From: Bacteroidales bacterium
Lineage (GTDB): Bacteria; Bacteroidota; Bacteroidia; Bacteroidales; JAAUTT01
DNA length: 64,000 nucleotides
NCBI GenBank assembly: GCA_038320545.1
Contig: JBBQEI010000004.1
Span: 75,613 to 139,612, forward strand
Direction: 5' to 3'
Made by a program: the position numbers and the translations under genes. Under the pieces are notes generated by a model. The model was not told the origin of the DNA and did no database searches. It saw only the letters and a list, made by a program, of their open reading frames with translations. The number at the start of each line of letters is the position of its first letter. The first letter of the stretch is position 1. Of the stretch, positions 1 to 64,000 are shown piece after piece.

Positions 1-1
1 T

Positions 2-3000
2 CCGGGAAATATGGGTAAATATGAACTTACCGTTATTGGTTCTATCGAAGGTAACAACATAACATTTAATTCTCCGGTTAAAACATCATATAATACAAAC
101 GAATCGGTTCAACTTATCCGGGTTCCTTCATTTACTGATGCTAAAGTAATTGAAAGCCTCACATGTAGCACCTGGGATGGAGAAAAAGGCGGAATACTCG
201 TTTTAATTTCTTCAGGATCCCTTATATTGAATGCCAATATAGATGTTTCCGGTAAAGGATACAAAGGAGCATCTCCAATTACTTATTCGGGAAGTTGCTT
301 TTCAAAGGTATCTGACATACCTTATCATATATTAAATTTGAGTTCTGATAGTGCTTCTGGTAAGAAAGGTGAAGGAGCTATAACCAATAGTAGTATTTTC
401 ACAATGGGACGCGGCCCTTCAGGTAATGGTGGTGGTGCTGGAAGTGGTTCTTATTCAGGAGGTGGAGGTGGTGGCAATTTTGGCGATGGTGGTAATGGCG
501 GAAAAGAAAGCTGTGCCGGCGATAATGATTATAACTGGGGTGGAAACGGTGCCAGTATTGATGGACAATATTTTAGTAACAATTTTTTAGATCGCAGAAT
601 CTTTCTGGGCGGTGGCGGTGGAAGCGGCATTCAAAAAAATGCCGGATCGGGATCCTCCGGTGGAAACGGAGGCGGAATAGTTATATTACTGACACCTAAA
701 ATTATTACAAACAGCTTTTCTATCATGGCCAATGGAATTGATGTTTCAGGATCAGTTTCCGATGGCTCATCCTCTGGCGGTGGTGGAGGTGGTGGTATGA
801 TTATGCTTGCGGTTGATTCTGTTATAAATAATTTAAACGTTAGCGCTAAAGGTGGAAAAGGAGGAGGTACACCTTTTGGAGCTCCTTGTGTTGCACATGG
901 CGGTGGTGGAGGCGGAGGTTTTGTGTGGTTTTCAGGAAAAACTAGAGATTTTTCTCTGCTTGATTTAACAGGAGGAGCTGCTGGCAATGGTAATTGTTAT
1001 GTGTCTTCAACTCCTGGAAACGCTGGCGATTCCCTTAACTATCTTTTATTGCCACTTACCGGATTTTTAAATAATACGATTAAAGCAGGAACAAAAATAT
1101 GTTTTAACACCAGCCAGAAAATTACCGGAAGTAAGCCTCAAGGTGGTAATGGTATTTATACATATCAATGGCAATATTATAATACTATCTCGTCCTCATG
1201 GTTAGCTGCTCTAGGTAAAAACGACAGTATTCATTACAAAACATCACTTCTTACTTCAACTACACAAATTCGCCGTATAGTTTCTTCCGATGGCATGAAC
1301 GATTTAAGCAGTGTCTTAACTATTAATGTATTTCCTCAAATTACCAACAATGTTTTAGAGCCAGATACAATCCTTTGTTTTGGGAATCCATCCCTCACAA
1401 TCAGAGGCTCTGTTGCAGGCGGAGGAACAGGGAATTTTCAATATGAATGGTCACAACGGTCATTTTCAGGTTCCTGGGAATTTGTTTCCGGTAATGCAAC
1501 AACCAAAGATTTTACCATTTCCTCTGACGTTTCCCGATATTATCGACGCAAGGCTACTTCTGAATATTGTAGCACATACGATTCGGTTAAAGTAGAAATA
1601 CTTCCCACTATAAGCAATAACATTATACTGCCATTCCAAACCATATGTAAAAATTCAATTCCATCTCCTTTTATCGGAGGTTTGCCCGAAGGTGGAACTG
1701 GAAGTAATTATACATTTTCATGGCAGGAAAGTAACGATTCGCTTAATTGGATCAACTCAAATGTACTCAACAAAGACTTTTCGAACCCTCCGGCTTTGAG
1801 CCAAACAAAATTTTACAGACGTTTGGTATCTTCCGGCTTAAAAGATTGTTGTAAGGATACTAGTAATAGCATAAAAATTAGGGTTCTCCCAACAATTGCC
1901 AACAATTTGATTTCCGGTCCACAAACCATATGTGAAGGAATCAAACCAGCTTTATTTGATGGAGTTACTCCAACCGGGGGAGATTCAAAAACCGGATATG
2001 GATATGAGTGGGAATCCAGTAAAAATGCTTTGACCTGGGATCTGATTGAAAACTCATTGTCGAAGGATTATCAGGCTTTAGAAATGGACACTACACATTT
2101 TTACAGGCGTAAAGTATATTCTGGTCTCGATAATTGTTGTAAAAGCATCAGCAATGAAATAAAAATTACTGTTCAGCCTCGTATTCAGAACAATATAATA
2201 AAAGGAGATACTACAATCTGCGACAATACTGTTCCTTCAAAAATAAAAGGGATATTTTCAACTTTTACGGGTGGAGACGGCATCAATTATTCACATAAAT
2301 GGTTACAGAAATACAACAAAGGTGATTGGCAGGATGTATCTGGTAGTGCTATTCTGGAATCTTATCAGCCAGCATCTTTAACCGATTCAATTAATTATCA
2401 GCGGCAAATAATTTCGGGAGTTTGTAACAGTCTTTCAAATATCGTTGCTATTAATGTTCTAAATCCTATTCAGGGAAATGTTATTGAAGGTACTTCCAAT
2501 ATTTGTGAAGGGTTTCCATCGGGAATTCTTACCAGCCAAAATTTAACCGGTGGAGAACCCGGTATTTACCGTTTTATTTGGGAACAAAGCATAAATGGCG
2601 AATCAACCTGGGAAAGTATTCAGGGAGCTATAAATAGTCAGTTTGATCCGGGAATTTTACCCAATGACAGATATTTCAGAAGAACTGTAAATTCAGGATT
2701 ATACGATTGTTGTTTCAGTGTAAGCAATAAATTTAAAATAACAATTGATAAAAAACCTGAAAAGCCCGAAGCCGGAATTGACCGTGAATTGGTTTATCAG
2801 GACACTGCTTTTTTACATGCTGCACAACCAATAATAGGTTCAGGTATTTGGTCATCTTTTTCTGAAGCCGAAATAAACGATCCTTCAAATATCAATACAG
2901 AAATTTCACAATTGAAATTTGGACGTTATGCTTTTTATTGGACAGTAACAAATGGCGTATGCCCATCTTTAAACGATAGTGTTATATTAGAAGTAAGTGA

Positions 3001-3280
3001 TTTAAAACGATATACAGGATTTTCCCCGAATGGCGATTTAATAAACGATTATTTTGTGATTGAAGGATTATCTAAGGTTGGAAATAAAGATATTACTATT
3101 TTAAACCGATGGGGAGTAGAAGTATTTAAATCGTCTGACTATCAGAATAATTGGGATGGTAAAAACAAGAATGGGGATCCACTTCCTGAAGATACTTATT
3201 ATTACATACTGAAAGTTGAGGATGTTTTTAATAATTCAAAAACGAGAGTTTATAAAGGTTATGTTGTAATTAAAAGATAG
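2..3280 (+). CDS. T9SS type B (gliding-motility/CHU_C type) C-terminal sorting-domain surface protein; 5' end probably outside the window
   Basis: The frame is open back to nt 2 and the first Met (nt 11) has no signal peptide after it. The C-terminal ~90 aa (YTGFSPNGDLINDYFVIEGL...ILNRWGVEVFKSSDYQNNWDGKNKNGDPLPEDTYYYILKV...GYVVIKR) match the T9SS type B sorting domain. A PorP/SprF gene follows directly. Confidence 0.85.
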   Translation, partial: PGNMGKYELTVIGSIEGNNITFNSPVKTSYNTNESVQLIRVPSFTDAKVIESLTCSTWDGEKGGILVLISSGSLILNANIDVSGKGYKGASPITYSGSCFSKVSDIPYHILNLSSDSASGKKGEGAITNSSIFTMGRGPSGNGGGAGSGSYSGGGGGGNFGDGGNGGKESCAGDNDYNWGGNGASIDGQYFSNNFLDRRIFLGGGGGSGIQKNAGSGSSGGNGGGIVILLTPKIITNSFSIMANGIDVSGSVSDGSSSGGGGGGGMIMLAVDSVINNLNVSAKGGKGGGTPFGAPCVAHGGGGGGGFVWFSGKTRDFSLLDLTGGAAGNGNCYVSSTPGNAGDSLNYLLLPLTGFLNNTIKAGTKICFNTSQKITGSKPQGGNGIYTYQWQYYNTISSSWLAALGKNDSIHYKTSLLTSTTQIRRIVSSDGMNDLSSVLTINVFPQITNNVLEPDTILCFGNPSLTIRGSVAGGGTGNFQYEWSQRSFSGSWEFVSGNATTKDFTISSDVSRYYRRKATSEYCSTYDSVKVEILPTISNNIILPFQTICKNSIPSPFIGGLPEGGTGSNYTFSWQESNDSLNWINSNVLNKDFSNPPALSQTKFYRRLVSSGLKDCCKDTSNSIKIRVLPTIANNLISGPQTICEGIKPALFDGVTPTGGDSKTGYGYEWESSKNALTWDLIENSLSKDYQALEMDTTHFYRRKVYSGLDNCCKSISNEIKITVQPRIQNNIIKGDTTICDNTVPSKIKGIFSTFTGGDGINYSHKWLQKYNKGDWQDVSGSAILESYQPASLTDSINYQRQIISGVCNSLSNIVAINVLNPIQGNVIEGTSNICEGFPSGILTSQNLTGGEPGIYRFIWEQSINGESTWESIQGAINSQFDPGILPNDRYFRRTVNSGLYDCCFSVSNKFKITIDKKPEKPEAGIDRELVYQDTAFLHAAQPIIGSGIWSSFSEAEINDPSNINTEISQLKFGRYAFYWTVTNGVCPSLNDSVILEVSDLKRYTGFSPNGDLINDYFVIEGLSKVGNKDITILNRWGVEVFKSSDYQNNWDGKNKNGDPLPEDTYYYILKVEDVFNNSKTRVYKGYVVIKR
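1067..2757 (+). repeat. Six tandem ~95-aa protein modules inside the T9SS cargo gene
   Basis: Each module begins I(T/S/A/Q)(N/G)N.I. It then carries a conserved C (e.g. TICEG, TICDN), a GG..G..Y.(Y/F).W block, a (Y/F)(Y/F)RR block and a C...SN..KI.V.P end. Examples: ITNNVLEPDTILC..., ISNNIILPFQTIC..., IANNLISGPQTIC..., IQNNIIKGDTTIC..., IQGNVIEGTSNIC... Confidence 0.8.
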
Positions 3281-4198
3281 ATGAAGCGAACTTGTATTGT
3301 ATTAATTTTAGGTTTGTTGCTGCAAATAAAAGGATATTCGCAGCATTTTCCTATATATAGCCAATACATGATGAATGGTCTGGCAATAAATCCTGCCTAT
3401 GCTGGAAGTCGTGATGTTCTATCAGCAACATTTTTATACCGGAAACAGTGGGTTGGTTTCGACGGAGCTCCAACTATTTATTCGATGGCGGCACATATGC
3501 CTTTTCGAAATCAACGTGTAGCTTTAGGTTTTTTAATTGCAAACGAATCAATTGGAATTGAAAATAATACAAGCTTATTTGGTAATTATGCTTATCGGGT
3601 TAACTTAGGTAATGGCAAACTGGCTTTAGGATTAAAAGCAGGATTTAACATTGTAAAAGAACAAAACAGTAAAATAACCCTTCACGATCCCAATTCTGAT
3701 ATTGCTTTTGAAAACATTAAGGAAACAGCTTTTTTGCCAGACTTTGGTTTTGGTATGTATTTTTCAAATACTAAGTATTTCGTTGGCTTTTCTGTTCCAT
3801 CTCTGTTAAACTACAAATCGAACGGCGAGATTTCTAAAACTGAATTAAAAAGCTATAATCTATTGCTTACAGGAGGATATCTTCTTAAGTTTTCCGATCA
3901 AATTAAGTTGAAACCATCAACATTAGTTAAGTATAAATACGAATCTTTACCCCAGTATGATCTGAATTTAAATCTCATATTATTTAAAGATGATATTTTA
4001 TGGGTTGGTGCATCCTACCGAAATAAAGAAGCATTTATTTATCTGATCGAAGTTCAGCTAAGCAGGAAGTTTCGATTGGGATATTCATTCGATCAGTCGA
4101 TTGGTAAATTAAGTAATTACAATAATGGCTCACACGAAATTATGATCCGTTACGAATGGCGCGACAAAGTTCGTACTTTAAATCCTTTATATTTTTAG
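3281..4198 (+). CDS. PorP/SprF family type IX secretion system membrane protein
   Basis: Signal peptide followed by QHFPIYSQYMMNGLAINPAYAGS...RKQWVGFDGAP, the characteristic N-terminal signature of PorP/SprF. The ATG directly follows the stop of the type-B cargo gene. Confidence 0.9.
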   Translation: MKRTCIVLILGLLLQIKGYSQHFPIYSQYMMNGLAINPAYAGSRDVLSATFLYRKQWVGFDGAPTIYSMAAHMPFRNQRVALGFLIANESIGIENNTSLFGNYAYRVNLGNGKLALGLKAGFNIVKEQNSKITLHDPNSDIAFENIKETAFLPDFGFGMYFSNTKYFVGFSVPSLLNYKSNGEISKTELKSYNLLLTGGYLLKFSDQIKLKPSTLVKYKYESLPQYDLNLNLILFKDDILWVGASYRNKEAFIYLIEVQLSRKFRLGYSFDQSIGKLSNYNNGSHEIMIRYEWRDKVRTLNPLYF

Positions 4199-4200
4199 TT

Positions 4201-5610
4201 ATGAGGAGGAGAAGAACATACCAATTGTTTTTTCTGACATTAATAAATTTATTACTGTCAGCTCAAATTTTTTCCCAGAAATTATACGAAACTAAGTTAC
4301 TCGAATTCAATTCAAAGGAGTTTGACGAATTTGCTCCCGTTATGTTTGAGAATGGCTTGTTGTTTAATTCTTTCCGAAAGCAATACATATATAAAACCGA
4401 AGTTGACCTGAACGAAAAAAATATAAACGATTTGTATTATGTTACAAAGCTTGAAGGGGAAAAGTGGGGTACTTTGCAATTTTTTTCAAAAGAATTGAAT
4501 ACAAAGAATCACGAAGGAAAAGCAAGTTTGACCAAGGACGGAAATACAATATATTTTACACGGTTTCACAACGATTCTGCAGGGAATATATTTAAATCAA
4601 TTAAATCGGGTGGTGAATGGAATGCCCCAGTCCTTATATCAATCAATTCAGATAAATACAGAATTAAAGATCCATGTATAAGTGCTGATGGAAAAAAAAT
4701 GTATTTTGCCTCTATGGCACCTGGCGGATATGGAGGTTATGATATTTATGTGTCGGTTTTTGAACGGGGCGATTGGCATACCCCCAAAAACTTAGGACCA
4801 TTGGTAAACACAAAAGGTGATGAAGTTTCCCCATTTATGCATTCCAATGGAAAATTGTATTTTTCTTCAAACAAATTACCAGGGTTAGGTAAATTTGATA
4901 TTTTTTATACCCGTGAAATAAACGGGAAATGGATAATTCCAAAAAATCTGCCTGAACCGGTCAATTCTAACCGCGATGATTTGTATTACTTTGCCGATGC
5001 GAAAGATTCAACGGGTTATTTTTCTAGTAATAGAAACCGGTCGTTCGATATTTATAGCTTTAGTTCATTATGGCCTCAATTTGGTGAATGTAAGCCTATT
5101 CAAAAAAATGAATATACTTTTATTTTCTTTGAAAAAGGATCGGTTGACAATGACACTACTGCATGGTTATATGAATGGGACTTTGGAGATGGTACCAAAG
5201 CAAGGGGAAAGAAAGCTGAAGCAGAACATACTTTTTCCGGTATTGGCCAATATCTTGTTCAACTTAATGTTATTGATACATTAACCGGAGAAGTTCTTTT
5301 AAATGAAGATACTTATCCATTTAGTGTTGCTGATATAGAACAGGCATATATATTTTGTCCTGATTCACTGGACCAGGGAAAAGCTGAGATTTTTGATGCA
5401 AGTTCTTCGAATCTTCCTTCAATTAAAAAAATTGATTATTATTTCTGGGATTTTGGAGATGGTGAAAGAGGAACTGGGCTCAATACCAAACATAGTTTTA
5501 ACGAGAGTGGAGATTATTCTATAAAATTATGCGTACAAGCTGCTCCTGATGAAAATGGAGTAGTTCAGAAAGCTTGTGTAAGCAAGGTAGTAAGTGTTAA
5601 ATCTCCATAA
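4201..5610 (+). CDS. Secreted PD40 (TolB-like beta-propeller repeat) plus 2x PKD domain protein
   Basis: I prefer the start MRRRRTYQLFFLTLINLLLSAQ at 4201, 2 nt after the PorP stop, over the overlapping 4156 start. PD40-like repeats: IYFTRFHND, MYFASMAPGGYGGYDIYVS, LYFSSNKLPGLGKFDIFYT, GYFSSNRNRSFDIYSF. Two PKD signatures: WDFGDGTKARG and WDFGDGERGTG. Confidence 0.75.
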   Translation: MRRRRTYQLFFLTLINLLLSAQIFSQKLYETKLLEFNSKEFDEFAPVMFENGLLFNSFRKQYIYKTEVDLNEKNINDLYYVTKLEGEKWGTLQFFSKELNTKNHEGKASLTKDGNTIYFTRFHNDSAGNIFKSIKSGGEWNAPVLISINSDKYRIKDPCISADGKKMYFASMAPGGYGGYDIYVSVFERGDWHTPKNLGPLVNTKGDEVSPFMHSNGKLYFSSNKLPGLGKFDIFYTREINGKWIIPKNLPEPVNSNRDDLYYFADAKDSTGYFSSNRNRSFDIYSFSSLWPQFGECKPIQKNEYTFIFFEKGSVDNDTTAWLYEWDFGDGTKARGKKAEAEHTFSGIGQYLVQLNVIDTLTGEVLLNEDTYPFSVADIEQAYIFCPDSLDQGKAEIFDASSSNLPSIKKIDYYFWDFGDGERGTGLNTKHSFNESGDYSIKLCVQAAPDENGVVQKACVSKVVSVKSP

Positions 5611-5734
5611 ATAGATTTATTTTGTATTTTAAACATTTTCTGTTAACTTTTATATAAATAAAGTTATTTTTATAACTTCGATTATTAATTTATATCAGAC
5701 ATCATATATTATTGTATATGAATTTTTTTATCTA

Positions 5735-6703
5735 ATGAAGCGATTTATTTTTTCTTTTGTAATTGGTATTTTATTAACCAATATGTCATATTCTCAACCT
5801 GTTCCTGGTGATGATGAAAATATTCCTTATTTAATGACCTTTGGGACTAAAGCTGAAAAATCGTGGGGCGATGATGACTTTTCCCAAACTTTTTTCTTTT
5901 TCGTCCCGGAATCATATAAAGATCCGGTATATATTAAAGTATTCGATCCGGATATTGGAGGTTTAATCGACGAGTTGAACGGAACATTTGACACTCAAAT
6001 GACTTATTCAGTATATGGAGGGAAAGAAGCCTATTCAAACGAAGATGCCAAAGGTACTGATCCTGTTGGCAATTATAAAAGCGGGAATCTACTGGCCACA
6101 AAATCATTTGGTGTAAATCCCCGGTACGATAATAACTGGTATGTATTTGGGCCATTCAATCCAACAGAAGGAGAATATGATAAAAAATTCGGTGGGTATA
6201 TATTTAAGGTGATCTGTGATGGCATCTCAGGAAATGATGGTAATATGTACCGTTATTATATGAGCACCTCGGCAACTATTAATAAGCCTATTGAAGGTGC
6301 ATTTGCTTTCGCTTATGAATATTCCTTCAGGATGCACGATGATCCAAAAGAAGTTTCACACATATACCCATATGTTGATGATCGCACAATTACCATAAAA
6401 CAAATGAATTTTGACTGGGATAAAGATGGTTTTATCAGAGTTGTATCAGTAGCACGTAAAGGTCAAATGTGCGCCACATCTTATGAAGATCAGTGGGTTA
6501 CTTCAGAATTTAAAATTCTTGATGAAGAAAAAAATACCTCACTTGATTTTCAGTTTATAAAAAAAACTAATCCACCTGTTAAAAATAATAATGTTGTTAT
6601 TAATGTACGTAACCAATACGGTGAATTACTTCAATTTAATACTGTGCCTATAGGAGGTGTGCCTAAATACAAATTTGGAGGAATCGATGTTAAAAAAAAG
6701 TAA
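5735..6703 (+). CDS. Secreted hypothetical protein
   Basis: 322-aa ORF with a signal peptide (MKRFIFSFVIGILLTNMSYSQ). I recognise no family. It ends 16-22 nt before the sensor-phosphatase gene. Confidence 0.6.
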   Translation: MKRFIFSFVIGILLTNMSYSQPVPGDDENIPYLMTFGTKAEKSWGDDDFSQTFFFFVPESYKDPVYIKVFDPDIGGLIDELNGTFDTQMTYSVYGGKEAYSNEDAKGTDPVGNYKSGNLLATKSFGVNPRYDNNWYVFGPFNPTEGEYDKKFGGYIFKVICDGISGNDGNMYRYYMSTSATINKPIEGAFAFAYEYSFRMHDDPKEVSHIYPYVDDRTITIKQMNFDWDKDGFIRVVSVARKGQMCATSYEDQWVTSEFKILDEEKNTSLDFQFIKKTNPPVKNNNVVINVRNQYGELLQFNTVPIGGVPKYKFGGIDVKKK

Positions 6704-6724
6704 TCACAACTAATTAGATTGCAC

Positions 6725-9700
6725 ATGAGGTTCAGGGGACTTAAATTAATTCTTATATCGATCTTTATTCTAACAGGCAATATTTTTATAAATGCTCAAA
6801 TTTATAAATTTATAAAATATGGCGTTGCCGAAGGCATTTGTCATCCTTTTGTTTATTCTGTTAACCAGGATAAAAATGGGTTTTTATGGGCTTCGACAGG
6901 TACAGGTTTGTGCCGGTACGATGGATTTAAGTTTACTTCGCCGCAATCCGATTCACTTACCGAAGCTTATGCAGGTGTTACATTTAAAGATAATAAAGGA
7001 AATTTGTGGTTCGGGCATAGCAACGGAGACATTACTTTTTATGATGGAAAAAAATTCAAAAGGTACCCCGTTAAGGATGAAAATTCCAGCAGTATTAATG
7101 GGTTTACCCAGGATAAATATGGAAATATTTTAGCAATAACCCAATCACATGGTCTTATCAAAATTACAAACCACAAAAAACTTGAATTATTAAAGACCCC
7201 CTTTGAAGGGAAATTATGTTATTCAATTAACCTCACATCCCGGGATGAAATCTTAATTGGTACAGATGATGGGGTTTGGATTTACAGTTATGGGAAAGAT
7301 CTTTCAACAATTAAAGAGATCGGAAAAATCCAAAAACTTCCTCTTTCAAAAATACAATCTATTTATAGCCCACGTCCCGATATATTTTATATAGGAACTG
7401 AAGATGCCGGCATGTATAAAGTTTCTCTTCAACAAGGACGTTCACAATTCCAGGTTGAAGATATGGGTTCTATATTTGGAATTCAGTACGAAAATGTACA
7501 GTCGATTTTTGAAGACATTGAAAGTAATCTCTGGATTTCTACTTTTGGGAAAGGTCTTATAAAAGTTATTGTTAACGAAAATAAAACTTATAAAGAAGTA
7601 ATTAATTATAATTCTTCTAATGGCCTGGGAATTGACTTTATTAAAAATGTATTTCAGGACAGGGAAGGTAATATTTGGGTGTCAACTTATGGAAACGGAC
7701 TAGCTGTGTTAGTAGACGAGTCTTTTACGTTTTTCGATTACAAAAACATTATTGGAAGTGATATCCTATCAGTAGCATTTCATCCTGATGGATATTTTTT
7801 GGGAGGCGAAAAGGGATTATTGAAAGTTACCAACGGACTTAAAAAAGACGTCAGGCTTATTGGCGCATTAAATGGTTTACCTGTCGACAATGTTACATCT
7901 CTTTTATACAGCGATAATGGTACACTGTGGATAGGTACCAATAAAAACGGGGTTTTTATGTTATTACCGGGGCAGTTATCTGTTGCTCAGTTTTTCAGAG
8001 CTGATAACTCGCTTGGTAATTCGGTCAGTTCTTTATCCCTTGCGGGGAATGATTTATACATAGCTACAAAAAACGGAGTTTATCAAATTAACTACCTGAA
8101 CAAAAATTTAAAGCATTACAGCACTTCCGAAGGTTTACCTCATAACAATATCCATCAGGTTTTTACCGATTCAAAAAATAATGTTTTTGTTGCAACAAAA
8201 AGTAATTCACTATTTAGTATCAAAGGAGATATACATTATAAAATTGATGGAAATGTCGAAATTGAATTTACCTGCATTGCAGAAGATTACGAAGGTAATA
8301 TTTGGGCCGGGACAAATGGATCGGGTGTTTTTAAATTTACAAAAAATGAATTTAAATTTTACTCGGTAAAAACTTCCGGTCTTAAATCGGATTATTGTTA
8401 TGCTATGGCAACCGATAACGCTGGAAACGTTTGGGTAGGACATCGTCTTGGATTAAGCCGGATTAATGTTAAAAATGAGCTGGTAAAAATTTACGGCCCA
8501 GAAGCAGGGATAGATGGAGATATTAATAAAAATGCCATAGTTAGTGATAATAAGGGAAAATTATTATTTGGCACTACTTCCAGGCTTATCCATTATGAAA
8601 CATCAAAAGTAAACACCAGGAAACTGGCTCCAATTATCAATATCACATCTGTTCAAATCTCCGATAAGCAATACGATTTTTCGGAAAGTATCGTGTTGCC
8701 CTATTCAGTTTATAAAATGCAAATTGAGTTTATCGGAATTAATTACAGTAATCCTGAACAGGTTACCTATAAATATAAATTAGAAGGATTTGATATCGAC
8801 TGGTCTGAGCCTTCAACTTCAAAAGTGGCCACTTATTCCAGGTTAACAGATGGCGATTACACTTTTAAAGTTATGGCTTGTAATAGCGATGGTCAATGGA
8901 ATGACGTACCACTGCTGCTTGAATTAAGAATTAAAAAGCCTTTCTGGAAAACCTGGTGGTTTATAAGTTTAATGGTTATTGCCCTGGTGATAGGTGTTTA
9001 TTTGATAATTGTTATTCGCGAGAAAAAACAAAAGGAATTTCAGGTCTACCTGGAAAAAATGCTCGATGAACGAACAAAAGAAGTTAGAGAGCAAAAGGAA
9101 GAAATAGAGATAAAAAATCGGGATATAACCGATAGCATCAATTACGCTCAACGAATTCAGGCAAGTATTTTACCTTCTGTTCGCAAACTTCAACAGCATT
9201 TTACCGGATCTTTTGTGTATTATGCACCACGTGACATTGTGAGTGGCGATTTTTACTGGTTCGACCAGATTATCGGAACTAATAAATTTATAATTGTTTG
9301 TGCTGATTCAACTGGTCATGGAGTGCCTGGTGCATTTATGTCGATGATTGGAACAACATTGATTAAGGATATTTGCAATCGTCCTGATGTAAAATCACCG
9401 GCGGATATTCTCAATATTCTTGATAATGAAATAAAATCAACACTTAATCAAAACCTTGAAGGCGAAAGAGCCAACGATGGTATGGATATTATTGTGGTTG
9501 AACTGGACGTGGATACTAATTTAATGCGCTGTTCATCGGCTATGCGACCTTTCATTATTTACCAGAATGGTGAACAGCTTTATTTTAAGGGTAGCCGTAA
9601 TTCGATTGGTGGACAGGTTCGTGAAGAAAAAATATTTGAAACTGTTGAGCTTCAACTTACCAAAGGCGATTTAATTTACATGTTTTCCGATGGATATCCT

Positions 9701-9880
9701 GATCAATTTGGTGGTCCGCATGGAAAAAAATTGAAAATGGTTCGTTTACGTAATTTATTGAAGGATATTTACGAGAAACCTATGGAAGAGCAATATAATT
9801 ATGTGAAGAGTAATTTTGAGCTTTGGAGAGGCGAACTGTCGCAGGTTGACGATGTGTTATTTATGGGGATCAGAATCTGA
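6725..9880 (+). CDS. Periplasmic two-component-regulator propeller / Y_Y_Y sensor fused to a SpoIIE (PP2C) protein phosphatase
   Basis: N-terminal repeated G(F/L)W(I/F)(S/G)T / GL propeller motifs. Y_Y_Y block YKYKLEGFDIDWSEPSTSKVATYSRLTDGDYTFKV. One TM segment (WWFISLMVIALVIGVYLIIVI) and a coiled coil. SpoIIE motifs SGDFYWF, DSTGHGVPGAFMS, DGMDI and FSDGYPDQFGG. The ATG at 6725 lies 2 codons inside the TTG-started track ORF. Confidence 0.85.
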   Translation: MRFRGLKLILISIFILTGNIFINAQIYKFIKYGVAEGICHPFVYSVNQDKNGFLWASTGTGLCRYDGFKFTSPQSDSLTEAYAGVTFKDNKGNLWFGHSNGDITFYDGKKFKRYPVKDENSSSINGFTQDKYGNILAITQSHGLIKITNHKKLELLKTPFEGKLCYSINLTSRDEILIGTDDGVWIYSYGKDLSTIKEIGKIQKLPLSKIQSIYSPRPDIFYIGTEDAGMYKVSLQQGRSQFQVEDMGSIFGIQYENVQSIFEDIESNLWISTFGKGLIKVIVNENKTYKEVINYNSSNGLGIDFIKNVFQDREGNIWVSTYGNGLAVLVDESFTFFDYKNIIGSDILSVAFHPDGYFLGGEKGLLKVTNGLKKDVRLIGALNGLPVDNVTSLLYSDNGTLWIGTNKNGVFMLLPGQLSVAQFFRADNSLGNSVSSLSLAGNDLYIATKNGVYQINYLNKNLKHYSTSEGLPHNNIHQVFTDSKNNVFVATKSNSLFSIKGDIHYKIDGNVEIEFTCIAEDYEGNIWAGTNGSGVFKFTKNEFKFYSVKTSGLKSDYCYAMATDNAGNVWVGHRLGLSRINVKNELVKIYGPEAGIDGDINKNAIVSDNKGKLLFGTTSRLIHYETSKVNTRKLAPIINITSVQISDKQYDFSESIVLPYSVYKMQIEFIGINYSNPEQVTYKYKLEGFDIDWSEPSTSKVATYSRLTDGDYTFKVMACNSDGQWNDVPLLLELRIKKPFWKTWWFISLMVIALVIGVYLIIVIREKKQKEFQVYLEKMLDERTKEVREQKEEIEIKNRDITDSINYAQRIQASILPSVRKLQQHFTGSFVYYAPRDIVSGDFYWFDQIIGTNKFIIVCADSTGHGVPGAFMSMIGTTLIKDICNRPDVKSPADILNILDNEIKSTLNQNLEGERANDGMDIIVVELDVDTNLMRCSSAMRPFIIYQNGEQLYFKGSRNSIGGQVREEKIFETVELQLTKGDLIYMFSDGYPDQFGGPHGKKLKMVRLRNLLKDIYEKPMEEQYNYVKSNFELWRGELSQVDDVLFMGIRI

Positions 9881-10474
9881 TGGCTGAGTAGCCTGCTTAA
9901 TATCTTCTTCACTTATTATTTTATGCAATATCGCATAAATAGTCAGCCCCGGCACAGATTTTATTCCTAATTTACCCGTAATATTTTTTCGGTGAGCTAT
10001 CACTGTATGAGGGCTAATAAATAGTCTGTCGGCAATTTCTTTGTTTGTATAACCTAAAACTAACTCGCGCATTATAATTTTTTCCCTGTCGCTTAATGTT
10101 TCTGCCAGCTCTCCCTTTTTTCCACTATCTTTTAAACTCTTGAAAACTTTTAGGAATTGGTTTTGTATATGATTTTTAGATTGTAATATATCCAAAACTT
10201 CATAAGCACCAGTGAATTCATTTGGTAGTTCGCCATATTTAATAATAATAACCCTTGTGCTTTTGTTCCAGGCTGAAGGGAAGCTGTTAATTATTCCTGA
10301 AAAATCATCAGGAGATACTATTATTATCTGTTTTTCAGCTTTATTTTGGGATTTTATAATAATATCAGCTTGCTTAATTTCTTCATGTCGAAACTCCAAA
10401 TTGAGGTTTTGCATAATAGAAATCAAACCTTTACGAATGACGTAAGATTTAACAGCAAATAATATAGTAATCAC
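9857..10474 (-). CDS. LuxR-family HTH regulator with a degenerate receiver-like N-terminal domain
   Basis: The C-terminal LSDREKIIMRELVLGYTNKEIADRLFISPHTVIAHRKNITGKLGIKS is a LuxR/GerE HTH. The N-terminus has receiver-like spacing but lacks the acidic DD pocket (ILFAVKSYVIRKGL). Confidence 0.75.
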   Translation of the reverse strand: MITILFAVKSYVIRKGLISIMQNLNLEFRHEEIKQADIIIKSQNKAEKQIIIVSPDDFSGIINSFPSAWNKSTRVIIIKYGELPNEFTGAYEVLDILQSKNHIQNQFLKVFKSLKDSGKKGELAETLSDREKIIMRELVLGYTNKEIADRLFISPHTVIAHRKNITGKLGIKSVPGLTIYAILHKIISEEDIKQATQPSDSDPHK

Positions 10475-11214
10475 CTGGTATAATTTTTCAATTTCTCCTT
10501 TAGTTCCTTTTCCATACTTAACGCCTTAGGTATTAGTACTTTTTCTTCAATTCGGGAGTGATAGTTTAAATCATTTTCTAAAGCAAATATTTCGAAAAGA
10601 AGTTTATTACAGGCATACATATCCGATGGTTGTGGTAGATATTTTATGATAAGGTTTTGTAAATCAGTAAGTTTTTCTTCAACATCGTCGTGTGTGTTTT
10701 TATATTGCTCAATGGAATAATTTTTGAATATTTGAACCATATCGTTTGATTGTTCTTTTTCAGTTTGGCTATTTTCTAACCAATAAACGTATGGGAAAAC
10801 CGACTTTTCTTCCTTATCGATATGTCGTGTAAGCTGGCCTTTATATTCGGAGAAAAAACTTATTATAAGGCCAATAGTTTTTTCATCTTTATAACAGATT
10901 TTTATTGTTTGGGTTAACAGAAGTTCAAGTTCCGGAAGTTTCTTTTCTATATAATAAAAATGGGTACTACGCAAATATTGAAGTATGATTTGTACGGGAT
11001 ATCGCTGTAATTGTTTTTGAGGAAAATAATCTTTATAATGATAGGTGTTGGCTATATCTAAAAAAAAATTAACATCTATCTGGTGTTTTTTGCAAACTTC
11101 TTCCACGGTAGCATCTGCAAAGCCCAGGTTTATTCCAAATCGGTTTAGTACATTTAACAGCAAGTAATCAAGATGAACCAGATCGGCCATCTTCATATTT
11201 TTTTGCAGGTACAT
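10471..11214 (-). CDS. Hemerythrin-like / RIC (ScdA/YtfE)-like di-iron protein
   Basis: The N-terminus resembles the ScdA_N domain (MADLVHLDYLLLNVLNRFGINLGFADATVEEVCKKHQIDVNFFLDI). It is followed by two H...E...(F/I)P helices (HIDKEEKSVFPYV and HSRIEEKVLIPKA). Its end overlaps the LuxR gene by 4 nt. Confidence 0.5.
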   Translation of the reverse strand: MYLQKNMKMADLVHLDYLLLNVLNRFGINLGFADATVEEVCKKHQIDVNFFLDIANTYHYKDYFPQKQLQRYPVQIILQYLRSTHFYYIEKKLPELELLLTQTIKICYKDEKTIGLIISFFSEYKGQLTRHIDKEEKSVFPYVYWLENSQTEKEQSNDMVQIFKNYSIEQYKNTHDDVEEKLTDLQNLIIKYLPQPSDMYACNKLLFEIFALENDLNYHSRIEEKVLIPKALSMEKELKEKLKNYTR

Positions 11215-11219
11215 AATTT

Positions 11220-11744
11220 TTATTTTTCAGGTTCAGGACGAAGCACCAATTCCGGAGTTTCTTCAACATTGCTTTTGTTTTGAGCTCTGTCGACTATAAA
11301 GAATTCGTATTTGATTGTATCGTAGTTAATAACATAATATTCGAGATTAACAGCAACAGTGCCTTTTAGAGTTTTGTCCTGACCTTCCCGTCTCATTGCT
11401 TCAGTAAAATAAACCGGATAGTAAGGTTTGCTCTTTAAATTTGTATCCTGAATAAATGCTCCGTTTATTTTCTGGTAAAATTTGAAATATAAATTATAGA
11501 GTTTGGTCGTATCTGTTTCTCCCGAATCAGGTTCAAATAATCCAAAGTCACCATCACCATCAACAAAGGTAAAAGAAAGTGTACCCAGCCTGATTGCCTC
11601 CCCTTCGATTAATGTAGTATCTCGTACCCAGAAATTTTTGTATTTGATTTGTGGAGTTGCAGGGTAACTTTGAATTTTTTCACATCCTGCAAAGAATGAT
11701 GAAAAAAACAACACCATAATCCCGATTGATAACAAATACTTCAT
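11220..11744 (-). CDS. Lipoprotein, function unknown
   Basis: Signal peptide with a lipobox-like FFAGC. 174-aa ORF in the same orientation as the neighbouring genes. Confidence 0.55.
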   Translation of the reverse strand: MKYLLSIGIMVLFFSSFFAGCEKIQSYPATPQIKYKNFWVRDTTLIEGEAIRLGTLSFTFVDGDGDFGLFEPDSGETDTTKLYNLYFKFYQKINGAFIQDTNLKSKPYYPVYFTEAMRREGQDKTLKGTVAVNLEYYVINYDTIKYEFFIVDRAQNKSNVEETPELVLRPEPEK

Positions 11745-11823
11745 TGTGAGGATTTATAAAGCAATTAACAGCTAAAATTAATGAATGTTTTGTTTTCAGT
11801 CACTCAAATTTGGTGCATTTTTT

Positions 11824-13131
11824 TTATTTCTGACGGAAAAATACCTGAATTGGATTACCGGTAAACTTAAAGTGTTCCCTTAACCTGTTTTCAAGGAAGC
11901 GTTTATAAGAATCTTTTACATATTGTGGCATGTTGCAAAAGAATGCAAACGAAGGAAAATTAGTAGGCAACTGTGTCACATACTTAATTTTTATTTGCTT
12001 ACCTTTTGTTGCAGGAGGCTCATTTGCTTCTATTTCTTTCAGCATAATCTCATTTAATTGAGAAGTGCTGATACGCCTTTTACGATTTTCGAATACCTCA
12101 ATGGCTGTTTCAAGAACTTTTTGAATACGAAGTTTAGTCATTGCCGAAATAAAAATGACAGGAACATCGGTAAATGGGGCAATTTTCCTGAAGATATTTT
12201 CTGTATAAATTTTAGTACTGTGGGTATCTTTTTCAACTAAGTCCCATTTATTGACAAGAATCACCAAACCTTTATTGTTACGTTGAATCAGACGCAAAAT
12301 ATTCACATCCTGTGCTTCCATGGGTTGAGTGGCATCAATCATCAATAAACAAACATCCGAATGCTCAATTGTCCTGATAGCACGCATTACAGAATAAAAT
12401 TCCAGGTTCTCTGTAACTTTACCTTTTTTACGCAAACCAGCGGTGTCGATCAAAAAGAAATCGAAACCAAATTTATTATAGCGTGAATAAATTGAATCGC
12501 GGGTTGTGCCTGCCAAAGGTGTAACAATGTTTCGCTCTTCACCAAGCAATGCATTGGTAAGGGACGATTTCCCCACGTTTGGTCTACCAACAATGGCAAT
12601 TCTTGGCAATGCAGAAGTATCTTCTTCAACTGGAGGTGCAGGGAGTTTTTTTACCAGTTCATCCAAAAGGTCTCCGGTACCACTGCCGTTCATTGATGAT
12701 ATTGTGAATACTTCGCCCAAACCAAACTTGTAAAATTCACTGGCCTGATATTGAAGCTCAAAAGTATCTACTTTATTTGCCACTAAAATAACCGGCTTTT
12801 TCGATTTTCTCAATAATGCTGCAACAGAGGCATCTAAATCGGTAATTCCACTTCCAATGTCTACTAAAAACAGGATAACATTAGCTTCTTCAACTGCCAA
12901 AACAACTTGTTTGCGTATTTCTTCCTCGAATATATCATCAGAGTTTACTATAAATCCGCCAGTGTCGACCACCGTAAATTCAGCGCCACTCCATTCAGCT
13001 TTTCCATAATGACGATCGCGGGTAACCCCAGCTTGCTCGTCAACAATTGCATCTTTTTGTCCCACCAGACGGTTAAAAAGTGTCGATTTTCCCACGTTAG
13101 GCCGTCCTACAATGGCTACAATATTTCCCAT
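11824..13131 (-). CDS. der: Ribosome-biogenesis GTPase Der (EngA)
   Basis: Two tandem GTPase domains ([14 protein letters not shown] and [14 protein letters not shown], each with DTGG/DTAG and NKVD/NKWD) plus a KH-like C-terminus. Confidence 0.95.
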
Positions 13132-13140
13132 GATTTAATT

Positions 13141-14022
13141 TTAAGATTGATAACCCAGCGAACGTAGTATCCTATCGTTTTCACGCCAGTCTTTTTCTAC
13201 TTTAACAAATACTTCAAGAAAAACTTTTTTTCCAAAAAACTTTTCCATTTCCAACCTGGAGGCGGTTGCAGTCTTTTTGAGTGCTTCACCTTTATTCCCA
13301 ATTACAATCCCCTTCTGGGAATCCCTTTCTATGATGATTACCGCTTGTATTTTTAATATTTTCTCCGAATCCTTAAATGTTTCAATAATAACATGCGACG
13401 AATAAGGAATTTCCTGTTTGTAATTCAGGAATATTTTTTCCCTGATAATCTCCGATGCAAAAAAACGTTCGGTGCGATCGGTAAATTCATCTTTTGGGAA
13501 ATAGGCTTCGTTTTCAGGTAATAACTCAACTATTCTGTTTAAAAATCCTTCAAGGTTGAAATTTTTCAATGCCGAAATAACAAAGATTTCAGCTTTTGGC
13601 AATATTTCTTTCCATTGTTCAACCTTTTCCACTACTGATTCCTGATTAGCCAAATCTACCTTATTAATGGCAAGAATAACAGGCACATCAATTACTGCAA
13701 GTTTCTCAAGATATTCTGAGTTTTTGTCGATGGTTTCGACCATGTCGGTTACATATAGAACGATATCAGCGTCGGAAAGTGCATTCTGAACAACCCCCAC
13801 CATTGTGTTTTGAAGCTTATAATTTGGCTTCAGGATACCAGGAGTGTCAGAATAAATTATCTGGAAATCATCTCCATTCACTATTCCCATTACCCTTTGC
13901 CTTGTAGTTTGTGCTTTCGAAGTAACAATCGAGAGTTTTTCTCCTACCAGTGCATTCATCAGGGTACTCTTCCCCACATTTGGATTCCCAATAATATTTA
14001 CAAAACCTGCTTTATGACTCAT
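13141..14022 (-). CDS. era: GTPase Era
   Basis: [22 protein letters not shown] and a C-terminal KH domain (VIIIERDSQKGIVIGNKGEALK). Lies 9 nt upstream of der. Confidence 0.95.
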   Translation of the reverse strand: MSHKAGFVNIIGNPNVGKSTLMNALVGEKLSIVTSKAQTTRQRVMGIVNGDDFQIIYSDTPGILKPNYKLQNTMVGVVQNALSDADIVLYVTDMVETIDKNSEYLEKLAVIDVPVILAINKVDLANQESVVEKVEQWKEILPKAEIFVISALKNFNLEGFLNRIVELLPENEAYFPKDEFTDRTERFFASEIIREKIFLNYKQEIPYSSHVIIETFKDSEKILKIQAVIIIERDSQKGIVIGNKGEALKKTATASRLEMEKFFGKKVFLEVFVKVEKDWRENDRILRSLGYQS

Positions 14023-14188
14023 TTACTCCTTATTGATTTAAATATCAGAATATCACGATCGATTACCACATTTTTCAGTGAGTAAGCATATCACTTTTAA
14101 TTTATCTGATTTAAAATGAGGTGCAAAGATAATTAAAGTTTTAACAATGAAATGAGAAGATGAGAAGTTGTGAAGAGAGAAGTTAATT

Positions 14189-14260
14189 GAGAATGTGAGA
14201 ATGTGCGAATGTGAGAATGTGCGAATGTGATAATGTGCGAATGTGAGAATGTGAGAATGT
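14189..14260. repeat. Nine tandem copies of an 8-bp unit G(A/C/T)GAATGT
   Basis: Read directly: gagaatgt gagaatgt gcgaatgt gagaatgt gcgaatgt gataatgt gcgaatgt gagaatgt gagaatgt. The array is flanked by GAAGTTAAT on both sides (14179-14187 and 14269-14277). It is intergenic, between the SemiSWEET stop and the era start. Confidence 0.9.
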
Positions 14261-14307
14261 GAATATTCGAAGTTAATGAAGTTATTGGGGGTAGAGAGAA
14301 GGTGAAT

Positions 14308-14583
14308 TTACAAAGCATTTCTGCTTTTGTATTTTAATTTTATAAAGATTTGAATGATCCCAATAATAAGCGCTATAAAATTACAGATAATGATAGGATT
14401 GGAATCGATCATCCATCCATATGCTTCCCAGAGTGTGCAATTGATAATATATACTACCAGCATCGACATAGATATATCATCTACCTTCTTTGTTATGTAA
14501 GATTTATAGGTTTGAGGTACCATGAGAATCGTCCCAAAGAATGCCGCAGCATATCCAATCACACTAACATATATTTCTTGCAT
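14308..14583 (-). CDS. SemiSWEET (PQ-loop) family sugar transporter
   Basis: 91 aa with three hydrophobic helices. TM1 carries the PQ motif (AAFFGTILMVPQTYKSYITKKVDDIS). Size and layout match bacterial SemiSWEETs. Confidence 0.75.
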   Translation of the reverse strand: MQEIYVSVIGYAAAFFGTILMVPQTYKSYITKKVDDISMSMLVVYIINCTLWEAYGWMIDSNPIIICNFIALIIGIIQIFIKLKYKSRNAL

Positions 14584-14906
14584 CGCTTATTACATTTAGC
14601 CATGGCAAAAATAGCATTAATTTATTGTCAGGATATAATCCGGTAAAAATGTTTTATTTGCTTGAAGTAGATACACAGTTTGCCATTGGGCCAATCCTAA
14701 GAACCCGGGACAGCTATTTTTGATAAAATCTTAACTGTTGTCAGTAAAATATTTTAGTTTAGATTTGTTAAACAGGAAGCGGAGACGCTCCAACATTTGC
14801 TATAATTTCTATAGTGAAGTTTGGACATTACATTAGTTCCAAATACAGTATTTAACATCTGACCACCTAATGTGTTATAGTTATAAATTGAGGATATTTT
14901 TTATAC

Positions 14907-14925
14907 ATAACAGCTATGCTGTTAT
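14907..14925. promoter_or_regulatory. Perfect 8-bp inverted repeat (ATAACAGC-TAT-GCTGTTAT) 14 nt upstream of the ppc start
   Basis: Read directly. The reverse complement of ataacagc is gctgttat, with a 3-nt spacer. Confidence 0.3.
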
Positions 14926-14938
14926 TTAAAACTATACA

Positions 14939-17701
14939 ATGGATTTACTAAAACTGCTTAAGGACCAACTTGGAAAGCCTTATTACGACCTTGAATATCT
15001 TTTGAAGTGTTTTCAGGAGGTACTTAAGGAAACAGGTGAGCAAAGACTTGCTGATTCTGTTCCTTGGTTGAACGCGAATTCGGCCAGCGAAAACATCAAC
15101 ATAATAAAGCAATTGCAGGTTTACTCTATAAGCTATCAACTTTTAAATATTGTTGAAGTAAATGGAGCCGTTCAAAACAGGCGTAAAATTGAAGCAACGG
15201 GTTTATCAAAAGTTAATGGATTATGGGCTAATAATCTGGAGATTTTAAAAAATGCAGGGTTCAGCGAAAATGAAATTTTATGCAATCTTGCCAACATCCA
15301 GGTTGAGCCTGTTTTAACAGCACATCCTACAGAAGCCAAAAGGCCTGAAGTGTTGGAACAATATCGCAAGCTGTACCTGCTGATTGTGAAAAAAGAAAAC
15401 AGCATGTATACTCCTGTTGAGCAGGATGAAATCAGAAACGACATCAAACTTATTTTGCATAAACTCTGGTTAATTGGCGAAATTTTTATCGACAAACCTG
15501 ATATCCGGCTGGAGTTGGATAATGTTCTTCATTATTTAAAAAATGTTTTTCCCGAGGCAATATCAATTCTCGATAAAAGATTAATGCAGGCATGGATAGC
15601 GGTGGGGTTTGATCCATCGGGAATCAACTCAACTAATTTTCTTCCACGAATTTCGTTTGGAAACTGGGTTGGTGGCGACCGTGACGGGCATCCGTTAATT
15701 TCGGCTGAAATAACTGGCGAAGCTCTTTCTATCATGCGAATGAATTCGTTTGAACTGATCAAAGCCAAATTGATGTCGCTTTCACGAAATCTCAGCTTTT
15801 ATGTTCCTATGGATAAAGTATCAGAAGAGCTAAAAAGCAAGGCTAAAAATTATTCAAAATTTGCAGGAGATCATCTGGAAGAGATTCAAAACCGTTATCA
15901 GCGTGAAGCCTACCGATTTTTTGTAAATCTGTTGATATACAGGCTTCCTGTCGATTTTAGCCAGGATAAAGTGATTTGGCTGGAGGAACATGAAGGGAGT
16001 TACCGGCATTCGGGTGAACTTATCGATGATTTAATAACTCTTCAAAATGATTTAATTGATTTTGGAGCTTCCCAGGTCGCCTGGAACGATGTTCGCGACC
16101 TTATCCGCTTCATTCAAAGTTTTGGCTTTCACCTGGCAAAACTGGATATCCGCCAGAATAGCCAATTTCACGATTTAGCTATGGACCAGCTTTTGGCTGC
16201 CGCTGGGATGGATATTATTTTTTCAGAACTTTCATTTGAAGAAAGGCGAAAGTTTATATTGGCTGAAATGAATTCACCAAGGCCGTTCACCAATAATTTT
16301 TCAAATCTGCCTTACGAAGCATCATCGGTAATAAGCGTATTTCACGTATTGAAGCAACATATTGAAAAATATACCACAACATCGCTCGGGAATATAATAA
16401 TTAGTATGACACGCGATGCGACAGACCTTCTGTTACCTTACCTTTTTGCCCGGGAAGCAGGAATGCTGGAAATTGAAGAAAAAAATTTTATGATGCCCCT
16501 GCATGTGGTTCCACTATTCGAAACTATTGGCGATCTGGAGCATTCTACCCAAGTGATGGACGATTATTTGTCATTTCCTGTCGTAAAGAAATCGTTGGAA
16601 TTACAACAAAAAAACAGACGCAGAAATTGGCTCCGGCAGGATATCATGATCGGTTACAGCGACAGCAATAAAGATGGTGGAATACTCGCCAGTGCCTGGA
16701 ACCTTTATCTTGCCCAGGAAAAACTCAGGGACATGGCTGTTCGCCAAAATCTTAAAATCAGGTTTTTTCACGGAAAAGGCGGAACGATCAGTCGTGGAGC
16801 CGGACCTATGCATTGGTTTTTGAAAGCACTGCCACAAGGAAGCCTTTCAGGACATATCCGTTTAACTGAACAAGGGGAGATCATTGAAAAAAAATACGCC
16901 AATCTTTTAAATGCTGCTTATAATCTCGAATTATTAGTTTCGGGAACTTTGGCAAATGCCATGATACATGCTTCGCGAAAGGAGTTAAGACCTCATGAAG
17001 GTTCTGATATTCTTGGTTTTCTTTCAGAGCGCAGTGTTGATTTTTACAAAGAACTTACGCGGCATTCATATTTTATGGACTTCTTTTCTCAGGCAACTCC
17101 AATCGATGCCATTGAATCGAGTAAAATTGGCAGTCGTCCGAGCCGTCGCACCGGACAAAGAACGTTGCAGGATTTACGTGCAATTCCCTGGGTATTTAGC
17201 TGGAGCCAGACACGTTTTAATATAACAGGCTGGTATGGCACCGGATCGGCTTTGGAAGAGCTGCATCAGCAGCACCCCGAAAATTTTGACCGTTTGAAGA
17301 AAATGGTAAAATACGATGAGGTGATCAGGTATATTTTTACAAATATTGACACCAGTCTTGCAGCTACCGACGAAAAAATTATGGGCATGTATGCATCATT
17401 GGTTGAAGATGAACAATGTAGGAAAACCATATTTGGAATGATTGTAGCTGAACTTGAGAAGCTTCGGAAAATGATGGGGATTTTGCTTGAAAAACCGATG
17501 GAAGTGCGGCGCAAGAACCATTATTATTCAACCATGTTAAGGGCAGAACCTTTGGAAAAACTGCATCAATACCAAATAACACTCTTACGGCAATGGAGAG
17601 GATTCAAAAAAAACGGATCCACTGCTGAAGGGGATATTACATTGATTGAGCTTTTGAAAAGTATCAATGCCATTGCCAATGCAATAGGAAATACAGGATA
17701 A
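14939..17701 (+). CDS. ppc: Phosphoenolpyruvate carboxylase
   Basis: VLTAHPTEAKR, GYSDSNKDGG, FHGKGGTISRGAGP and the invariant C-terminal ...NTG. Confidence 0.95.
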   Translation: MDLLKLLKDQLGKPYYDLEYLLKCFQEVLKETGEQRLADSVPWLNANSASENINIIKQLQVYSISYQLLNIVEVNGAVQNRRKIEATGLSKVNGLWANNLEILKNAGFSENEILCNLANIQVEPVLTAHPTEAKRPEVLEQYRKLYLLIVKKENSMYTPVEQDEIRNDIKLILHKLWLIGEIFIDKPDIRLELDNVLHYLKNVFPEAISILDKRLMQAWIAVGFDPSGINSTNFLPRISFGNWVGGDRDGHPLISAEITGEALSIMRMNSFELIKAKLMSLSRNLSFYVPMDKVSEELKSKAKNYSKFAGDHLEEIQNRYQREAYRFFVNLLIYRLPVDFSQDKVIWLEEHEGSYRHSGELIDDLITLQNDLIDFGASQVAWNDVRDLIRFIQSFGFHLAKLDIRQNSQFHDLAMDQLLAAAGMDIIFSELSFEERRKFILAEMNSPRPFTNNFSNLPYEASSVISVFHVLKQHIEKYTTTSLGNIIISMTRDATDLLLPYLFAREAGMLEIEEKNFMMPLHVVPLFETIGDLEHSTQVMDDYLSFPVVKKSLELQQKNRRRNWLRQDIMIGYSDSNKDGGILASAWNLYLAQEKLRDMAVRQNLKIRFFHGKGGTISRGAGPMHWFLKALPQGSLSGHIRLTEQGEIIEKKYANLLNAAYNLELLVSGTLANAMIHASRKELRPHEGSDILGFLSERSVDFYKELTRHSYFMDFFSQATPIDAIESSKIGSRPSRRTGQRTLQDLRAIPWVFSWSQTRFNITGWYGTGSALEELHQQHPENFDRLKKMVKYDEVIRYIFTNIDTSLAATDEKIMGMYASLVEDEQCRKTIFGMIVAELEKLRKMMGILLEKPMEVRRKNHYYSTMLRAEPLEKLHQYQITLLRQWRGFKKNGSTAEGDITLIELLKSINAIANAIGNTG

Positions 17702-17789
17702 AAATCGAATCTTATGGCTTAATTTGTAAAAGTAAATCGCTTGAAAAAGTGGTTAAAGCAAAGTATTTAAAAGAATCATAAATAAAAAC

Positions 17790-18494
17790 ATGAATCCACA
17801 TATTAGAAAATATTTCCCTGAAGCAAAGAAATGGTCAGAGGTAACAAACGATTATGTAGAGAGAATTATTTCGGAATCGGCCATTACAAAAGAAAAAATT
17901 TTATATGCCTCCTGTATTTGTCCGGATGAATTAAACTACACAGCCACAAATTTTAATGGGCATTTCCGGCAGGGGTTTTATTTAGGCGGATTGAGCGGTA
18001 TTCCGTATACCGGAAAAACGGGAATGGCAGCTTATGCCAGTCATGTTCCAGCAGATGGGGCTTCGTTTATTTATTTTGGTCCTCATGTCGGAATTAGTAA
18101 TGATGGAAGCATTGGCCATGTAATTAGGGAGCATCAGCATGTGCATACATTTAGTTGTGGTTCGTTAATTTCAGTTCTGGAAAGAATGCGCCGTAATCAT
18201 ATTTTTGACTGGTCGTCGAATAATTTTGAAGATTTGCAGGCCAGGGTAATCGAGAAATTGTTGCACAATCACAACGATCGCATTTTTAGTGCGGAAAGCG
18301 ATGTAATGGAAGCCTTGAGAATATTATATAATGTTAGCGAATGTTTGTTACGACAATTTATAATTGAAAACCGTGCATTATTTGCCTCACCGCATATATT
18401 CCTATTGGGAGGTGTAATCATCAATACCGATTCGGGAGAAGAGAATTATGCTGAAATTTGGTCGTTTGAGCATCTAGATTTAAGAAAAGTGTAA
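17790..18494 (+). CDS. Hypothetical protein, possibly an LCIB-type beta-carbonic-anhydrase-like protein
   Basis: SCICPDELN (Cys44, Asp46), GPHVG (His99) and FSCGS (Cys123) form a Cys/His/Cys pattern with a CxD start. This resembles what I recall of the zinc site of the LCIB/LCIC family. Not verified by a search. Confidence 0.4.
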   Translation: MNPHIRKYFPEAKKWSEVTNDYVERIISESAITKEKILYASCICPDELNYTATNFNGHFRQGFYLGGLSGIPYTGKTGMAAYASHVPADGASFIYFGPHVGISNDGSIGHVIREHQHVHTFSCGSLISVLERMRRNHIFDWSSNNFEDLQARVIEKLLHNHNDRIFSAESDVMEALRILYNVSECLLRQFIIENRALFASPHIFLLGGVIINTDSGEENYAEIWSFEHLDLRKV

Positions 18495-18528
18495 TCCATA
18501 AAGTGCAAAGGGACATTTTATACAGGGA

Positions 18529-18550
18529 ATAGTGCATTATAATACACTAT
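18529..18550. promoter_or_regulatory. 22-bp near-perfect palindrome (candidate HipB operator)
   Basis: ATAGTGCATTA|TAATACACTAT, with 10 of 11 positions self-complementary. It lies 26 nt upstream of the TATTTTTG box. Confidence 0.35.
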
Positions 18551-18575
18551 TTATTATACTTTATAAAATTAATTG

Positions 18576-18583
18576 TATTTTTG
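18576..18583 (+). promoter_or_regulatory. Bacteroidota -7 promoter box (TAnnTTTG)
   Basis: TATTTTTG ends 20 nt upstream of the ATG at 18603. This argues against the TTG start at 18573, which would overlap the box. Confidence 0.35.
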
Positions 18584-18602
18584 CATAAAAAAGAGCCATA
18601 AA

Positions 18603-18821
18603 ATGCACTTTGAAGGATTGATTATAATAATAAAACAACGCAGGGTTGCATTACAAGTCACCCAGGAATCCTTAGCTCAATTATCAGGTGTAGGCTTAAG
18701 AACCTTAAAACAGTTTGAAAGTGGGAAAGGCAATCCAACACTTCAAACACTACAAAAAATAGCAGATGTGTTGGGAATGGAAGTGAGTTTAAAACTTAAA
18801 AATGTAGCCCGTAACAAATGA
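18603..18821 (+). CDS. hipB: XRE-family HTH protein (HipB-like)
   Basis: IIKQRRVALQVTQESLAQLSGVGLRTLKQFESGKGNPTLQTLQKIADVLGMEV is a Cro/C1-type HTH. Its end overlaps the next gene by 4 nt (ATGA). Confidence 0.8.
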   Translation: MHFEGLIIIIKQRRVALQVTQESLAQLSGVGLRTLKQFESGKGNPTLQTLQKIADVLGMEVSLKLKNVARNK

Positions 18822-19144
18822 GAAAGGCAAAAATACTATTTAAGGACGAGGAAGCTGGTGTATTAACCCAACATGATGATGGCTCGTTTACATTCAGTTA
18901 TAATGATGCCTGGATGGCAGATCATAACAAGCCTGATATCAGTCTTACCTTGCCTAAAATTGGACAGAAGTTTCATTCAAAATACTTATTTCCATTCTTT
19001 TATAACATGCTTCCTGAAGGATCTAATAAGGAAGTAGTTTGTAAACTTAATAGAATAGACCCGACAGATTACTTCGGATTACTCATAACTACTGCAAAAT
19101 ATGATAGTATTGGTGCAGTTCGGGTATTAAAAACAGATCAGTAA
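18818..19144 (+). CDS. hipS: Stand-alone HipA N-terminal subdomain protein (HipS-like)
   Basis: 108 aa. EEAGVLTQHDDGSFTFSYNDAWM...ISLTLP...FFYNMLPEGSNKE...DSIGAVRV follows the HipA N-terminal (couple_hipA) pattern. Confidence 0.7.
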   Translation: MRKAKILFKDEEAGVLTQHDDGSFTFSYNDAWMADHNKPDISLTLPKIGQKFHSKYLFPFFYNMLPEGSNKEVVCKLNRIDPTDYFGLLITTAKYDSIGAVRVLKTDQ

Positions 19145-20131
19145 TGAGTTTACCTGAAATAAAATATTGTCCAGGTACTTTAGCTAAAGGATTTAATACC
19201 TATAGCAGAACTTGTTTGAATAGAGTTTTTCAAGGGAAAACCGTATATCATGTATTGCCATACGATTCACCGGCATCGAATCCTGAAACAGATGAACTTT
19301 TTGAACAAAACAGAAAATGTATCTCAATCTCGGGAGTACAGGAAAAATACTCTGTATTGCTTGAGAAAAATAAGTTAAGACTTACAAATGAAGGTGAGCG
19401 TGGAGCTTATATTCTGAAACCTATTCCCGGTACTGGCAAAAAGCCGGACCAAATGCCAGCTAACGAACACCTTACAATGCAAATGGCGCGTCAGATATAT
19501 GGAATAGAAACAGCTGAAAATGCATTAATTTTTTTTTAAAAACGGAACTCCGGCATATATAACCAAGCGATTCGACGTTAAAGAAGATGGTTCAAAACTT
19601 GCACAGGATGATTTTGCTTCATTGGCGGGCAGGACCCCTCAAACCCATGGAAAACATTACAAGTATTTGGGGAATTATTTGGAATTATTTCAGTTAATGA
19701 AGACTTATTTAGCTACTTACAAATTAGATGCACCTAAACTTCTGAAAATACTCGTTTTTAATTACTTATTCTCCAATGGAGATGCTCACTATAAAAACTT
19801 TTCCATACTTGAAACATCAATGGGAGACTATAGATTGAGTCCAGCATATGACCTCTTAAATAGTCGCATTCATATAGAAGATAAAGACTTTGCATTAGAT
19901 GATGGATTATTACCGGGAAATTTAGCTCAAGGGGAAATTAGGATACAATTTTCCAAACTCGCAGAGAATGCAGAAATAAGTGAGAAAATTTTTTATGATA
20001 TTATAACGTTAATGTTATCAAAATCGGATATTGTTGAAAAAATGATAAAAGCTTCGTTTCTTGACGATTCTACAAAAAAAAATTATTGGCAGTCTTATAA
20101 TGGACGATTAAAACAAATATTAAAACCATGA
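19144..20131 (+). pseudogene. hipT: HipA-family Ser/Thr kinase toxin lacking the N-subdomain (HipT-like), interrupted by a +1 frameshift at a T9 run
   Basis: The frame-1 part ends ...ENALIFF* at 19539. The conserved block continues in the next frame from 19541 (NGTPAYITKRFDVKEDGSKLAQDDFASLAG...). Kinase motifs are ISISGVQEKYS (Gly-rich loop), DAHYKNFS (catalytic) and SPAYDLLNS. The T run is at 19529-19537. Confidence 0.75.
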
Positions 20132-20862
20132 TACTCGCTTCAGCACAAACAAAACCCACCCGCTATAACATTAAAAAAAATCTGCACGATCATTACCGGA
20201 TGATTGAAGTTGCGGGCGATTACGGTTCCAAATTAATTGCCTTTCCCGAAATGTCAATTACCGGTTACGAAAGGGACAAAGCAGGTGAACTTGCTTTCTC
20301 AAAAACTGATTCACGGCTCGATAAGCTTAGAACTCTTGCGGCCGATAAAAACATGATTATTATTGCAGGAGCTCCCATAAAAGTTGATAATGGAATGTTT
20401 ATTGGTTCATTTATTCTATTTCCCGATCAAACACTTTCGTTTTACACCAAACAATTTTTGCATCATGGCGAAGAAGATTATTTCAGCCCATCATTTAATT
20501 TTAATCCGCTTCTTGAGCTGGATGATGAACGTATTTCACTGGCCATATGCGCTGATATCGACAATCCTTTGCATCCCGAGAACGCATCTAAATTGAATAC
20601 CAGTATTTATATTCCTTCCATATTCTTTTCTCCCGTCGGAGTTCCCGATGCTTATAAAAACCTAAGCAATTATGCCAGTAAATATTCTATGAACATTTTA
20701 ATGTCAAATTTTTGTGGTGAATCCTGGGGAAAACCATCCGGAGGAAGAAGCGCTTTCTGGGACAGCAAAGGTGAGTTGATCGGTAGTATGAACGATTCAG
20801 ATCCGGGATTATTGATAGCTGAAAAGAAATATGAACAGTGGAATGTTAAATGCTTTTTCTAG
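20128..20862 (+). CDS. Carbon-nitrogen hydrolase (nitrilase superfamily) protein
   Basis: LIAFPEMSITGY (Glu), YTKQFL (Lys) and LAICAD (Cys) form the E-K-C triad pattern. Confidence 0.8.
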   Translation: MILASAQTKPTRYNIKKNLHDHYRMIEVAGDYGSKLIAFPEMSITGYERDKAGELAFSKTDSRLDKLRTLAADKNMIIIAGAPIKVDNGMFIGSFILFPDQTLSFYTKQFLHHGEEDYFSPSFNFNPLLELDDERISLAICADIDNPLHPENASKLNTSIYIPSIFFSPVGVPDAYKNLSNYASKYSMNILMSNFCGESWGKPSGGRSAFWDSKGELIGSMNDSDPGLLIAEKKYEQWNVKCFF

Positions 20863-20870
20863 AGAAGGAT

Positions 20871-20910
20871 GCGTTTCGACTTCGCTCAACGACCGGTTTC
20901 GACTCGCTCA
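20871..20910. repeat. Short dispersed repeat, copy 1 (a 26-mer plus a partial tandem half-copy)
   Basis: gcgtttcgacttcgctcaacgaccgg matches 49187-49212 at 25 of 26 positions. It is followed by tttcgactcgctca. Confidence 0.8.
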
Positions 20911-21001
20911 TCCATCGAATTTATATAAATATGAAATTTCGGTTTATTTTTGTTTATAATAAAATCGTTAAAAAAGACAAGCAATTAAAAAACTCTTATT
21001 T

Positions 21002-21664
21002 TTGTATAATTCTTTGAAACGATTGCTAATCAAAAATAACCTGGCCAAAATTTCTGTTGTTCAGTTTGGAGACAACATTAATTTTTTTGGATTAAGTACC
21101 GATTATACTGGTATTACCGGACAACAGCTCTATACAAAAATGGCCCGTGTTTATAAAACCGGCTATGGAAATAATTTAACCAATATTGTTCCCTGGGCCG
21201 AAGCTTCTTATCCAGGAATTGTACAGGCAATTAACGATTTGCAGGGCGATGCTCATGCAGCAGAAGGTCAGATTCAATTCGCTGCATCCACAAGTGCTGA
21301 TGCAAATTTGCCTGCTGTTGCATCCAAACCAATTATCATCAACTTTTCAACCGCTTCCTGGGGACTCTCACTCGACATGAAGGAAAAAATTGAGAACCAG
21401 TTGGGCCAGTTATCAATTGAGTTTGCCGGTATGAAAGTTCGTATCGAAGGAAATACCGATAATGTGGGCAGTGCTGTCATGAACAGGGATCTTTCGTACA
21501 AACGTGCCAAAGCTGTGGCCGATTATTTGGTTAAGACTTATAATTTCGATCCCAACAGATTTGTCATTGTTGGTAACGGTCCTGATAAACCGGTTTCAAA
21601 CAACGATACAGAAGAAGGTAAGGCTGCCAATCGCCGTACCGAATTCCAACTGTTGGGCAAGTAA
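21002..21664 (+). CDS. OmpA-domain protein, apparently the 3' remnant of a substrate-binding/OmpA fusion gene
   Basis: The C-terminal OmpA_C motif is intact (NTDNVGSAVMNRDLSYKRAKAVADYL...NRRTEFQL). There is no signal peptide and no ATG start. The frame opens only at 20972, after an in-frame stop. Confidence 0.5.
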   Translation: MYNSLKRLLIKNNLAKISVVQFGDNINFFGLSTDYTGITGQQLYTKMARVYKTGYGNNLTNIVPWAEASYPGIVQAINDLQGDAHAAEGQIQFAASTSADANLPAVASKPIIINFSTASWGLSLDMKEKIENQLGQLSIEFAGMKVRIEGNTDNVGSAVMNRDLSYKRAKAVADYLVKTYNFDPNRFVIVGNGPDKPVSNNDTEEGKAANRRTEFQLLGK

Positions 21665-21739
21665 AAAATAAATGAATTTCTACAAAAAAGGATACTGGTT
21701 ATCCTTTTTTGTTTTTAATTAAAAATAGAATTTGCAGAT

Positions 21740-22526
21740 ATGGGACTATTTAAAAGACTTTTTAGATTTGCCGGTGAAGTTGACGAAAAAACTGCACTGA
21801 CAATAAATATAATCGGATGGATATTGTTGATCTTTGTTTGGTGGCTGGTTTCTGCGATGGGTTGGATTAAACCCACTATTCTTCCTTCGCCCTTTGCTGT
21901 CATTTTATCCTATAAAACCCTTTTTGTTGAGCGTCACCTTTTGTATAATACCGGCTATTCTATTTTTATAAATATGAGTGGTTATCTTCAGGCTCTGGCT
22001 CTGGCTATTCCCCTTGGTTTTTTAATTGGTCTGGTTCCTTTTTTCAGGCACCTGGTTAGTAAACAGATTGAAGCCATCCGTTTTACGCCACTTCCGGCTA
22101 CTACTGGAATATTCATGGCGGTTTTTGGTCTGGGCCTGGGAATAAAAGTTGAATTTCTTGCTTTTGGTATTTTCGTGTATTTGCTTCCGGCAATTGCACG
22201 ATCATCTGAAAGCACTTAAACAAACCATGTGGACCTTGAATGCGAGCCCATGGATGACATTGAAACATTTTTACCTGCCGTCGGTTCTTAGCAGGTTTTC
22301 AATGGATGTAATCAATCTGGTTGCTGTAAGCTGGACTTACATTGTAATTGACGAAATGATAAATGCACAGGGTGGATTAGGCGCTATGATTTACATGGCA
22401 ACATCACGTGGTTCGCATGTCGATCAGCTTTATGCAATATTACTTTTGATCATTTTTATTGGATTTGTACAGGATAAGCTGCTGAAACTGCTCGATAGAA
22501 AGCTTTTTAAATTTAAATACGCCTAA
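21740..22526 (+). pseudogene. NitT/TauT-type ABC transporter permease, split by a frameshift near 22190-22200
   Basis: The N-terminal half (ILPSPFAV...RFTPLPATTGIFMAVFGLGLGIKVEFLAFGIFVYLLPAIA) ends in stops. The C-terminal half (...TLNASPWMTLKHFYLPSVL...[12 protein letters not shown]) continues in another frame. Confidence 0.65.
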
Positions 22527-22528
22527 CG

Positions 22529-22990
22529 ATGAAGCGAAATATATTTCAAAAACAGGAGGACAGTGAAACACCTCAACCTGTTCCAGACTTTGCGGTTAAA
22601 GAAGAAAAGACTGAAGCAACAGGACTTAAAACTGCCGATCGGACTAGTGTTGGCAACTTAACTGATATTATAAACCTTGTAAATATGAATCAGGTTTATG
22701 CCGATCATATTCCCATTAATGTGGTTTTTAAAGATTTTAATCTGGATATAAAAGACGTTAAGGACCGAGGACAGTTTATTTCAATCATGGGCCAATCGGG
22801 TTGTGGAAAATCGACTTTGCTCCGGTATATTTCCGGTTTACAATTGCCAACATCGGGAGATGTCTATATTTATGGAAAAAAAAAGAACCGACAAAGACCG
22901 GATCCCAATGGTTTTCCAGCGATCCGGAGTTATTTTCAATACCAAATGCTACCCAGATTAAAAGTATCAAACAATAGCATAAAGTTATAA
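22529..22990 (+). pseudogene. ABC transporter ATP-binding protein, frameshifted and 3'-truncated
   Basis: Walker A ([11 protein letters not shown]) is present. After an A9 run (22876-22884) the expected DRIPMVFQ is readable only in another frame. LSGGQ and Walker B are absent, and the sequence turns noncoding after 22990. Confidence 0.7.
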
Positions 22991-23137
22991 ATGTTATTGA
23001 AATCTAATCTTTATAACCGACACAGAATAGTCTTCAAGTATTAGGTTGAGGCTTTTCCTTTGATCATAATTTTTTTTCAACAGGTTTTATATTGAATGGC
23101 TATCGTTTAGTTTAGAAATTGAATAATTAATATACAC

Positions 23138-23151
23138 TTCGACTCCGCTCA
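23138..23151. repeat. Dispersed repeat core, copy 2
   Basis: ttcgactccgctca is identical to 49191-49204. Related GC-rich fragments lie at 23320-23374 and 23423-23450. Confidence 0.6.
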
Positions 23152-23786
23152 GTGTGACACTAATACCAGTTCGTCAGACGACCCCTTAATGAAGTTTTGG
23201 CAGATGTTAGCTATTGATTTATATTTCATAAATAATTCTTTAAAATCTCCAGGCATATTTTCTAATAATTAGTCATTGTTGTTCGTTAAAAAAAGTTAGA
23301 CTACCTTCGGTGAGACCGCTTCGCTAAGTTCTTCGCTTCGCCTGTCTGCTGCCAGGCAGGCTCTGAATGACAATCTTTTATTAATCCTATAGTGCAAGCC
23401 CACCCAAAAATCCAAAATACTGATTGTCATTTCGAACGAAGTGAGAAATCTTAACCTTAATTAGTTTTACCTGACAATAGTGATAATTAATCTTTAAAGC
23501 CTTGGATTTAATTGGAATGAAAGTTTTTATTGGGTGAAAAATACATAATTAAACAACAGGTTATTCCTGTTAAAACGGTAGTTTTTTATTTTTTACATCA
23601 AAAAAATCATTATATTAAAGTATTATTAAGTTTTTGGCAAAAACCTAATTTTATAAAACTATTAAATTGATAATTAAACGTATAGATATATCCTTTTTTA
23701 TAGATTAAATTATATTGGAATATTTAGTTATATCATTACATTTGCATTACAATAAATGTTAAATATACACTTATAAAAAGAACTGT

Positions 23787-24389
23787 TTGACAACGGGAAA
23801 AAGTCATTTCAGCGGGGATTATATTCCTTTCTTAAAAAGTGGCAAGGAAAGTGAGTTTAAGATTATCTTCGATGTGTTATACGATCCATTATGTGTTTAT
23901 GCCGAAAGCATAATCTGTGATCACTATGCATCTGAAGAAATCGTAGAAGATGTATTTATTTATTTATGGTCGAACAGTAAGAATATTGAAATTCAGGTTT
24001 CTCTAAAAAATTACTTATACAAATGTGTCCACAACAGTTGTCTCAACTATCTTAAAAAACTAAAAACAAAAAAGAATAAACTGGAAATTCTCAATTATGT
24101 GGTTGAAGATTTTGAAATTCTTCATCCTTTGTCTGAAGATATTCCTGTTTCGGAAATGATTATTAAAGAATTGGAAGGTAAGGCACGCGATACTATGGAT
24201 AATTTGCCGCCACAATGCCGTGAAATTTATTTTTTAAACAGATTCGAAAATTTGAGTTATTCTGAGATTGCAATAAAATTGCAAATTTCTGTTGGAACTG
24301 TTAAAACTCAAATGAGCAGGGCTTTTCAGCGATTCAGGGAAAATTTAAAAGAATACCTTCCTGTTTTGATATTTTTTTTTTTAAAATAA
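23787..24389 (+). CDS. ECF-type RNA polymerase sigma-70 factor
   Basis: Region 2 (EEIVEDVFIYLW) and a region 4 HTH (LSYSEIAIKLQISVGTVKTQMSRA). Followed by FecR- and STN-SusC-type genes. TTG start as in the ORF track. Confidence 0.8.
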   Translation: MTTGKSHFSGDYIPFLKSGKESEFKIIFDVLYDPLCVYAESIICDHYASEEIVEDVFIYLWSNSKNIEIQVSLKNYLYKCVHNSCLNYLKKLKTKKNKLEILNYVVEDFEILHPLSEDIPVSEMIIKELEGKARDTMDNLPPQCREIYFLNRFENLSYSEIAIKLQISVGTVKTQMSRAFQRFRENLKEYLPVLIFFFLK

Positions 24390-24448
24390 ACCATTTTTCA
24401 TGTCAACCAGTAAGTCAAAATTATTGTCATTAAGGTACAAAAACTAGT

Positions 24449-25597
24449 ATGAAAAGTACCGGACACAATAATGGCCTCGATGATTTATTAATCAAGTACC
24501 TTTCCGGATCGGCTGATCCCGCTGAAAGAGAGCAGGTATTAAGCTGGTTAAAAGCGGATCTGGTTAATAAAAATTATTTAGAATCGTTAAGGAAAGTTGT
24601 TCAGGTTACAAGAATATCGACGAATAAGGGATTTAATAAGAATGAAGGTTGGACCAGGGTTAAAGCAGCCTATTATAAAAATCGGTTTTCACAGACTCAA
24701 TCTGAATTTAATAGAACCAAACGCAATCTCCTTATTAAGGTTGCCTGGTTTGCAGCAGCATCTGTAATACTCGCATTTTGTCTTGGTATTTGGGTGGCTC
24801 CTGAATGGAAAGTACAGAATTTTGGTGGAAATAACTATAACGAAATAATTGTGCCATTCGGTTCCAGATCGCAAATAACATTAAGCGATGGAACAAAAGT
24901 CTGGCTTAACTCCGGAAGTAAGTTCCGGTATCCCTCGAAATTTGGTAATACTTCCCGGGAAGTAATGCTCGATGGAGAAGCATTTTTTGATGTTACATAT
25001 GATAAAAGCCGGTTGTTTTTAGTTCGAACTACCGGAATAAATATCAAAGTTTTTGGTACTCAGTTTAATGTGAAATCGTATCCGGAAGAAAAAAGAGTTT
25101 TCACAACGCTGGTAAAAGGTTCTGTAATGGTTGAACCACTGGATAATAAAAATTCACCGGTTTATCTTAAACCAAATGAAACAGCAATTTATTATGTGGA
25201 TAAGGAAGAATTTGCAACAGAAGAAAAAGAAAAAGTAAAAGTTGAAAATAAAGCCCCTAATATAGTTGCTCATATTGAAATTAAAGAAAAGATAGATCCA
25301 ATTCCTATTACTTCGTGGAAAGATTCCAAGTGGATTATTGAAAGTGAGAACCTCGGTAATTTTGCGATTTTACTCGAAAGAAGATATAATGTAAAAATTA
25401 CTTTCGATAAAGAAGAATTAAAAACATATAAATTTTCAGGAACTCTTACTGATGAGACTTTTGAACAGGTGTTGAGGATAATACAAATTTCGGCTCCGAT
25501 AACCTTCAAAATTAGCAATAACAATATTCAGTTTTTCGAAGATCCTGTCTATCGGAAAGAATATGATAAATTGATTCAACGTAAGTTAAACAACTAA
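24449..25597 (+). CDS. FecR-family anti-sigma factor
   Basis: N-terminal LLIKYLSGSADPAEREQVLSWL, a single TM (VAWFAAASVILAFCLGIWV) and a FecR-type periplasmic domain (ITLSDGTKVWLNSGSKFRYP...REVMLDGEAFFDV). Confidence 0.85.
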   Translation: MKSTGHNNGLDDLLIKYLSGSADPAEREQVLSWLKADLVNKNYLESLRKVVQVTRISTNKGFNKNEGWTRVKAAYYKNRFSQTQSEFNRTKRNLLIKVAWFAAASVILAFCLGIWVAPEWKVQNFGGNNYNEIIVPFGSRSQITLSDGTKVWLNSGSKFRYPSKFGNTSREVMLDGEAFFDVTYDKSRLFLVRTTGINIKVFGTQFNVKSYPEEKRVFTTLVKGSVMVEPLDNKNSPVYLKPNETAIYYVDKEEFATEEKEKVKVENKAPNIVAHIEIKEKIDPIPITSWKDSKWIIESENLGNFAILLERRYNVKITFDKEELKTYKFSGTLTDETFEQVLRIIQISAPITFKISNNNIQFFEDPVYRKEYDKLIQRKLNN

Positions 25598-25749
25598 AAT
25601 TATAAAAGCCTATGAAGTGAAAGCTTATTAAATGCAAGAATCGCAGAATGTTGCTTCATCCTGCGATCCAATAATTAATGATAACTAACAGTCATTCTCA
25701 AATTTGCAGAGATGGGATGACCATTTTTAACTATTAACTTTTCAAATGT

Positions 25750-28700
25750 ATGAAAAAAAATAATTACTACGCCCTTTTTTTAGGTGGGCACAAAAAACTA
25801 CTACTTATGATGAAAATATTCATAGTGTTATCAACTCTTTTTAGCATGGCAATTACAGCCAATACTTATTCGCAGAAAAACGTCTCGCTGGATATGAGTA
25901 ATGCTAAAATAAAAGACATTTTTAAAGCCATCGAGGGTAAAAGTAATTACAGGTTTTTCTATAACGATGAGCTTACTGATGTTAATAAAACAGTAACCTT
26001 AACGGTAAATGAAGGCAGTATTGAAAACATACTGAACCGCTTATTTACTGATACCGATGTTTCGTACACTGTTTTAGAAAATAATCTGGTGGTTGTGGCT
26101 CCTAAGAGATCCATATTCCAGGGTGTGAAAATATCGGGAGCAGTTAACGATGCTTCTTCTGGTGAACCTTTGCCCGGAGTTAATATTACAGTTCAGGGGA
26201 CAACTTTGGGTACCGTTACCGATATTGATGGCAAATACAGTATTGATGCACCAAATGCAAATTCAATACTTATTTTCTCTTTTGTAGGATATGTTACTGA
26301 AACTATACCATTAAGCGGTAATTCTAAAATCGATGTAAACCTTGTACCTGATATAAAGTCTCTCGAAGAAGTTATTGTTGTAGGTTATGGGCAGCAGAAA
26401 AAAGTTACTGCTACCGGCTCTATAACATCGGTTAAAGGAGATGACATTATCAAATCACCTACCATGAATGTGAGTAATAGTCTCGAAGGTCGTTTGCCAG
26501 GATTGGTTACTATTACCACGAGCGGTGAACCCGGATATGATGGAACAACTTTAAGAATCAGGGGTAGTAACACGCTTGGAAATAACAATCCTCTTATTGT
26601 TGTTGATGGTGTTCCCGGAAGATCATTGGAAAGAATTGATGCAAGCACAATTGAGAATATTTCAGTTCTTAAGGATGCATCCGCTGCTATTTATGGTGCT
26701 CAGGCTGCAAATGGAGTTATTCTGATTACTACAAAACGTGGTAAAGTTGGAAAACCTACCATCAGTGCCAATTTTAACCAGGGTTACAGTCGTCCGACCC
26801 GCATACCAAAAATGGCCAATGCATTTGAATATGCTACTTTATTAAATGAAGTAGACCAGTATGACTTAAAAACTCCTCGCTATTCAGCAGATCAACTTCA
26901 AAAATATCAGGATGGTTCCGACCCTTGGAATTACCCAAATACCGACTGGTTCAAAGAAACTTTAAAACCATGGTCCAGACAGAATTATGCCAACCTTTCG
27001 GTATCAGGCGGATCGGAAAACATGAAGTACTATGTTTCTTTTGGAACAAAAAGTCAGGATGGTTTCTATTACAATAGTGGTACCAAATATAACCAGTACG
27101 ACTTAAGAACCAACCTCGACGGGAATGTGAATAAATATATCAGTATTGGTGTAGACGTTTCAGGCAGAATGGAAGACAGAAATTTCCCAACCCGCTCAGC
27201 CAGTGATATTTTTAGAATGGTAATGAGAGGCAAACCCATTTATAATGCTTATTGGCCAAATGGTATGCCCGGACCTGATATTGAATATGGAAACAACCCT
27301 GTGGTTGTAAGTACCAAAGCTACCGGTTACGATCAGGACAAATGGTATGTATTCAACAGCAACTTCAAATTAAACATTCAGATACCCTGGGTCAAAGGTT
27401 TATCGTTAAGCGGAAATGCTGCAATCGATAAAGGAATAAGATTCCATAAAAACTTCCAGACTCCATGGTACCTTTATATCTTCGAAGGATTTGATGCCAA
27501 TAATCAGCCAATCCTGAAAAAAGGTAAGAAAGGTGTTGACGATGCTCGATTATCGCAGGACATGAGTGATAATCTCAATATTCTGCTCAACGGGCTTATC
27601 AACTATGATCGTGCTTTTGGAAATCATAATGTTAAATTATTAGTTGGTGCCGAATCTATCAAAGGAAGCGGAGACAATTTTAATGCTTACAGAAGATTTT
27701 TCCTTTCAACTTCTATCGATCAGATGTTTGCAGGCGGTGACAGTGAAAAAAATAATGGTGGCTCTGCTTTTAAAAATGCTCGTCTTAACTATTTTGGCCG
27801 TGTTAACTACAATTTCATGGAAAAATACATGCTTGAATTTGTGTGGAGATATCAGGGTTCATACATTTTTGATGAGGCAAGTCGTTATGGATTTTTCCCT
27901 GGAGTATCAGTTGGTTACAGAATTTCAGAAGAGAATTTCTGGAAAGACAATATTAAGTTTATTAATAATTTCAAAATACGCGCATCTTACGGACAAACTG
28001 GAAACGATCAGATTGACGAATGGCAGTATTTGTCTTCTTATGGTTTCAGCGGAAATCCATTCATAACAAATGATTCGGAAGCAAACAAGGCATTGTTTGA
28101 ATCAATAATTCCGAATAAAAATGTTACTTGGGAAGTCGCTAACCAAGGAAATATTGGTTTTGATGCCGATATGTTAGATGGTAAACTGATGTTAACAGCC
28201 GACTATTTTGAATACCGCCGTTCTCAGATTTTATGGTGGAAAAATGCTTCTGTCCCTGCTTCTGCCGGATTATCGCTGCCAAGAGAAAATATCGGTAAAG
28301 TATCGAACAAGGGCTTTGACTACAGCATTACTTACCGTACCGACTTAAGCAATTTAAAACTTCAGGTGGGTCTGAATGGTGGATATCAGAAAAATAAAAT
28401 TGTATATTGGGACGAACCTGCCGGAGCTCCTGAATATCAGCTTTCAACCGGTCATCCTATGAATACAGGTTTATATTATAAATCTATTGGAATATTCAGA
28501 GACCAGGCAGCAGTGGATAATTATCCTCATTTGCCAGGTGCACGCTCGGGCGATATCATTTTTGAAGATGTAAACGGCGACACTCAAATCGACGCCAATG
28601 ACCAAGTAAGAATTGATAAAACCAATATCCCAACCTACACTACCGGTCTTTCTCTTAACCTTCAATGGAAAGGATTTGATTTTTCAACGCTATTCCAGGC

Positions 28701-29097
28701 TTCTTTTGGTGCAATGAGATACATTAACACTGAATCGGGTGAAATTGGCAACTACTTAAAAGATTTTTACGACAATCGCTGGACTGTTGATAATCCTGAT
28801 GCATCGTATCCACGTACGTTCAACCGGGACAATGTTTACTGGCGTCAGAGGGCGAATACGTTCTGGATGCATAAAACCGATAACCTTCGTTTGAAAAATA
28901 TCGAACTTGGTTATTCGTTACCGTCAAATCTTATTCACAAAATCAGCATTCAAAACCTGAGAGTTTATGTAAGCGGCTACAACATGTTCACCTTTACTCC
29001 GGATTTGAAAGATTTCGATCCTGAACAGGCAAGAAACGACGGACAAGGTTATCCTTTACAGAAGATTGTAAATTTTGGAGTTAACGTAACATTCTAA
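25750..29097 (+). CDS. SusC/RagA-family TonB-dependent outer membrane transporter with an N-terminal STN signalling domain
   Basis: STN block (VSLDMSNAKIKDIFKAIEGKSNYRFFY), a CarboxypepD_reg block (ISGAVNDASSGEPLPGVNITVQGTTLGTVTDIDGKYSI), a TonB-box region (EEVIVVGYGQQKK) and a terminal ...VNVTF. Confidence 0.9.
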   Translation: MKKNNYYALFLGGHKKLLLMMKIFIVLSTLFSMAITANTYSQKNVSLDMSNAKIKDIFKAIEGKSNYRFFYNDELTDVNKTVTLTVNEGSIENILNRLFTDTDVSYTVLENNLVVVAPKRSIFQGVKISGAVNDASSGEPLPGVNITVQGTTLGTVTDIDGKYSIDAPNANSILIFSFVGYVTETIPLSGNSKIDVNLVPDIKSLEEVIVVGYGQQKKVTATGSITSVKGDDIIKSPTMNVSNSLEGRLPGLVTITTSGEPGYDGTTLRIRGSNTLGNNNPLIVVDGVPGRSLERIDASTIENISVLKDASAAIYGAQAANGVILITTKRGKVGKPTISANFNQGYSRPTRIPKMANAFEYATLLNEVDQYDLKTPRYSADQLQKYQDGSDPWNYPNTDWFKETLKPWSRQNYANLSVSGGSENMKYYVSFGTKSQDGFYYNSGTKYNQYDLRTNLDGNVNKYISIGVDVSGRMEDRNFPTRSASDIFRMVMRGKPIYNAYWPNGMPGPDIEYGNNPVVVSTKATGYDQDKWYVFNSNFKLNIQIPWVKGLSLSGNAAIDKGIRFHKNFQTPWYLYIFEGFDANNQPILKKGKKGVDDARLSQDMSDNLNILLNGLINYDRAFGNHNVKLLVGAESIKGSGDNFNAYRRFFLSTSIDQMFAGGDSEKNNGGSAFKNARLNYFGRVNYNFMEKYMLEFVWRYQGSYIFDEASRYGFFPGVSVGYRISEENFWKDNIKFINNFKIRASYGQTGNDQIDEWQYLSSYGFSGNPFITNDSEANKALFESIIPNKNVTWEVANQGNIGFDADMLDGKLMLTADYFEYRRSQILWWKNASVPASAGLSLPRENIGKVSNKGFDYSITYRTDLSNLKLQVGLNGGYQKNKIVYWDEPAGAPEYQLSTGHPMNTGLYYKSIGIFRDQAAVDNYPHLPGARSGDIIFEDVNGDTQIDANDQVRIDKTNIPTYTTGLSLNLQWKGFDFSTLFQASFGAMRYINTESGEIGNYLKDFYDNRWTVDNPDASYPRTFNRDNVYWRQRANTFWMHKTDNLRLKNIELGYSLPSNLIHKISIQNLRVYVSGYNMFTFTPDLKDFDPEQARNDGQGYPLQKIVNFGVNVTF

Positions 29098-29103
29098 TTT
29101 TAA

Positions 29104-30918
29104 ATGACGATGATTATGAAAAATAAATATATTATACTGGTAATATTCTTATTATCACTTTTTTCTTCTTCCTGCGATAAGGATGCTCTTAATTTAACTC
29201 CTCTGGATAAATATGCTGAAGAAGCTGTGTGGAAAGATCCAATTCTTATCCAGTCGTTTGTTAACAATATCTATTTAGGCATTCCTCATGGTTTCTCAGC
29301 ACTTATGCTTTCTTCCTGTGCCGATGAGTCAATGGCTGTATGGGACTGGGAATCGAGCAATGTTACCAAGTCTCTGTTAACTCCTAGTTACCTGGGTATT
29401 TTCGACGAAGATTTCTGGACTAGTAAAATGCGCAGTATGAACTGGAAAGCTTATTACAAAAATATAAGAGCATGTAATATTTTCCTCGAAAAAATTGATA
29501 ATATTACGTTTGAGGATACAATGCTGAAAGATCAGCTCAAAGGTGAAGTTTTGTTTTTAAGGGCTTATTATTACAACCAGCTAACCTCTTTGTTTGGTGG
29601 AGTTCCTTTAATTACAAAAGCCTATGTTTTAAACGATGATTTTTTTGCTCCCCGTAATTCTTATGAAGACTGTATTAAATTTATTTCTGATGAATGTGAC
29701 AAAGCCGCTGCTTTATTACCCGATGCATTTTCAGGAAGCAATAAAGGACGTGCTTCAAAGGCTGCTGCTTTAACTTTAAAATCAAGAGCCTTGTTATATG
29801 CTGCCAGCGATCTTGCCAACAATACTGCATGGGCAACAGGTTTTTCTAATCCTGAACTTGTAGGGTATGTAGGCGGTAACCGCACTGCCAGATGGCAGGC
29901 TGCTAAAGATGCTGCAAAAGCAGTAATCGATCTTGGAAAATATTCTCTTTATAAAGCAACTCCTGCTGCAGGCGAAAATCCATCGACCAATTACGGTGAA
30001 CTATTCTTATCAAAGGGAACATCTGAAGATATATGGGTTAAATACCTTCTCTCCCAATATGAAAATGATTGGGATAGTGGCAATCCAGGTCTTTTCAATG
30101 GTCCGAATGGCTGGCATAACTGGGGTGGAAATACGCCAATCCAACAATTTGTGGATGATTTTGAAATGAGTGATGGTACCCGTTTCGACTGGAATAACGC
30201 TGCGCATAAAGCTGAGCCTTACAAAAACAGAGATCCACGTTTTTATGCAACTGTTCTTTACGAAGGTGCAAAATGGAGACCAAGGCCTGCCGATGTTAAA
30301 GAAATGGATCCGGATGGAATTATTCAGGTTGGTTTTTGGGAAAAACCAGGAAACGTTGTAAAGTCTGGTTTAGATACTAGAAAAAGTCCAATTGAAGACT
30401 GGAACGGTAGTTCTACCGGATATTACCTTCGTAAATTTATGGATCCAACTGTTGATCATCAGTACAATAAACAGGAAGTACCCTGGAGATTTATGCGGTA
30501 TGCCGAAGTATTGCTGAATTATGCCGAAGCTTGCATTGCTCTTGGTCAGGAAGCTGAAGCTAGCACCTATATTAATATGATAAGAAAAAGAGCCGGGATG
30601 CCCGATTTTCCAGCCTCTGAAACTGGTCAGGCTTTGTTAAACCATTACCGTAACGAAAGAAGAATTGAATTAGCGTTCGAAGAACATCGCTTTTTCGACA
30701 TACGCCGATGGATGATAGCTCCTCAGGTAATAATTGATGCAAAAGGTATTGACGTTAGGTACAAGTTATTGCCTGACAATACTACTTCTGCAACTGCTAC
30801 TTTCACTGTTATTCCTTTGGTTCAACAAAGAGCATGGAATAATAGTCAATATTACCTTCCTATTAAATTGGCTGAAATGAACAGAAATAAAAATCTGATT
30901 CAGAATCCACTTTACTAG
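29104..30918 (+). CDS. SusD/RagB-family nutrient-binding outer membrane lipoprotein
   Basis: Lipoprotein signal (LFSSSCDKD) and SusD-type motifs (RAYYYNQLTSLFGGVPLI; MRYAEVLLNYAEA; ERRIELAFEEHRFFDIRRW). Sits directly after the SusC-type gene. Confidence 0.9.
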   Translation: MTMIMKNKYIILVIFLLSLFSSSCDKDALNLTPLDKYAEEAVWKDPILIQSFVNNIYLGIPHGFSALMLSSCADESMAVWDWESSNVTKSLLTPSYLGIFDEDFWTSKMRSMNWKAYYKNIRACNIFLEKIDNITFEDTMLKDQLKGEVLFLRAYYYNQLTSLFGGVPLITKAYVLNDDFFAPRNSYEDCIKFISDECDKAAALLPDAFSGSNKGRASKAAALTLKSRALLYAASDLANNTAWATGFSNPELVGYVGGNRTARWQAAKDAAKAVIDLGKYSLYKATPAAGENPSTNYGELFLSKGTSEDIWVKYLLSQYENDWDSGNPGLFNGPNGWHNWGGNTPIQQFVDDFEMSDGTRFDWNNAAHKAEPYKNRDPRFYATVLYEGAKWRPRPADVKEMDPDGIIQVGFWEKPGNVVKSGLDTRKSPIEDWNGSSTGYYLRKFMDPTVDHQYNKQEVPWRFMRYAEVLLNYAEACIALGQEAEASTYINMIRKRAGMPDFPASETGQALLNHYRNERRIELAFEEHRFFDIRRWMIAPQVIIDAKGIDVRYKLLPDNTTSATATFTVIPLVQQRAWNNSQYYLPIKLAEMNRNKNLIQNPLY

Positions 30919-31058
30919 CAGCATTGAATAAGAATGGTATTCCGGGGAACTCATGAAAAATGACTTCCCCGGTTTATTTTATAAGTAAGAATACCGGATT
31001 TATTTTGATATTGTATTCTTTTCCATAAACTAATTACCTAAACTTTAATTCTGTATCA

Positions 31059-33158
31059 ATGAGAAAAACATTTATACTATTTATTATGGGTGTCATCCTG
31101 AATACACTTCTGGTTAACAGTCAATCCTTAAAGATGAATAATGTACTTTACGGAGCTGCATTTTACGAAGAATATATGCCATCGGACAGGCTCGAAAAAG
31201 ATGTTCAGATGATGCAGGAGGCAAATATTTCGGTTGTTAGGGTAGGAGAGTCTACCTGGAGTTTGTTCGAACCTCGCGAAGGGGAATTTGAATTCGCCTG
31301 GATGGATCGGATTATTGACCGTATGCACAAAGCCGGAATAAAAGTTATCCTGGGAACTCCCACTTACTCCATACCTGCATGGTTAGCATATAAACATCCG
31401 GAAGTGCTTGTTCAATACGAAAAAGGCACTAAAGCATTTTATGGAATCCGTCAGAATATGGATATTACGAATCCCACTTTTCTGTTTTATTCAGAACGGA
31501 TTATCCGGAAAATGATGGAACATTATGCCAAACATCCTGCTATTATCGGCTACCAGGTTGATAACGAAACAACATCGTATGGCGTGAATAATTATGACTT
31601 TTATATTGGATTTAAAAACTATCTGAGAAAGAAATTTCAAACTACCGAAAACCTTAACAAAACCTGGGGATTAAATTACTGGGGTATGACACTCAGCAAC
31701 TGGGATGAACTGCCTACCCGCGATGGAATTACTAATACAGGATACAAGCTTGAATGGGAACGTTATAAACGCAAAGCTATTGCCGACTATCTTACATGGC
31801 AATCGGATATTGTTCGTGAGTATAAACGTCCCGACCAATTTATAACCCATTGTTTTATGCCTTCGGTTCAGGATATCGATCAGGAGGCTTCATCGCGGTC
31901 GATGGATGTTATGGCTGTAAATGTTTATCATGGCTCTCAGGATAATCTTACAGGAGATGAAATCGCTTTTGCCGGCGACTTTTTTCGTTCGGTGAAAAAG
32001 ACCAACTACCTGATTACTGAGACCAATGCCCAAACCATCGGTTGGGATTCGCGTTCCCAATATCCACCATATGAAGGTCAATTGCGTCAAAACGTGTATG
32101 CGCATCTTGGGTCTGGTGCCAATATGGTTGAATACTGGCACTGGCATTCCATTCACTACGGGCAGGAAACTTACTGGAAAGGAGTTTTATCGCACGACTT
32201 ACTGCCTAACAGAGCTTATGCTGAAGTAGGTAAAACCGCTAAAGAACTGAAACAGTTTGGAAACAAACTTGTAAATCTGAAAATTAAAAACAGAGTTGCA
32301 ATTCTTTTTAGCCATGATGCCAATGCAGCTTTGAATGCAATGCCATTCAAAAGTTCCGGACCCGATATGTGGGGTGGAACCAACAATCAATATAAAAACG
32401 AACTTGTTACTCAGTTTCACCGACTTCTGTATCGTAATAATATCGGAGTTGATTTTATTGTTCCCGAAAGCGCAAAATTTGAGGATTACACCCTTGTAAT
32501 TATTCCTGCTCTATATGTAGCTAGCGATGCTGTTTTGAAAAAAATCAGTGCTTATGTTGAAAATGGCGGACATGTGATTATGCAGTTTAAAAGCGGATTT
32601 GCCGACGAGAACACCATGGTTCGTCCGGAACTGGCACCCGGTCCGTTGAGAAAAGCCTGCGGTATTAGTTACCAGGAATTTACAAATTTTAAAGAACTGA
32701 AATTAAAGGACGACCCCTTTAAAGTTGGCGAAGCTGATAATAAAGTTTACGATTGGGCCGAATACTTAATCTGTGAAACAGCTAAACCTCTAGCATATTA
32801 CGATCATCCGTATTTTGGAAAATATCCTGCAGTTACCATCAATAATTTTGGAAAAGGAGATCTGGTTTACCAGGGTACAAAACTTTCGGATAAAATGCAG
32901 GAAGTAATTCTGATGGATGCAGTTTCACGTGTGGGATTACGTACTCCGAATCAGGACCTTCACTGGCCATTGATAACAAAAAGCGGAGTTAATGATCAGG
33001 GTAAAATTATTCACTATTATTACAATTATTCATCAAATGCAGCTTCAATAATGTATCAGTTTAATGATGGACAGGAGCTTATAAGCAATAAACCTGTTGC
33101 CAAAGGAAACTCAATGCCTATTGGTGCATGGGATGTTCTGATCGTTGAAGAAAAATAA
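31059..33158 (+). CDS. Glycoside hydrolase family 42 beta-galactosidase with a signal peptide
   Basis: YGAAFYEEYMP...VVRVGESTWSLFEPREGEFEFAWMDRII, GYQVDNE (acid/base region) and YLITETNAQ (nucleophile region). The N-terminal MRKTFILFIMGVILNTLLVNSQS looks like a signal peptide. Confidence 0.85.
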   Translation: MRKTFILFIMGVILNTLLVNSQSLKMNNVLYGAAFYEEYMPSDRLEKDVQMMQEANISVVRVGESTWSLFEPREGEFEFAWMDRIIDRMHKAGIKVILGTPTYSIPAWLAYKHPEVLVQYEKGTKAFYGIRQNMDITNPTFLFYSERIIRKMMEHYAKHPAIIGYQVDNETTSYGVNNYDFYIGFKNYLRKKFQTTENLNKTWGLNYWGMTLSNWDELPTRDGITNTGYKLEWERYKRKAIADYLTWQSDIVREYKRPDQFITHCFMPSVQDIDQEASSRSMDVMAVNVYHGSQDNLTGDEIAFAGDFFRSVKKTNYLITETNAQTIGWDSRSQYPPYEGQLRQNVYAHLGSGANMVEYWHWHSIHYGQETYWKGVLSHDLLPNRAYAEVGKTAKELKQFGNKLVNLKIKNRVAILFSHDANAALNAMPFKSSGPDMWGGTNNQYKNELVTQFHRLLYRNNIGVDFIVPESAKFEDYTLVIIPALYVASDAVLKKISAYVENGGHVIMQFKSGFADENTMVRPELAPGPLRKACGISYQEFTNFKELKLKDDPFKVGEADNKVYDWAEYLICETAKPLAYYDHPYFGKYPAVTINNFGKGDLVYQGTKLSDKMQEVILMDAVSRVGLRTPNQDLHWPLITKSGVNDQGKIIHYYYNYSSNAASIMYQFNDGQELISNKPVAKGNSMPIGAWDVLIVEEK

Positions 33159-33210
33159 TTCGAGTAAGAAGTAAGAAGTAATCCCGATAGCTATCGGGTG
33201 TAAAAAGCAA

Positions 33211-33252
33211 AAAGGCACTTGGAAAATAATAAAATCTTCCAGTGCCTTTTTT
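33211..33252. terminator. Bidirectional intrinsic terminator between convergent genes
   Basis: GGCACTTGGAA (33214-33224) pairs with TTCCAGTGCC (33237-33246), leaving one bulged T. An A-run lies upstream and a T-run downstream. A separate perfect 16-bp palindrome, cccgatagctatcggg, lies at 33183-33198. Confidence 0.6.
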
Positions 33253-34405
33253 ATATGGAATCAAGTCCTTGTTTCATGTCGTCAAGCAGATCGTCGATAT
33301 TTTCGATGCCTACTGATAAACGAATCAGGGATTCTGTAATTCCTGCCAGTTTTTGTTCTTCTTTCGACATGGAAACATGGGTCATTGTTGCCGGATGTTC
33401 GATCAATGTTTCAACCCCTCCCAAACTTTCGGCTAAAAGAAACAGTTGCAGCTTCGAAAAAAGCTTTCTTACGGAGCTTTCACCACCTTTAAGTTCAAAA
33501 GAAATCATTCCTCCAAAACCACTTGCCTGCCTTTGAGCAAGTTCGTATTGCGGATGGCTGGGTAACCCGGGATAATTTACTTTAGATATTTTGGGATGTT
33601 TTTCAAGAAATTCGGACAGGGCCATTGCATTTTTTTGGTGTGCCTGCATGCGAACTGCCAGAGTTTTAATGCCGCGTAACACCAAATATGAATCGAATGG
33701 TGCATGCACTCCGCCTGTTGAGGTATGCACAAACCTTATCTTATCTTTCAGGATATCGTCATTCACCATTACAGCCCCGCAAAGCACGTCGCTGTGACCT
33801 CCCAGGTATTTTGTGCCGCTGTGAACAACAATATCAGCACCTAAGTCCAAAGGATTTTGAAAATAGGGTGTCAGAAATGTGTTGTCAACCACCACAATAA
33901 TATTTTTTTCATGGGCTATTTTGGATATCTCAGTAATATCAGCCAGGAGCATCATGGGATTGGTAGGTGTTTCAATCCATATCATCCGGGTATTTGGTTT
34001 AATCGACTTTCTTAATGTGTCGTGATTGGTTAAATCGATGTAGTTCCCTGTAATCTGAAAATTGCCAAATACTTTGTCAATCAGTCTTTTGGTGCCGCCG
34101 TACAGGTCGTTAAACGAAATTATTTCATCACCAGGTTTTAATAAAGCAAGCATAATGGCAGTTTCGGCTGCTTGTCCCGATGCGAATGCTATCCCGTATT
34201 TTGCATTTTCAAGCTTGGCAAGTTGATATTCCAGAGAATTACGTGTGGGATTTTCGCTTCTGATATACTCAAACATTCCTGGCTTATCAATTTCATCACG
34301 GGTATGTGTACTCGAAAGATGTATTGGAGTTACAACATCCCGGCTATGTATCTTGTTTTGAAACAATGAATCGCCTAAACGAACTACTGCAGTTTCTTTT
34401 TTCAT
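33251..34405 (-). CDS. Cys/Met-metabolism PLP-dependent enzyme (cystathionine gamma-synthase / beta- or gamma-lyase family)
   Basis: HSGTKYLGGHSDV (PLP lysine motif), DNTFLTPYFQNPL and ESLGGVETLIEHPATMTH. Confidence 0.85.
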   Translation of the reverse strand: MKKETAVVRLGDSLFQNKIHSRDVVTPIHLSSTHTRDEIDKPGMFEYIRSENPTRNSLEYQLAKLENAKYGIAFASGQAAETAIMLALLKPGDEIISFNDLYGGTKRLIDKVFGNFQITGNYIDLTNHDTLRKSIKPNTRMIWIETPTNPMMLLADITEISKIAHEKNIIVVVDNTFLTPYFQNPLDLGADIVVHSGTKYLGGHSDVLCGAVMVNDDILKDKIRFVHTSTGGVHAPFDSYLVLRGIKTLAVRMQAHQKNAMALSEFLEKHPKISKVNYPGLPSHPQYELAQRQASGFGGMISFELKGGESSVRKLFSKLQLFLLAESLGGVETLIEHPATMTHVSMSKEEQKLAGITESLIRLSVGIENIDDLLDDMKQGLDSI

Positions 34406-34431
34406 AAAATATTGATGAGAAATAAAGATTT

Positions 34432-34457
34432 AAAAATCTGAAAATATTCAGATTTTT
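34432..34457 (-). terminator. AT-rich hairpin after the YD-repeat gene
   Basis: AAAAATCTGAA-aata-TTCAGATTTTT is a perfect 11-bp stem located 32 nt past the stop at 34489. The stem is weak because it is AT-rich. Confidence 0.35.
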
Positions 34458-34488
34458 AAAAACTTAAACAGAAACTAAGGGGAGAATG

Positions 34489-35448
34489 TTAATAAGTTTC
34501 GTAGGTAAATTTATACAAGACATTAAATTTATAGGACGAAAAATAGCAATCCATCGAAGTATAAAGGCCTTTTTCGTTATAAACATATTTTTTGAACGAA
34601 TCATCTGTCGAGTTTTCTTTTCTCCACCGTTCTTCCAAGATATTTTCTTTATTGTCGTATTTGTAGTTATTCGAAATAATAGATTTTCCATCTGAACTGA
34701 TATCTTCTATCTGCAAAAGATTACCATCTTTATCGTAGGAATATTTCTTTTTATAGGAGAAATTACCGTAACGTTCTTTGGTCTCTTCTACTACCTGGCC
34801 TTTTGGATCGTATTGATATTGCTTTTTTTGGGTAATGTCCTTATTTGCATATCTGGCTTCTTCGATCAGATTTTTTTTAGAATCGTAAAGATTAACTTCT
34901 TTAGCAATTTCGCTGTTATTTGCATTTATAATGGCTATTTCAGTATTCGATCCCGAATATTTAAAACTTCGTTTCTCCGATAACAAATTATCACTGGTGT
35001 ATCTGATTTCACTCAAACGGCCATTAATGTAGATAAAATTATTTGAATAATTACTTGACCCGTCAAAACCTGATTCATTCAATTTATTTCCTTTAGAATC
35101 ATATTGTATTTTCTGGCTGTAAGTCAACCTTTCCCTATTTCCCTGAAATCGTGTATAAGATGTTTTATTGCCTGCTGAATCATAGGTATAGTTCAATATG
35201 GAGGTAATCTTACCGTCAGCTTTATAATTAATTATTTCAGTAGAATTGCCTTTTTTATCATATGAAGTTACACAACTGATATATCCAGTGGCTGATGCTT
35301 TGCCATCAACATAATCGTAAGCCCATTGAGTTTGTTTTTTGATATGGTTAGTTGCCATTCTCGCTTTTTCCTTCTTCTCAAGATTATCTTGCCCAATAGC
35401 AACAACAGTGTTAATTAAAACCAAAGCAATCAAAAAATATTTCTTCAT
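34489..35448 (-). CDS. Secreted YD/RHS-like repeat protein (short, no toxin tip)
   Basis: Signal peptide followed by repeated Y.YD..GN motifs (YTYDSAGNKTSY, QYDSKGNKLNE, YQYDPKGQVVEE, YSYDKDGNLLQIE, YKYDNKENILEE). Confidence 0.6.
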   Translation of the reverse strand: MKKYFLIALVLINTVVAIGQDNLEKKEKARMATNHIKKQTQWAYDYVDGKASATGYISCVTSYDKKGNSTEIINYKADGKITSILNYTYDSAGNKTSYTRFQGNRERLTYSQKIQYDSKGNKLNESGFDGSSNYSNNFIYINGRLSEIRYTSDNLLSEKRSFKYSGSNTEIAIINANNSEIAKEVNLYDSKKNLIEEARYANKDITQKKQYQYDPKGQVVEETKERYGNFSYKKKYSYDKDGNLLQIEDISSDGKSIISNNYKYDNKENILEERWRKENSTDDSFKKYVYNEKGLYTSMDCYFSSYKFNVLYKFTYETY

Positions 35449-35588
35449 TTTTGTCTATTCTCTTAGTTATATCTCAAAGTTATAATAATTTTTCTTTTTT
35501 CAATGAGTCTGCTCTATAATACGAGACATTTACCCACTAGGTTTAGAATTAAATTATTTTTGATTTATATTTAGTCATTTTTTAAGCG

Positions 35589-35976
35589 ATGAAGTATTTA
35601 ATCACCACATTTACAGCATTGTTATTCTTATTGCATTCCATATCACAAAATGATAAACATGTTAAAATAATATCACAAAATCTTTGAAATAATACCATTA
35701 TCTGAACATGCTTTTATTCATGTTAGCTATTCCAATTCCGAATTTGGGAGAATTGCATCTAATGGACTTATACTTGTTCAGGATAATAAAGCATTTCTTT
35801 TCGACACGACAAAGGATGACCCAACAACTATTGAACTAATTTCATGGCCGGGAACAATAAAAAGGGTAATGGAAAAATTCCCCTCAGCATCAATTGTTAT
35901 TCCTAGTCACGGGCAAGCCGGAGGTTTTAGTTTATTAAAACATACTTTTGAGTTGGCTACTATCCATGCTAAATAA
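35589..35976 (+). pseudogene. Subclass B1-like metallo-beta-lactamase remnant (frameshift plus internal deletion)
   Basis: A signal peptide and start (MKYLITTFTALLFLLHSISQNDKHVKIISQNL) end at a stop at 35685. The +1 frame continues EIIPLSEHAFIHVSYSNSEFGRIASNGLILVQDNKAFLFDTTKDDPTTIELISW, then jumps straight to the C-terminal PGTIKRVMEKFPSASIVIPSHGQAGGFSLLKHTFEL. The HxHxDH zinc-motif region is missing. Confidence 0.6.
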
Positions 35977-36110
35977 ATATGTAACAATTTCTCAAACTAT
36001 GGTTTATAATTTTATATTTGCGATATTCAGATTTTATAGAAATTCAGATTTCTTACAATAGAAAACTTTAATCCTAAAAAAGGGAAGTTTAGAAATTTAA
36101 ATACATTCAG

Positions 36111-37883
36111 ATGAAGTTACCATTTTCAATTTTGCTGCTTTTTTCCTTTATAAATATTAATGCTCAAAAAAGTTTATCTTCCGAAATAAAGATTGACGAT
36201 TTAAAAAGTCATTTATATTACCTCGCTTCCGATTCACTTACCGGACGGTTTCCCGGAACTAAGGGAAGTATTGTTGCTGCCAATTATATTGCATCTGACT
36301 TCAAAGCATCAGGGGTTTCTCTCTATGAAAAAGATGGCTTTCAGAAATTTGATGTTTTAACAAGGCAAGAAATTGGTGAAAAGACCTATTTAAAAGTATT
36401 AGGTAAAAAATTAAATCTAAAAAAGGATTTTGTTCCTTTCCCATTTTCAGGAAATGGAAATGCTGAAGGTACTATTGTTTTTGCTGGCTATGGCTTCGAT
36501 ATAAAAACAGATACTTTTAAATGGAACGACTATGTCGATGTTGATGTAAAGGGAAAAATAGTGCTTTTATTAAGGGGAGCACCCGAATCGGAAAAATATC
36601 TCCCGGTATTCGCCAACTATTCCGACGACATTGTAAAATCAATTATTGCCCGGGATAAAGGGGCTATAGCAGTGCTTTTTGTTTCTGGTAAAAAATACGA
36701 CGAAACGGAAAAACTTCCTGAAATGAATCTAAAGGAGAGTCCGGCTGGCTTACCTGTTTTTCAAGTAAAAAAAGACAAGGCGAATCAAATATTAGCATCT
36801 GCCAATCGCAATATCGATGTTTTGGAAGATCAGATTCAAAAAGAATTTAAATCAGTTAGTTTTGAGGTAAATTTAAGAATTTCGTTATTATCTGAAATCA
36901 AAAAAATTAAGGCCGGAACAAGCAATGTTATTGGTTTTGTATATGCTGCAGATACATCAAAAGTTAAAACCTATGTTGTTATCGGAGCGCATTACGATCA
37001 TTTGGGAATGGGTGGTTTAGGTTCTGCATCGCGAATTCAGGATACTGTTGCTGTTCATAATGGTGCCGACGATAATGCTTCGGGCGTTTCAGTTTTGTTG
37101 GAACTTGCTGCTAAATTCAGCAAGGAGAGGGAAAATCTGAAAACCAATTTGATATTTATTGCTTTTGGTGCAGAAGAAATGGGAATATTAGGTTCCAAAT
37201 ATTTCGTTGAACATCCACCGGTTACTTTAAAATCAATAAAAGCCATGATAAATCTGGATATGGTTGGCCGGTTGAAAGAAGATACTATGTTACAGGTAAA
37301 TGGCACGGGAACTTCAAAAGAAGCCGTTTCGATTGTGAACGATATTAATAAAGCGTATGGTTTTAACCTGAGAATGTCGCCCGAAGGATATGGCCCATCA
37401 GATCATGCTTCATTTTATTCAAAAAATATACCTGTGTTTTTTATTACAACCGGAGCTCACACCGATTACCATACTCCTCTTGATGATCGGGAAAGAATTA
37501 ACTATGCCGGTTTGGAAAAAGTGACTCTTTTTACCAGTGACCTGTTAAGCAATTTAGTATTTAATGAAACTCAGTTATCTTTTCAGGAAGCTGGACCTCA
37601 GCAAAGCAGTGGTCCGGGAAGACGATATAAAATTACCTTGGGGATAATGCCCGATATAAATGGCTCAACAGATAATGGATTATTGGTTGAATTTGTCACC
37701 AAAGGTAAACCGGCTTATAACGGAGGTATGCTCAAGGGCGACATCATAACCTCTGTTAATGGCAAACCTGTAAAAAATATTCAGGATTATATGGTAAGGT
37801 TGTCACAGCTAAAAGCAGGTCAGGCTGTTAATGTGGAAGTATTGCGCAATAACAAAAATGAACTATTAATTATTCAGTTATAA
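36111..37883 (+). CDS. M28-family aminopeptidase with PA and C-terminal PDZ domains
   Basis: GAHYDHLGMGG, DNASGVSVLLELA, AFGAEEMGILGSKYF and NLDMVGR. The PDZ-like tail is GGMLKGDIITSVNGKPVKNIQDY. Confidence 0.85.
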   Translation: MKLPFSILLLFSFININAQKSLSSEIKIDDLKSHLYYLASDSLTGRFPGTKGSIVAANYIASDFKASGVSLYEKDGFQKFDVLTRQEIGEKTYLKVLGKKLNLKKDFVPFPFSGNGNAEGTIVFAGYGFDIKTDTFKWNDYVDVDVKGKIVLLLRGAPESEKYLPVFANYSDDIVKSIIARDKGAIAVLFVSGKKYDETEKLPEMNLKESPAGLPVFQVKKDKANQILASANRNIDVLEDQIQKEFKSVSFEVNLRISLLSEIKKIKAGTSNVIGFVYAADTSKVKTYVVIGAHYDHLGMGGLGSASRIQDTVAVHNGADDNASGVSVLLELAAKFSKERENLKTNLIFIAFGAEEMGILGSKYFVEHPPVTLKSIKAMINLDMVGRLKEDTMLQVNGTGTSKEAVSIVNDINKAYGFNLRMSPEGYGPSDHASFYSKNIPVFFITTGAHTDYHTPLDDRERINYAGLEKVTLFTSDLLSNLVFNETQLSFQEAGPQQSSGPGRRYKITLGIMPDINGSTDNGLLVEFVTKGKPAYNGGMLKGDIITSVNGKPVKNIQDYMVRLSQLKAGQAVNVEVLRNNKNELLIIQL

Positions 37884-37888
37884 CAATT

Positions 37889-38719
37889 ATGGTTAAAAAA
37901 ATCTCTATCTGGGTTCTGGCATTAATTATTACTCTTATTGCAGCTATTTACCAGCGGAAAACAGGACCAACTTACCCAAAAACATATAATATTGAAATTG
38001 GAAATGACGTTTACAAAGTTGAACTCCTTCGTACCAATGCAGGAGAAAAAGATTGTCTTCTTGAAATTCCTGTAGATGATAAGGAAGTAACAGGAAGTAT
38101 TTATTATAAACGCTATAAAACTAACGACCCTTATAAATCTACACGGCTTGTGCAGTATCGCAATAAATTATGCGGTGTATTGCCACACCAGCCACCGGCA
38201 GGAAAGCTCCAGTATTATGTTGAACTGTTAAAGGACAATAATAAGTTTAACATTGCGAAAGAAGAGCCTGTGGTGGTTCGTTTCAGGGGTGATGTGCCAG
38301 TATATATTGTTATTCCGCATGTGTTGCTGATTTTTTTAGCCATGTTTTTTTCAACCCTGAGTGGTTTATATGTAATATTTAAAAGGGAAAATTACCGTAA
38401 ATATGTTAATTGGGCCTTCTTTACCTTGTTAATAGGAGGTTTTGTTTTTGGTCCGCTGATGCAGTATTATGCTTTCGGCGAATTTTGGACCGGGATTCCT
38501 TTTGGATTTGATTTAACTGATAACAAAACACTTTTTGCATTTATCTTTTGGATTTGGGCTTTTCTGGCAAACAGAAAAAAGGCCCGGCCTGTTCCGGTAA
38601 TTATTGCTTGTGTTATGACCATTATAATTTTTTCAATACCTCACAGTTTTATGGGTTCGGAACTCGATTACAGTACAAATAAGATAAATACGGGAATGGT
38701 AATTATGAATCTTCTTTAA
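37889..38719 (+). CDS. Multi-pass membrane protein, function unknown
   Basis: N-terminal TM followed by four or five hydrophobic segments in the C-terminal half. Starts 5 nt after the peptidase gene. Confidence 0.55.
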   Translation: MVKKISIWVLALIITLIAAIYQRKTGPTYPKTYNIEIGNDVYKVELLRTNAGEKDCLLEIPVDDKEVTGSIYYKRYKTNDPYKSTRLVQYRNKLCGVLPHQPPAGKLQYYVELLKDNNKFNIAKEEPVVVRFRGDVPVYIVIPHVLLIFLAMFFSTLSGLYVIFKRENYRKYVNWAFFTLLIGGFVFGPLMQYYAFGEFWTGIPFGFDLTDNKTLFAFIFWIWAFLANRKKARPVPVIIACVMTIIIFSIPHSFMGSELDYSTNKINTGMVIMNLL

Positions 38720-41189
38720 TTTGAAGTTTTTCAAAGTGACAACCCAGCTTCCGATGTAGCTCATCAATATCAATAGGCTTGGAAATATAATCATCGCATC
38801 CTGCCTTCAGGCATTTATCTTTATCGTCCGACATGGCAAATGCTGTTTGGGCGATGACGAAAATTTCAGGATGTTTTGATTTTAACCTGCGTGTTGTCTC
38901 ATAACCATCGAGCACAGGCATTTGGATATCCATCAGAACGCCATGAATGTTGTTGTTTTCGGATAATAAACTTAACACTTCCTCTCCGTTATAAGCCCTG
39001 ATGATATTGGCCTGTGTTTTATTAAGAGCAATCTGTATCAGTTTATAATTTAAATCATCATCTTCGGCAACCAGGATGGTAAAATTCTTCCAAGCAATGC
39101 TTTTTTGTGGTAAACTGTATTCATCATTGGAAGTCTTAATTAATTCGGAAACTTCATAATTATTTGCCGGAATGGTAAAATAAAAGCAAGTACCTTTCTC
39201 TTCCAACGATTCAAGCCACATTTTGCCACCAAGTAATTCAGTTAAGTTTTTCGAAATCGACAAACCTAAGCCTGTTCCCTTGTAAACCTTAGAGGAATTA
39301 TCGTTTACCTGTCCAAATCTTTTAAAAACAAGTTCGGTTTTATCTTTTGGAATCCCCGATCCTGTATCGGATACATAAAACTGAAAGAAACCATCCTTGA
39401 TTTCAAAACCAAACTCTATTTTTCCCTTTTCGGTAAACTTAAATGCATTGTCGAGCAGGTTTGTGAAAATTTGCCTTAATCGGGTAACATCAGTACTGAA
39501 AATGTAATTACGGGCAATGCAATCGGTTTTTACCTGCAAAACTATATCTTCTTCTTTACACTTCTTATGATTTTGAAAATAAACAAAAAGTTCGTTTAAA
39601 ACGGAATTTACATAGCAGGCACTTTCAGTCAGCTTTAATTGTCGGGCTTCAATTTTGGCTGTATCAAGAATATCGTCTATTAAGCGTAAAAGGCTGATAC
39701 TGCATGAATTTATGTATTTCACATATTCGTTGCGCTGTGTTCCTGATATATCCGGATCTTTTAAAAAAGTTGAAAAAGCCAGGATTGCATTCATGGGTGT
39801 CCTGATTTCGTGCGACATATTCGCCAGAAATGCTGTTTTTAATTTATCAGCCTCTTCAGCAGCGATGCGTTCAAACATCTCCAGTTTTAATTCATTGGTT
39901 CTCTGCTTTACTTCATCCTCCAAAATTTCCTGGTGTTTTCGTATTTGATTTTCAGCAAGTACTTTCTTACGATAAGCCCACACTAAAAAACAAAACATGA
40001 AAATCAATAAAATTAGTGCAACAAGGTAAATCGAATTCTCCCTCATCTGAGCTTTAAGCTGAATCTCTTTTTTTTGTATTTCAAAATCTTTCAGTTCACC
40101 ATGAAAGAGTGCTTCCGCTTCAGCCAGCCTTTTCTTCGATTCTTCATTTGAGATGGAATCCTCAATTTGATTTGCAGCTTTATAGTATTTTAATGATCCC
40201 TGATAATTGCCCATTTCTTCCAACAACGATGCCATTTCTTCATTAACAAATGCTAATAAATCGAGTATCTGCACCGAATCAGCATACATGATACTTAATT
40301 TGTAATGCGTTATCGCCGTCTCATTTTTATTTAACCGCCGGTATAATGAAGCTAAATTATCGTGGATATAAGCGAGGCCGGTACGTGAATTAATTTTTTT
40401 AAAGTATAACAGGGCCTTGTCATAATGCTTTAAAGCTTCCTGAAATTTAAGAAGACGTTCATAGGCGATTCCAAGATTATTCTCAACTGAGGCTATATCT
40501 TCCGGATCGTTGACCGAGATAAAGATCTTCAGGGCTTTATTGTAATATTCAATAGTTTTAGGATAATTTTCCTGATTTAAATATACTACGCCAATGTTTT
40601 GCAAAATAGCAGCCTGCTTTGGTTCATTTTTTAAAAATTTATATAATTCCAACGACTTTTTATAATATGCAATGGCAAGGCTGTCCCTTCTTTTGTCCGA
40701 TTCAATAATTCCTATGTTTTGAAGTACTTTAGCCTGTCCATAGATATCCTTTTTTTTCTGGTAAAGTTTAAATGCTTCCAGGTAAATTTGAATTGCAGTA
40801 TTAATATCCGAAGTGCAATCGTAGCAGCGGGCAATGTTAAATTTTAAGTCGGCAAGCAATAAGCTATCATTAATAAAATAAGGATTCGATAAACATAATT
40901 GGAAATCGCTCAACGCTTTATTATAATTTTCGAGGTATGAGTTTGCTCTGGCTTTTATATATAGTACTTTACAATAATCGAATGAATTTGTGTTTTTATT
41001 GAATGTCTTTAATAGCTGTTCAGCTATTTTGAGCGAACTATCGGGAGCTGTGTCGAGCAATTGATCAGCCCTTTTTATGAGTTGGCTAATGTTTTCGGAA
41101 TCAACTTCATAAATATTTATATCATTCCCCGAAACATTGCAGGTAAAAATATTAATAAATAATATTACTAATATTGAATAATGATTCAT
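38703..41189 (-). CDS. TPR-repeat hybrid sensor histidine kinase / response regulator
   Basis: N-terminal signal and TPR repeats, a TM (IYLVALILLIFMFCFLVWAY), HisKA (FLANMSHEIRTPMNAI), HATPase (SDTGSGIP...GTGLGLSI) and a receiver (ILVAEDDDLNYKLI...DIQMPVLDGYE). Confidence 0.9.
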   Translation of the reverse strand: MNHYSILVILFINIFTCNVSGNDINIYEVDSENISQLIKRADQLLDTAPDSSLKIAEQLLKTFNKNTNSFDYCKVLYIKARANSYLENYNKALSDFQLCLSNPYFINDSLLLADLKFNIARCYDCTSDINTAIQIYLEAFKLYQKKKDIYGQAKVLQNIGIIESDKRRDSLAIAYYKKSLELYKFLKNEPKQAAILQNIGVVYLNQENYPKTIEYYNKALKIFISVNDPEDIASVENNLGIAYERLLKFQEALKHYDKALLYFKKINSRTGLAYIHDNLASLYRRLNKNETAITHYKLSIMYADSVQILDLLAFVNEEMASLLEEMGNYQGSLKYYKAANQIEDSISNEESKKRLAEAEALFHGELKDFEIQKKEIQLKAQMRENSIYLVALILLIFMFCFLVWAYRKKVLAENQIRKHQEILEDEVKQRTNELKLEMFERIAAEEADKLKTAFLANMSHEIRTPMNAILAFSTFLKDPDISGTQRNEYVKYINSCSISLLRLIDDILDTAKIEARQLKLTESACYVNSVLNELFVYFQNHKKCKEEDIVLQVKTDCIARNYIFSTDVTRLRQIFTNLLDNAFKFTEKGKIEFGFEIKDGFFQFYVSDTGSGIPKDKTELVFKRFGQVNDNSSKVYKGTGLGLSISKNLTELLGGKMWLESLEEKGTCFYFTIPANNYEVSELIKTSNDEYSLPQKSIAWKNFTILVAEDDDLNYKLIQIALNKTQANIIRAYNGEEVLSLLSENNNIHGVLMDIQMPVLDGYETTRRLKSKHPEIFVIAQTAFAMSDDKDKCLKAGCDDYISKPIDIDELHRKLGCHFEKLQIKEDS

Positions 41190-41317
41190 GGATATTTCTT
41201 CGGGTTATTTGTTATATATAGTACAATGTTGTCAAATGTAATGTATGAGAATATTTTTAACAAATTTTTGAAGAAGCAATTATTATAATTAACTCAAAAA
41301 AGCATGAAATACCGCTT

Positions 41318-42682
41318 ATGAATGAGCCTGTTATTATTTACACTGAATCATTTTCACCAAGATTAAGCTATACTGTCGAAGTTTTGCTTGGTTCGTTATT
41401 GGGACTTCCGTATCAGCTTACAACCGATATTAACTATTTTAAAAATTCAGCTTCCCCCAAAATAAATTATTCAAAAGTTGCTGTTGATAATGTTCTACAG
41501 ATTATTCCCGCAGGTATTTTATCCGAATCTGGAATAAGGTCATTCGATATCAGATATGCAAAATGGAATAATTATCATACTTTATTTTTTTCGGGGACTA
41601 CAGGTTTTCCTTTTGATATTTTCTCGGCATCTTTTTACCTTCTTACAAGATATGAAGAGTATTTGCCATTTAAGCCCGATGAGCATGGCAGGTTTAATTC
41701 AGATCAGAGTGTTGCCGGTAAAAACGGGTTCCTCGAAGAACCTGTGGTACAACAATGGGCGAATCTGTTACTTAAAACCCTGCAGGAAAAGTACACCTGG
41801 ATTGTTCCCCGTCGGCAAAAATTTACAATGGAAACATCTATCGATGTTGATGTTGCTTATGCTTTTTTATATCGCAATTTTAGAAGGTTTCTGTTAGCTT
41901 CGGGTCGAGATTTAGTATCTTTTAAATGGAATTATTTTGTCGACAGGATATTAGTATCCCTAAAATCCAAAACAGATCCTTTCGATACCTATAAATATTT
42001 AGAACTCGTGCATCGCAAATATGATCTTCCAGTTTATGTTTTTTACCTTGCAGGAGATTATAGCCATTACGACCGGAATATCCCTTTCGAGGAGCCCGCT
42101 ATTCAGTCGCTGATAAAAAGGCTTAACGATAAGTTTTTTTTAGGAATTCACCCATCATACCGGGCTTTCCAAAATTTCGGTGTATTGAAAGGTGAAGTTG
42201 AACGGCTTTCAAAAACTTGTGAAACCCAGATTACCAGAAGCCGGCAACATTTTTTGAGACTGGTATTCCCCAAAACATATCAATGGCTGATGAAACTGGG
42301 CATAACTCACGATTTTAGCATGGGTTACCACGATAAACCAGGGTTTCGTGCGGGGATTGCAGCTCCTTATTTGTATTATGATATTCAAACTGAAACAAAA
42401 ACCAATTTAACCATTCACCCTTTTGTGTTTATGGAAAGAACATTAAGGGACCGGCTAAAAATGAACCCGGATTTTGCATTGTTAAAAATTCAGGAATTAA
42501 TGAAAAAAGTGGATGCAGTAAACGGAACTTTCGGTTCGCTTTGGCACAACGATTCGCTGAGCGATTATGGAGAATGGAAAAGATGGAGGTATGTTTATGA
42601 GGTGATGCTTTCGATGGGGTATACCATGAACCGTTCAAAGCGCGAAAAAACAAAACGTTTGGTTCAGTACGATCAACCTTGA
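41318..42682 (+). CDS. Polysaccharide-deacetylase-like protein (tentative)
   Basis: A 454-aa cytoplasmic-looking ORF. The C-terminal half (GIHPSYRAF...SRQHFLRL...GITHDFSMGYHDKPGFRAGIAAPY) resembles deacetylase-fold proteins annotated in Bacteroidota. Assignment from memory only. Confidence 0.35.
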   Translation: MNEPVIIYTESFSPRLSYTVEVLLGSLLGLPYQLTTDINYFKNSASPKINYSKVAVDNVLQIIPAGILSESGIRSFDIRYAKWNNYHTLFFSGTTGFPFDIFSASFYLLTRYEEYLPFKPDEHGRFNSDQSVAGKNGFLEEPVVQQWANLLLKTLQEKYTWIVPRRQKFTMETSIDVDVAYAFLYRNFRRFLLASGRDLVSFKWNYFVDRILVSLKSKTDPFDTYKYLELVHRKYDLPVYVFYLAGDYSHYDRNIPFEEPAIQSLIKRLNDKFFLGIHPSYRAFQNFGVLKGEVERLSKTCETQITRSRQHFLRLVFPKTYQWLMKLGITHDFSMGYHDKPGFRAGIAAPYLYYDIQTETKTNLTIHPFVFMERTLRDRLKMNPDFALLKIQELMKKVDAVNGTFGSLWHNDSLSDYGEWKRWRYVYEVMLSMGYTMNRSKREKTKRLVQYDQP

Positions 42683-42738
42683 TCTAAACTTATTTTCAGA
42701 ACATCTTCTTTATTTTTTAAATTTACCTCTTTTAAGGA

Positions 42739-43614
42739 ATGCTAAAGAGGTTAACGAATCATCAGATAGATAAGGAAAAATGGGATTTGGCAATTTTAAA
42801 TGCCGACGAGTCTCATGTTTATATGTTATCCTGGTATCTTGACATTGTATCTCCCGGATGGGAATGTATAGTTTTTGATGATTATAAAATAATATTTCCT
42901 CTTCCTGTTAAATACAAATATTGCATTCCATATCTGGTTCAACCCCTACTCTGTCAGAAATCAGGAATTTTTGGAATTGGTGTAAACGATAAAATAGCCA
43001 AGGCGTTTTATAAAAAAATATTCTGGGAATTTCCATATTTTAATTTAAAGCTATCGAATGCTTTAGGTCTGCACAAAACAAAATACCTGAACGGAAAGAT
43101 TAATTATACTCTGGACCTGACCGCTGATTATGATATTCTGGTAAAAGATTATAAAAAAAACACGCTTCGCAATATTAAAAAAGCTAAAAAAGTCAATCTT
43201 TTCCTTTCAGAATGCGATGTAAATTCATTTTTAGCATTTGGCAAAACCTACATTCAAGGAATAAATGAAAGTGAATATATAACATTTACTAGTTTGGTAT
43301 TAAAAGCTTCAGAAAAGGGAAAAACACATATTCTGAAAGTTTGTAACCAGGAAGGTGAAATACTGGCTGCAGCTTGTTTTCTCATCTGGAACATGCAAAT
43401 CGTTTACCTTGCAGGAGCTAGTTCTCCTCAGGGCAAAGAATTATTGGCCATGCATCTTATTTTCGATGGTTTAATTAAAGAATATGCTGCTACCGGATGG
43501 TTACTTGATTTTGAAGGATCAATGATTTCAGGAGTTGCTAAATTTTTCAGGGGTTTTGGTGGAAAAGCTTCTTACTATTACCACGTGAAAAAATACTTGT
43601 TTTTTTACCGGTAA
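42739..43614 (+). CDS. FemAB/GNAT-like acyltransferase-fold protein (tentative)
   Basis: A 291-aa ORF whose size and C-terminal pattern (ILAAACFLIWNMQIVYLAGASSPQGKEL...DFEGS) resemble FemAB-type GNAT proteins. Confidence 0.35.
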   Translation: MLKRLTNHQIDKEKWDLAILNADESHVYMLSWYLDIVSPGWECIVFDDYKIIFPLPVKYKYCIPYLVQPLLCQKSGIFGIGVNDKIAKAFYKKIFWEFPYFNLKLSNALGLHKTKYLNGKINYTLDLTADYDILVKDYKKNTLRNIKKAKKVNLFLSECDVNSFLAFGKTYIQGINESEYITFTSLVLKASEKGKTHILKVCNQEGEILAAACFLIWNMQIVYLAGASSPQGKELLAMHLIFDGLIKEYAATGWLLDFEGSMISGVAKFFRGFGGKASYYYHVKKYLFFYR

Positions 43615-44823
43615 TCACATTATTTGTAAATACACTTCCTTTAAAAATTTCTCTTCCAGCAGTCGAGCAATCCTTTTTGCGACTGTTCGTCGTATTTCCA
43701 GCTCACGAGGCACTTTTGGATCGTGATGCGCTGGATTTATTCGTGTTCCGATTAAAAAATGAATTTCGTCCGATTCGAGTAACATGTTTACTACCTGATG
43801 AGCTGGTCCTTTTCCGGTTGGCATGGCAGGATTATGATCTTTTAAAAGGTCGTGAACTTTACTTAAAGTCAGAATTCCTTCTGTGAGCAGGTCAATACCT
43901 TCCATAAACGATATGGGAGGCAGATCAGGATCATCAAATTGTTGGCCTTCTGTTATCTTTAAGCCTAACTGGCTCGAAATAATATCCCCTGTGGTGGCGC
44001 CGCAAATAATTTTTTGTCCATTAAATTCTTTTACAATTTTCGCCATATCGGAATCACTAAACTCTTCATATGGCGGACCACTGCATAACAAAAGCCGTCG
44101 TGGATGCCGAAGGTAAATAGTGGCACACGAAATGTCATCTTCAGCTTTATAGTTATCGTTCTGGTAAGCCAGGCTGACAAGTTTTCCTGCAATTTTTCTC
44201 GCCGAAATGGATGTATCGGTATCGATTAATTTACCAAGGTAAGTTTTTATGTTTTCCAATCCCCAGCCCACAGGATATTTGACTGTTCCGGTACCCGACT
44301 GATAAATTCCATCGCTGAAAAATATTATCCTGTCCTCGAGCTGCGATTTAAAAGAACAAGTCCTGATTTCTTTACCCGCATTTTTATGGCTGGTAAGAAT
44401 AATACATTGCCACTCGGGTTCAAATATTTGGTTGCCACGATAAATCAGGCATTCAGGGTTACCATATTCAAGAATATGAGTTGTACCATCATATTCAATA
44501 TTAACAATAGTGAAGGTGGAATAACTAAGGTTACGATCGCTGCATACAGGCAGTGTATTCATAATTATTTCGGCAATGGTATTCGGGTCCTCATGTTCCA
44601 TGGTAAACCGCATGGCCATCGTTGAGGTTAAGGTTGCTAATATATTGGCTTTCACTCCATGTCCCATTCCATCCGAAAGAATGGCTATTACCCTGTTTTC
44701 TTCTGGGATACGTTTAGAAAGAAATACATCGCCACAAATTCTTTCACCATTATGGTTCCGTTGCTGACAATGAACTTCAATATAAAAACCTTCGATTACA
44801 ACTGTTTTAGTTGTTTTTACCAC
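43615..44823 (-). CDS. SpoIIE/PP2C-family protein phosphatase with an unassigned C-terminal domain
   Basis: ICGDVFL, ILSDGMGHGVKANILATL and FFSDGIYQSG. The GTG start at 44821-44823 immediately follows the stop of the upstream hydrogenase-like gene. Confidence 0.8.
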   Translation of the reverse strand: MVKTTKTVVIEGFYIEVHCQQRNHNGERICGDVFLSKRIPEENRVIAILSDGMGHGVKANILATLTSTMAMRFTMEHEDPNTIAEIIMNTLPVCSDRNLSYSTFTIVNIEYDGTTHILEYGNPECLIYRGNQIFEPEWQCIILTSHKNAGKEIRTCSFKSQLEDRIIFFSDGIYQSGTGTVKYPVGWGLENIKTYLGKLIDTDTSISARKIAGKLVSLAYQNDNYKAEDDISCATIYLRHPRRLLLCSGPPYEEFSDSDMAKIVKEFNGQKIICGATTGDIISSQLGLKITEGQQFDDPDLPPISFMEGIDLLTEGILTLSKVHDLLKDHNPAMPTGKGPAHQVVNMLLESDEIHFLIGTRINPAHHDPKVPRELEIRRTVAKRIARLLEEKFLKEVYLQIM

Positions 44824-46704
44824 TTATAATGAGTTTTTAGTGTTCTTATCTTTCGAATTGTTTCCTTTGTACATTTCTGAAATTGAATTTAGCATTTGCT
44901 CGGTGTCGGCAGCGGTTTCGCCAAGTAAAAAACCAATTTTCTGAACCATTTCAAGGTTTTTGCCAATTACTTCGTCAATGCGGTTTAAAACTTCATCTTT
45001 TCTTAATTCAGGTGAATTTATATCAGCTATTACAGCACCTACTATTGAATTTTCCCGGATAGAAAAAACGGAAATATTATAAAGCTCTTCATTGTAATGA
45101 ATATCACGCTTTTGTATGTCTTCTCCGTTGAGTAATACATACGAAAAAAGATTGTAAATATTAAAAGGTAACAGTTTTTTTATATCAGCTCCGGCGAGGC
45201 CCGGAATTATTTCGTTTATTTCGGCCGCATCTGGTCCAAGAAATTTTATAAAACTTTGGTTCACTTGTAATATTTTTAATTTTTCGTTCACAATTACAAG
45301 GCACGAAGGTAATTTTTGCAACATAGTTTCCATGGTTACAAAGGCTTGTTTAGCTAGTTGTTGTTCGCGCCGGGCGGCATTTTCCGATTCCCTGAGAGCG
45401 TCTTTTGTTTCTTCAAGTTGCTGGTTTATTTGCTGTAATCGTTGAATTGAATTTTGCCTGCTGCGAACTGCATGGGTAATACACATTTCAGTTGTAGTTA
45501 ATCCTTTCACGACATTAGTGGCAAAATCGTAGCATGAATTGTATCCACAGGCACCACACCCCTGGTTGTCGCTGAATTCATTTTTGCCCATTTCTTTCAT
45601 TACCTCCCTGATTTTATCTTTTGGAGGTTGCGAAATACGCTGATCGTCGGCAATAAACGATGCTGAATAATCTAACTGGAGGTAACGCCTGGTTTCTTTT
45701 TCCCATTCCCGTTTATTGAAATTACTCATTCGCTTATTGGCATAATTTACAACAAGCGTACGGCGGAAAAACCTGTCGCCACCACGAGAAGTCCCGGGTC
45801 CCATAATGCAGCCATGATCGTAAAAAATATTGAAGTGCCTGTTTATAACCAGCGGATGATCCGAAAACTCTTTCACAGCCTTAACCATCGAACTTCTGCC
45901 TTCAGCTGTATAAACAGTACCGGTTAAAAGTTCTTCACTAATGTTTGCAGCTTGCAAAAACCCTGTGCTTATTGGATAAAGTGACCCTTTTCGTCCATAT
46001 GGAGGATCAAAATCTCCTACTTCATGTTTGCCTTCAGTAATGCCGAATTCTTTAAAAAGTTCTCTCAATTCTTTGAACGTAAGAACAGCATCAATTTTCG
46101 ATTCATCTTGATGTCGTAAGGCTTCTTTTTTATTGGCAATGCACGGGCCAATGTATACTATGCGGATATCCGGCCCATATTTCTGATGCATTACTTTGGC
46201 TGAAGCGATCATTGGGGTTACAATAGGTGCCAGATTTGGAATGAGTTCCGGGTAATATTTTTCGATGTAAAAAATGAGTGCAGGACAATTTGCAGTAAAA
46301 TAATATTTGCCTTTGTTGTTTTCAAACAGTTCAGCATATTTTTGAGCGATGATGTCGACCCCGAATGAAGCTTCATTTACATAATGAAAACCTAGTGCCC
46401 TGATCATTTCAACAAATTTACGGTAATCGGTAATGTCGGAAAATTCTCCTGAAATGCTGGGGCCAACTATGGCAACAACTTTATTGTCCGATTTTAAAAT
46501 TCTTTTGGTTTCTTCTTTAGAATTATGATAAACTACTGCTTCCGGGCCGCATACTGTAACACAACTACCACAGCCAATGCAACGGTTATGCAATATTTTT
46601 GGAAAGTCGTCCGTTAAATCCATTTTAACAGCTTTAACAGGACAAACCCTGACACATGCATGGCATTTTACACATTTGGTATTGATAATTTCAATCAAGT
46701 TCAT
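44824..46704 (-). CDS. Sensory [FeFe]-hydrogenase-like protein (2x 4Fe-4S ferredoxin motifs, H-domain-like region, Cx2Cx4Cx16C, PAS-like C-terminus)
   Basis: CVKCHACVRVCP and CIGCGSCVTVCG. TANCPAL / GPCIANKKE / DHGCIMGPG sit at the positions of H-cluster motifs L1/L2/L3. CGACGYNSC-x16-C, a coiled coil and PAS-like LVIVNEKLKILQVNQSFIKFLG follow. Confidence 0.75.
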   Translation of the reverse strand: MNLIEIINTKCVKCHACVRVCPVKAVKMDLTDDFPKILHNRCIGCGSCVTVCGPEAVVYHNSKEETKRILKSDNKVVAIVGPSISGEFSDITDYRKFVEMIRALGFHYVNEASFGVDIIAQKYAELFENNKGKYYFTANCPALIFYIEKYYPELIPNLAPIVTPMIASAKVMHQKYGPDIRIVYIGPCIANKKEALRHQDESKIDAVLTFKELRELFKEFGITEGKHEVGDFDPPYGRKGSLYPISTGFLQAANISEELLTGTVYTAEGRSSMVKAVKEFSDHPLVINRHFNIFYDHGCIMGPGTSRGGDRFFRRTLVVNYANKRMSNFNKREWEKETRRYLQLDYSASFIADDQRISQPPKDKIREVMKEMGKNEFSDNQGCGACGYNSCYDFATNVVKGLTTTEMCITHAVRSRQNSIQRLQQINQQLEETKDALRESENAARREQQLAKQAFVTMETMLQKLPSCLVIVNEKLKILQVNQSFIKFLGPDAAEINEIIPGLAGADIKKLLPFNIYNLFSYVLLNGEDIQKRDIHYNEELYNISVFSIRENSIVGAVIADINSPELRKDEVLNRIDEVIGKNLEMVQKIGFLLGETAADTEQMLNSISEMYKGNNSKDKNTKNSL

Positions 46705-46856
46705 GTGGCGGTTATTATTTAAAGCTAATATATTATCTACATATCAACAATGTCAATAAAAAAGGCATGATTAAAACTCATAAAATTTTATAGTGAACTA
46801 TTTGATCGAAATATACAAATATTAACTTTACCCCAACTTAACCAATTTTAGAAACG

Positions 46857-49145
46857 ATGAAGAAGACCTTTGTATTTTTACTTTTCGTTCATTTAACTGC
46901 AGCATTCTCATTCTCGCAAAGTTACGATCGTAAATTTATACGTGAATTTACCATTAAAATTGATACGGTACATTATGAATTATCGAAAAATACAATTGTT
47001 CAGAATAATGAAAGCAGGTTGTATTTTAATTTTCAAAGGGAAGACGATGTTTGCGAATTAAATCTTTATCCTGCTGATAAAGAAAAAGTTAGTAATTTGA
47101 AATTATTAGGATCATCCGATTATATTCAGCTCGATTCCATTGTTTTTGTTCATGATGAATATTACAGGATTCGGTTGCGGTTTATAAATTTGTTCAAAAG
47201 CCAGTTTATAAATTTGACTTTCTCCGCCACAATTGTCGGTGCTGAAACTCCTGTATTGGAAGAAATAAAGTTATTGCCATATACAAAAACCAAGGTGGCT
47301 TTTGGACTGATAAGCGATGAATTATTTTTAGGTGAAGAAAAAGTATTTGAACTTACTACAAATAATCTTAAAAATATCAGGTTAACGAACGAATGGGTCA
47401 GCGACCGGGATATAAATTACAGGGTATTGGAGGAAAATGGTAAACTTATGGTGCACCTTATCCCCAATTTGCCCGATATCAGGGAGGTTAAAATTAAACT
47501 TCAAACCTACATTCCTAATTTGGTGGACGACAAAAAAATAGTGTACGATTTGCCCGAAGTCACTCAGAGTTTTAAAGTAAAAACGAGTCGTTTGGCATTT
47601 CTTAACCTGGATAAACAGGAATTAACCTTCGACGAAAAATCTAAAATAAATGGAATCGAGGTTCAAATGGACAATAACCGGCAGTTGGTAATTGGCAAAA
47701 CGTACAGGCTCGAAAATCAGGAACAACCAGGGGGTGCTTTAATTGCCGAATTGTTTACAAAAAGCAGTTTAACGAACGACAAGGTATTGTGCATCTTCCG
47801 TCCGTTTAATTTTCACCGGAAAACTGAAGGATATTTATACATAAAGGAAGGCGACAATTCTAAGTTTATAACCAATTGCGACATTACTCCTAAAACTACA
47901 ATTACTAATATAATGGTTATGCATGAGGGTGAAGATTGGTCGACGAACCTGAATGTTTATCCCGGCGAAACGGTGAATGTAAAAATGGAAGGCGAAGGTT
48001 TACATAAAGCACGTTTTCATTGGGAAGATCTACTGGATTTGACATCTGATACTGTTATCCGCAGCGAAACCAGCTCTTCATTCCAGCTTAAAGTGCCCAT
48101 AAATATTACCAAGAAAAAAATAAACCTTTATAATGGAGCCAATAATACTGGTACTACACTCAATGTAAGAGAGTACCAGGTACCAAGAAAAATGGATTAC
48201 ATAAGCCTGAACTTTGGTACTGGTAACAGGGTACTTTCTTCCATTGCACCAATTATGATCCAACGAAGTACCATTAACGACATAACTCTAAACTTCGATT
48301 ACAATAAAATTGATTCGGAAAGTAAGTTATATGGAAAGCAATATTTTGATATTGATGTAAAAATTCTGGGAAAAAGAGGCGAGTTAATCGAAATGAAAAA
48401 CATCAAAAACATTTTGGTTTGTCCGGGTGAAAACTCTCCGCGATTTGTTTATTACAAAGATAAATCGGCAGTTTCGACGTCCATTAGTCTGAATAGTCTC
48501 ATTGGCTACAAAACCTACAATATGGAGGATTTTTCCAGGGTTCAGTTAAATTTTCGGAATCCCGATGAAAAATATAATGGTTCGGGATACGAAAAACAAA
48601 TCGAAATTGTATTGCAGCGCCCTGTTATATTCGATATTGATGTTTCATTCCCGGCAGGTTTGATGATACAGAACCTGGGAAAAACCAAAGCTGAAAGAGA
48701 AAGCATTGAAAAATATGGTACAGATAAAAATTTATATAACCAAGAAAAAATAGCCTATACAAATGAATTGGAAATTTGGAATAACAATCATGTAGGGCCA
48801 AAACCTGTTTTGTCAATGGAAGAACCCGTTGAACCTCAGAAAGCGAAGTTTACCGATAATTTGGGAGGTGTGAGCCTTGCCTTAATTGCTCAGTTTAGTT
48901 TTCCCGATGCCGAAAAGGTAGGACGATTAAAGCCTTATCGTTTGGGAGCAGGTTTTTTGGCTATCAATACTTTCAACTTCAGCGATAATGCTAAAAGAGA
49001 TCTGGCAGCAGTTATTCTGGCCAGTTTATATCCCATAAAACCAGGCCGAATTTTCAACATGCCTATTCATATCGGAATTGGTTATAAATTTCAGGATGCC
49101 CGGCCATTTCTTATGCTAAGCCCTGGAATAGGGGTGAGGTTTTAA
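46857..49145 (+). CDS. Large secreted hypothetical protein, possibly outer-membrane anchored
   Basis: Signal peptide (MKKTFVFLLFVHLTAAFSFSQ). 762 aa with no family I recognise. The C-terminus is rich in alternating hydrophobic residues and ends ...GIGVRF. Confidence 0.6.
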   Translation: MKKTFVFLLFVHLTAAFSFSQSYDRKFIREFTIKIDTVHYELSKNTIVQNNESRLYFNFQREDDVCELNLYPADKEKVSNLKLLGSSDYIQLDSIVFVHDEYYRIRLRFINLFKSQFINLTFSATIVGAETPVLEEIKLLPYTKTKVAFGLISDELFLGEEKVFELTTNNLKNIRLTNEWVSDRDINYRVLEENGKLMVHLIPNLPDIREVKIKLQTYIPNLVDDKKIVYDLPEVTQSFKVKTSRLAFLNLDKQELTFDEKSKINGIEVQMDNNRQLVIGKTYRLENQEQPGGALIAELFTKSSLTNDKVLCIFRPFNFHRKTEGYLYIKEGDNSKFITNCDITPKTTITNIMVMHEGEDWSTNLNVYPGETVNVKMEGEGLHKARFHWEDLLDLTSDTVIRSETSSSFQLKVPINITKKKINLYNGANNTGTTLNVREYQVPRKMDYISLNFGTGNRVLSSIAPIMIQRSTINDITLNFDYNKIDSESKLYGKQYFDIDVKILGKRGELIEMKNIKNILVCPGENSPRFVYYKDKSAVSTSISLNSLIGYKTYNMEDFSRVQLNFRNPDEKYNGSGYEKQIEIVLQRPVIFDIDVSFPAGLMIQNLGKTKAERESIEKYGTDKNLYNQEKIAYTNELEIWNNNHVGPKPVLSMEEPVEPQKAKFTDNLGGVSLALIAQFSFPDAEKVGRLKPYRLGAGFLAINTFNFSDNAKRDLAAVILASLYPIKPGRIFNMPIHIGIGYKFQDARPFLMLSPGIGVRF

Positions 49146-49186
49146 TTAAACGTGGTTTCAAATTTGGCTCTCCGTTAAAAATCCGG

Positions 49187-49212
49187 GCGTTTCGACTCCG
49201 CTCAACGACCGG
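49187..49212. repeat. Short dispersed repeat, copy 3
   Basis: gcgtttcgactccgctcaacgaccgg matches 20871-20896 at 25 of 26 positions and shares the 14-nt core with 23138-23151. Confidence 0.8.
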
Positions 49213-49449
49213 CAATTCCCCCACAGGCAGGTAATTTCCTTTTCTCCGTTATTCCTGGTTTATGCCGGAAGTGTGAATAATGTAATTTTATCCGGTTTTT
49301 TTGTAAAACAAATTTCTCTAATCTTTCTGACCTTTGCACTATTCTAGCCTTAATAAATTGAAGATTAAATTCGAATTCAAACAATAAAGGTGAGAAATCA
49401 AAAGTAAGCTTAATCAAAAACATTGTTGGATTGTTATTCAATAAACCTT

Positions 49450-49932
49450 ATGAATATGATTAAAACAAACATTGAAATTTCCGATGCGAACCTGAAAGAA
49501 TCGGCAACATTGTTAAATACGCTTCTTGCCGATGAATTTGTGCTTTACACAAAAACAAGGAATGCTCACTGGAATATCCAGGGCCCGGGATTTTATGAAC
49601 TTCATAAGTTTTTTGAAGACCAGTATGATGAATTAGCCGGAATGATTGATGAGGTAGCAGAACGGGTGAGACAATTAGGCCATTTTGCTATAGGCACTTT
49701 AAAAGATTTTATAGCCATTACCCGAATGAGCGAGAGTAATTATGAATTCAGCAATCAGCAACAAATTGTCCGTACGCTATTGGAGGATCATGAAACAATA
49801 ATCCGGATTTTACGCCGTGATGCCGGGCAGGTATCAGACAAGTACAAAGATATGGGAACTTCTGATTTTATGACCGGATTAATGGAAAAGCATGAGAAGA
49901 TGGCATGGATGTTACGCGCTCATTTAAATTAA
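49450..49932 (+). CDS. dps: Dps-family DNA-protection / ferritin-like protein
   Basis: LNTLLADEFVLYTKTRNAHWNIQGPGFYELHKFFEDQYDEL...DEVAERVRQLG. I prefer the ATG at 49450 to the upstream non-ATG start. Confidence 0.9.
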   Translation: MNMIKTNIEISDANLKESATLLNTLLADEFVLYTKTRNAHWNIQGPGFYELHKFFEDQYDELAGMIDEVAERVRQLGHFAIGTLKDFIAITRMSESNYEFSNQQQIVRTLLEDHETIIRILRRDAGQVSDKYKDMGTSDFMTGLMEKHEKMAWMLRAHLN

Positions 49933-49953
49933 AATCATTTAAACTAAATAATC

Positions 49954-50100
49954 ATGGGAGGTATACTTTACATTATTGCAGTAATACTGGTTATAGGATG
50001 GATACTCGGATTTTTTGTATTTCATGCCGGTAGTATTATACATATTTTATTAGTTATTGCTGTAATAGCAATTTTATTCAGGATAATCCGGGGGGCTTAA
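49954..50100 (+). CDS. Small two-TM membrane protein (lmo0937-like family), not in the ORF track
   Basis: A 48-aa ORF, MGGILYIIAVILVIGWILGFFVFHAGSIIHILLVIAVIAILFRIIRGA. The sequence pattern matches the small lmo0937-type proteins common in Bacteroidota. It sits between dps and ytxH. Confidence 0.6.
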   Translation: MGGILYIIAVILVIGWILGFFVFHAGSIIHILLVIAVIAILFRIIRGA

Positions 50101-50140
50101 AAGCCTTTATTTTTTTATTAACCTTATAAACAACATACTT

Positions 50141-50416
50141 ATGAGTGGTGGTAAAGTATTATTAAGCGTATTGGCAGGAGTAGCTGCCGGTGCTTTGGTT
50201 GGGATTTTGTTCGCACCTGATAAAGGTTCGGAAACCCGCAGAAAATTATTGGAAACAGGAGAAGATTTGGCAAATACTGCCAAAGAAAAATTTGACGATG
50301 TGGTAGGTTCAGTTAACGAACGTATCGATAGTGTTAAAGAAAGTGTTAAAGATACTATTGGTAATGTAACCAAAAAAGCTGGTGACGAAGCCAAGGCACG
50401 TTCAGCATCTGTCTAA
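50141..50416 (+). CDS. YtxH-domain protein
   Basis: LLSVLAGVAAGALVGILFAPDKGSETRRKL followed by a helical, charged tail. Confidence 0.8.
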   Translation: MSGGKVLLSVLAGVAAGALVGILFAPDKGSETRRKLLETGEDLANTAKEKFDDVVGSVNERIDSVKESVKDTIGNVTKKAGDEAKARSASV

Positions 50417-50429
50417 ATTTTTCATTAAA

Positions 50430-50470
50430 TTGGAGTGTTTATTCCTTTCAGGAGGATTAAAACACTCCAA
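50430..50470 (+). terminator. Hairpin terminator after the YtxH gene
   Basis: TTGGAGTGTTT (50430-50440) pairs perfectly with AAACACTCCAA (50460-50470). The loop has an inner TCCT/AGGA pairing, and T-rich ttcttatctt follows. Confidence 0.5.
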
Positions 50471-50500
50471 TTCTTATCTTAAATAAATTAAGGTGGTCGT

Positions 50501-52846
50501 ATGGGAAATGAGGGGAGTATTATACTTGGAAGAGAAAAAAAAGTAGCTGGAGAAAATCTTATTGATAATAATGAACTGTTCAACATTTATGACAATTCAA
50601 AAACTAATCAGCAGGATGTCACTTCATTAGAAATTTTATTTATTACTTCATATCCACCAAGAGAATGTGGCATAGCTACTTACGCTCATAATCTAATTAA
50701 TGCACTTAACAATCGCTTTACTAATTTTTTTAAATTGAAGGTTTGCGCCCTTCAACACGGCAATGCCAAATATTATTATCCTGAAGAAGTTACTTCAGTT
50801 CTGAATATTTCAAATTCTAATGATTATACAAAAATTGAAGATAAAATTAACAATGATGATAATATTCAGGTCTTAATTATTCAACACGAGTTCGATCTTT
50901 TTAAAGGCTATGAAAATGATTTTCTTTTGTTTTTGAAAAAAATAGCAAAACCTGCAATTATTGTTTTTCATACAGTAAAGCGCCAACCTTCCGAAGAAAT
51001 CAAAAAATATATACAGAACATTGCATCTTTGTCTGCAATGGTTATTGTGATGTCTAAAGTTTCGAAAATAGCATTGATAAACGAATATCAAATTCCTGAA
51101 GATAAAATAGAAGTTATTACATATGGAACACATCTGATTGTACCTTCAAATACTTCACACCTCAAAGAAAAATACAAACTGGCAGGTAAAAAAATTCTGA
51201 CTTCAGTTGGTTTGTTATCGCCTGGTAAAGGTATTGAAACAGCTCTTGAATCCTTGCCATCGGTTATAAAGTTGCACCCCGAAATTGTATTTCTTATTAT
51301 AGGAAAAACACATCCTGAAGAATTAAAACAAAATGGTGAAAAATACAGGGTAATGCTTGAGTCTCGTGTCAAATCGTTGAAACTGCAAAATCACGTTCAT
51401 TTTCTGAATGGATTCTTTAATTCAGAAATACTTAAAGAATATTTACTTATTACCGATGTATGCATATTCACATTTACCGATTTAGACAGGGCCATGAGTG
51501 GCATCTTTGCTTTTGCTGTGAGTTGCGGTTGTCCCATTATTTCTTCATCAACGGCACATGCTTATGAATTTTTGGACAATCAATCAGGTTTCATTTTCGA
51601 AGCTGGGAATGCAGACGACCTAACCTTTAAAATAAATGAACTGCTTGAGAATCCGGCATTAAGGAAAAAATTCAGCGAAAATGTTACCAGGAAATCACTT
51701 ACATCCATTTGGGAAAATTCGGCATTATCGCATGGACATATTTTAAATCGCATTGCTCAAACTAAGTTGCCAATAAAATTTAAATACCCACCTATCAATT
51801 TGGATTTTTTAAAATTCATGACCGATAGAGTAGGAATTTTGAAATCGGCATATAAAGGAGAACCGGATATCCGGTCAGGATATACATTGGATGATAATGC
51901 ATTTGCCTTATATGTATTTTGTATGCATTACAAAATCACAGGAGAAACCAGTGATATTTTGCAGATTCGAAAATATCTGAAATTCTTATACCATTGTTAT
52001 CAACCTTCAGGTACGTTTTTAAAGCACCTGGATTATGAGCGTAAATTTTCTCCTCAAAATTTCAAAGAAAACCTCGAAGATACTCAAGGTAAAGCAATTT
52101 GGGCGTTAGGATATCTTGTATCACTGAAAGGACTTTTACCTGCTGAATTGATAGATATTGCTGATTTAATTTTTCAAAACGCACTCCCACGCATCGAAAA
52201 ACTTAATTCTGGCAGGGCGATCGCTTTTGCCATAAAAGGTCTTTATTATTATTATAGCGTTGGTGAATCGGAAGATGAACTAAAAACCATAAAATTACTC
52301 GCTGATAAACTTGTTCAAAAATATAAAGAAAATTCTCGTCCGGACTGGCATTGGTTCGATGATCAATTTGTTATTTCTGGTAGCCTCATGTCCGGTGCCT
52401 TGTTAAATACTTGGTTGTTAACAGGGAATCAGGATTATAAGGATATTGCCATAGAATCATTTGAATTTCTTTCTACCAGGATATTAAAAAATAACAGAAT
52501 AGAAACATATCCGAAAAGTGATGAAGTTTCATATAAATATGATAATGGTATTGCCGAAGAACTTCCCATTGACATAGCATTTAATGTTGTCGCTTCAAGT
52601 AAATTCTATCTTATTTGTAAGGATAAATTTTATTATAAACAGATGGAAATGGCATATAACTGGTTTTTAGGGAATAACCGACTGAACCAAATGCTGTATA
52701 ACCCATTAACGGGGAGTTGTTTTGGAGGATTGGCTGAAGACAGTATCGATCAGCAACTAAGCGCTGAATCGACGTTAAGTTATACACTTGCACGAATGGT
52801 GGTTGAGAAGTATAATTTCAAAAGTGAAAATCATATAATCACATAA
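50501..52846 (+). CDS. GT4-type glycosyltransferase fused to a ~380-aa domain of unknown function
   Basis: The N-terminal half has a GT-B/GT4 layout (ILFITSYPPRECGIATYAHNL...SVGLLSPGKGIE...). I recognise no motif in the C-terminal half. Confidence 0.65.
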   Translation: MGNEGSIILGREKKVAGENLIDNNELFNIYDNSKTNQQDVTSLEILFITSYPPRECGIATYAHNLINALNNRFTNFFKLKVCALQHGNAKYYYPEEVTSVLNISNSNDYTKIEDKINNDDNIQVLIIQHEFDLFKGYENDFLLFLKKIAKPAIIVFHTVKRQPSEEIKKYIQNIASLSAMVIVMSKVSKIALINEYQIPEDKIEVITYGTHLIVPSNTSHLKEKYKLAGKKILTSVGLLSPGKGIETALESLPSVIKLHPEIVFLIIGKTHPEELKQNGEKYRVMLESRVKSLKLQNHVHFLNGFFNSEILKEYLLITDVCIFTFTDLDRAMSGIFAFAVSCGCPIISSSTAHAYEFLDNQSGFIFEAGNADDLTFKINELLENPALRKKFSENVTRKSLTSIWENSALSHGHILNRIAQTKLPIKFKYPPINLDFLKFMTDRVGILKSAYKGEPDIRSGYTLDDNAFALYVFCMHYKITGETSDILQIRKYLKFLYHCYQPSGTFLKHLDYERKFSPQNFKENLEDTQGKAIWALGYLVSLKGLLPAELIDIADLIFQNALPRIEKLNSGRAIAFAIKGLYYYYSVGESEDELKTIKLLADKLVQKYKENSRPDWHWFDDQFVISGSLMSGALLNTWLLTGNQDYKDIAIESFEFLSTRILKNNRIETYPKSDEVSYKYDNGIAEELPIDIAFNVVASSKFYLICKDKFYYKQMEMAYNWFLGNNRLNQMLYNPLTGSCFGGLAEDSIDQQLSAESTLSYTLARMVVEKYNFKSENHIIT

Positions 52847-52906
52847 TAAGTAGAACATTATATCTGACTTTTTCAGGAAATTTTAAAAATATGATAGGGA
52901 AAAAAT

Positions 52907-54739
52907 ATGTCGCTAAAACTTATCTTCCTGCTGTTCTTTGTTGGAATTTCCCAATTGTTATTTGCCCAGAAGCCTGACAAGCCCGCTCCCGACGATTCAG
53001 CCAAAGTATATAAAGCCTTACAGAAAATAGCACAGAAAAAGAAAATTTCAAAATGGCTGTTTTCAACTATTTTTACTATACCTGAAAAACCAAAAAAACC
53101 TTCCGCCCGAAGGGTAAAGAGAATAGCCCCTAAATCGTATAATTATTATGAAGGAAAAATAATCAGGAATATTGATATTCTTACCCTGGATCCATTTGGA
53201 TATGACATAAGAGATACATCGATCAGACCAACCGGATTTTTAAGAGAAACCGGAAATAAATTGCACATTAAAACTCTACCGATTGCAATAAGAAATTTGT
53301 TATTATTCAGGCAAAACCAAGAGTTCGATTCATTATTGGTTAAAGAATCGGAACGATTAATCCGTAAACAAAAATATGTGCACCAAGTAACGATTCGCCC
53401 GCAAAATGTCGAAAATTCAAAAGATTCCGTCGATATCTTTATCAGGGTATTGGATATATGGAGTTTAATTCCTCGTGGAAGCCTTTCATCATCAAGCTTT
53501 AGTCTGGGGTTTACTGATCAGAATTTTATTGGAACAGGACAACAGTTTGACAATATTCTGGCTGTAAACACAAATAATAAACATGTTGCGTACAAGACAA
53601 ACTATTACATTCCAAACATTAAAAATTCATATGTTGGGGCAAAATTACAATATCAGATATACGAAAATCGAAGTTTTATTAAAGCAATTGATATTGAACG
53701 GCCACTTTTTTCTTCTTTTGCAAAATGGGGTGGAGGAATTTTTATTGGGCAGAAACTAAATAAGGACACAATTGTATTCCCTGATTCTTCTAAGTTTTTT
53801 CAGAATTTCAAGTTTAATACACAGGATGTCTGGCTTGCTAAATCCTGGCGAATTTTTGGAGGAAAATCAGAATTACAGCGTACTACTAATTTTATTTTTT
53901 CTACTCGTTTTCAGCATATTCATTATATTGAAAACCCTGTTGAGTTGTACGATTCCCTGCATATTTATTCCGATGAAAGATTTGTGTTTGTTGGTATTGG
54001 CGTTACCAGCCGCCAGTATGTGCAGGATAAATTTATTTTCAATTACGGTTTGGTTGAGGATGTTCCCCGCGGAAAGCTTTATAGTATTACGGGTGGTTAT
54101 CAGGTTAAAAACAATAAAGGAAGATGGTATCTGGGACTAAAAGCTTCGTGGGGCGAATTTTATAAATGGGGATATCTGAGTACTAATTTTGAATATGGAA
54201 GGTTTATACAGCATGGAAATTTTGGGGAAGGAGCATTTAACATTGGTTTAAATTATTTCTCTGAATTAATTGATATAGGAAATTGGAAAATACGCCAGTT
54301 TATAAAGCCACAGTTTATTTTTGGAATAAAACGATTGCCAACTGATAAGGTTACTATCAATGAAGAATATGGCATTACTGGTTTTTCATCCAGGGATGTT
54401 TATGGGGCACATAAGATTTTACTCACCCTGCAAACACAGTCATATGCTCCCTGGAACCTGATAGGGTTTCGTTTTGGACCTTATTTGGTCTATTCCATGG
54501 GACTGCTCGGCAGTTATAACAATAGTTTCACAAATGCAAAGCTTTATTCATTGTTTGGCTTGGGAGTTTTGATAAAAAACGATTTTCTGGTTTTCAAAAC
54601 ATTCCAGCTCTCATTAGCTTATTATCCCATAATTCCCGGTAAAGGAAAAAATATATCCAAATTCAATACTTACCGAACTTCCGACTTTGGTTTCCGCGAT
54701 TTCGAAACAACAAAACCCACTACGGTCACTTATGAGTAA
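52907..54739 (+). CDS. Omp85-like outer membrane protein with one POTRA-like domain (tentative)
   Basis: Signal peptide, a POTRA-like YYEGKIIRNIDILTLDPFG...FDSLLVKESERLIRKQKYVHQVTI, then LGFTDQNFIGTGQQF and a long region of beta-strand-like periodicity. Confidence 0.5.
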   Translation: MSLKLIFLLFFVGISQLLFAQKPDKPAPDDSAKVYKALQKIAQKKKISKWLFSTIFTIPEKPKKPSARRVKRIAPKSYNYYEGKIIRNIDILTLDPFGYDIRDTSIRPTGFLRETGNKLHIKTLPIAIRNLLLFRQNQEFDSLLVKESERLIRKQKYVHQVTIRPQNVENSKDSVDIFIRVLDIWSLIPRGSLSSSSFSLGFTDQNFIGTGQQFDNILAVNTNNKHVAYKTNYYIPNIKNSYVGAKLQYQIYENRSFIKAIDIERPLFSSFAKWGGGIFIGQKLNKDTIVFPDSSKFFQNFKFNTQDVWLAKSWRIFGGKSELQRTTNFIFSTRFQHIHYIENPVELYDSLHIYSDERFVFVGIGVTSRQYVQDKFIFNYGLVEDVPRGKLYSITGGYQVKNNKGRWYLGLKASWGEFYKWGYLSTNFEYGRFIQHGNFGEGAFNIGLNYFSELIDIGNWKIRQFIKPQFIFGIKRLPTDKVTINEEYGITGFSSRDVYGAHKILLTLQTQSYAPWNLIGFRFGPYLVYSMGLLGSYNNSFTNAKLYSLFGLGVLIKNDFLVFKTFQLSLAYYPIIPGKGKNISKFNTYRTSDFGFRDFETTKPTTVTYE

Positions 54740-54889
54740 CAATACTGGCATCGCTACTGTTTGTGCCGTAAAAGTCTCTTTTAAAACGTGTATAATGTGG
54801 GAAAGATGTAATTTTTTCTGAATTTAATATAATAGAAAAACTACCTGTTTGTCGGAAATTTGTAGAATAAACCTTAAAAAATTAACAAC

Positions 54890-55228
54890 ATGAAAAAAAT
54901 ACTCTTATTCACAATTGTTGGGGCTTTGATGATTAGTTTTTCAACCCTCCAGGCTGCCGACCCCGTTAAAGTTAAAAAAGATAAAAAGGAATCAGTTAAG
55001 GTAAATAAAGAACAAAAACTGAGTGAAACAGAAATTCAGGTTTTAGTTACCCGTATCGAAGAAATTAACAATATGGACAAAAGTACTCTTACTGCCCGGG
55101 AAAAACGTGATTTGAGAAAAGAAGTGAGAGATATAAAAGATAAAGTAAATAAAAATGCTGAAGGTATTTACATTGGTGGCGGTGTATTGCTTGTTGTAAT
55201 CATAGTTTTATTAGTGCTCTTACTTTGA
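54890..55228 (+). CDS. Secreted, Lys-rich coiled-coil protein with a C-terminal TM anchor
   Basis: Signal peptide (ISFSTLQA), a charged helical middle and a terminal GGGVLLVVIIVLLVLLL. Confidence 0.5.
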   Translation: MKKILLFTIVGALMISFSTLQAADPVKVKKDKKESVKVNKEQKLSETEIQVLVTRIEEINNMDKSTLTAREKRDLRKEVRDIKDKVNKNAEGIYIGGGVLLVVIIVLLVLLL

Positions 55229-55283
55229 TAGTTAAAAAATACTATTAAGGGTTTACAATTTTAATTTTTTAAATAAAATAAAG

Positions 55284-55493
55284 ATGAGAAAAGCTGGAAT
55301 TGTTTTGATTGTAGTTGGAATTATCATCACCATTATTACAAGCATTAGTTTTTTTACCAAAGAAAAAGTTGTTGATATTGGTAAAGTTGAAATTACAAAA
55401 GACCAAAAGCATACCGCTTCATGGTCTCCTCTCTGGGGTGTTGGAGTTATAGTTCTCGGTGGTGCATTAGTTCTGTTTGATAAAAAAACATAA
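55284..55493 (+). CDS. Small two-TM membrane protein
   Basis: 69 aa with two hydrophobic helices (IVLIVVGIIITIITSISFF and LWGVGVIVLGGALVLF). Confidence 0.45.
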   Translation: MRKAGIVLIVVGIIITIITSISFFTKEKVVDIGKVEITKDQKHTASWSPLWGVGVIVLGGALVLFDKKT

Positions 55494-55516
55494 ATTTTGA
55501 ATTAAAAATAAAAGTT

Positions 55517-56188
55517 ATGAAAGTGAGAGTGATTTGGACATTTATTGTTCTATGCCTTTTAGTAATTTCCGGTTGTAAAACTTCCAGAGCCTTTAAAGGA
55601 GGCGCAATAGGAACCGGAACAGGAGCAGTACTTGGCGGAGTTGTTGGAAGAACTGCAGGAAATACTGCTTTAGGAGCAATAATTGGCGCCGCTGTTGGTG
55701 GAGCAGCAGGAGCTGTAATTGGTCGGCAAATGGATAAACAGGCTGAAGAAATTAAAAATAGTGTACCCAATGCTGAAGTAATTCATAAACCTGGGGAAGA
55801 AGGCATTATAATTAATTTTAATTCAGGTGTTTTATTTGAATTTAACAAAGCCGATCTTAATCCAGCTTCAACTAAATCAGTAGAGGAACTTGCAAATGTC
55901 CTCAAGAAATATCCTGATACTGATGTTCTTATCGAAGGTCATACTGATAGCAAAGGGAGTGATAACTATAATATGTCTCTTTCCGAAAAGCGTGCACAAA
56001 CTGTTTCATCTTATTTAAGAGGAAAAGATATTGCTGCTTCCAGAATGCGTACTGTAGGTTATGGAGAAAAACAACCTGTTGCTTCAAATGACACCGATGA
56101 CGGAAGAACCCAGAACAGAAGGGTTACTTTTGTGATTACCGCAAATGAAAAGATGAAGGAAGAAGCCCGCAAACAAGCTAAAGAATAA
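55517..56188 (+). CDS. OmpA-family lipoprotein with a glycine-zipper segment
   Basis: Lipobox VISGCK, a Gly-zipper (GAIGTGTGAVLGGVVGRTAGNTALGAIIGAAVGGAAGAVIG) and OmpA_C (GHTDSKGSDNYNMSLSEKRAQTVSSYL...NRRVTFVI). Confidence 0.85.
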   Translation: MKVRVIWTFIVLCLLVISGCKTSRAFKGGAIGTGTGAVLGGVVGRTAGNTALGAIIGAAVGGAAGAVIGRQMDKQAEEIKNSVPNAEVIHKPGEEGIIINFNSGVLFEFNKADLNPASTKSVEELANVLKKYPDTDVLIEGHTDSKGSDNYNMSLSEKRAQTVSSYLRGKDIAASRMRTVGYGEKQPVASNDTDDGRTQNRRVTFVITANEKMKEEARKQAKE

Positions 56189-56190
56189 TT

Positions 56191-56829
56191 ATGATGAAAG
56201 CATATAAATATACTTTTGTTTTGGCTGTGTTGTTTCTGATTACAAACAGCATTACTGCCCAGGTTTCATTTGGTATTAAAGGCGCAGTAAATATGTTTAA
56301 CATGTCGGTAAAAGACAATAATGACGACAAGGTAACTACAAAAATGCTTCCTACCTGGAATGCCGGGGTATTTGCAGAGTTACCTCTTACTACCGAATTC
56401 TTCGTTCGACCTGAACTTGTATATGCTGTTAAAGGTTATAAAAATGAGGATAATGATACAAAAGTTTCTCTTTCGTATGTGGAACTTCCTGTGACCTTCC
56501 TCTATAAAGCAGCATTAACCGGTGGAAATGTTATGATAGGTTTCGGTCCGTATATCGCGATGGGAATTGGTGGAAAAGTAAAGAACGGAAGTTCTTCTGA
56601 CATTAAATTCAAGAATGATATTACACAGCAGGAAAACAGTCAAAATTTCTATAAGCCTCTCGATGCAGGTGCCAAAGTATATGCCGGATATGAACTAAAC
56701 AATGGTTTAAGTTTCTCTCTTGAAACATCGTTAGGCTTGGTAAATATTAAGCCTAAAGTTGCCGGTAACGACAATGGAGATGCAAAGAATGTTGGATTTG
56801 GTTTTGCAATTGGATACAGGTTTCATTAA
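56191..56829 (+). CDS. Small outer membrane beta-barrel (porin-family) protein
   Basis: Signal peptide, alternating beta-strand pattern and a terminal ...GFAIGYRFH. Confidence 0.7.
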   Translation: MMKAYKYTFVLAVLFLITNSITAQVSFGIKGAVNMFNMSVKDNNDDKVTTKMLPTWNAGVFAELPLTTEFFVRPELVYAVKGYKNEDNDTKVSLSYVELPVTFLYKAALTGGNVMIGFGPYIAMGIGGKVKNGSSSDIKFKNDITQQENSQNFYKPLDAGAKVYAGYELNNGLSFSLETSLGLVNIKPKVAGNDNGDAKNVGFGFAIGYRFH

Positions 56830-56929
56830 ACTATCGTATCGGTTAATTGTTTATTTTAATAAAGTTTTCGGTGTAACTCTGGTTGCATCGAAAGCTTTAT
56901 TTGATTTTTAACTATTAATTTAATTACAA

Positions 56930-57103
56930 ATGAGACTTATGTTAAATAAACTCCTTTCGGGTTCCATAATTCTTTTTTGTTGTTGGTTACTATGTTTTTT
57001 TGGGTTAAAAGTGGGTGGTGTGATTCATTTTATGCTGCTCTTTTCCATTATTGCTTATGTAGCTCATGTTTATTTTCATCGAAAAATAGCATTCAAACAT
57101 TAA
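56930..57103 (+). CDS. Small two-TM membrane protein, not in the ORF track (tentative)
   Basis: A 57-aa ORF, MRLMLNKLLSGSIILFCCWLLCFFGLKVGGVIHFMLLFSIIAYVAHVYFHRKIAFKH. Its G-G-x-I-H-x-x-L-L core resembles the small protein at 49954. Confidence 0.4.
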   Translation: MRLMLNKLLSGSIILFCCWLLCFFGLKVGGVIHFMLLFSIIAYVAHVYFHRKIAFKH

Positions 57104-57245
57104 TCAATGATATTTAAAAAGAATATGCCATTATCATGATTTTAAAACCCGTTAATATTTATTATTTTTAAAGATTATTCCATGGGATCTGATCATAAAG
57201 ATTAGCTCCCATGGATTTTATATTTATTGAAAATAGCTTAGTATA

Positions 57246-58973
57246 ATGCCTTTAGATCCTAGCTTTGCCGACCGAAAAACCCTGGAAAAATTTTCCTCTG
57301 CCTTTTCGCTTTCCGATATGGAAATATTTGTATTTCCCGAATTACTGTATCCGTTAGTAATAGCAAACATAATGAGTCCGGTTATCTGGAAATGGCGCGA
57401 CGATCCCTGGTTTAAGGATATCCTGAAAAAAACGGCTAATTATAAGGTAAATAGGATTAAGCAATATATAATGGATCATTATGTTTTCAACCTTGATCTG
57501 GAAACCTGGGGCCTCACAAACAAGGAGACTGAACTTAATCGCTTCAGAGATTTTATGGACACTTCCATTCTCGAACAATCGAATGCCCTGTTTGGCTACG
57601 AAGGCGATAAATATTATTTTGATATAGACATCAGGCGTCACTTTGGCCTGGATAAATATACAACGGAAATTATCCCATACTGGAAAACTGAAACGGTTGA
57701 AGCAATGACTGCCTTCAATTATAAGGAAAATTTTAATAAGGGGGCAGGCGAATGTGTCTCTTTATCGGCGCTATATGCTGCGGCTTTGTTTATCGTTGGC
57801 CAATTTCCTCTGGAAGAAATTTTTATCATTGGTACACCTTTACATTCTCAAAATTTCATTGGAATTAAAGATGGAATACTTACCAATAACCGACGTATTG
57901 TTACAAAAAACATGTGGTTCAATGGTACTGCCATGTCGGCGAAAGCAAGGCGGGCACTCGAAAATGAAAAGATTACAATAGTATCGCACATTTCAGGATT
58001 TATCCATTATGTTTTTCCTGAAGCAACAATCGATGTGGTAGCTTACCAGAAATTTACAGAAAAATTGAGAACCTTTCTGAAAATTGAAATATCTGCAGTT
58101 AATTTTATAAATTTTCTGAGATATCACATGTCTTTTAAAAAATGTTTCCAATTTAAGTACTTTACAAATAACCACAACTATTATATTGCTCTGGAAACAA
58201 TTTTCGAATACGAACATCACAGTAAATATAATTTTACGGAAGGTTCCAGAGATGCTTTAATTCAGGAAATAGATGATGAAGAATTTTCCCTTACACCTCT
58301 TGAAGATCGCATTGTAATTCAGGATGTAGAAAAATACCTGGAAAACAGCGACGAAAAAGATGTTGATAAAATAATGGAACATGTTGTTTTGCATGCCAAA
58401 GAAAGTAAATGCAGCAAAGAAGAACATATAAGGCAATTGTTTCTCGAATTAAAGAATTTTCTTAAAGTTGATCCGCAATTACCCGATATTAATAAAAAAT
58501 TCATGCCCTCCGAACATCTCGAAATAACAAACGGACAAACCCGGCAGGAAATCTATGAATATATACAACAAAAATCGTTGAATAGCGAACTTGCATTACT
58601 TTCGCTATATGCTTTCAGGCAGATGGACCAAATTAGCTGGATCCCTTTTATAAAAGCAGCAATTGAACGTAATCCTGTTTCGATTGAAGGATTAAAAGAA
58701 AAGAATAAAGAGGAGGCTTATAGCATGATTTCAAATTTATTGAATGATTCAATTTATGATGGAAAGCGGCTTGCACAACCCGATGAGGTCTGGAATTTTC
58801 AACGTGGTGATGGTATTGAAAAAGCTTTTGTAATGGCTGATTATTTGAAAAATATACTGAATTATAAAAGTTTTACGCTGAAAACTAATGCAACAAGCGT
58901 TATTTTATTGGCTGATGATGAGCAATTTGAATTCTTTTCGGAAAAGGGAATTGAAAAGGAGATTACTTTTTAA
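57246..58973 (+). CDS. Hypothetical cytoplasmic protein with a possible transglutaminase/papain-like Cys-His core
   Basis: A 575-aa ORF. GAGECVSLSALYAAALFIV followed by GTPLHSQNFIGIKDG suggests a Cys...His...Asp/Asn arrangement. I recognise no family. Confidence 0.55.
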   Translation: MPLDPSFADRKTLEKFSSAFSLSDMEIFVFPELLYPLVIANIMSPVIWKWRDDPWFKDILKKTANYKVNRIKQYIMDHYVFNLDLETWGLTNKETELNRFRDFMDTSILEQSNALFGYEGDKYYFDIDIRRHFGLDKYTTEIIPYWKTETVEAMTAFNYKENFNKGAGECVSLSALYAAALFIVGQFPLEEIFIIGTPLHSQNFIGIKDGILTNNRRIVTKNMWFNGTAMSAKARRALENEKITIVSHISGFIHYVFPEATIDVVAYQKFTEKLRTFLKIEISAVNFINFLRYHMSFKKCFQFKYFTNNHNYYIALETIFEYEHHSKYNFTEGSRDALIQEIDDEEFSLTPLEDRIVIQDVEKYLENSDEKDVDKIMEHVVLHAKESKCSKEEHIRQLFLELKNFLKVDPQLPDINKKFMPSEHLEITNGQTRQEIYEYIQQKSLNSELALLSLYAFRQMDQISWIPFIKAAIERNPVSIEGLKEKNKEEAYSMISNLLNDSIYDGKRLAQPDEVWNFQRGDGIEKAFVMADYLKNILNYKSFTLKTNATSVILLADDEQFEFFSEKGIEKEITF

Positions 58974-58985
58974 CACATAATTTTT

Positions 58986-59471
58986 ATGATTAAAATTGAC
59001 AATACGTTTACTGAAACCATTGTTAAACAAGCAATAGATTCGCCTCGTGGACGAAAAAATTACAATTATCATCAATCGTACAATGAGGTATTAAACCGCA
59101 TGCTGAATGCTCTTCAAATGGATACTTTTGTGCAGCCTCATAAGCATGAAGATCCCGACAAACATGAAGTTTTCTTAATATTAGCAGGAAAAGCAGCAGT
59201 TATTGAATTTGATGATTCGGGAAATATTACAGATTGGTATATTTTGGAAGCAGGGACTGGAAAATATGGGGTTGAAATTGCTCCTAAAATTTGGCATACT
59301 ATTATTCCGTTGGCTGATGGTACAGTGGTTTATGAAGTTAAAGAAGGTCCATATTCGCCTTTAAACGACAAAAACTTTGCAACATGGGCCCCTCGGGAAG
59401 GAGACGAATCTTGCAAAGTTTTTAATCAAAATCTATTAAAAAATATAGGCTATTTGCCCTCTGATAAATAA
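58986..59471 (+). CDS. WbuC-family cupin-fold metalloprotein
   Basis: SPRGRKNYNYHQSYNEVLNRMLNAL...FVQPHKH...HEVFLILAGKAAVIEFDDSGN...WHT matches my recollection of the WbuC cupin family. Confidence 0.65.
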   Translation: MIKIDNTFTETIVKQAIDSPRGRKNYNYHQSYNEVLNRMLNALQMDTFVQPHKHEDPDKHEVFLILAGKAAVIEFDDSGNITDWYILEAGTGKYGVEIAPKIWHTIIPLADGTVVYEVKEGPYSPLNDKNFATWAPREGDESCKVFNQNLLKNIGYLPSDK

Positions 59472-59475
59472 TAAA

Positions 59476-59688
59476 TTAAACCTGTGGATTTTGTAATTTC
59501 TCTGTATCTTTTTTTTCATCGGCAATAGGATCTTCATTTTTGCTTGCCTTTTTAAATTCTTTTATCCCCTGTCCAATTCCTTTCATTAATTCAGGAATTT
59601 TCTTTCCACCAAATAAAAGAACCATACCAAGAACAATTAAAACTATTTCCGGGGCTCCTAAAATGCCTAATACAATTGATAAATTCAT
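59476..59688 (-). CDS. tatA: Twin-arginine translocase subunit TatA/E
   Basis: MNLSIVLGILGAPEIVLIVLGMVLLFGGKKIPELMKGIGQGIKEFKKA. The start is placed at the internal ATG (59686-59688) that gives the canonical TatA N-terminus. Confidence 0.85.
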   Translation of the reverse strand: MNLSIVLGILGAPEIVLIVLGMVLLFGGKKIPELMKGIGQGIKEFKKASKNEDPIADEKKDTEKLQNPQV

Positions 59689-59873
59689 ATTATAATTCTT
59701 TAATAATTCAGGCCAAATGTAGTAATTTTTAAATCCAATAAAATTTAAATTAGGATATTTTAACAATAATTGAATCAAAAAGTATGTTGCTAGCATCTTT
59801 TTACATCATATTTAATTCCTCTTCTTAAAGTATCTTGTTATTTTTATGATTTCAAATCTAATATATATTTTCA

Positions 59874-61256
59874 ATGACTCTCATAAAATCAATTTCAGGT
59901 ATTCGTGGCACAATTGGGGGCCGTCCGGGAGATTGCCTTACTCCTTTAGACATTGTAAAATTTACTTCAGCATATGGAACCTGGGTTAAGAAACAGGAAC
60001 CGGAAAGCCGTTATAAAGTTATAGTAGGCCGGGATGCCCGTATTTCAGGTCCTATGGCACTTCAAATAGTAGTTGGAACACTCAATGGATTGGGAATTGA
60101 TGTAATTGATATTGGATTAGCCACCACACCAACTGTTGAAATTGCCGTTACTAAGGAAAAAGCATCCGGAGGTATCATTTTAACTGCCAGCCATAACCCT
60201 AAACAATGGAATGCATTAAAACTTTTAAACAATAAGGGAGAGTTTATTTCGGATGTTGATGGCAAAGAGATTTTAGCCATGACCGAAAAAGATGACTATA
60301 GTTATGCCGACGTGGATAGTTTAGGGCAGACAGTTTCAAAAGATTATACCCAAATTCATATCGACGAAGTGTTAGCCCTACCGTTTGTGAACAAAGAAGC
60401 CATTGCCAAAAAAGGATTCAAAGTGAGCATCGACTGTGTTAATTCAGTTGGAGGTATTGTTTTGCCATTATTATTAAAATTGTTGGGTGTTAAGGAAGTT
60501 GTTGAACTTTATTGCGAGCCAAATGGAATATTTCCTCATAATCCTGAACCACTTCCGGAACATTTAACAGAAATTTCCAAAGTTACCCGCGAAAAAGGTG
60601 CCGACGTTGGTTTTGTAGTCGATCCTGATGTGGATCGTTTGGCCATTGTGAACGAAGATGGTACTATGTTTGGAGAAGAATATACACTGGTTGCGATTTC
60701 CGACTATATCCTGTCGCACAAAAAAGGGAATACGGTTTCTAACCTTTCTTCGTCTCGTGCCTTGAGAGATGTTACTGTTAAACATGGTGGAACTTATACC
60801 GCTGCAGCTGTTGGAGAAGTAAATGTGGTTACAGCAATGAAAAATACAGGGGCTGTTATTGGTGGTGAAGGAAATGGAGGTATCATTTATCCGGCTTCTC
60901 ATTATGGCCGCGATGCCCTGGTTGGAATAGCATTGTTTTTAAGTCACCTGGCCACAAATGGACAAAAGTGTTCGCAATTGCGGGCAACATATCCTCCGTA
61001 TTTTATATCAAAAAATAAAATTGAATTGAAACAAGGTATTGATGTAGATGCCATTCTTCTTAAAGTTAAAGAGAAATATAAAAATGAGCAGGTAAATGAT
61101 ATTGATGGGATTAAGATTGATTTTCCTGCCGAATGGGTTCACTTGCGTAAATCCAACACAGAACCTATTATACGAATATACGCTGAAAGCAGCACAGCAG
61201 AAAGCGCCGACAAACTTGCTAAAAGTATGATCGATGTCATTCAAACGATGTTATAA
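59874..61256 (+). CDS. glmM: Phosphoglucosamine mutase (alpha-D-phosphohexomutase family)
   Basis: SISGIRGTIGG, GIILTASHNPKQWNALK (phosphoserine loop), FVVDPDVDRL and GGEGNGG. Confidence 0.85.
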   Translation: MTLIKSISGIRGTIGGRPGDCLTPLDIVKFTSAYGTWVKKQEPESRYKVIVGRDARISGPMALQIVVGTLNGLGIDVIDIGLATTPTVEIAVTKEKASGGIILTASHNPKQWNALKLLNNKGEFISDVDGKEILAMTEKDDYSYADVDSLGQTVSKDYTQIHIDEVLALPFVNKEAIAKKGFKVSIDCVNSVGGIVLPLLLKLLGVKEVVELYCEPNGIFPHNPEPLPEHLTEISKVTREKGADVGFVVDPDVDRLAIVNEDGTMFGEEYTLVAISDYILSHKKGNTVSNLSSSRALRDVTVKHGGTYTAAAVGEVNVVTAMKNTGAVIGGEGNGGIIYPASHYGRDALVGIALFLSHLATNGQKCSQLRATYPPYFISKNKIELKQGIDVDAILLKVKEKYKNEQVNDIDGIKIDFPAEWVHLRKSNTEPIIRIYAESSTAESADKLAKSMIDVIQTML

Positions 61257-61340
61257 TTGGCTTGATTTTTGTTACAAATTCGGCTGTCTGAAAAACAAAA
61301 TTTTCAGACAGTTTAAATATTAACTACCAACCCACCAGCA

Positions 61341-62681
61341 ATGAAAAAAAAACGTAATTTAATTATCCTTGCGGCAATTGTATTCCTTCTGATCTTTTTT
61401 GTTTTTGTATCCAGAAGTAATAAGCCCAAAAACACGGCACTTTATGCTATAGTAACCAAAGGTGAATTCGAAATTCTTGTAAATGTTACCGGGGAGCTTG
61501 AGGCTATGAATTCAGAAAATATAATGGCCCCCACCGAACTAAGAAGTGAAAACATCCGTCTTTATCAGGTTAAAATTCAGGATTTAATAGCCGAAGGTAC
61601 CTATGTTGATTCGGGCCAGTATGTAGCAACACTCGATCGTTCGGAGATAACCAATAAATTAAGGGAAGCTGAAGACGAACTCGAAAAAAAGCAAGCTGAT
61701 TTCACTAAGGTTCAACTCGATACTTCCATTAACCTTAGAAATCTTCGTGATCAACTGATAAATTCAAAATACGATCTTGAAGAAAAACAAATCACGCTGG
61801 AACAATCAAAATTTGAACCTCCGGCAACTATTCGTCAGGCACAGATAAACCTTGATAAATCGATGCGGGCCTATGAAGCTGCTCAAAAAGATTACAAGCT
61901 CAAGGTTCAGCAGGCTGAAGCTAATATGAAAGAAGCCAATATTAATCTGAACAGGCAAATTCGTCGCCGCGATGAAATCATGAAGGTTATAGGAAAGTTT
62001 ACCATTACCGCTCCTAAAAGAGGAATGGTAATATATCATAAGGAATGGGACGGTCAGCGCCGGAAAGTAGGATCGACTCTTAGTCCCTGGGAGCCCAATG
62101 TAGCTACTTTACCCGATTTATCGGTGATGATATCAAAAACGTATGTAAGCGAAATTGATATCAGCAAAGTTAAAGTGGGTCAAAAAGTGAGAATTGGAAT
62201 CGACGCTTTCCCTGATAAAAAATTAAATGGAACCATTACACAAGTATCCAATGTTGGCGAACAATTGCCCAATACCGATTCAAAAGTATTCGAGGTTATT
62301 CTCCGTGTAAAAGAATACGATGCTATTCTCAGGCCATATATGACTACAAGTAATTCAATTGTTATCGATACTTTCAAAAATGTAAAGTATATACCAATTG
62401 AAGCTATTCACAGCCAGGATAGTATTCCTTTTGTTTATACTAAAAGTGGAAAAAAGCAAGTGGTTATGCTTGGTGAAATGAACGAAACGGATGTAATCAT
62501 TGAAAAAGGATTGGATACAAATGATGTAATTTATCTGGCAGTGCCTGAAAAAGCTGAAAATTTCGATCTTGTTGGGAAAGAACTTATTGCTGAGATTAAA
62601 GCCAAAAGCCTGAAAAAAAAGAATGATCAGCTAAAAGAATCGCAAAGGCCTCCAGTTCGACAACAAGTAATTAATAAGTGA
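61341..62681 (+). CDS. HlyD/MacA-type efflux periplasmic adaptor
   Basis: N-terminal TM anchor, a long coiled-coil hairpin and beta-barrel motifs (ITAPKRGMVIY, VKVGQKVRIGIDAFPDKKLNGTITQVSN). Confidence 0.85.
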   Translation: MKKKRNLIILAAIVFLLIFFVFVSRSNKPKNTALYAIVTKGEFEILVNVTGELEAMNSENIMAPTELRSENIRLYQVKIQDLIAEGTYVDSGQYVATLDRSEITNKLREAEDELEKKQADFTKVQLDTSINLRNLRDQLINSKYDLEEKQITLEQSKFEPPATIRQAQINLDKSMRAYEAAQKDYKLKVQQAEANMKEANINLNRQIRRRDEIMKVIGKFTITAPKRGMVIYHKEWDGQRRKVGSTLSPWEPNVATLPDLSVMISKTYVSEIDISKVKVGQKVRIGIDAFPDKKLNGTITQVSNVGEQLPNTDSKVFEVILRVKEYDAILRPYMTTSNSIVIDTFKNVKYIPIEAIHSQDSIPFVYTKSGKKQVVMLGEMNETDVIIEKGLDTNDVIYLAVPEKAENFDLVGKELIAEIKAKSLKKKNDQLKESQRPPVRQQVINK

Positions 62682-64000
62682 TGCGGCTTTATAAAACTTA
62701 CATTCACGACATTGCCATCGCTTTTGAAGCCATTATGGCAAATAAGTTACGTTCTGTACTTACTGCCCTGGGAATAATTTTCGGGGTAGGCGCTGTTATC
62801 ACCATGCTGGCCATTGGTAAAGGAGCCCAACAGGAAATCCTTGAACAAATTAAAATGGTAGGGGTGAATAATATTGTTATTTTCCCTCTGGTTGAGCAGT
62901 CGGAAAACGAAAACGGGGAACAAACTGAAGATGTCACCAAAAAAAAGAAAAAGCTTTCGCATGGTTTGACACTTTCGGATGTTAAATCAATTCAATCAAC
63001 CTTATCAACAGTTAAGCTTATCAGCCCCGAGGTAATTGTAAATTCATTTGCTTATCAAAATGGGATGAAGTTTCAGACTAAATTGCTGGGTGTAAACAAT
63101 CATTATTTTGAAATTTATGGCCTTAAACTTGAAAAGGGGCGATATTTTGATGAAAACCAGGAAGAAAGCGGTCTTTCAGTATGTGTAATTGGATCAAATA
63201 TTCAAAGTAAATTTTTTCCCCAAAGCAATCCAATTGGGCAATATATCAAGTTTGGGAAAAACTGGTTGCGAATTGTTGGAGTAGTCGAGCGTAATAACAT
63301 TAAATTGTCAGGTTATCAGAATGCAGGGGTGAATGTTATTAACGACAATATTTTTGTGCCTATAAAAACTATGTTGTTGCGTTATCAGGACCGTTCGCTG
63401 GTTAATGCCCGTAAGGTGTTGGAAGCTAACAGCCGTCGCAATCAAAATAATAATAACAAAAAAACTCCCAACAAGAATTATCATCAGCTCGATAAAATTG
63501 TAGTTCAGGTTAATGAAACGGAAGATATACAATCTACTGTGGAAGTATTAGCCCGAATGATGTACCGGAGGCATTCGGAAGTGCAGGATTATGAAATAAC
63601 TGTACCGGAACTTTTATTAAAGCAACAAAAACGTACCAAGGAAATATTTAGTCTGGTTTTAGGTGCAATAGCAAGTATATCGCTGGTTGTAGGAGGAATT
63701 GGGATTATGAATATTATGTTTGCATCGGTAATGGAACGCATCAAGGAAATTGGAACCCGAATGGCAATTGGAGCAAAAAAGAAAGATATAGTTGTCCAAT
63801 TTCTTGCCGAAGCTGTTCTTATAAGTGTAACAGGTGGGATTATCGGGGTAGGTCTTGGAGTATTTGCCTCAATTCTTATAAGTAAAATATTGAATATCAT
63901 GACTATTATTTCGCCATTCTCAGTGTTTATAGCATTTGCTGTATCGGTGGGTGTTGGTGTAATCTTTGGTTATTCCCCTGCAAAAAGGGCTTCAGAACGA
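62681..64000 (+). CDS. MacB/FtsX-type ABC transporter permease (3' end outside the window)
   Basis: The ATG overlaps the adaptor stop (TGATG). ANKLRSVLTALGIIFGVGAVITMLAIG, a periplasmic MacB_PCD-like region and an FtsX tail (SLVVGGIGIMNIMFASVMERIKEIGTRMAIGAKKKDIVVQFLAEAV). My hand translation is open to the window end. Confidence 0.85.
   Translation, partial: MRLYKTYIHDIAIAFEAIMANKLRSVLTALGIIFGVGAVITMLAIGKGAQQEILEQIKMVGVNNIVIFPLVEQSENENGEQTEDVTKKKKKLSHGLTLSDVKSIQSTLSTVKLISPEVIVNSFAYQNGMKFQTKLLGVNNHYFEIYGLKLEKGRYFDENQEESGLSVCVIGSNIQSKFFPQSNPIGQYIKFGKNWLRIVGVVERNNIKLSGYQNAGVNVINDNIFVPIKTMLLRYQDRSLVNARKVLEANSRRNQNNNNKKTPNKNYHQLDKIVVQVNETEDIQSTVEVLARMMYRRHSEVQDYEITVPELLLKQQKRTKEIFSLVLGAIASISLVVGGIGIMNIMFASVMERIKEIGTRMAIGAKKKDIVVQFLAEAVLISVTGGIIGVGLGVFASILISKILNIMTIISPFSVFIAFAVSVGVGVIFGYSPAKRASER

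Follow-up and report, generated by a model that had tools for sequence, protein, structure and literature searches.

A gene pair in Bacteroidota encoding a group C3-type, phosphatase-linked putative sensory [FeFe]-hydrogenase with aspartate at a cluster-ligand position

Two adjacent genes lie on the minus strand of the 64-kb stretch of DNA analysed here (the window). The upstream gene (44824..46704, −) encodes a HydS-like sensor of 626 aa with an ATG start and a TAA stop at 44824-44826, and the downstream gene (43615..44823, −) encodes a partner phosphatase of 402 aa with a GTG start at 44821-44823. At the junction (44821..44826, −) the letters read ...TCA TTA TAA GTG GTA..., so that the sensor stop stands directly against the phosphatase GTG with a 0-nt gap, as the initial annotation of this DNA had reported. 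The two ORFs share one reading frame across the TAA. The initial annotation did not mention this shared frame, nor the Asp296 ligand swap or the loss of the CN-contacting lysine described below. In related genomes the spacing between the two genes ranges from about −10 nt (an overlap) to +326 nt (a gap). The phosphatase frame differs from that of the sensor in relatives L005 and L001, while L004 resembles the window in having both ORFs in one frame, with the phosphatase starting 3 nt past the sensor stop. Because the gap or overlap varies and the frame differs in L005, the shared frame is coincidental. No terminator-like site was found on the minus strand between the two genes. The best sigma-70-like promoter match 5′ of the sensor gene (46727..46756, −; TTGACA-18-TATATT) fits at 11/12 positions; it is a weak candidate, as the consensus differs from Bacteroidota promoters and such sites are no more numerous here than in shuffled sequence.

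The sensor begins with two ferredoxin-type [4Fe-4S] motifs, CVKCHACVRVCP (residues 11-22; 46639..46674, −) and CIGCGSCVTVCG (residues 42-53; 46546..46581, −), both read in the translation and matched by Fer4 families of Pfam (E = 1e-8 to 1e-7). In the first motif C11, C17 and C21 are invariant and C14 is missing in some relatives; in the second, C42, C45, C48 and C52 are all invariant. They are followed by an H-domain, homologous to the catalytic domain of [FeFe] hydrogenases (residues 75-305; 45790..46482, −). This region gave a highly significant match to Fe_hyd_lg_C (Pfam E = 1.9e-41, residues 75-282), was covered by TIGR04105 (residues 16-305) and matched HydA and CpI in the PDB (E = 1e-27 to 1e-19). 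Further towards the C terminus is a [4Fe-4S] motif of the Cx2Cx4Cx16C type named in PMC8163306 (45481..45558, −). Its cysteines stand in the translation at the exact spacing C383-x2-C386-x4-C391-x16-C408, all four are invariant in the alignment, and the Pfam FeS family PF04060 matched residues 383-409 (8.7e-8). The ferredoxin motifs, the hydrogenase-like region and the exact cysteine motif had all been read from the sequence by the initial annotation, and each was borne out.

The remainder of the sensor consists of a linker, a PAS-like domain and a tail. The helical linker (residues 412-455; 45340..45471, −), a candidate for the coiled coil of the initial annotation, was recognized by profile search as an insert relative to canonical HydS, and its profile matched only 11/150 family representatives. 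The PAS-like C terminus proposed earlier (residues 456-561; 45022..45339, −) finds support at the level of the family but not in the protein's own Pfam score: the matches of the sensor to PAS_9, PAS and PAS_8 are sub-threshold, PAS_9 scoring 18-20 bits where 27 are required. Family members do have Pfam matches (PAS_8 in 10/16, PAS_9 in 7/16 and PAS in 5/16), and a profile built from these residues matched canonical HydS-type proteins of ~575 aa over their PAS region with E = 1e-18 to 1e-30, indicating homology to that region of HydS. The tail (residues 562-618; 44851..45021, −; ...KIGFLLGE.AA.TEQMLNSI...) is the most conserved stretch of alignment A1 and, by family profile, is present in 99/150 family representatives, canonical HydS included. 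Homology to canonical PAS-type HydS thus runs the full length of the protein, taking in the FeS motif as well as the PAS-like region and the tail. More than 5,600 homologs of the sensor were found; the 120 listed close homologs referred to below have 54-84% identity.

The partner is a phosphatase of the SpoIIE/PP2C type, as previously proposed, with a Pfam SpoIIE match of 1.4e-14 over residues 42-233. The catalytic domain (residues ~11-239; 44107..44793, −) is supported by alignments A2 and A3, an AF2 model and Foldseek. Residues D32, D51-G52, D171-G172 and D229-D230 are invariant in both alignments, and we take the aspartates to be the metal ligands, as is general in the PP2C family. The model of this domain has a pLDDT of 84.9, and Foldseek matched it to SpoIIE, RsbX and RsbU at 5e-15 to 1e-11. 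The extra C-terminal domain that the initial annotation had noted and left unassigned is real: residues 240-402 (43618..44106, −) form an α/β domain in the AF2 model (pLDDT 88.5) that has no Pfam match even at E<10 and no PDB match at ≤1e-3, the best being methylglyoxal-synthase-like (E = 4e-3). Profile matches (E = 2.6e-70 and 2.5e-53) showed that the domain is common to the phosphatase partners of canonical HydS. It is a hallmark of HydS-partnered phosphatases throughout the family. Both the catalytic motifs and the C-terminal domain are invariant in the alignments.

The residues expected around an H-cluster were mapped by MAFFT alignments with CpI and HydA, with a HMMER alignment to HydA for motif L1; the CpI reference sequence was checked against the PDB. 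Motif L1, TANCP (residues 137-141; 46282..46296, −), places Asn139 at CpI C299 and Cys140 at C300. Motif L2, GPCIANKKE (residues 186-194; 46123..46149, −), places Gly186 at M353, Cys188 at C355 and Asn191 at K358. Motif L3, FYDHGCIMGPG (residues 294-304; 45793..45825, −), places Phe294 at M497, Asp296 at C499 and Cys299 at C503, and has a one-residue deletion (D-x2-C versus C-x3-C). Therefore three of the four H-cluster cysteine ligands are kept (C140, C188 and C299) and the fourth position is an aspartate. The proton-relay cysteine is absent and both pocket methionines are replaced, a substitution pattern (N139/G186/F294) that fits the sensory type of PMC8163306 and PMC10055695.

At the C499 position the Bacteroidota clade of the sensor has Cys, Asp or Asn, compared with Cys in 144/147 aligned representatives of the wider family. 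These states follow clades. The Asp state marks one large coherent clade that reaches down to ~59% identity, and Asn, a poor cluster ligand, occupies the position in about one fifth to one third of the Bacteroidota clade as a whole. The other three cysteines are 100% conserved in the 120 listed close homologs. The lysine at the K358 position, which in CpI contacts the distal CN ligand (PMC10147833), is found in only 1/120 listed close homologs as against 118/150 broad representatives. The next residue, Lys192, is invariant and may or may not compensate for the lost K358 equivalent. In one relative, P0241, none of the four H-cluster cysteines is left, yet this protein has kept the ferredoxin motifs, the Cx2Cx4Cx16C motif, the PAS domain and the tail; the scaffold can therefore persist without an H-cluster. 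The P0241 gene sits in a remnant locus that has no phosphatase.

At least 449 Bacteroidota species genomes carry this type of sensor. The module is thus common rather than rare in the phylum, and the taxonomic context alone is unremarkable. Linkage to the phosphatase, which had been put forward as part of the architecture, was seen in 78/79 related loci, with the phosphatase directly downstream on the same strand. In 32/39 fully flanked relatives a HydABC operon lies ≤10 kb from the pair, and 29/39 of these loci also contain a histidine kinase (HK)-fused HydS paralog. A response-regulator gene recurs in 52/86 surveyed loci and a Rex gene in 50/86; a small 2Fe-2S partner gene lies upstream in 72/86 and has been lost from the window's subclade. 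L003 (an Asp variant) and L001 (an Asn variant) still adjoin hydABC. By comparison, there is no hydrogenase or maturase gene within 10 kb in the subclade members L004 and L008, nor in the partial flanks of L005 and L009. Detachment from hydABC is therefore a peculiarity of the window's subclade, most relatives being next to hydABC, and it means that the regulatory target cannot be read from the window. This detachment, the ligand swap from C499 to Asp296 and the clade-wide loss of K358 are new here.

To survey the rest of the window, all 41 ORFs of ≥150 aa and 10/11 intergenic ORFs of 75-149 aa were scanned with Pfam; the eleventh small ORF, 50110..50394 (−), overlaps the YtxH gene of the other strand. 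Apart from the pair itself, no hydrogenase, HydE/F/G, STAS or RsbW match was found in the scanned ORFs, in line with the initial annotation, and the window has no HK-linked HydS paralog. The accompanying claim that there was no kinase has to be amended: two kinase genes are present, one for a hybrid kinase of TPR-HisKA-HATPase-REC order (38703-41189) and one, broken, for a kinase of the HipA type (18818-20131), although the pair is not consistently accompanied by either in other genomes. Across the 86 loci, no STAS or RsbW-type gene, substrate or Ser/Thr kinase recurs as a conserved neighbour.

The pair is under purifying selection, with dN of 0.10-0.19 against saturated dS. The H-domain has the lowest dN of any region (~0.10). 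Together with the coherent Asp clade, this low dN argues that the Asp variant is not a product of decay.

The domain order and the PP2C partner support the earlier assignment of the pair to the putative H2-sensing, group C3 phosphatase-linked type of sensory [FeFe]-hydrogenase, a placement made on architecture and linkage. Neither of the outcomes that the initial annotation had named as refuting it, a missing Fe_hyd_lg_C match or a phosphatase unlinked in relatives, was seen. On balance, and with only modest confidence, we favour the view that the pair forms one co-transcribed signalling unit of this type, with an Asp-ligated, low-turnover H-domain that senses H2 or redox state. The ligands of the [4Fe-4S]H subcluster would be Cys140, Cys188, Cys299 and, in place of the fourth cysteine, Asp296. 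H2, or the redox poise that it sets, would shift the state of the H-domain and the Fe-S relay, and the signal would pass from the C-terminal cluster region through the linker to the PAS-tail. A change there would make the PP2C partner, bound to the sensor, more or less active; the C-terminal α/β domain of this partner is a likely docking or regulatory element. The phosphatase would then dephosphorylate a phospho-Ser/Thr protein encoded elsewhere. Several observations count against this reading: the loss of K358, the Asn variants, P0241, the absence of hydrogenase and maturase genes from the window and from the near flanks (10 kb) in the closest relatives, and the lack of a conserved substrate, STAS protein or Ser/Thr kinase nearby. 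The sub-threshold PAS match also weighs against it, as does the report that the C-terminal cluster of the group D protein TamHydS is unresponsive to H2 (PMC13104023).

An alternative is a hydrogen-independent Fe-S redox sensor, an explanation that we regard as possible but rather unlikely. The H-domain of the clade would then have no [2Fe] subcluster, and the clusters of the protein would all be of the [4Fe-4S] kind, with Asp or an open coordination site at one; the input would be ferredoxin/NAD(H) redox poise, oxygen or another oxidant, with the PP2C output unchanged. Such a sensor would suit the clade-wide loss of K358 and replacement of Cys by Asp/Asn, both residues being otherwise nearly universal in group C, and it would suit P0241 with its retained accessory domains. 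The position of the window's subclade away from hydABC, its missing 2Fe-2S partner gene, the absence of maturase genes from the window and the H2-blind C-terminal cluster of TamHydS point the same way. However, no other part of the sensor is as well conserved as the H-domain, with three cysteines fully kept in the 120 listed homologs, and most clade members lie beside hydABC, the Asp and Asn variants L003 and L001 included. Moreover, CrHydA1 C362D, with Asp at a cluster-ligand position, still takes up [2Fe] (PMC5855289). As the P0241 locus is a remnant that has no phosphatase, P0241 may be a special case rather than a model for the clade.

It is very improbable that the 626-aa protein is a catalytic hydrogenase that makes or consumes H2 and has the phosphatase as a mere neighbour. 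The strong homology of its H-domain to HydA and CpI and the ferredoxin-like N-terminal relay clusters would be expected of such an enzyme, but its NCBIfam scores are far under all catalytic-subfamily cutoffs (179.6 versus 450; 116 versus 406), and the proton-relay cysteine, both pocket methionines, K358 and one cluster cysteine are all replaced. The PAS-type signalling tail and the near-constant phosphatase linkage also speak against catalysis, and characterized members of groups C and D are very low in activity (PMC11376134).

We give equally little credence to a decaying relic, in which a non-functional pair has been drifting since loss of the hydrogenase operon. The detached subclade, the degenerate pocket and the remnant P0241 locus could be taken as signs of decay, but neither ORF is disrupted, either in the window or in four subclade relatives (L004, L005, L008 and L009; 78-83% identity), and the low dN, at its minimum in the H-domain, the invariant phosphatase motifs and C-terminal domain and the stable inheritance of the Asp state contradict it. 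Least probable of all is that the two ORFs encode one fused polypeptide, joined by readthrough of the stop codon or divided only through an error in sequencing, since the single TAA between in-frame ORFs here and the similar arrangement in L004 are set against the variable spacing and frames of other relatives, the absence of a ~1030-aa sensor-phosphatase fusion in the list of 120 close homologs (the sole ~1035-aa family representative has a histidine-kinase tail instead of the phosphatase) and the independent calling of an identical 402-aa GTG-start product in two other assemblies.

The preferred reading, an H2/redox-sensing signalling unit, can be compared with several known systems. Architectures of the M2f/group C PAS type have two N-terminal [4Fe-4S] motifs, an H-domain that has no proton-relay cysteine, a Cx2Cx4Cx16C motif and a PAS domain (PMC8163306, PMC13104023). 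HydDB subgroup C3 is defined as 'phosphatase-linked (putative)' (PMC5037454), and an example is the group C sensor of Ruminococcus albus, which is paired with a Ser/Thr phosphatase subunit (PMC6776011). The window's pair resembles group C3 in encoding an H-domain sensor with a PAS-like end together with a PP2C-type phosphatase, and the C-terminal domain of that phosphatase recurs in the ~395-aa phosphatases that accompany canonical ~575-aa C3 representatives. It differs in having Asp296 at CpI C499, Asn at K358 and a ~40-residue helical insert before the PAS-like domain. Group C3 genes usually adjoin catalytic [FeFe] hydrogenase genes, whereas the 64 kb of the window contain no such gene.

Thermotoga maritima HydS (TmHydS), a characterized putative H2 sensor of the M2f/group C type (PMC10055695, PMC8163306), was compared by published residue numbers and through the 150 family representatives. 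It has the same succession of two N-terminal [4Fe-4S] motifs, H-domain and Cx2Cx4Cx16C motif, followed by a PAS domain where the window sensor has its PAS-like region. The proton-relay cysteine is replaced in both proteins (A131 in TmHydS, PMC10055695; N139 in the window sensor), M353 is glycine in both (G177, PMC10055695; G186), and the M497 position is non-Met in both. Sensory-type enzymes including TmHydS are reported to conserve the H-cluster cysteine ligands and the residues that hydrogen-bond to [2Fe] (PMC10055695), whereas the window sensor has Asp at one ligand position and its lysine is shifted or lost.

The closest likeness to the ligand swap is the engineered CrHydA1 C362D, in which Asp replaces the third cysteine of [4Fe-4S]H; order and Cx3C/Cx2C spacing both make this the ligand that is Asp296 in the window sensor. 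This mutant binds [2Fe] with ~20% cluster occupancy and <2.5% activity (PMC5855289). It almost exclusively oxidizes H2, barely reduces protons and has lost reversibility (PMC5855289, Kertess et al. 2017), and this low-turnover, H2-oxidizing behaviour is sensor-like. As the mutant keeps its di-iron site and oxidizes H2, an Asp-ligated H2 sensor is plausible by analogy. Unlike the window sensor, CrHydA1 C362D was made in the laboratory from an algal enzyme that is catalytic; the window sensor has in addition a one-residue motif deletion and an altered pocket. The mutagenesis set of PMC5855289 did not include Asn at the C362 position.

The group C1 HK-linked HydS paralogs, encoded beside the pair in the same operon neighbourhood in L001, L002 and L040, share the N-terminal relay, the H-domain and the Cx2Cx4Cx16C motif. 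In these paralogs C499 is still Cys and K358 still Lys, and the C terminus consists of HisKA and HATPase, in contrast to the PAS-like region and tail of the sensor. For the phosphatase, the nearest likeness is to RsbU, RsbP and SpoIIE, with which it shares the PP2C fold (best structural matches SpoIIE, RsbX and RsbU). Unlike those systems, the pair has no STAS (RsbV/SpoIIAA) or RsbW/SpoIIAB gene in the window or recurring in the 86 loci, and its phosphatase has a C-terminal, probably regulatory domain of a different, unassigned α/β fold. In RsbU, RsbP and SpoIIE, phosphatase activity is under an attached or partner sensory domain, as we propose for this pair.

The sensor gene (44824–46704, minus strand) translates into 626 residues and the partner phosphatase gene (43615–44823, minus strand) into 402 residues from a GTG start, both as given in the initial annotation. 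The hydrogenase H-domain-like region proposed there for the sensor was recognised by Pfam, with Fe_hyd_lg_C matching residues 75–282 (E = 1.9e-41), and the proposed ferredoxin-type motifs are matched by several Fer4 families (1e-8 to 1e-7). The Cx2Cx4Cx16C motif is likewise present, as C383, C386, C391 and C408, with a match to PF04060 ‘FeS’ (8.7e-8). The suggestion of a PAS-like C-terminus held only in part: the sensor alone is sub-threshold in Pfam, but PAS matches appear at the level of the family (PAS_8 in 10, PAS_9 in 7 and PAS in 5 of 16 relatives). In NCBIfam, the sensor scores far under the cutoffs of every catalytic hydrogenase subfamily.

More than 5,600 sensor homologs are present in the database. 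The 120 closest listed are 54–84% identical to the sensor; most are full length (∼620 aa), the rest being shorter, N-terminally truncated calls, and those that carry a name belong to MAGs of Bacteroidales or other Bacteroidota. When one genome per species was scanned, relatives turned up in at least 449 genomes, of which the best 80 are all Bacteroidota, including the cultured Perlabentimonas gracilis. We then analysed 86 mostly species-level loci with home-built profiles. Linkage of the phosphatase in related genomes had been set beforehand as a check on the module, and the phosphatase gene was found directly downstream of the sensor gene, on the same strand, in 78 of the 79 loci with enough sequence, at a spacing of about −10 to +326 nt. 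Unbiased clustering of the neighbouring ORFs over the 86 loci recovered the phosphatase (85 loci), a small ∼85-aa thioredoxin-like 2Fe-2S protein encoded just upstream of the sensor (72), HydC (68), HydB (65), a response regulator (52) and Rex (50), with no recurrence of a STAS or RsbW-type gene. The small protein (∼82–91 aa, PF01257, HydC-like; e.g. 9690–9938 in locus L001 and 9729–9977 in locus L002) possibly serves the sensor as a dedicated redox partner. Where full 9-kb flanks were available, HydB lay within 10 kb in 32 of 39 loci and a histidine-kinase-fused HydS paralog was present in 29, and a HydABC-type trimeric hydrogenase operon adjoins the pair in all three relatives inspected gene by gene. 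The pair is thus associated in its relatives with hydABC, Rex and two-component genes; in P. gracilis (locus L040), a module with cysteine at the position of residue C499 of the Clostridium pasteurianum hydrogenase CpI lies beside hydABC.

The supposedly catalytic HydA subunits adjoining the pair in L001 and L003 are themselves atypical. L001 HydA (5144–6865) reads ISGNCPAW and VTSCTARKFEA, with C299 replaced by Asn, M353 by Thr, P354 by Ser and K358 by Arg (CpI numbering), and L003 HydA (13486–15264) reads TSCSP, with serine at the C300 position.

The window belongs to a subclade with four other loci (L004, L005, L008 and L009; 78–83% identity) in which only the pair and a divergent ∼750-aa gene are kept. 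No hydABC or small 2Fe-2S gene was found at these four loci, of which L005 and L009 have partial flanks, and the small gene is absent from the window's intergenic region (46705–46856) as well as from the subclade. In the window, the product of the divergent gene (46857–49145, plus strand) has 762 aa, a hydrophobic segment at its N-terminus and no Pfam match. The gene is likewise placed in the closest relatives that were inspected (L004, 751 aa; L005, 760 aa), and in the window a Dps/ferritin-like gene (49423–49932) follows at its 3′ side. On the other side of the pair, the phosphatase gene abuts a convergent 291-aa gene (42739–43614, no Pfam match) with no spacer at 43614/43615. A DUF7033 gene precedes this 291-aa gene, and the same arrangement is found on the ENA contig L006.

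HMMER local alignments of the sensor to PDB hydrogenases, using the single sequence or the profile, end before L3, the third H-cluster motif. Therefore, a global MAFFT alignment was made of the sensor, catalytic HydA and kinase-linked HydS paralogs from the relatives' genomes, and CpI. The C-terminal 145 residues of the CpI reference are identical to PDB 1FEH/3C8Y, and the rest agrees with the CpI residues in the HMMER alignments. In this alignment the sensor has Asn139, Cys140, Gly186, Cys188, Asn191, Phe294, Asp296 and Cys299 at the positions of CpI C299, C300, M353, C355, K358, M497, C499 and C503, respectively; Lys192, adjacent to Asn191, is invariant. Loss of C299 and replacement of M353 by glycine are standard in sensory enzymes, the Thermotoga maritima enzyme TmHydS having A131 and G177 (PMC10055695). 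However, the H-cluster cysteine ligands and the residues hydrogen-bonding the [2Fe] cofactor are reported to be conserved in sensory enzymes (PMC10055695), and whereas those of the TmHydS type keep both, the window sensor does not. We found no description of this altered ligand set in the literature searched.

The C300, C355 and C503 positions are cysteine in all of the 120 closest homologs listed. At the C499 position the same homologs have Cys (42), Asp (41) or Asn (37), and lysine is found at the K358 position in only one. Across the 86 genomic loci, the C499 position is Cys in 67, Asn in 10 and Asp in 9. The wider family (150 representatives at 50% identity) has the signature A-C-G-C-K-K-L-C-C, with cysteine at the C499 position in 144 of 147 aligned representatives and lysine at the K358 position in 118 of 150. 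Since the wider family mostly keeps both residues, both deviations belong specifically to the Bacteroidota clade. Neighbour joining on 212 tips infers cysteine as the ancestral state at the C499 position, with a minimum of eight state changes, and there is one large coherent clade for Asp and another for Asn; inheritance of these states is stable, and they do not reflect errors. In one relative, all four H-cluster cysteines are gone: P0241 (621 aa, 51% identity, 5903–7768 in locus L088) reads SNDPV, GPDIASK and FYGN--SLTGPG, and keeps both ferredoxin motifs, the Cx2Cx4Cx16C motif, the PAS region and the tail. Its locus retains Rex and the small 2Fe-2S gene and has neither hydABC nor the phosphatase, and so resembles what is left after deletion of a hydrogenase locus.

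Synonymous sites are saturated between the window and its relatives, so that only the ranking of dN and a few regional dN/dS ratios (0.02–0.16, indicating purifying selection) can be read. The dN is lowest in the H-domain (∼0.10, against 0.14–0.19 in the linker and PAS regions), so this domain is strongly constrained, the subclade without an adjoining hydrogenase included. Mutagenesis of CrHydA1 has shown that, of the four [4Fe-4S]H cysteines, the second and third alone tolerate replacement (PMC5855289). The C362D variant, which changes the third ligand, still incorporates the [2Fe] subcluster, with <2.5% activity; it ‘barely reduced protons’ and ‘loses its reversibility’ (PMC5855289). By order and spacing, C362 is the equivalent of CpI C499, so that the engineered aspartate and the natural Asp296 of the sensor occupy the same ligand position. 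A slow, irreversible H2 oxidiser is the behaviour that a sensor should show. As C362D still incorporates the [2Fe] subcluster, an Asp-ligated H-cluster is, by analogy, plausible in the window sensor.

This precedent leaves the Asn clade and the missing lysine unexplained; K358, together with P324 and Q325, contacts the distal CN ligand (PMC10147833). The main alternative is that the clade has ceased to bind a di-iron subcluster and acts as an Fe-S redox sensor independent of hydrogen, which we consider possible but rather unlikely. The loss of the CN-binding lysine across the clade, the exchange of one cluster cysteine for Asp or Asn in two subclades of long standing and the loss of all four cysteines in one lineage also lead us to put forward, tentatively, a remodelled site, in which the H-domain would hold a site-differentiated [4Fe-4S] cluster in place of the canonical H-cluster and would respond to a signal other than H2; the subclade, freed from hydABC, would then control a different regulon through its PP2C partner. 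hydABC is lacking in five of six Asp loci against two of 29 Cys loci. The Asp loci without it are close relatives of one another, which makes this essentially one event, and L003 (Asp) keeps hydABC; we claim no causal link between the Asp state and hydABC loss.

The sensor stop directly abuts the phosphatase GTG, as had been noted (TCA TTA TAA GTG GTA, 0-nt gap). In addition, the two ORFs share a reading frame in the window. As the frames differ in L005 and the two genes of L001 overlap, the in-frame TAA is no recoding signal; readthrough or fusion is ruled out by the other frames, gaps and overlaps in relatives, and no fusion proteins were found among the 120 homologs listed of >5,600 or the 150 family representatives. 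Promoter and terminator scans gave site counts no higher than those in shuffled sequence, with a single good sigma-70-like site 5′ of the sensor gene by a consensus from which Bacteroidota promoters differ. No minus-strand terminator-like site was found between the two genes by the terminator scan which, with the 0-nt gap, suggests that they are co-transcribed. A Rex operator scan gave seven matches in the window against nine expected by chance, and none in 46705–46856. By exact-sequence lookup, the sensor has no database record and the phosphatase is on record on short contigs only.

The SpoIIE/PP2C assignment of the phosphatase was upheld by Pfam (SpoIIE, 1.4e-14). Alignments of the family (73% mean column identity) show invariant Asp/Gly motifs at D32, D51-G52, D171-G172 and D229-D230. 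An AlphaFold model of the whole protein (pLDDT 84.9) matches SpoIIE, RsbX and RsbU structures (E = 5e-15 to 1e-11), and the fold search with it gave PP2C matches only. The additional C-terminal domain that had been proposed is indeed separate, an α/β domain of residues 240–402 (pLDDT 88.5 when modelled alone) whose best-conserved stretches include CGATT, LPPxS, TEGILTL, SDEI and LELEIRRT. This domain alone has no Pfam match at E < 10, and its separate model matches no solved structure at E ≤ 0.001. Its best fold matches are methylglyoxal-synthase-like (E = 4e-3, TM 0.42–0.53), too weak for that family to be claimed.

Pfam scans of the window covered all 41 ORFs of at least 150 aa and 10 of the 11 script-listed intergenic ORFs of 75–149 aa; the eleventh overlaps a YtxH gene on the opposite strand. 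The surroundings are those of Bacteroidota, with SusC/SusD, type IX secretion components and a TPR hybrid kinase. Among the ORFs scanned there is no catalytic hydrogenase, HydE/F/G or STAS partner, in agreement with the initial annotation, nor any RsbW. Its statement that the window has no kinase has to be qualified: a hybrid histidine kinase (38703–41189) and a fragmented HipA (18818–20131) are present, neither of which recurs beside the pair in relatives. The latter belongs to a hipBA-type toxin-antitoxin locus (18573–20131, plus strand), in which an HTH_3 antitoxin (18573–18818) is followed by HipA spread over three ORFs (Couple_hipA, 18818–19141; HipA_C, 19144–19536 and 19622–20131); the hipA gene is probably disrupted. 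A second SpoIIE/PP2C protein (6719–9880, plus strand, 1053 aa) combines Reg_prop β-propeller repeats with a Y_Y_Y domain; by profile search, the C-terminal domain seen in the HydS-partnered phosphatase is missing from it. This genome thus uses PP2C signalling more than once. Just 3′ of that gene, on the other strand, lie a LuxR-type regulator and a hemerythrin-domain protein (9857–11214). At 14939–18494 (plus strand), the gene immediately after that of PEP carboxylase (920 aa) encodes an LCIB-type β-carbonic anhydrase (PF18599), which would plausibly supply the carboxylase with bicarbonate.

The best-supported reading remains a co-transcribed sensor–phosphatase pair. H2 or redox poise would set the state of the H-domain and Fe-S relay, and this state would reach the PP2C partner by way of the C-terminal cluster region, helical linker and PAS-tail, with the C-terminal domain of that partner as the likely docking or regulatory element. 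A phosphoprotein whose gene lies elsewhere would then be the substrate of the phosphatase.

In gut, rumen and sediment metagenomes, putative H2-sensing [FeFe] hydrogenases are routinely counted. To our knowledge, neither a signalling mechanism nor an output has been demonstrated for any. If the di-iron cofactor has been lost, H2 sensing would not be what many ‘group C hydrogenase’ counts record in metagenomes rich in Bacteroidota. Asp or Asn has become fixed repeatedly in nature at the ligand position where an engineered Asp gives a slow, irreversible H2 oxidiser, and these natural proteins offer spectroscopists material on how ligand exchange tunes the H-cluster for sensing. The P. gracilis module is an experimental entry point.

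The sensor has the same layout as the published M2f/group C ‘HydS’ architecture (PMC8163306, PMC13104023), and the Ruminococcus albus group C enzyme is described as combining an H-cluster and PAS subunit with a putative Ser/Thr phosphatase subunit (PMC6776011). The two canonical representatives that we looked up (∼575–582 aa, about 31–34% identical to the sensor) are each followed by an overlapping 394–410-aa SpoIIE gene, with hydrogenase genes adjoining, and the C-terminal domain of the window phosphatase recurs in both of these SpoIIE proteins (profile E = 2.6e-70 and 2.5e-53). At the canonical locus L091, outside the Bacteroidota clade, two further genes come after the pair, one for a monomeric Fe-hydrogenase-like protein of 477 aa and one for a second phosphatase of TPR repeats fused to SpoIIE (4462–5895 and 6017–8197). 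Profile matches show that canonical HydS and the sensor have the FeS motif, the PAS-like domain and a conserved C-terminal tail in common; a profile of sensor residues 455–561 matches the same region of canonical ∼575-aa HydS-type proteins (E = 1e-18 to 1e-30). The published layout, the canonical phosphatase partners and these common elements support the initial assignment to the HydS-type, phosphatase-linked group C architecture. In the Bacteroidota clade, and equally in both canonical HydS lineages that were examined, the sensor and a ∼395-aa PP2C protein with the conserved C-terminal domain form a fixed two-gene cassette. This cassette defines the minimal unit for reconstitution; it is old and widespread. 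The pair is a genuine member of a catalogued, mechanistically unsolved class, and its occurrence in Bacteroidota is ordinary. The main difference of the Bacteroidota clade from canonical HydS is a ∼40-residue helical insert before the PAS-like domain. Two things are unusual about the pair: the set of H-cluster ligands is naturally altered, and in this subclade it lies away from any hydrogenase.

Follow-up and report, generated by a model that had tools for sequence, protein, structure and literature searches.

The window analysed here is a 64,000-nucleotide stretch of genomic DNA from a Bacteroidales bacterium. On its minus strand, as with every feature given below, it carries the gene of a HydS-like sensor (44824..46704), an open reading frame that is unbroken across 626 codons and translates to a 626-aa product (P0001). 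The domain order is a ferredoxin part with 2x[4Fe-4S] motifs, an H-domain, a Cx2Cx4Cx16C cluster motif, a long helix and a PAS-like domain, and the Pfam matches are PF02906, Fer4 families, PF04060 and, weakly, PAS. Cysteines are found at positions 11, 14, 17, 21, 42, 45, 48, 52, 140, 188, 299, 383, 386, 391, 408 and 468. The eight N-terminal ones (C11, C14, C17, C21, C42, C45, C48, C52) form two CxxCxxCxxxCP-type motifs, predicted to hold the two [4Fe-4S] clusters of the ferredoxin domain (46537..46695). The H-domain (residues 75-312; 45769..46482) was assigned the [FeFe]-hydrogenase large-subunit fold from Pfam Fe_hyd_lg_C (PF02906; residues 75-282, E 1.9e-41), from TIGR04105, whose alignment extends to residue 305, and from a fold search, in which the top Foldseek matches of the AF2 model (pLDDT 81 overall, >90 in the H-domain) are the [FeFe]-hydrogenases DdH, CbA5H, HydABC and CpI, with E 1e-21. 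Four more cysteines, C383, C386, C391 and C408, are kept in 200/200 homologues and make up the C-terminal Cx2Cx4Cx16C motif (45481..45558; PF04060, E 8.7e-8), a predicted accessory [4Fe-4S] site that is typical of [FeFe]-hydrogenase groups C and D (PMC8163306). A long helix (residues 405-464) then leads to a PAS-like domain (residues about 458-560; 45025..45333). Its Pfam matches are weak, both under the gathering score (PF13426 (PAS_9), E 0.0026; PF00989, E 0.0087), for residues 466-561 the secondary structure in the AF2 model resembles PAS (a 5-strand sheet with helices on its flanks), and precomputed PAS matches are present on some homologues.

Directly downstream lies an intact partner gene for a 402-aa protein (43615..44823), with a SpoIIE/RsbU-type PP2C domain at its N-terminus (44104-44784; PF07228, E 1.4e-14) and a conserved alpha/beta domain at its C-terminus. 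The AF2 model of the partner (pLDDT 86) matches SpoIIE, RsbX and RsbU in Foldseek at E 4e-14, the PP2C domain dominating the matches of the full model. The C-terminal domain, the last 160 aa (43618-44097), gave a weak SIS-like PDB profile match (E 0.037) and no Pfam match at E up to 10. A SpoIIE-type PP2C gene directly follows the sensor gene in 79/80 species loci, at a gap of -19 to +282 nt, and these partners are 53-81% identical. The adjacency indicates that sensor and phosphatase genes are co-transcribed. A scan for sigma-70 promoters and terminators, a model ill-suited to Bacteroidota, returned no more sites than shuffled sequence.

Between the ferredoxin motifs and the C-terminal motif the sensor has exactly three cysteines, C140, C188 and C299. 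The original prediction had counted the same three and had read the three H-cluster motifs as TANCPAL, GPCIANKKE and YDHGCIMGPG; both the count and the readings agree with the translation, and a fourth Cys is absent. To map ligands we aligned the sensor with the two canonical group A paralogues from the same genome and 150 family representatives (MAFFT); L2 was also mapped from a phmmer alignment to 8a6t. Three of the four Cys ligands of [4Fe-4S]H (CpI C300, C355, C499 and C503) are present. In the L1 motif TANCPAL (residues 137-143; 46276..46296), C140 corresponds to CpI C300 and N139 stands in place of the proton-relay C299. This Asn, also pointed out in the prediction, is real but no peculiarity, since the proton-relay Cys is generally absent in groups C and D (PMC8163306); the position is Ala in 66/82 classical representatives. 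In the L2 motif GPCIANKKE (residues 186-194; 46123..46149), C188 corresponds to CpI C355, G186 to M353, K192 to K359 and E194 to E361. The Lys expected three residues after the L2 Cys, the distal CN- anchor (CpI K358 / CrHydA1 K228), is replaced by N191, as the prediction had it, and a Lys is found at +4 instead (K192). The conservation of K358 (CrHydA1 K228) is described as strict or extremely good, and variants lacking it fail to assemble the H-cluster (PMC9516953). The salt-bridge Glu E361 is retained as E194, Glu in 193/200 homologues.

The L3 motif is HFNIFYDHGCIMGPG (45793..45837), of which the stretch YDHGCIMGPG spans residues 295-304. Here D296 corresponds to CpI C499 and the bridging C299 to C503, N292 to the E of ExMxC and F294 to CpI M497, with a one-residue deletion between the D296 and C299 positions in the alignment. 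The position of the missing ligand, CpI C499 / CrHydA1 C362, is thus filled by Asp296 (codon GAT, 45817..45819) and not by His297; in the canonical paralogues and in 123 Lys-bearing representatives this column is where the first L3 Cys stands. The His preceding the retained Cys had been proposed to complete the cluster. We rejected His297 as a substitute ligand: its counterpart in the alignment is no ligand (Pro in group A), and position 297 is Glu in 151/200 homologues and His in only 18/200. No compensating Cys or His column was found in the Asp clade. Further pocket positions are altered clade-wide (E to N292, F/L to H290, L/M to F294, A to Y295). The features retained are the GPS and TPM loops, the bridging Cys, E361 and the aromatic at the F417 position.

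The family is widespread in Bacteroidales, with members in at least 580 species genomes, and its homologues number roughly 5,600. Among 200 homologues, C140, C188, C299, K192 and the motif GC[IL]MGPG are invariant (G298, C299, G302 and G304 invariant, P303 and M301 nearly so). At position 296, 106 of them have Cys, 49 Asn and 45 Asp; the fourth Cys, absent from L3 of the sensor, does exist in about half of its family. The residue is clade-specific, with only four changes on the tree; Cys is the ancestral state, and the sensor falls in a 42-member all-Asp clade. Its closest homologue, at 83% identity, is among the 45 with Asp. Members of the Asn clade often have a Cys at position 80, which the sensor does not. 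Both synonymous codons are in use at position 296 for Asp (GAT, GAC), for Asn and for Cys. This synonymous turnover and the invariance of C140, C188, C299 and the surrounding motif indicate that purifying selection, rather than drift, acts on the site.

Displacement of the Lys by one position is, judged from the alignment, common to the whole clade: position 191 is T, N, A or S, with Lys in only 1/200 and non-Lys in 199/200 homologues, and position 192 is Lys in 200/200. Losses of Cys ligands are confined to this Lys-displaced clade, and 122/123 Lys-bearing representatives keep the Cys. In relatives at 51% identity all four Cys are gone (D, D, G and S at the ligand positions), and these proteins retain K+4/E+6, the C-terminal motif and the remaining architecture; hence, cyanide binding does not follow from the conservation of K192 and E194. 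A second lineage, whose C-x-G-G-C motif is canonical (7 representatives), has the CxxxK shift as well, so the displaced Lys may be a functional alternative. In the ferredoxin domain, position 14 is Cys in the sensor, Ser in 74/200 and Asn in 6/200 homologues.

Most family loci have a divergent hydrogenase and HydS-histidine-kinase operon upstream, hydG lies at most about 10 kb away in many family genomes, and one Asp-type member adjoins hydABC. In the source genome the sensor-PP2C pair adjoins no hydrogenase gene, and the HydS-histidine-kinase sibling is absent. This genome does encode the maturases HydG (518 bits, contig C24) and HydF (486 bits, contig C3, with a radical-SAM HydE-like gene adjacent), as well as two canonical group A paralogues and a group D-type paralogue (C7:7674-8336). 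HydG is missing in 12 of about 100 orthologue-bearing genomes, one of them closed, and 11 of these 12 are also without HydF. Bacteroidales genomes that lack HydG and HydF nevertheless carry the sensor together with canonical hydrogenases (TSCCPAW / MPCLAKKYE / EIMACPGGC). Co-occurrence with HydG/HydF therefore does not discriminate, and we dropped it as a test of whether the sensor needs a diiron subcluster.

The best reading of these data is a large Bacteroidales clade of PAS-linked sensors derived from group C / HydS-type [FeFe]-hydrogenases, in which the catalytic site has been remodelled. The prediction of a divergent sensor rather than a HydS orthologue was borne out in that the protein belongs to a divergent clade, apart from the characterised HydS type, which is reported to keep the H-cluster Cys and the [2Fe]-stabilising residues (PMC10055695). 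For the sensor itself we favour, on balance and from sequence comparison, an iron-sulfur sensor of HydS descent (group C-like) whose [4Fe-4S] site is formed by three Cys and Asp and which signals through PAS to the phosphatase. Asp is a known type of [4Fe-4S] ligand, and the engineered CrHydA1 C362D, which keeps its [4Fe-4S] cluster, shows it to be chemically competent at just this position. From the alignment, the H-site would still bind a [4Fe-4S] (or [3Fe-4S]/[4Fe-4S]) cluster via three Cys and the carboxylate of Asp296, and this cluster would be in electronic contact with the other three. The reductant pool or H2 could set its redox or ligation state, and the signal would reach the PAS domain via the C-terminal cluster and then the long helix. 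PAS would switch the partner phosphatase, which in turn may dephosphorylate a putative regulator of genes for hydrogenase and fermentation. It is probable that the canonical diiron subcluster is missing or bound non-canonically, in which case the sensor would report redox state with no canonical H2 turnover. Asn is a poor Fe-S ligand, and as the sister clade has Asn at 296, the residue may instead be a hydrogen-bond partner of a three-Cys cluster.

How far the remodelling has gone is the point on which the alternatives differ. Retention of the diiron subcluster at the H-site is a possibility that we consider real but the lesser one. It would make the protein a genuine H2 sensor: C299 would link a [4Fe-4S]H held by three Cys and Asp to a diiron unit built by HydEFG, with the cyanide contact passed on to the shifted Lys192, and the Asp would adjust the potential of the cluster and favour slow H2 uptake, as befits a sensor. 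We regard this full reading as doubtful. The engineered CrHydA1 C362D, with Asp at the same position, keeps its [4Fe-4S] and accepts [2Fe], with low, H2-uptake-biased activity (Kertess et al. 2017, PMC5855289), so Asp by itself is compatible with a diiron subcluster in the sensor. Further observations leave room for it. The bridging Cys does not vary, nor do most positions lining the pocket; K192 is invariant too, and E194 is Glu in 193/200. The source genome encodes HydE, HydF and HydG, the family has tight links to hydrogenase and hydG genes, and a CxxxK shift is also seen in a lineage whose L3 is otherwise canonical. However, K228/K358 variants block H-cluster assembly in model enzymes, K+4 and E+6 persist in relatives without all four Cys, and Cys-ligand losses occur only in the Lys-displaced clade. 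The clade-wide changes at N292, H290, F294 and Y295 and the Asn at 296 in the sister clade also speak against a complete H-cluster.

At the other extreme are readings with no diiron at all. The H-domain might have been exapted as an H-cluster-free Fe-S sensor, in which the change of Cys to Asp/Asn created a site-differentiated, labile sensing iron with output to the PP2C phosphatase. Sensing would then proceed by ligand exchange or [4Fe-4S]/[3Fe-4S] interconversion, and the signal could be redox state, O2/NO or another small molecule. We rate this as rather unlikely; if true, the family would be a widespread Bacteroidales sensor class that arose from H2 sensors and lost H2 sensing. An empty H-site, with the H-domain a mere scaffold, would leave sensing to the clusters of the ferredoxin part or the C-terminal motif, or to a ligand bound by PAS. 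Asp296 would then mark an intermediate stage of a gradual loss that has run to completion in the four-Cys-less relatives. Those relatives at 51% identity, with D, D, G and S at the ligand positions and the rest of the architecture kept, fit such a course, as does the Ser or Asn at ferredoxin ligand C14 in 40% of the family. This reading is nonetheless improbable, given that all 200 homologues, whether of the Cys, Asp or Asn type, have C140, C188, C299 and the motif around them unchanged and that each state at 296 is held despite synonymous codon turnover. A sequencing or assembly error, or a pseudogene, is hardly credible: the frame is intact, 45 of the 200 homologues share the Asp, GAT and GAC are both found among them, and the partner gene is intact.

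To our knowledge, H2 sensing by HydS-type proteins is still unproven, and the characterised examples have an intact H-cluster. Literature searches of partial coverage found no description of Cys-deficient HydS homologues. Within the clade, nature supplies a set of selected variants that differ at a single ligand position (Cys, Asp, Asn or complete loss) and have in common the shifted cyanide-anchoring Lys and output through the same type of phosphatase. A side-by-side comparison would test what the H-site contributes to signalling and whether these "hydrogen sensors" still sense hydrogen. The clade also bears on how first-sphere O-ligation tunes the cluster of a hydrogenase under natural conditions, a complement to the work on engineered C362D, and on the regulation of hydrogen metabolism in fermentative Bacteroidales of sediments and digesters. 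For annotation, a motif check is needed before such genes are counted as hydrogenases in metagenomic surveys of H2 cycling.

The closest known systems include Thermotoga maritima HydS (group C / M2f, putative sensory), Ruminococcus albus HydS and Thermoanaerobacterium HfsB. Like the T. maritima type, the sensor has N-terminal 2x[4Fe-4S] motifs, an H-domain, a C-terminal Cx2Cx4Cx16C and a PAS-like domain, lacks the proton-relay Cys, has a small residue at M353 (Gly here) and adjoins Ser/Thr phospho-signalling genes. Of the features of group C (M2f), it shows the two N-terminal [4Fe-4S] motifs, the C-terminal Cx2Cx4Cx16C and the Ser/Thr phospho-signalling association of HydS, at about 30-35% identity to the classical representatives. 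Characterised HydS keeps the four H-cluster Cys and the [2Fe]-stabilising residues (PMC10055695), whereas the sensor has Asp296 in place of C499, N191 with the Lys shifted by one, C-x-G-C spacing in L3 and Asn for the E of ExMxC. Thermoanaerobacter mathranii HydS (group D / M2e) shares the N-terminal Fd motifs, the missing proton-relay Cys and the C-terminal Cx2Cx4Cx16C, but it is without PAS and keeps all four Cys. The HydS-histidine-kinase sibling encoded beside most family members (about 670 aa, HydDB group C1-type) is about 41% identical to the sensor across residues 3-449. It has the same C-x-G-C spacing and IMGPG tail of L3 (LLCCEGCIMGPG) and the same N-terminal Fd and C-terminal cluster motifs; in contrast to the sensor, it keeps four Cys and K358 (GPCIAKKDE), and its output is a histidine kinase, not PAS and PP2C. 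The engineered CrHydA1 C362D has Asp at exactly the same [4Fe-4S]H ligand position (PMC5855289), but it was made in the laboratory from a catalytic group A enzyme, retains K228 and shows low occupancy of the cluster, whereas the sensor is a natural, selected variant on a sensor scaffold from which the K228-equivalent Lys is missing. Unlike Nar1/NARF, the sensor has a PAS-like domain, Cx2Cx4Cx16C and two ferredoxin motifs, and its gene sits in a bacterial operon together with that of the PP2C protein. Nar1/NARF of eukaryotes have an H-domain without the diiron subcluster and a non-catalytic Fe-S role, Nar1 with four Cys at the H-site, an N-terminal 4-Cys cluster, neither PAS nor Cx2Cx4Cx16C, and a role in cytosolic Fe-S assembly, so the likeness is one of functional analogy only. 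The 3Cys+Asp [4Fe-4S] sensors NsrR and Bacillus subtilis Fnr, whose single carboxylate ligand leaves a site-differentiated, reactive iron, have folds unrelated to that of the sensor and are likewise an analogy only.

The HydS-like sensor gene (44824..46704, minus strand) translates as an open reading frame of 626 aa and carries a genuine [FeFe]-hydrogenase H-domain: it matches Fe_hyd_lg_C in Pfam (E 1.9e-41), the NCBIfam FeFe_hydrog_B1 alignment extends through residue 305, and phmmer matches HydA structures. An AlphaFold2 model built with 81 homologues as input has a mean pLDDT of 81 (>90 in the H-domain) and resembles DdH, CbA5H, HydABC and CpI (Foldseek E 1e-21 to 1e-18). The original prediction held that the H-domain has just three cysteines, and the translation bears this out: they are exactly C140, C188 and C299, in TANCPAL, GPCIANKKE and YDHGCIMGPG, all of which had been read correctly. 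The remaining cysteines lie in two ferredoxin-type motifs (C11, C14, C17, C21, C42, C45, C48, C52), in Cx2Cx4Cx16C (C383, C386, C391, C408) and at C468.

Residue equivalences to the reference hydrogenase CpI were taken from MAFFT L-INS-i alignments of the sensor, the paralogues in its own genome (GCA_038320545.1) and 150 representative hits obtained by searching 1.84 billion clustered proteins. C140 and C188 correspond to the ligands C300 and C355, C299 to the bridging C503, and D296 to C499, the first L3 ligand, with a one-residue deletion between D296 and C299. G186, K192 and E194 fall on M353, K359 and E361, N191 on K358, the distal CN anchor, and N292 and F294 on the Glu of ExMxC and on M497. 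Replacement of the proton-relay Cys by Asn was rightly noticed (N139 = C299 of CpI) but is no peculiarity of this protein: groups C and D have N-terminal clusters and Cx2Cx4Cx16C in common and no proton-relay Cys (PMC8163306), which makes Asn139 ordinary among sensors. His297, earlier proposed as a ligand, pairs with a non-ligand residue and can be dismissed; among 200 non-identical homologues, 151 have Glu there and 18 have His.

More than 5,600 sensor homologues were found in a 5.8-billion-protein collection. Homologues occur in 582 or more species genomes, almost all of them MAGs of Bacteroidales (including Lentimicrobium, Williamwhitmania, Tenuifilaceae and Rikenellaceae), and among 301 genomes sampled from the order about one-third hold a full-length orthologue. 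Across the 200 homologues C140, C188, C299, K192 and the four C-terminal cysteines never vary, T, N, A or S occupies the K358 position (Lys just once), and 40% have Ser or Asn in place of C14, a ligand of the first ferredoxin motif that is Cys in the query. At position 296, 106 sequences have Cys, 49 have Asn and 45 have Asp. On a FastTree topology with classical HydS-like sequences at the root, Cys comes out as the ancestral state and the residue at 296 switches just four times; the 42 members of the query's clade all have Asp and the 42 of its sister clade all have Asn, with a small second D/N group weakly supported in placement. Asp, Asn and Cys are each encoded by both synonymous codons, which argues that each state is kept by selection and that the GAT of the window is not an error; a sequencing artefact is thus excluded for practical purposes. 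The family alignment has no Cys- or His-gaining column specific to the Asp clade. In the Asn296 sister clade C14 is Ser in 41 of 49. Cys at position 80, adjoining the GPS loop, which forms part of the lining of the diiron site, occurs in 76% of Asn-type, 19% of Cys-type and 2% of Asp-type members.

Among a wider set of relatives, 82 classical representatives (median 576 aa) carry S-S/T-A-C-P, GPCxAKKxE and ELLAC-x-G-G-C-x-N-GP, and 41 longer, histidine-kinase-fused siblings (median 673 aa) have C-x-G-C spacing and keep both Cys and the Lys. The C499-equivalent Cys is kept in 122 of 123 Lys-bearing representatives. Set against these two groups, only the ~620-aa PAS clade containing the query shows displacement of the Lys, and there H290, N292, F294 and Y295 replace F/L, E, L/M and A, and ligand losses all fall within this clade, in the D/N clades and in proteins like P0122, a homologue 51% identical to the query with D, D, G and S at the four ligand positions. 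Since P0122-type proteins retain K+4 and E+6, together with the C-terminal cluster motif, conservation of K192 and E194 is no evidence for cyanide binding.

The sensor's own genome encodes HydG, HydF and a HydE-like gene on contigs other than that of the sensor, two group A-like paralogues, one fully canonical (TSCCPAW / MPCLAKKYE / EIMACPGGCIGGGGQP), and a 481-aa group D-like paralogue. Outside the window, the canonical group A hydrogenase (C7:1402-2271) lies ~5 kb from the group D-like paralogue (C7:7674-8336, minus strand), which has SSFCPAIV / TPCAAKIAA / MRACDESCAGG and Cx2Cx4Cx16C, without PAS; four Cys are retained in it, and the E361 position is Ala. Also outside the window, at C26:44486-45388 (minus strand), a ~590-600-aa group A-like hydrogenase has L1 TSCSPGW, in which Ser replaces the [4Fe-4S]H ligand Cys300 and Cys299 is retained, with canonical L2 and L3 (MPCTAKKYE, EVMTCPGGCIGGGGQP); this type recurs at five other Bacteroidales loci (L088, L089, L090, L092, L103). 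HydG and HydF above cut-off are absent from 11 high-quality Bacteroidales genomes of six genera (G168, G042, G206, G090, G171, G032, G092, G147, G253, which is closed, G015 and G139). These have 3-6 Fe_hyd_lg_C genes, some with fully canonical H-cluster motifs, so maturase co-occurrence does not discriminate diiron need; either maturation differs there or divergent maturases were missed by the search prefilter.

The partner PP2C phosphatase gene (43615..44823, minus strand, 402 aa) follows the sensor gene with no intergenic gap. Its PP2C domain is of the SpoIIE/RsbU/RsbX type (Pfam E 1.4e-14; AF2 pLDDT 86; Foldseek E 4e-14 to SpoIIE). The strongly conserved C-terminal alpha/beta domain (43618-44097, minus strand, ~160 aa), with invariant GPP, GATT, TEGILTL and INxAH motifs, has no Pfam match and a weak SIS-like profile match (phosphoheptose isomerase 3trj, E 0.037); it could serve the phosphatase as a module for binding a ligand or partner. 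The partner lies directly downstream of the sensor in 79 of 80 species loci, the exception being a contig end, at 53-81% full-length identity. Most loci with enough upstream sequence have a divergent operon of a ~570-aa hydrogenase and a HydS-histidine-kinase sibling, and hydG is frequently within ~10 kb. Hydrogenase linkage is looser in the Asp clade: no hydrogenase gene is nearby at the window, at its closest relative L007 or at the P0012 and P0017 loci, and in the same clade hydABC lies just downstream of P0032 and hydG upstream of L009. In the query's subclade the usual operon site is occupied by a divergently transcribed gene upstream of the sensor (46857-49145, plus strand), whose product is a 762-aa orphan protein bearing a signal peptide; a 78%-identical locus (L117) has a 751-aa gene without Pfam match at the same place.

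Judged from the homologues, the H-site is under strong purifying selection, so that a cluster is most likely still bound, with the Asp296 carboxylate as the only candidate fourth ligand, and an empty site is improbable. We lean towards a site without the canonical diiron subcluster, because K358 loss is clade-wide and joined by other pocket changes, ligand loss is confined to the query's clade, and in some relatives none of the four Cys is left. The competing reading, in which the H-cluster is complete, the Asp is a natural "C362D" and the Lys is shifted, is viable, though we consider it less probable, and would also be of interest in itself: CrHydA1 with C362 (C499 in CpI) changed to Asp or Ser binds [4Fe-4S] and has [2Fe] inserted, with low H2-uptake-biased activity, functions that Ala does not allow (PMC5855289). 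However, K228 of CrHydA1 (K358 in CpI) is reported to be extremely well conserved and its variants block H-cluster assembly (PMC9516953), and the position is non-Lys in 199 of the 200 homologues.

In the favoured reading, of a cluster lacking the canonical diiron subcluster, the H-domain cluster would be wired to three other clusters and may report redox state through PAS to the PP2C phosphatase. HydS/HfsB proteins are regulators tied to Ser/Thr phospho-signalling (PMC5707799); Cys-deficient HydS homologues did not come up in any paper found by our literature searches. For characterised sensory enzymes, conservation of both the H-cluster Cys and the [2Fe]-holding residues is reported (PMC10055695), whereas the query has Asp296 and N191 at such positions, its Asp occupying the same ligand position as in engineered CrHydA1 C362D (PMC5855289).
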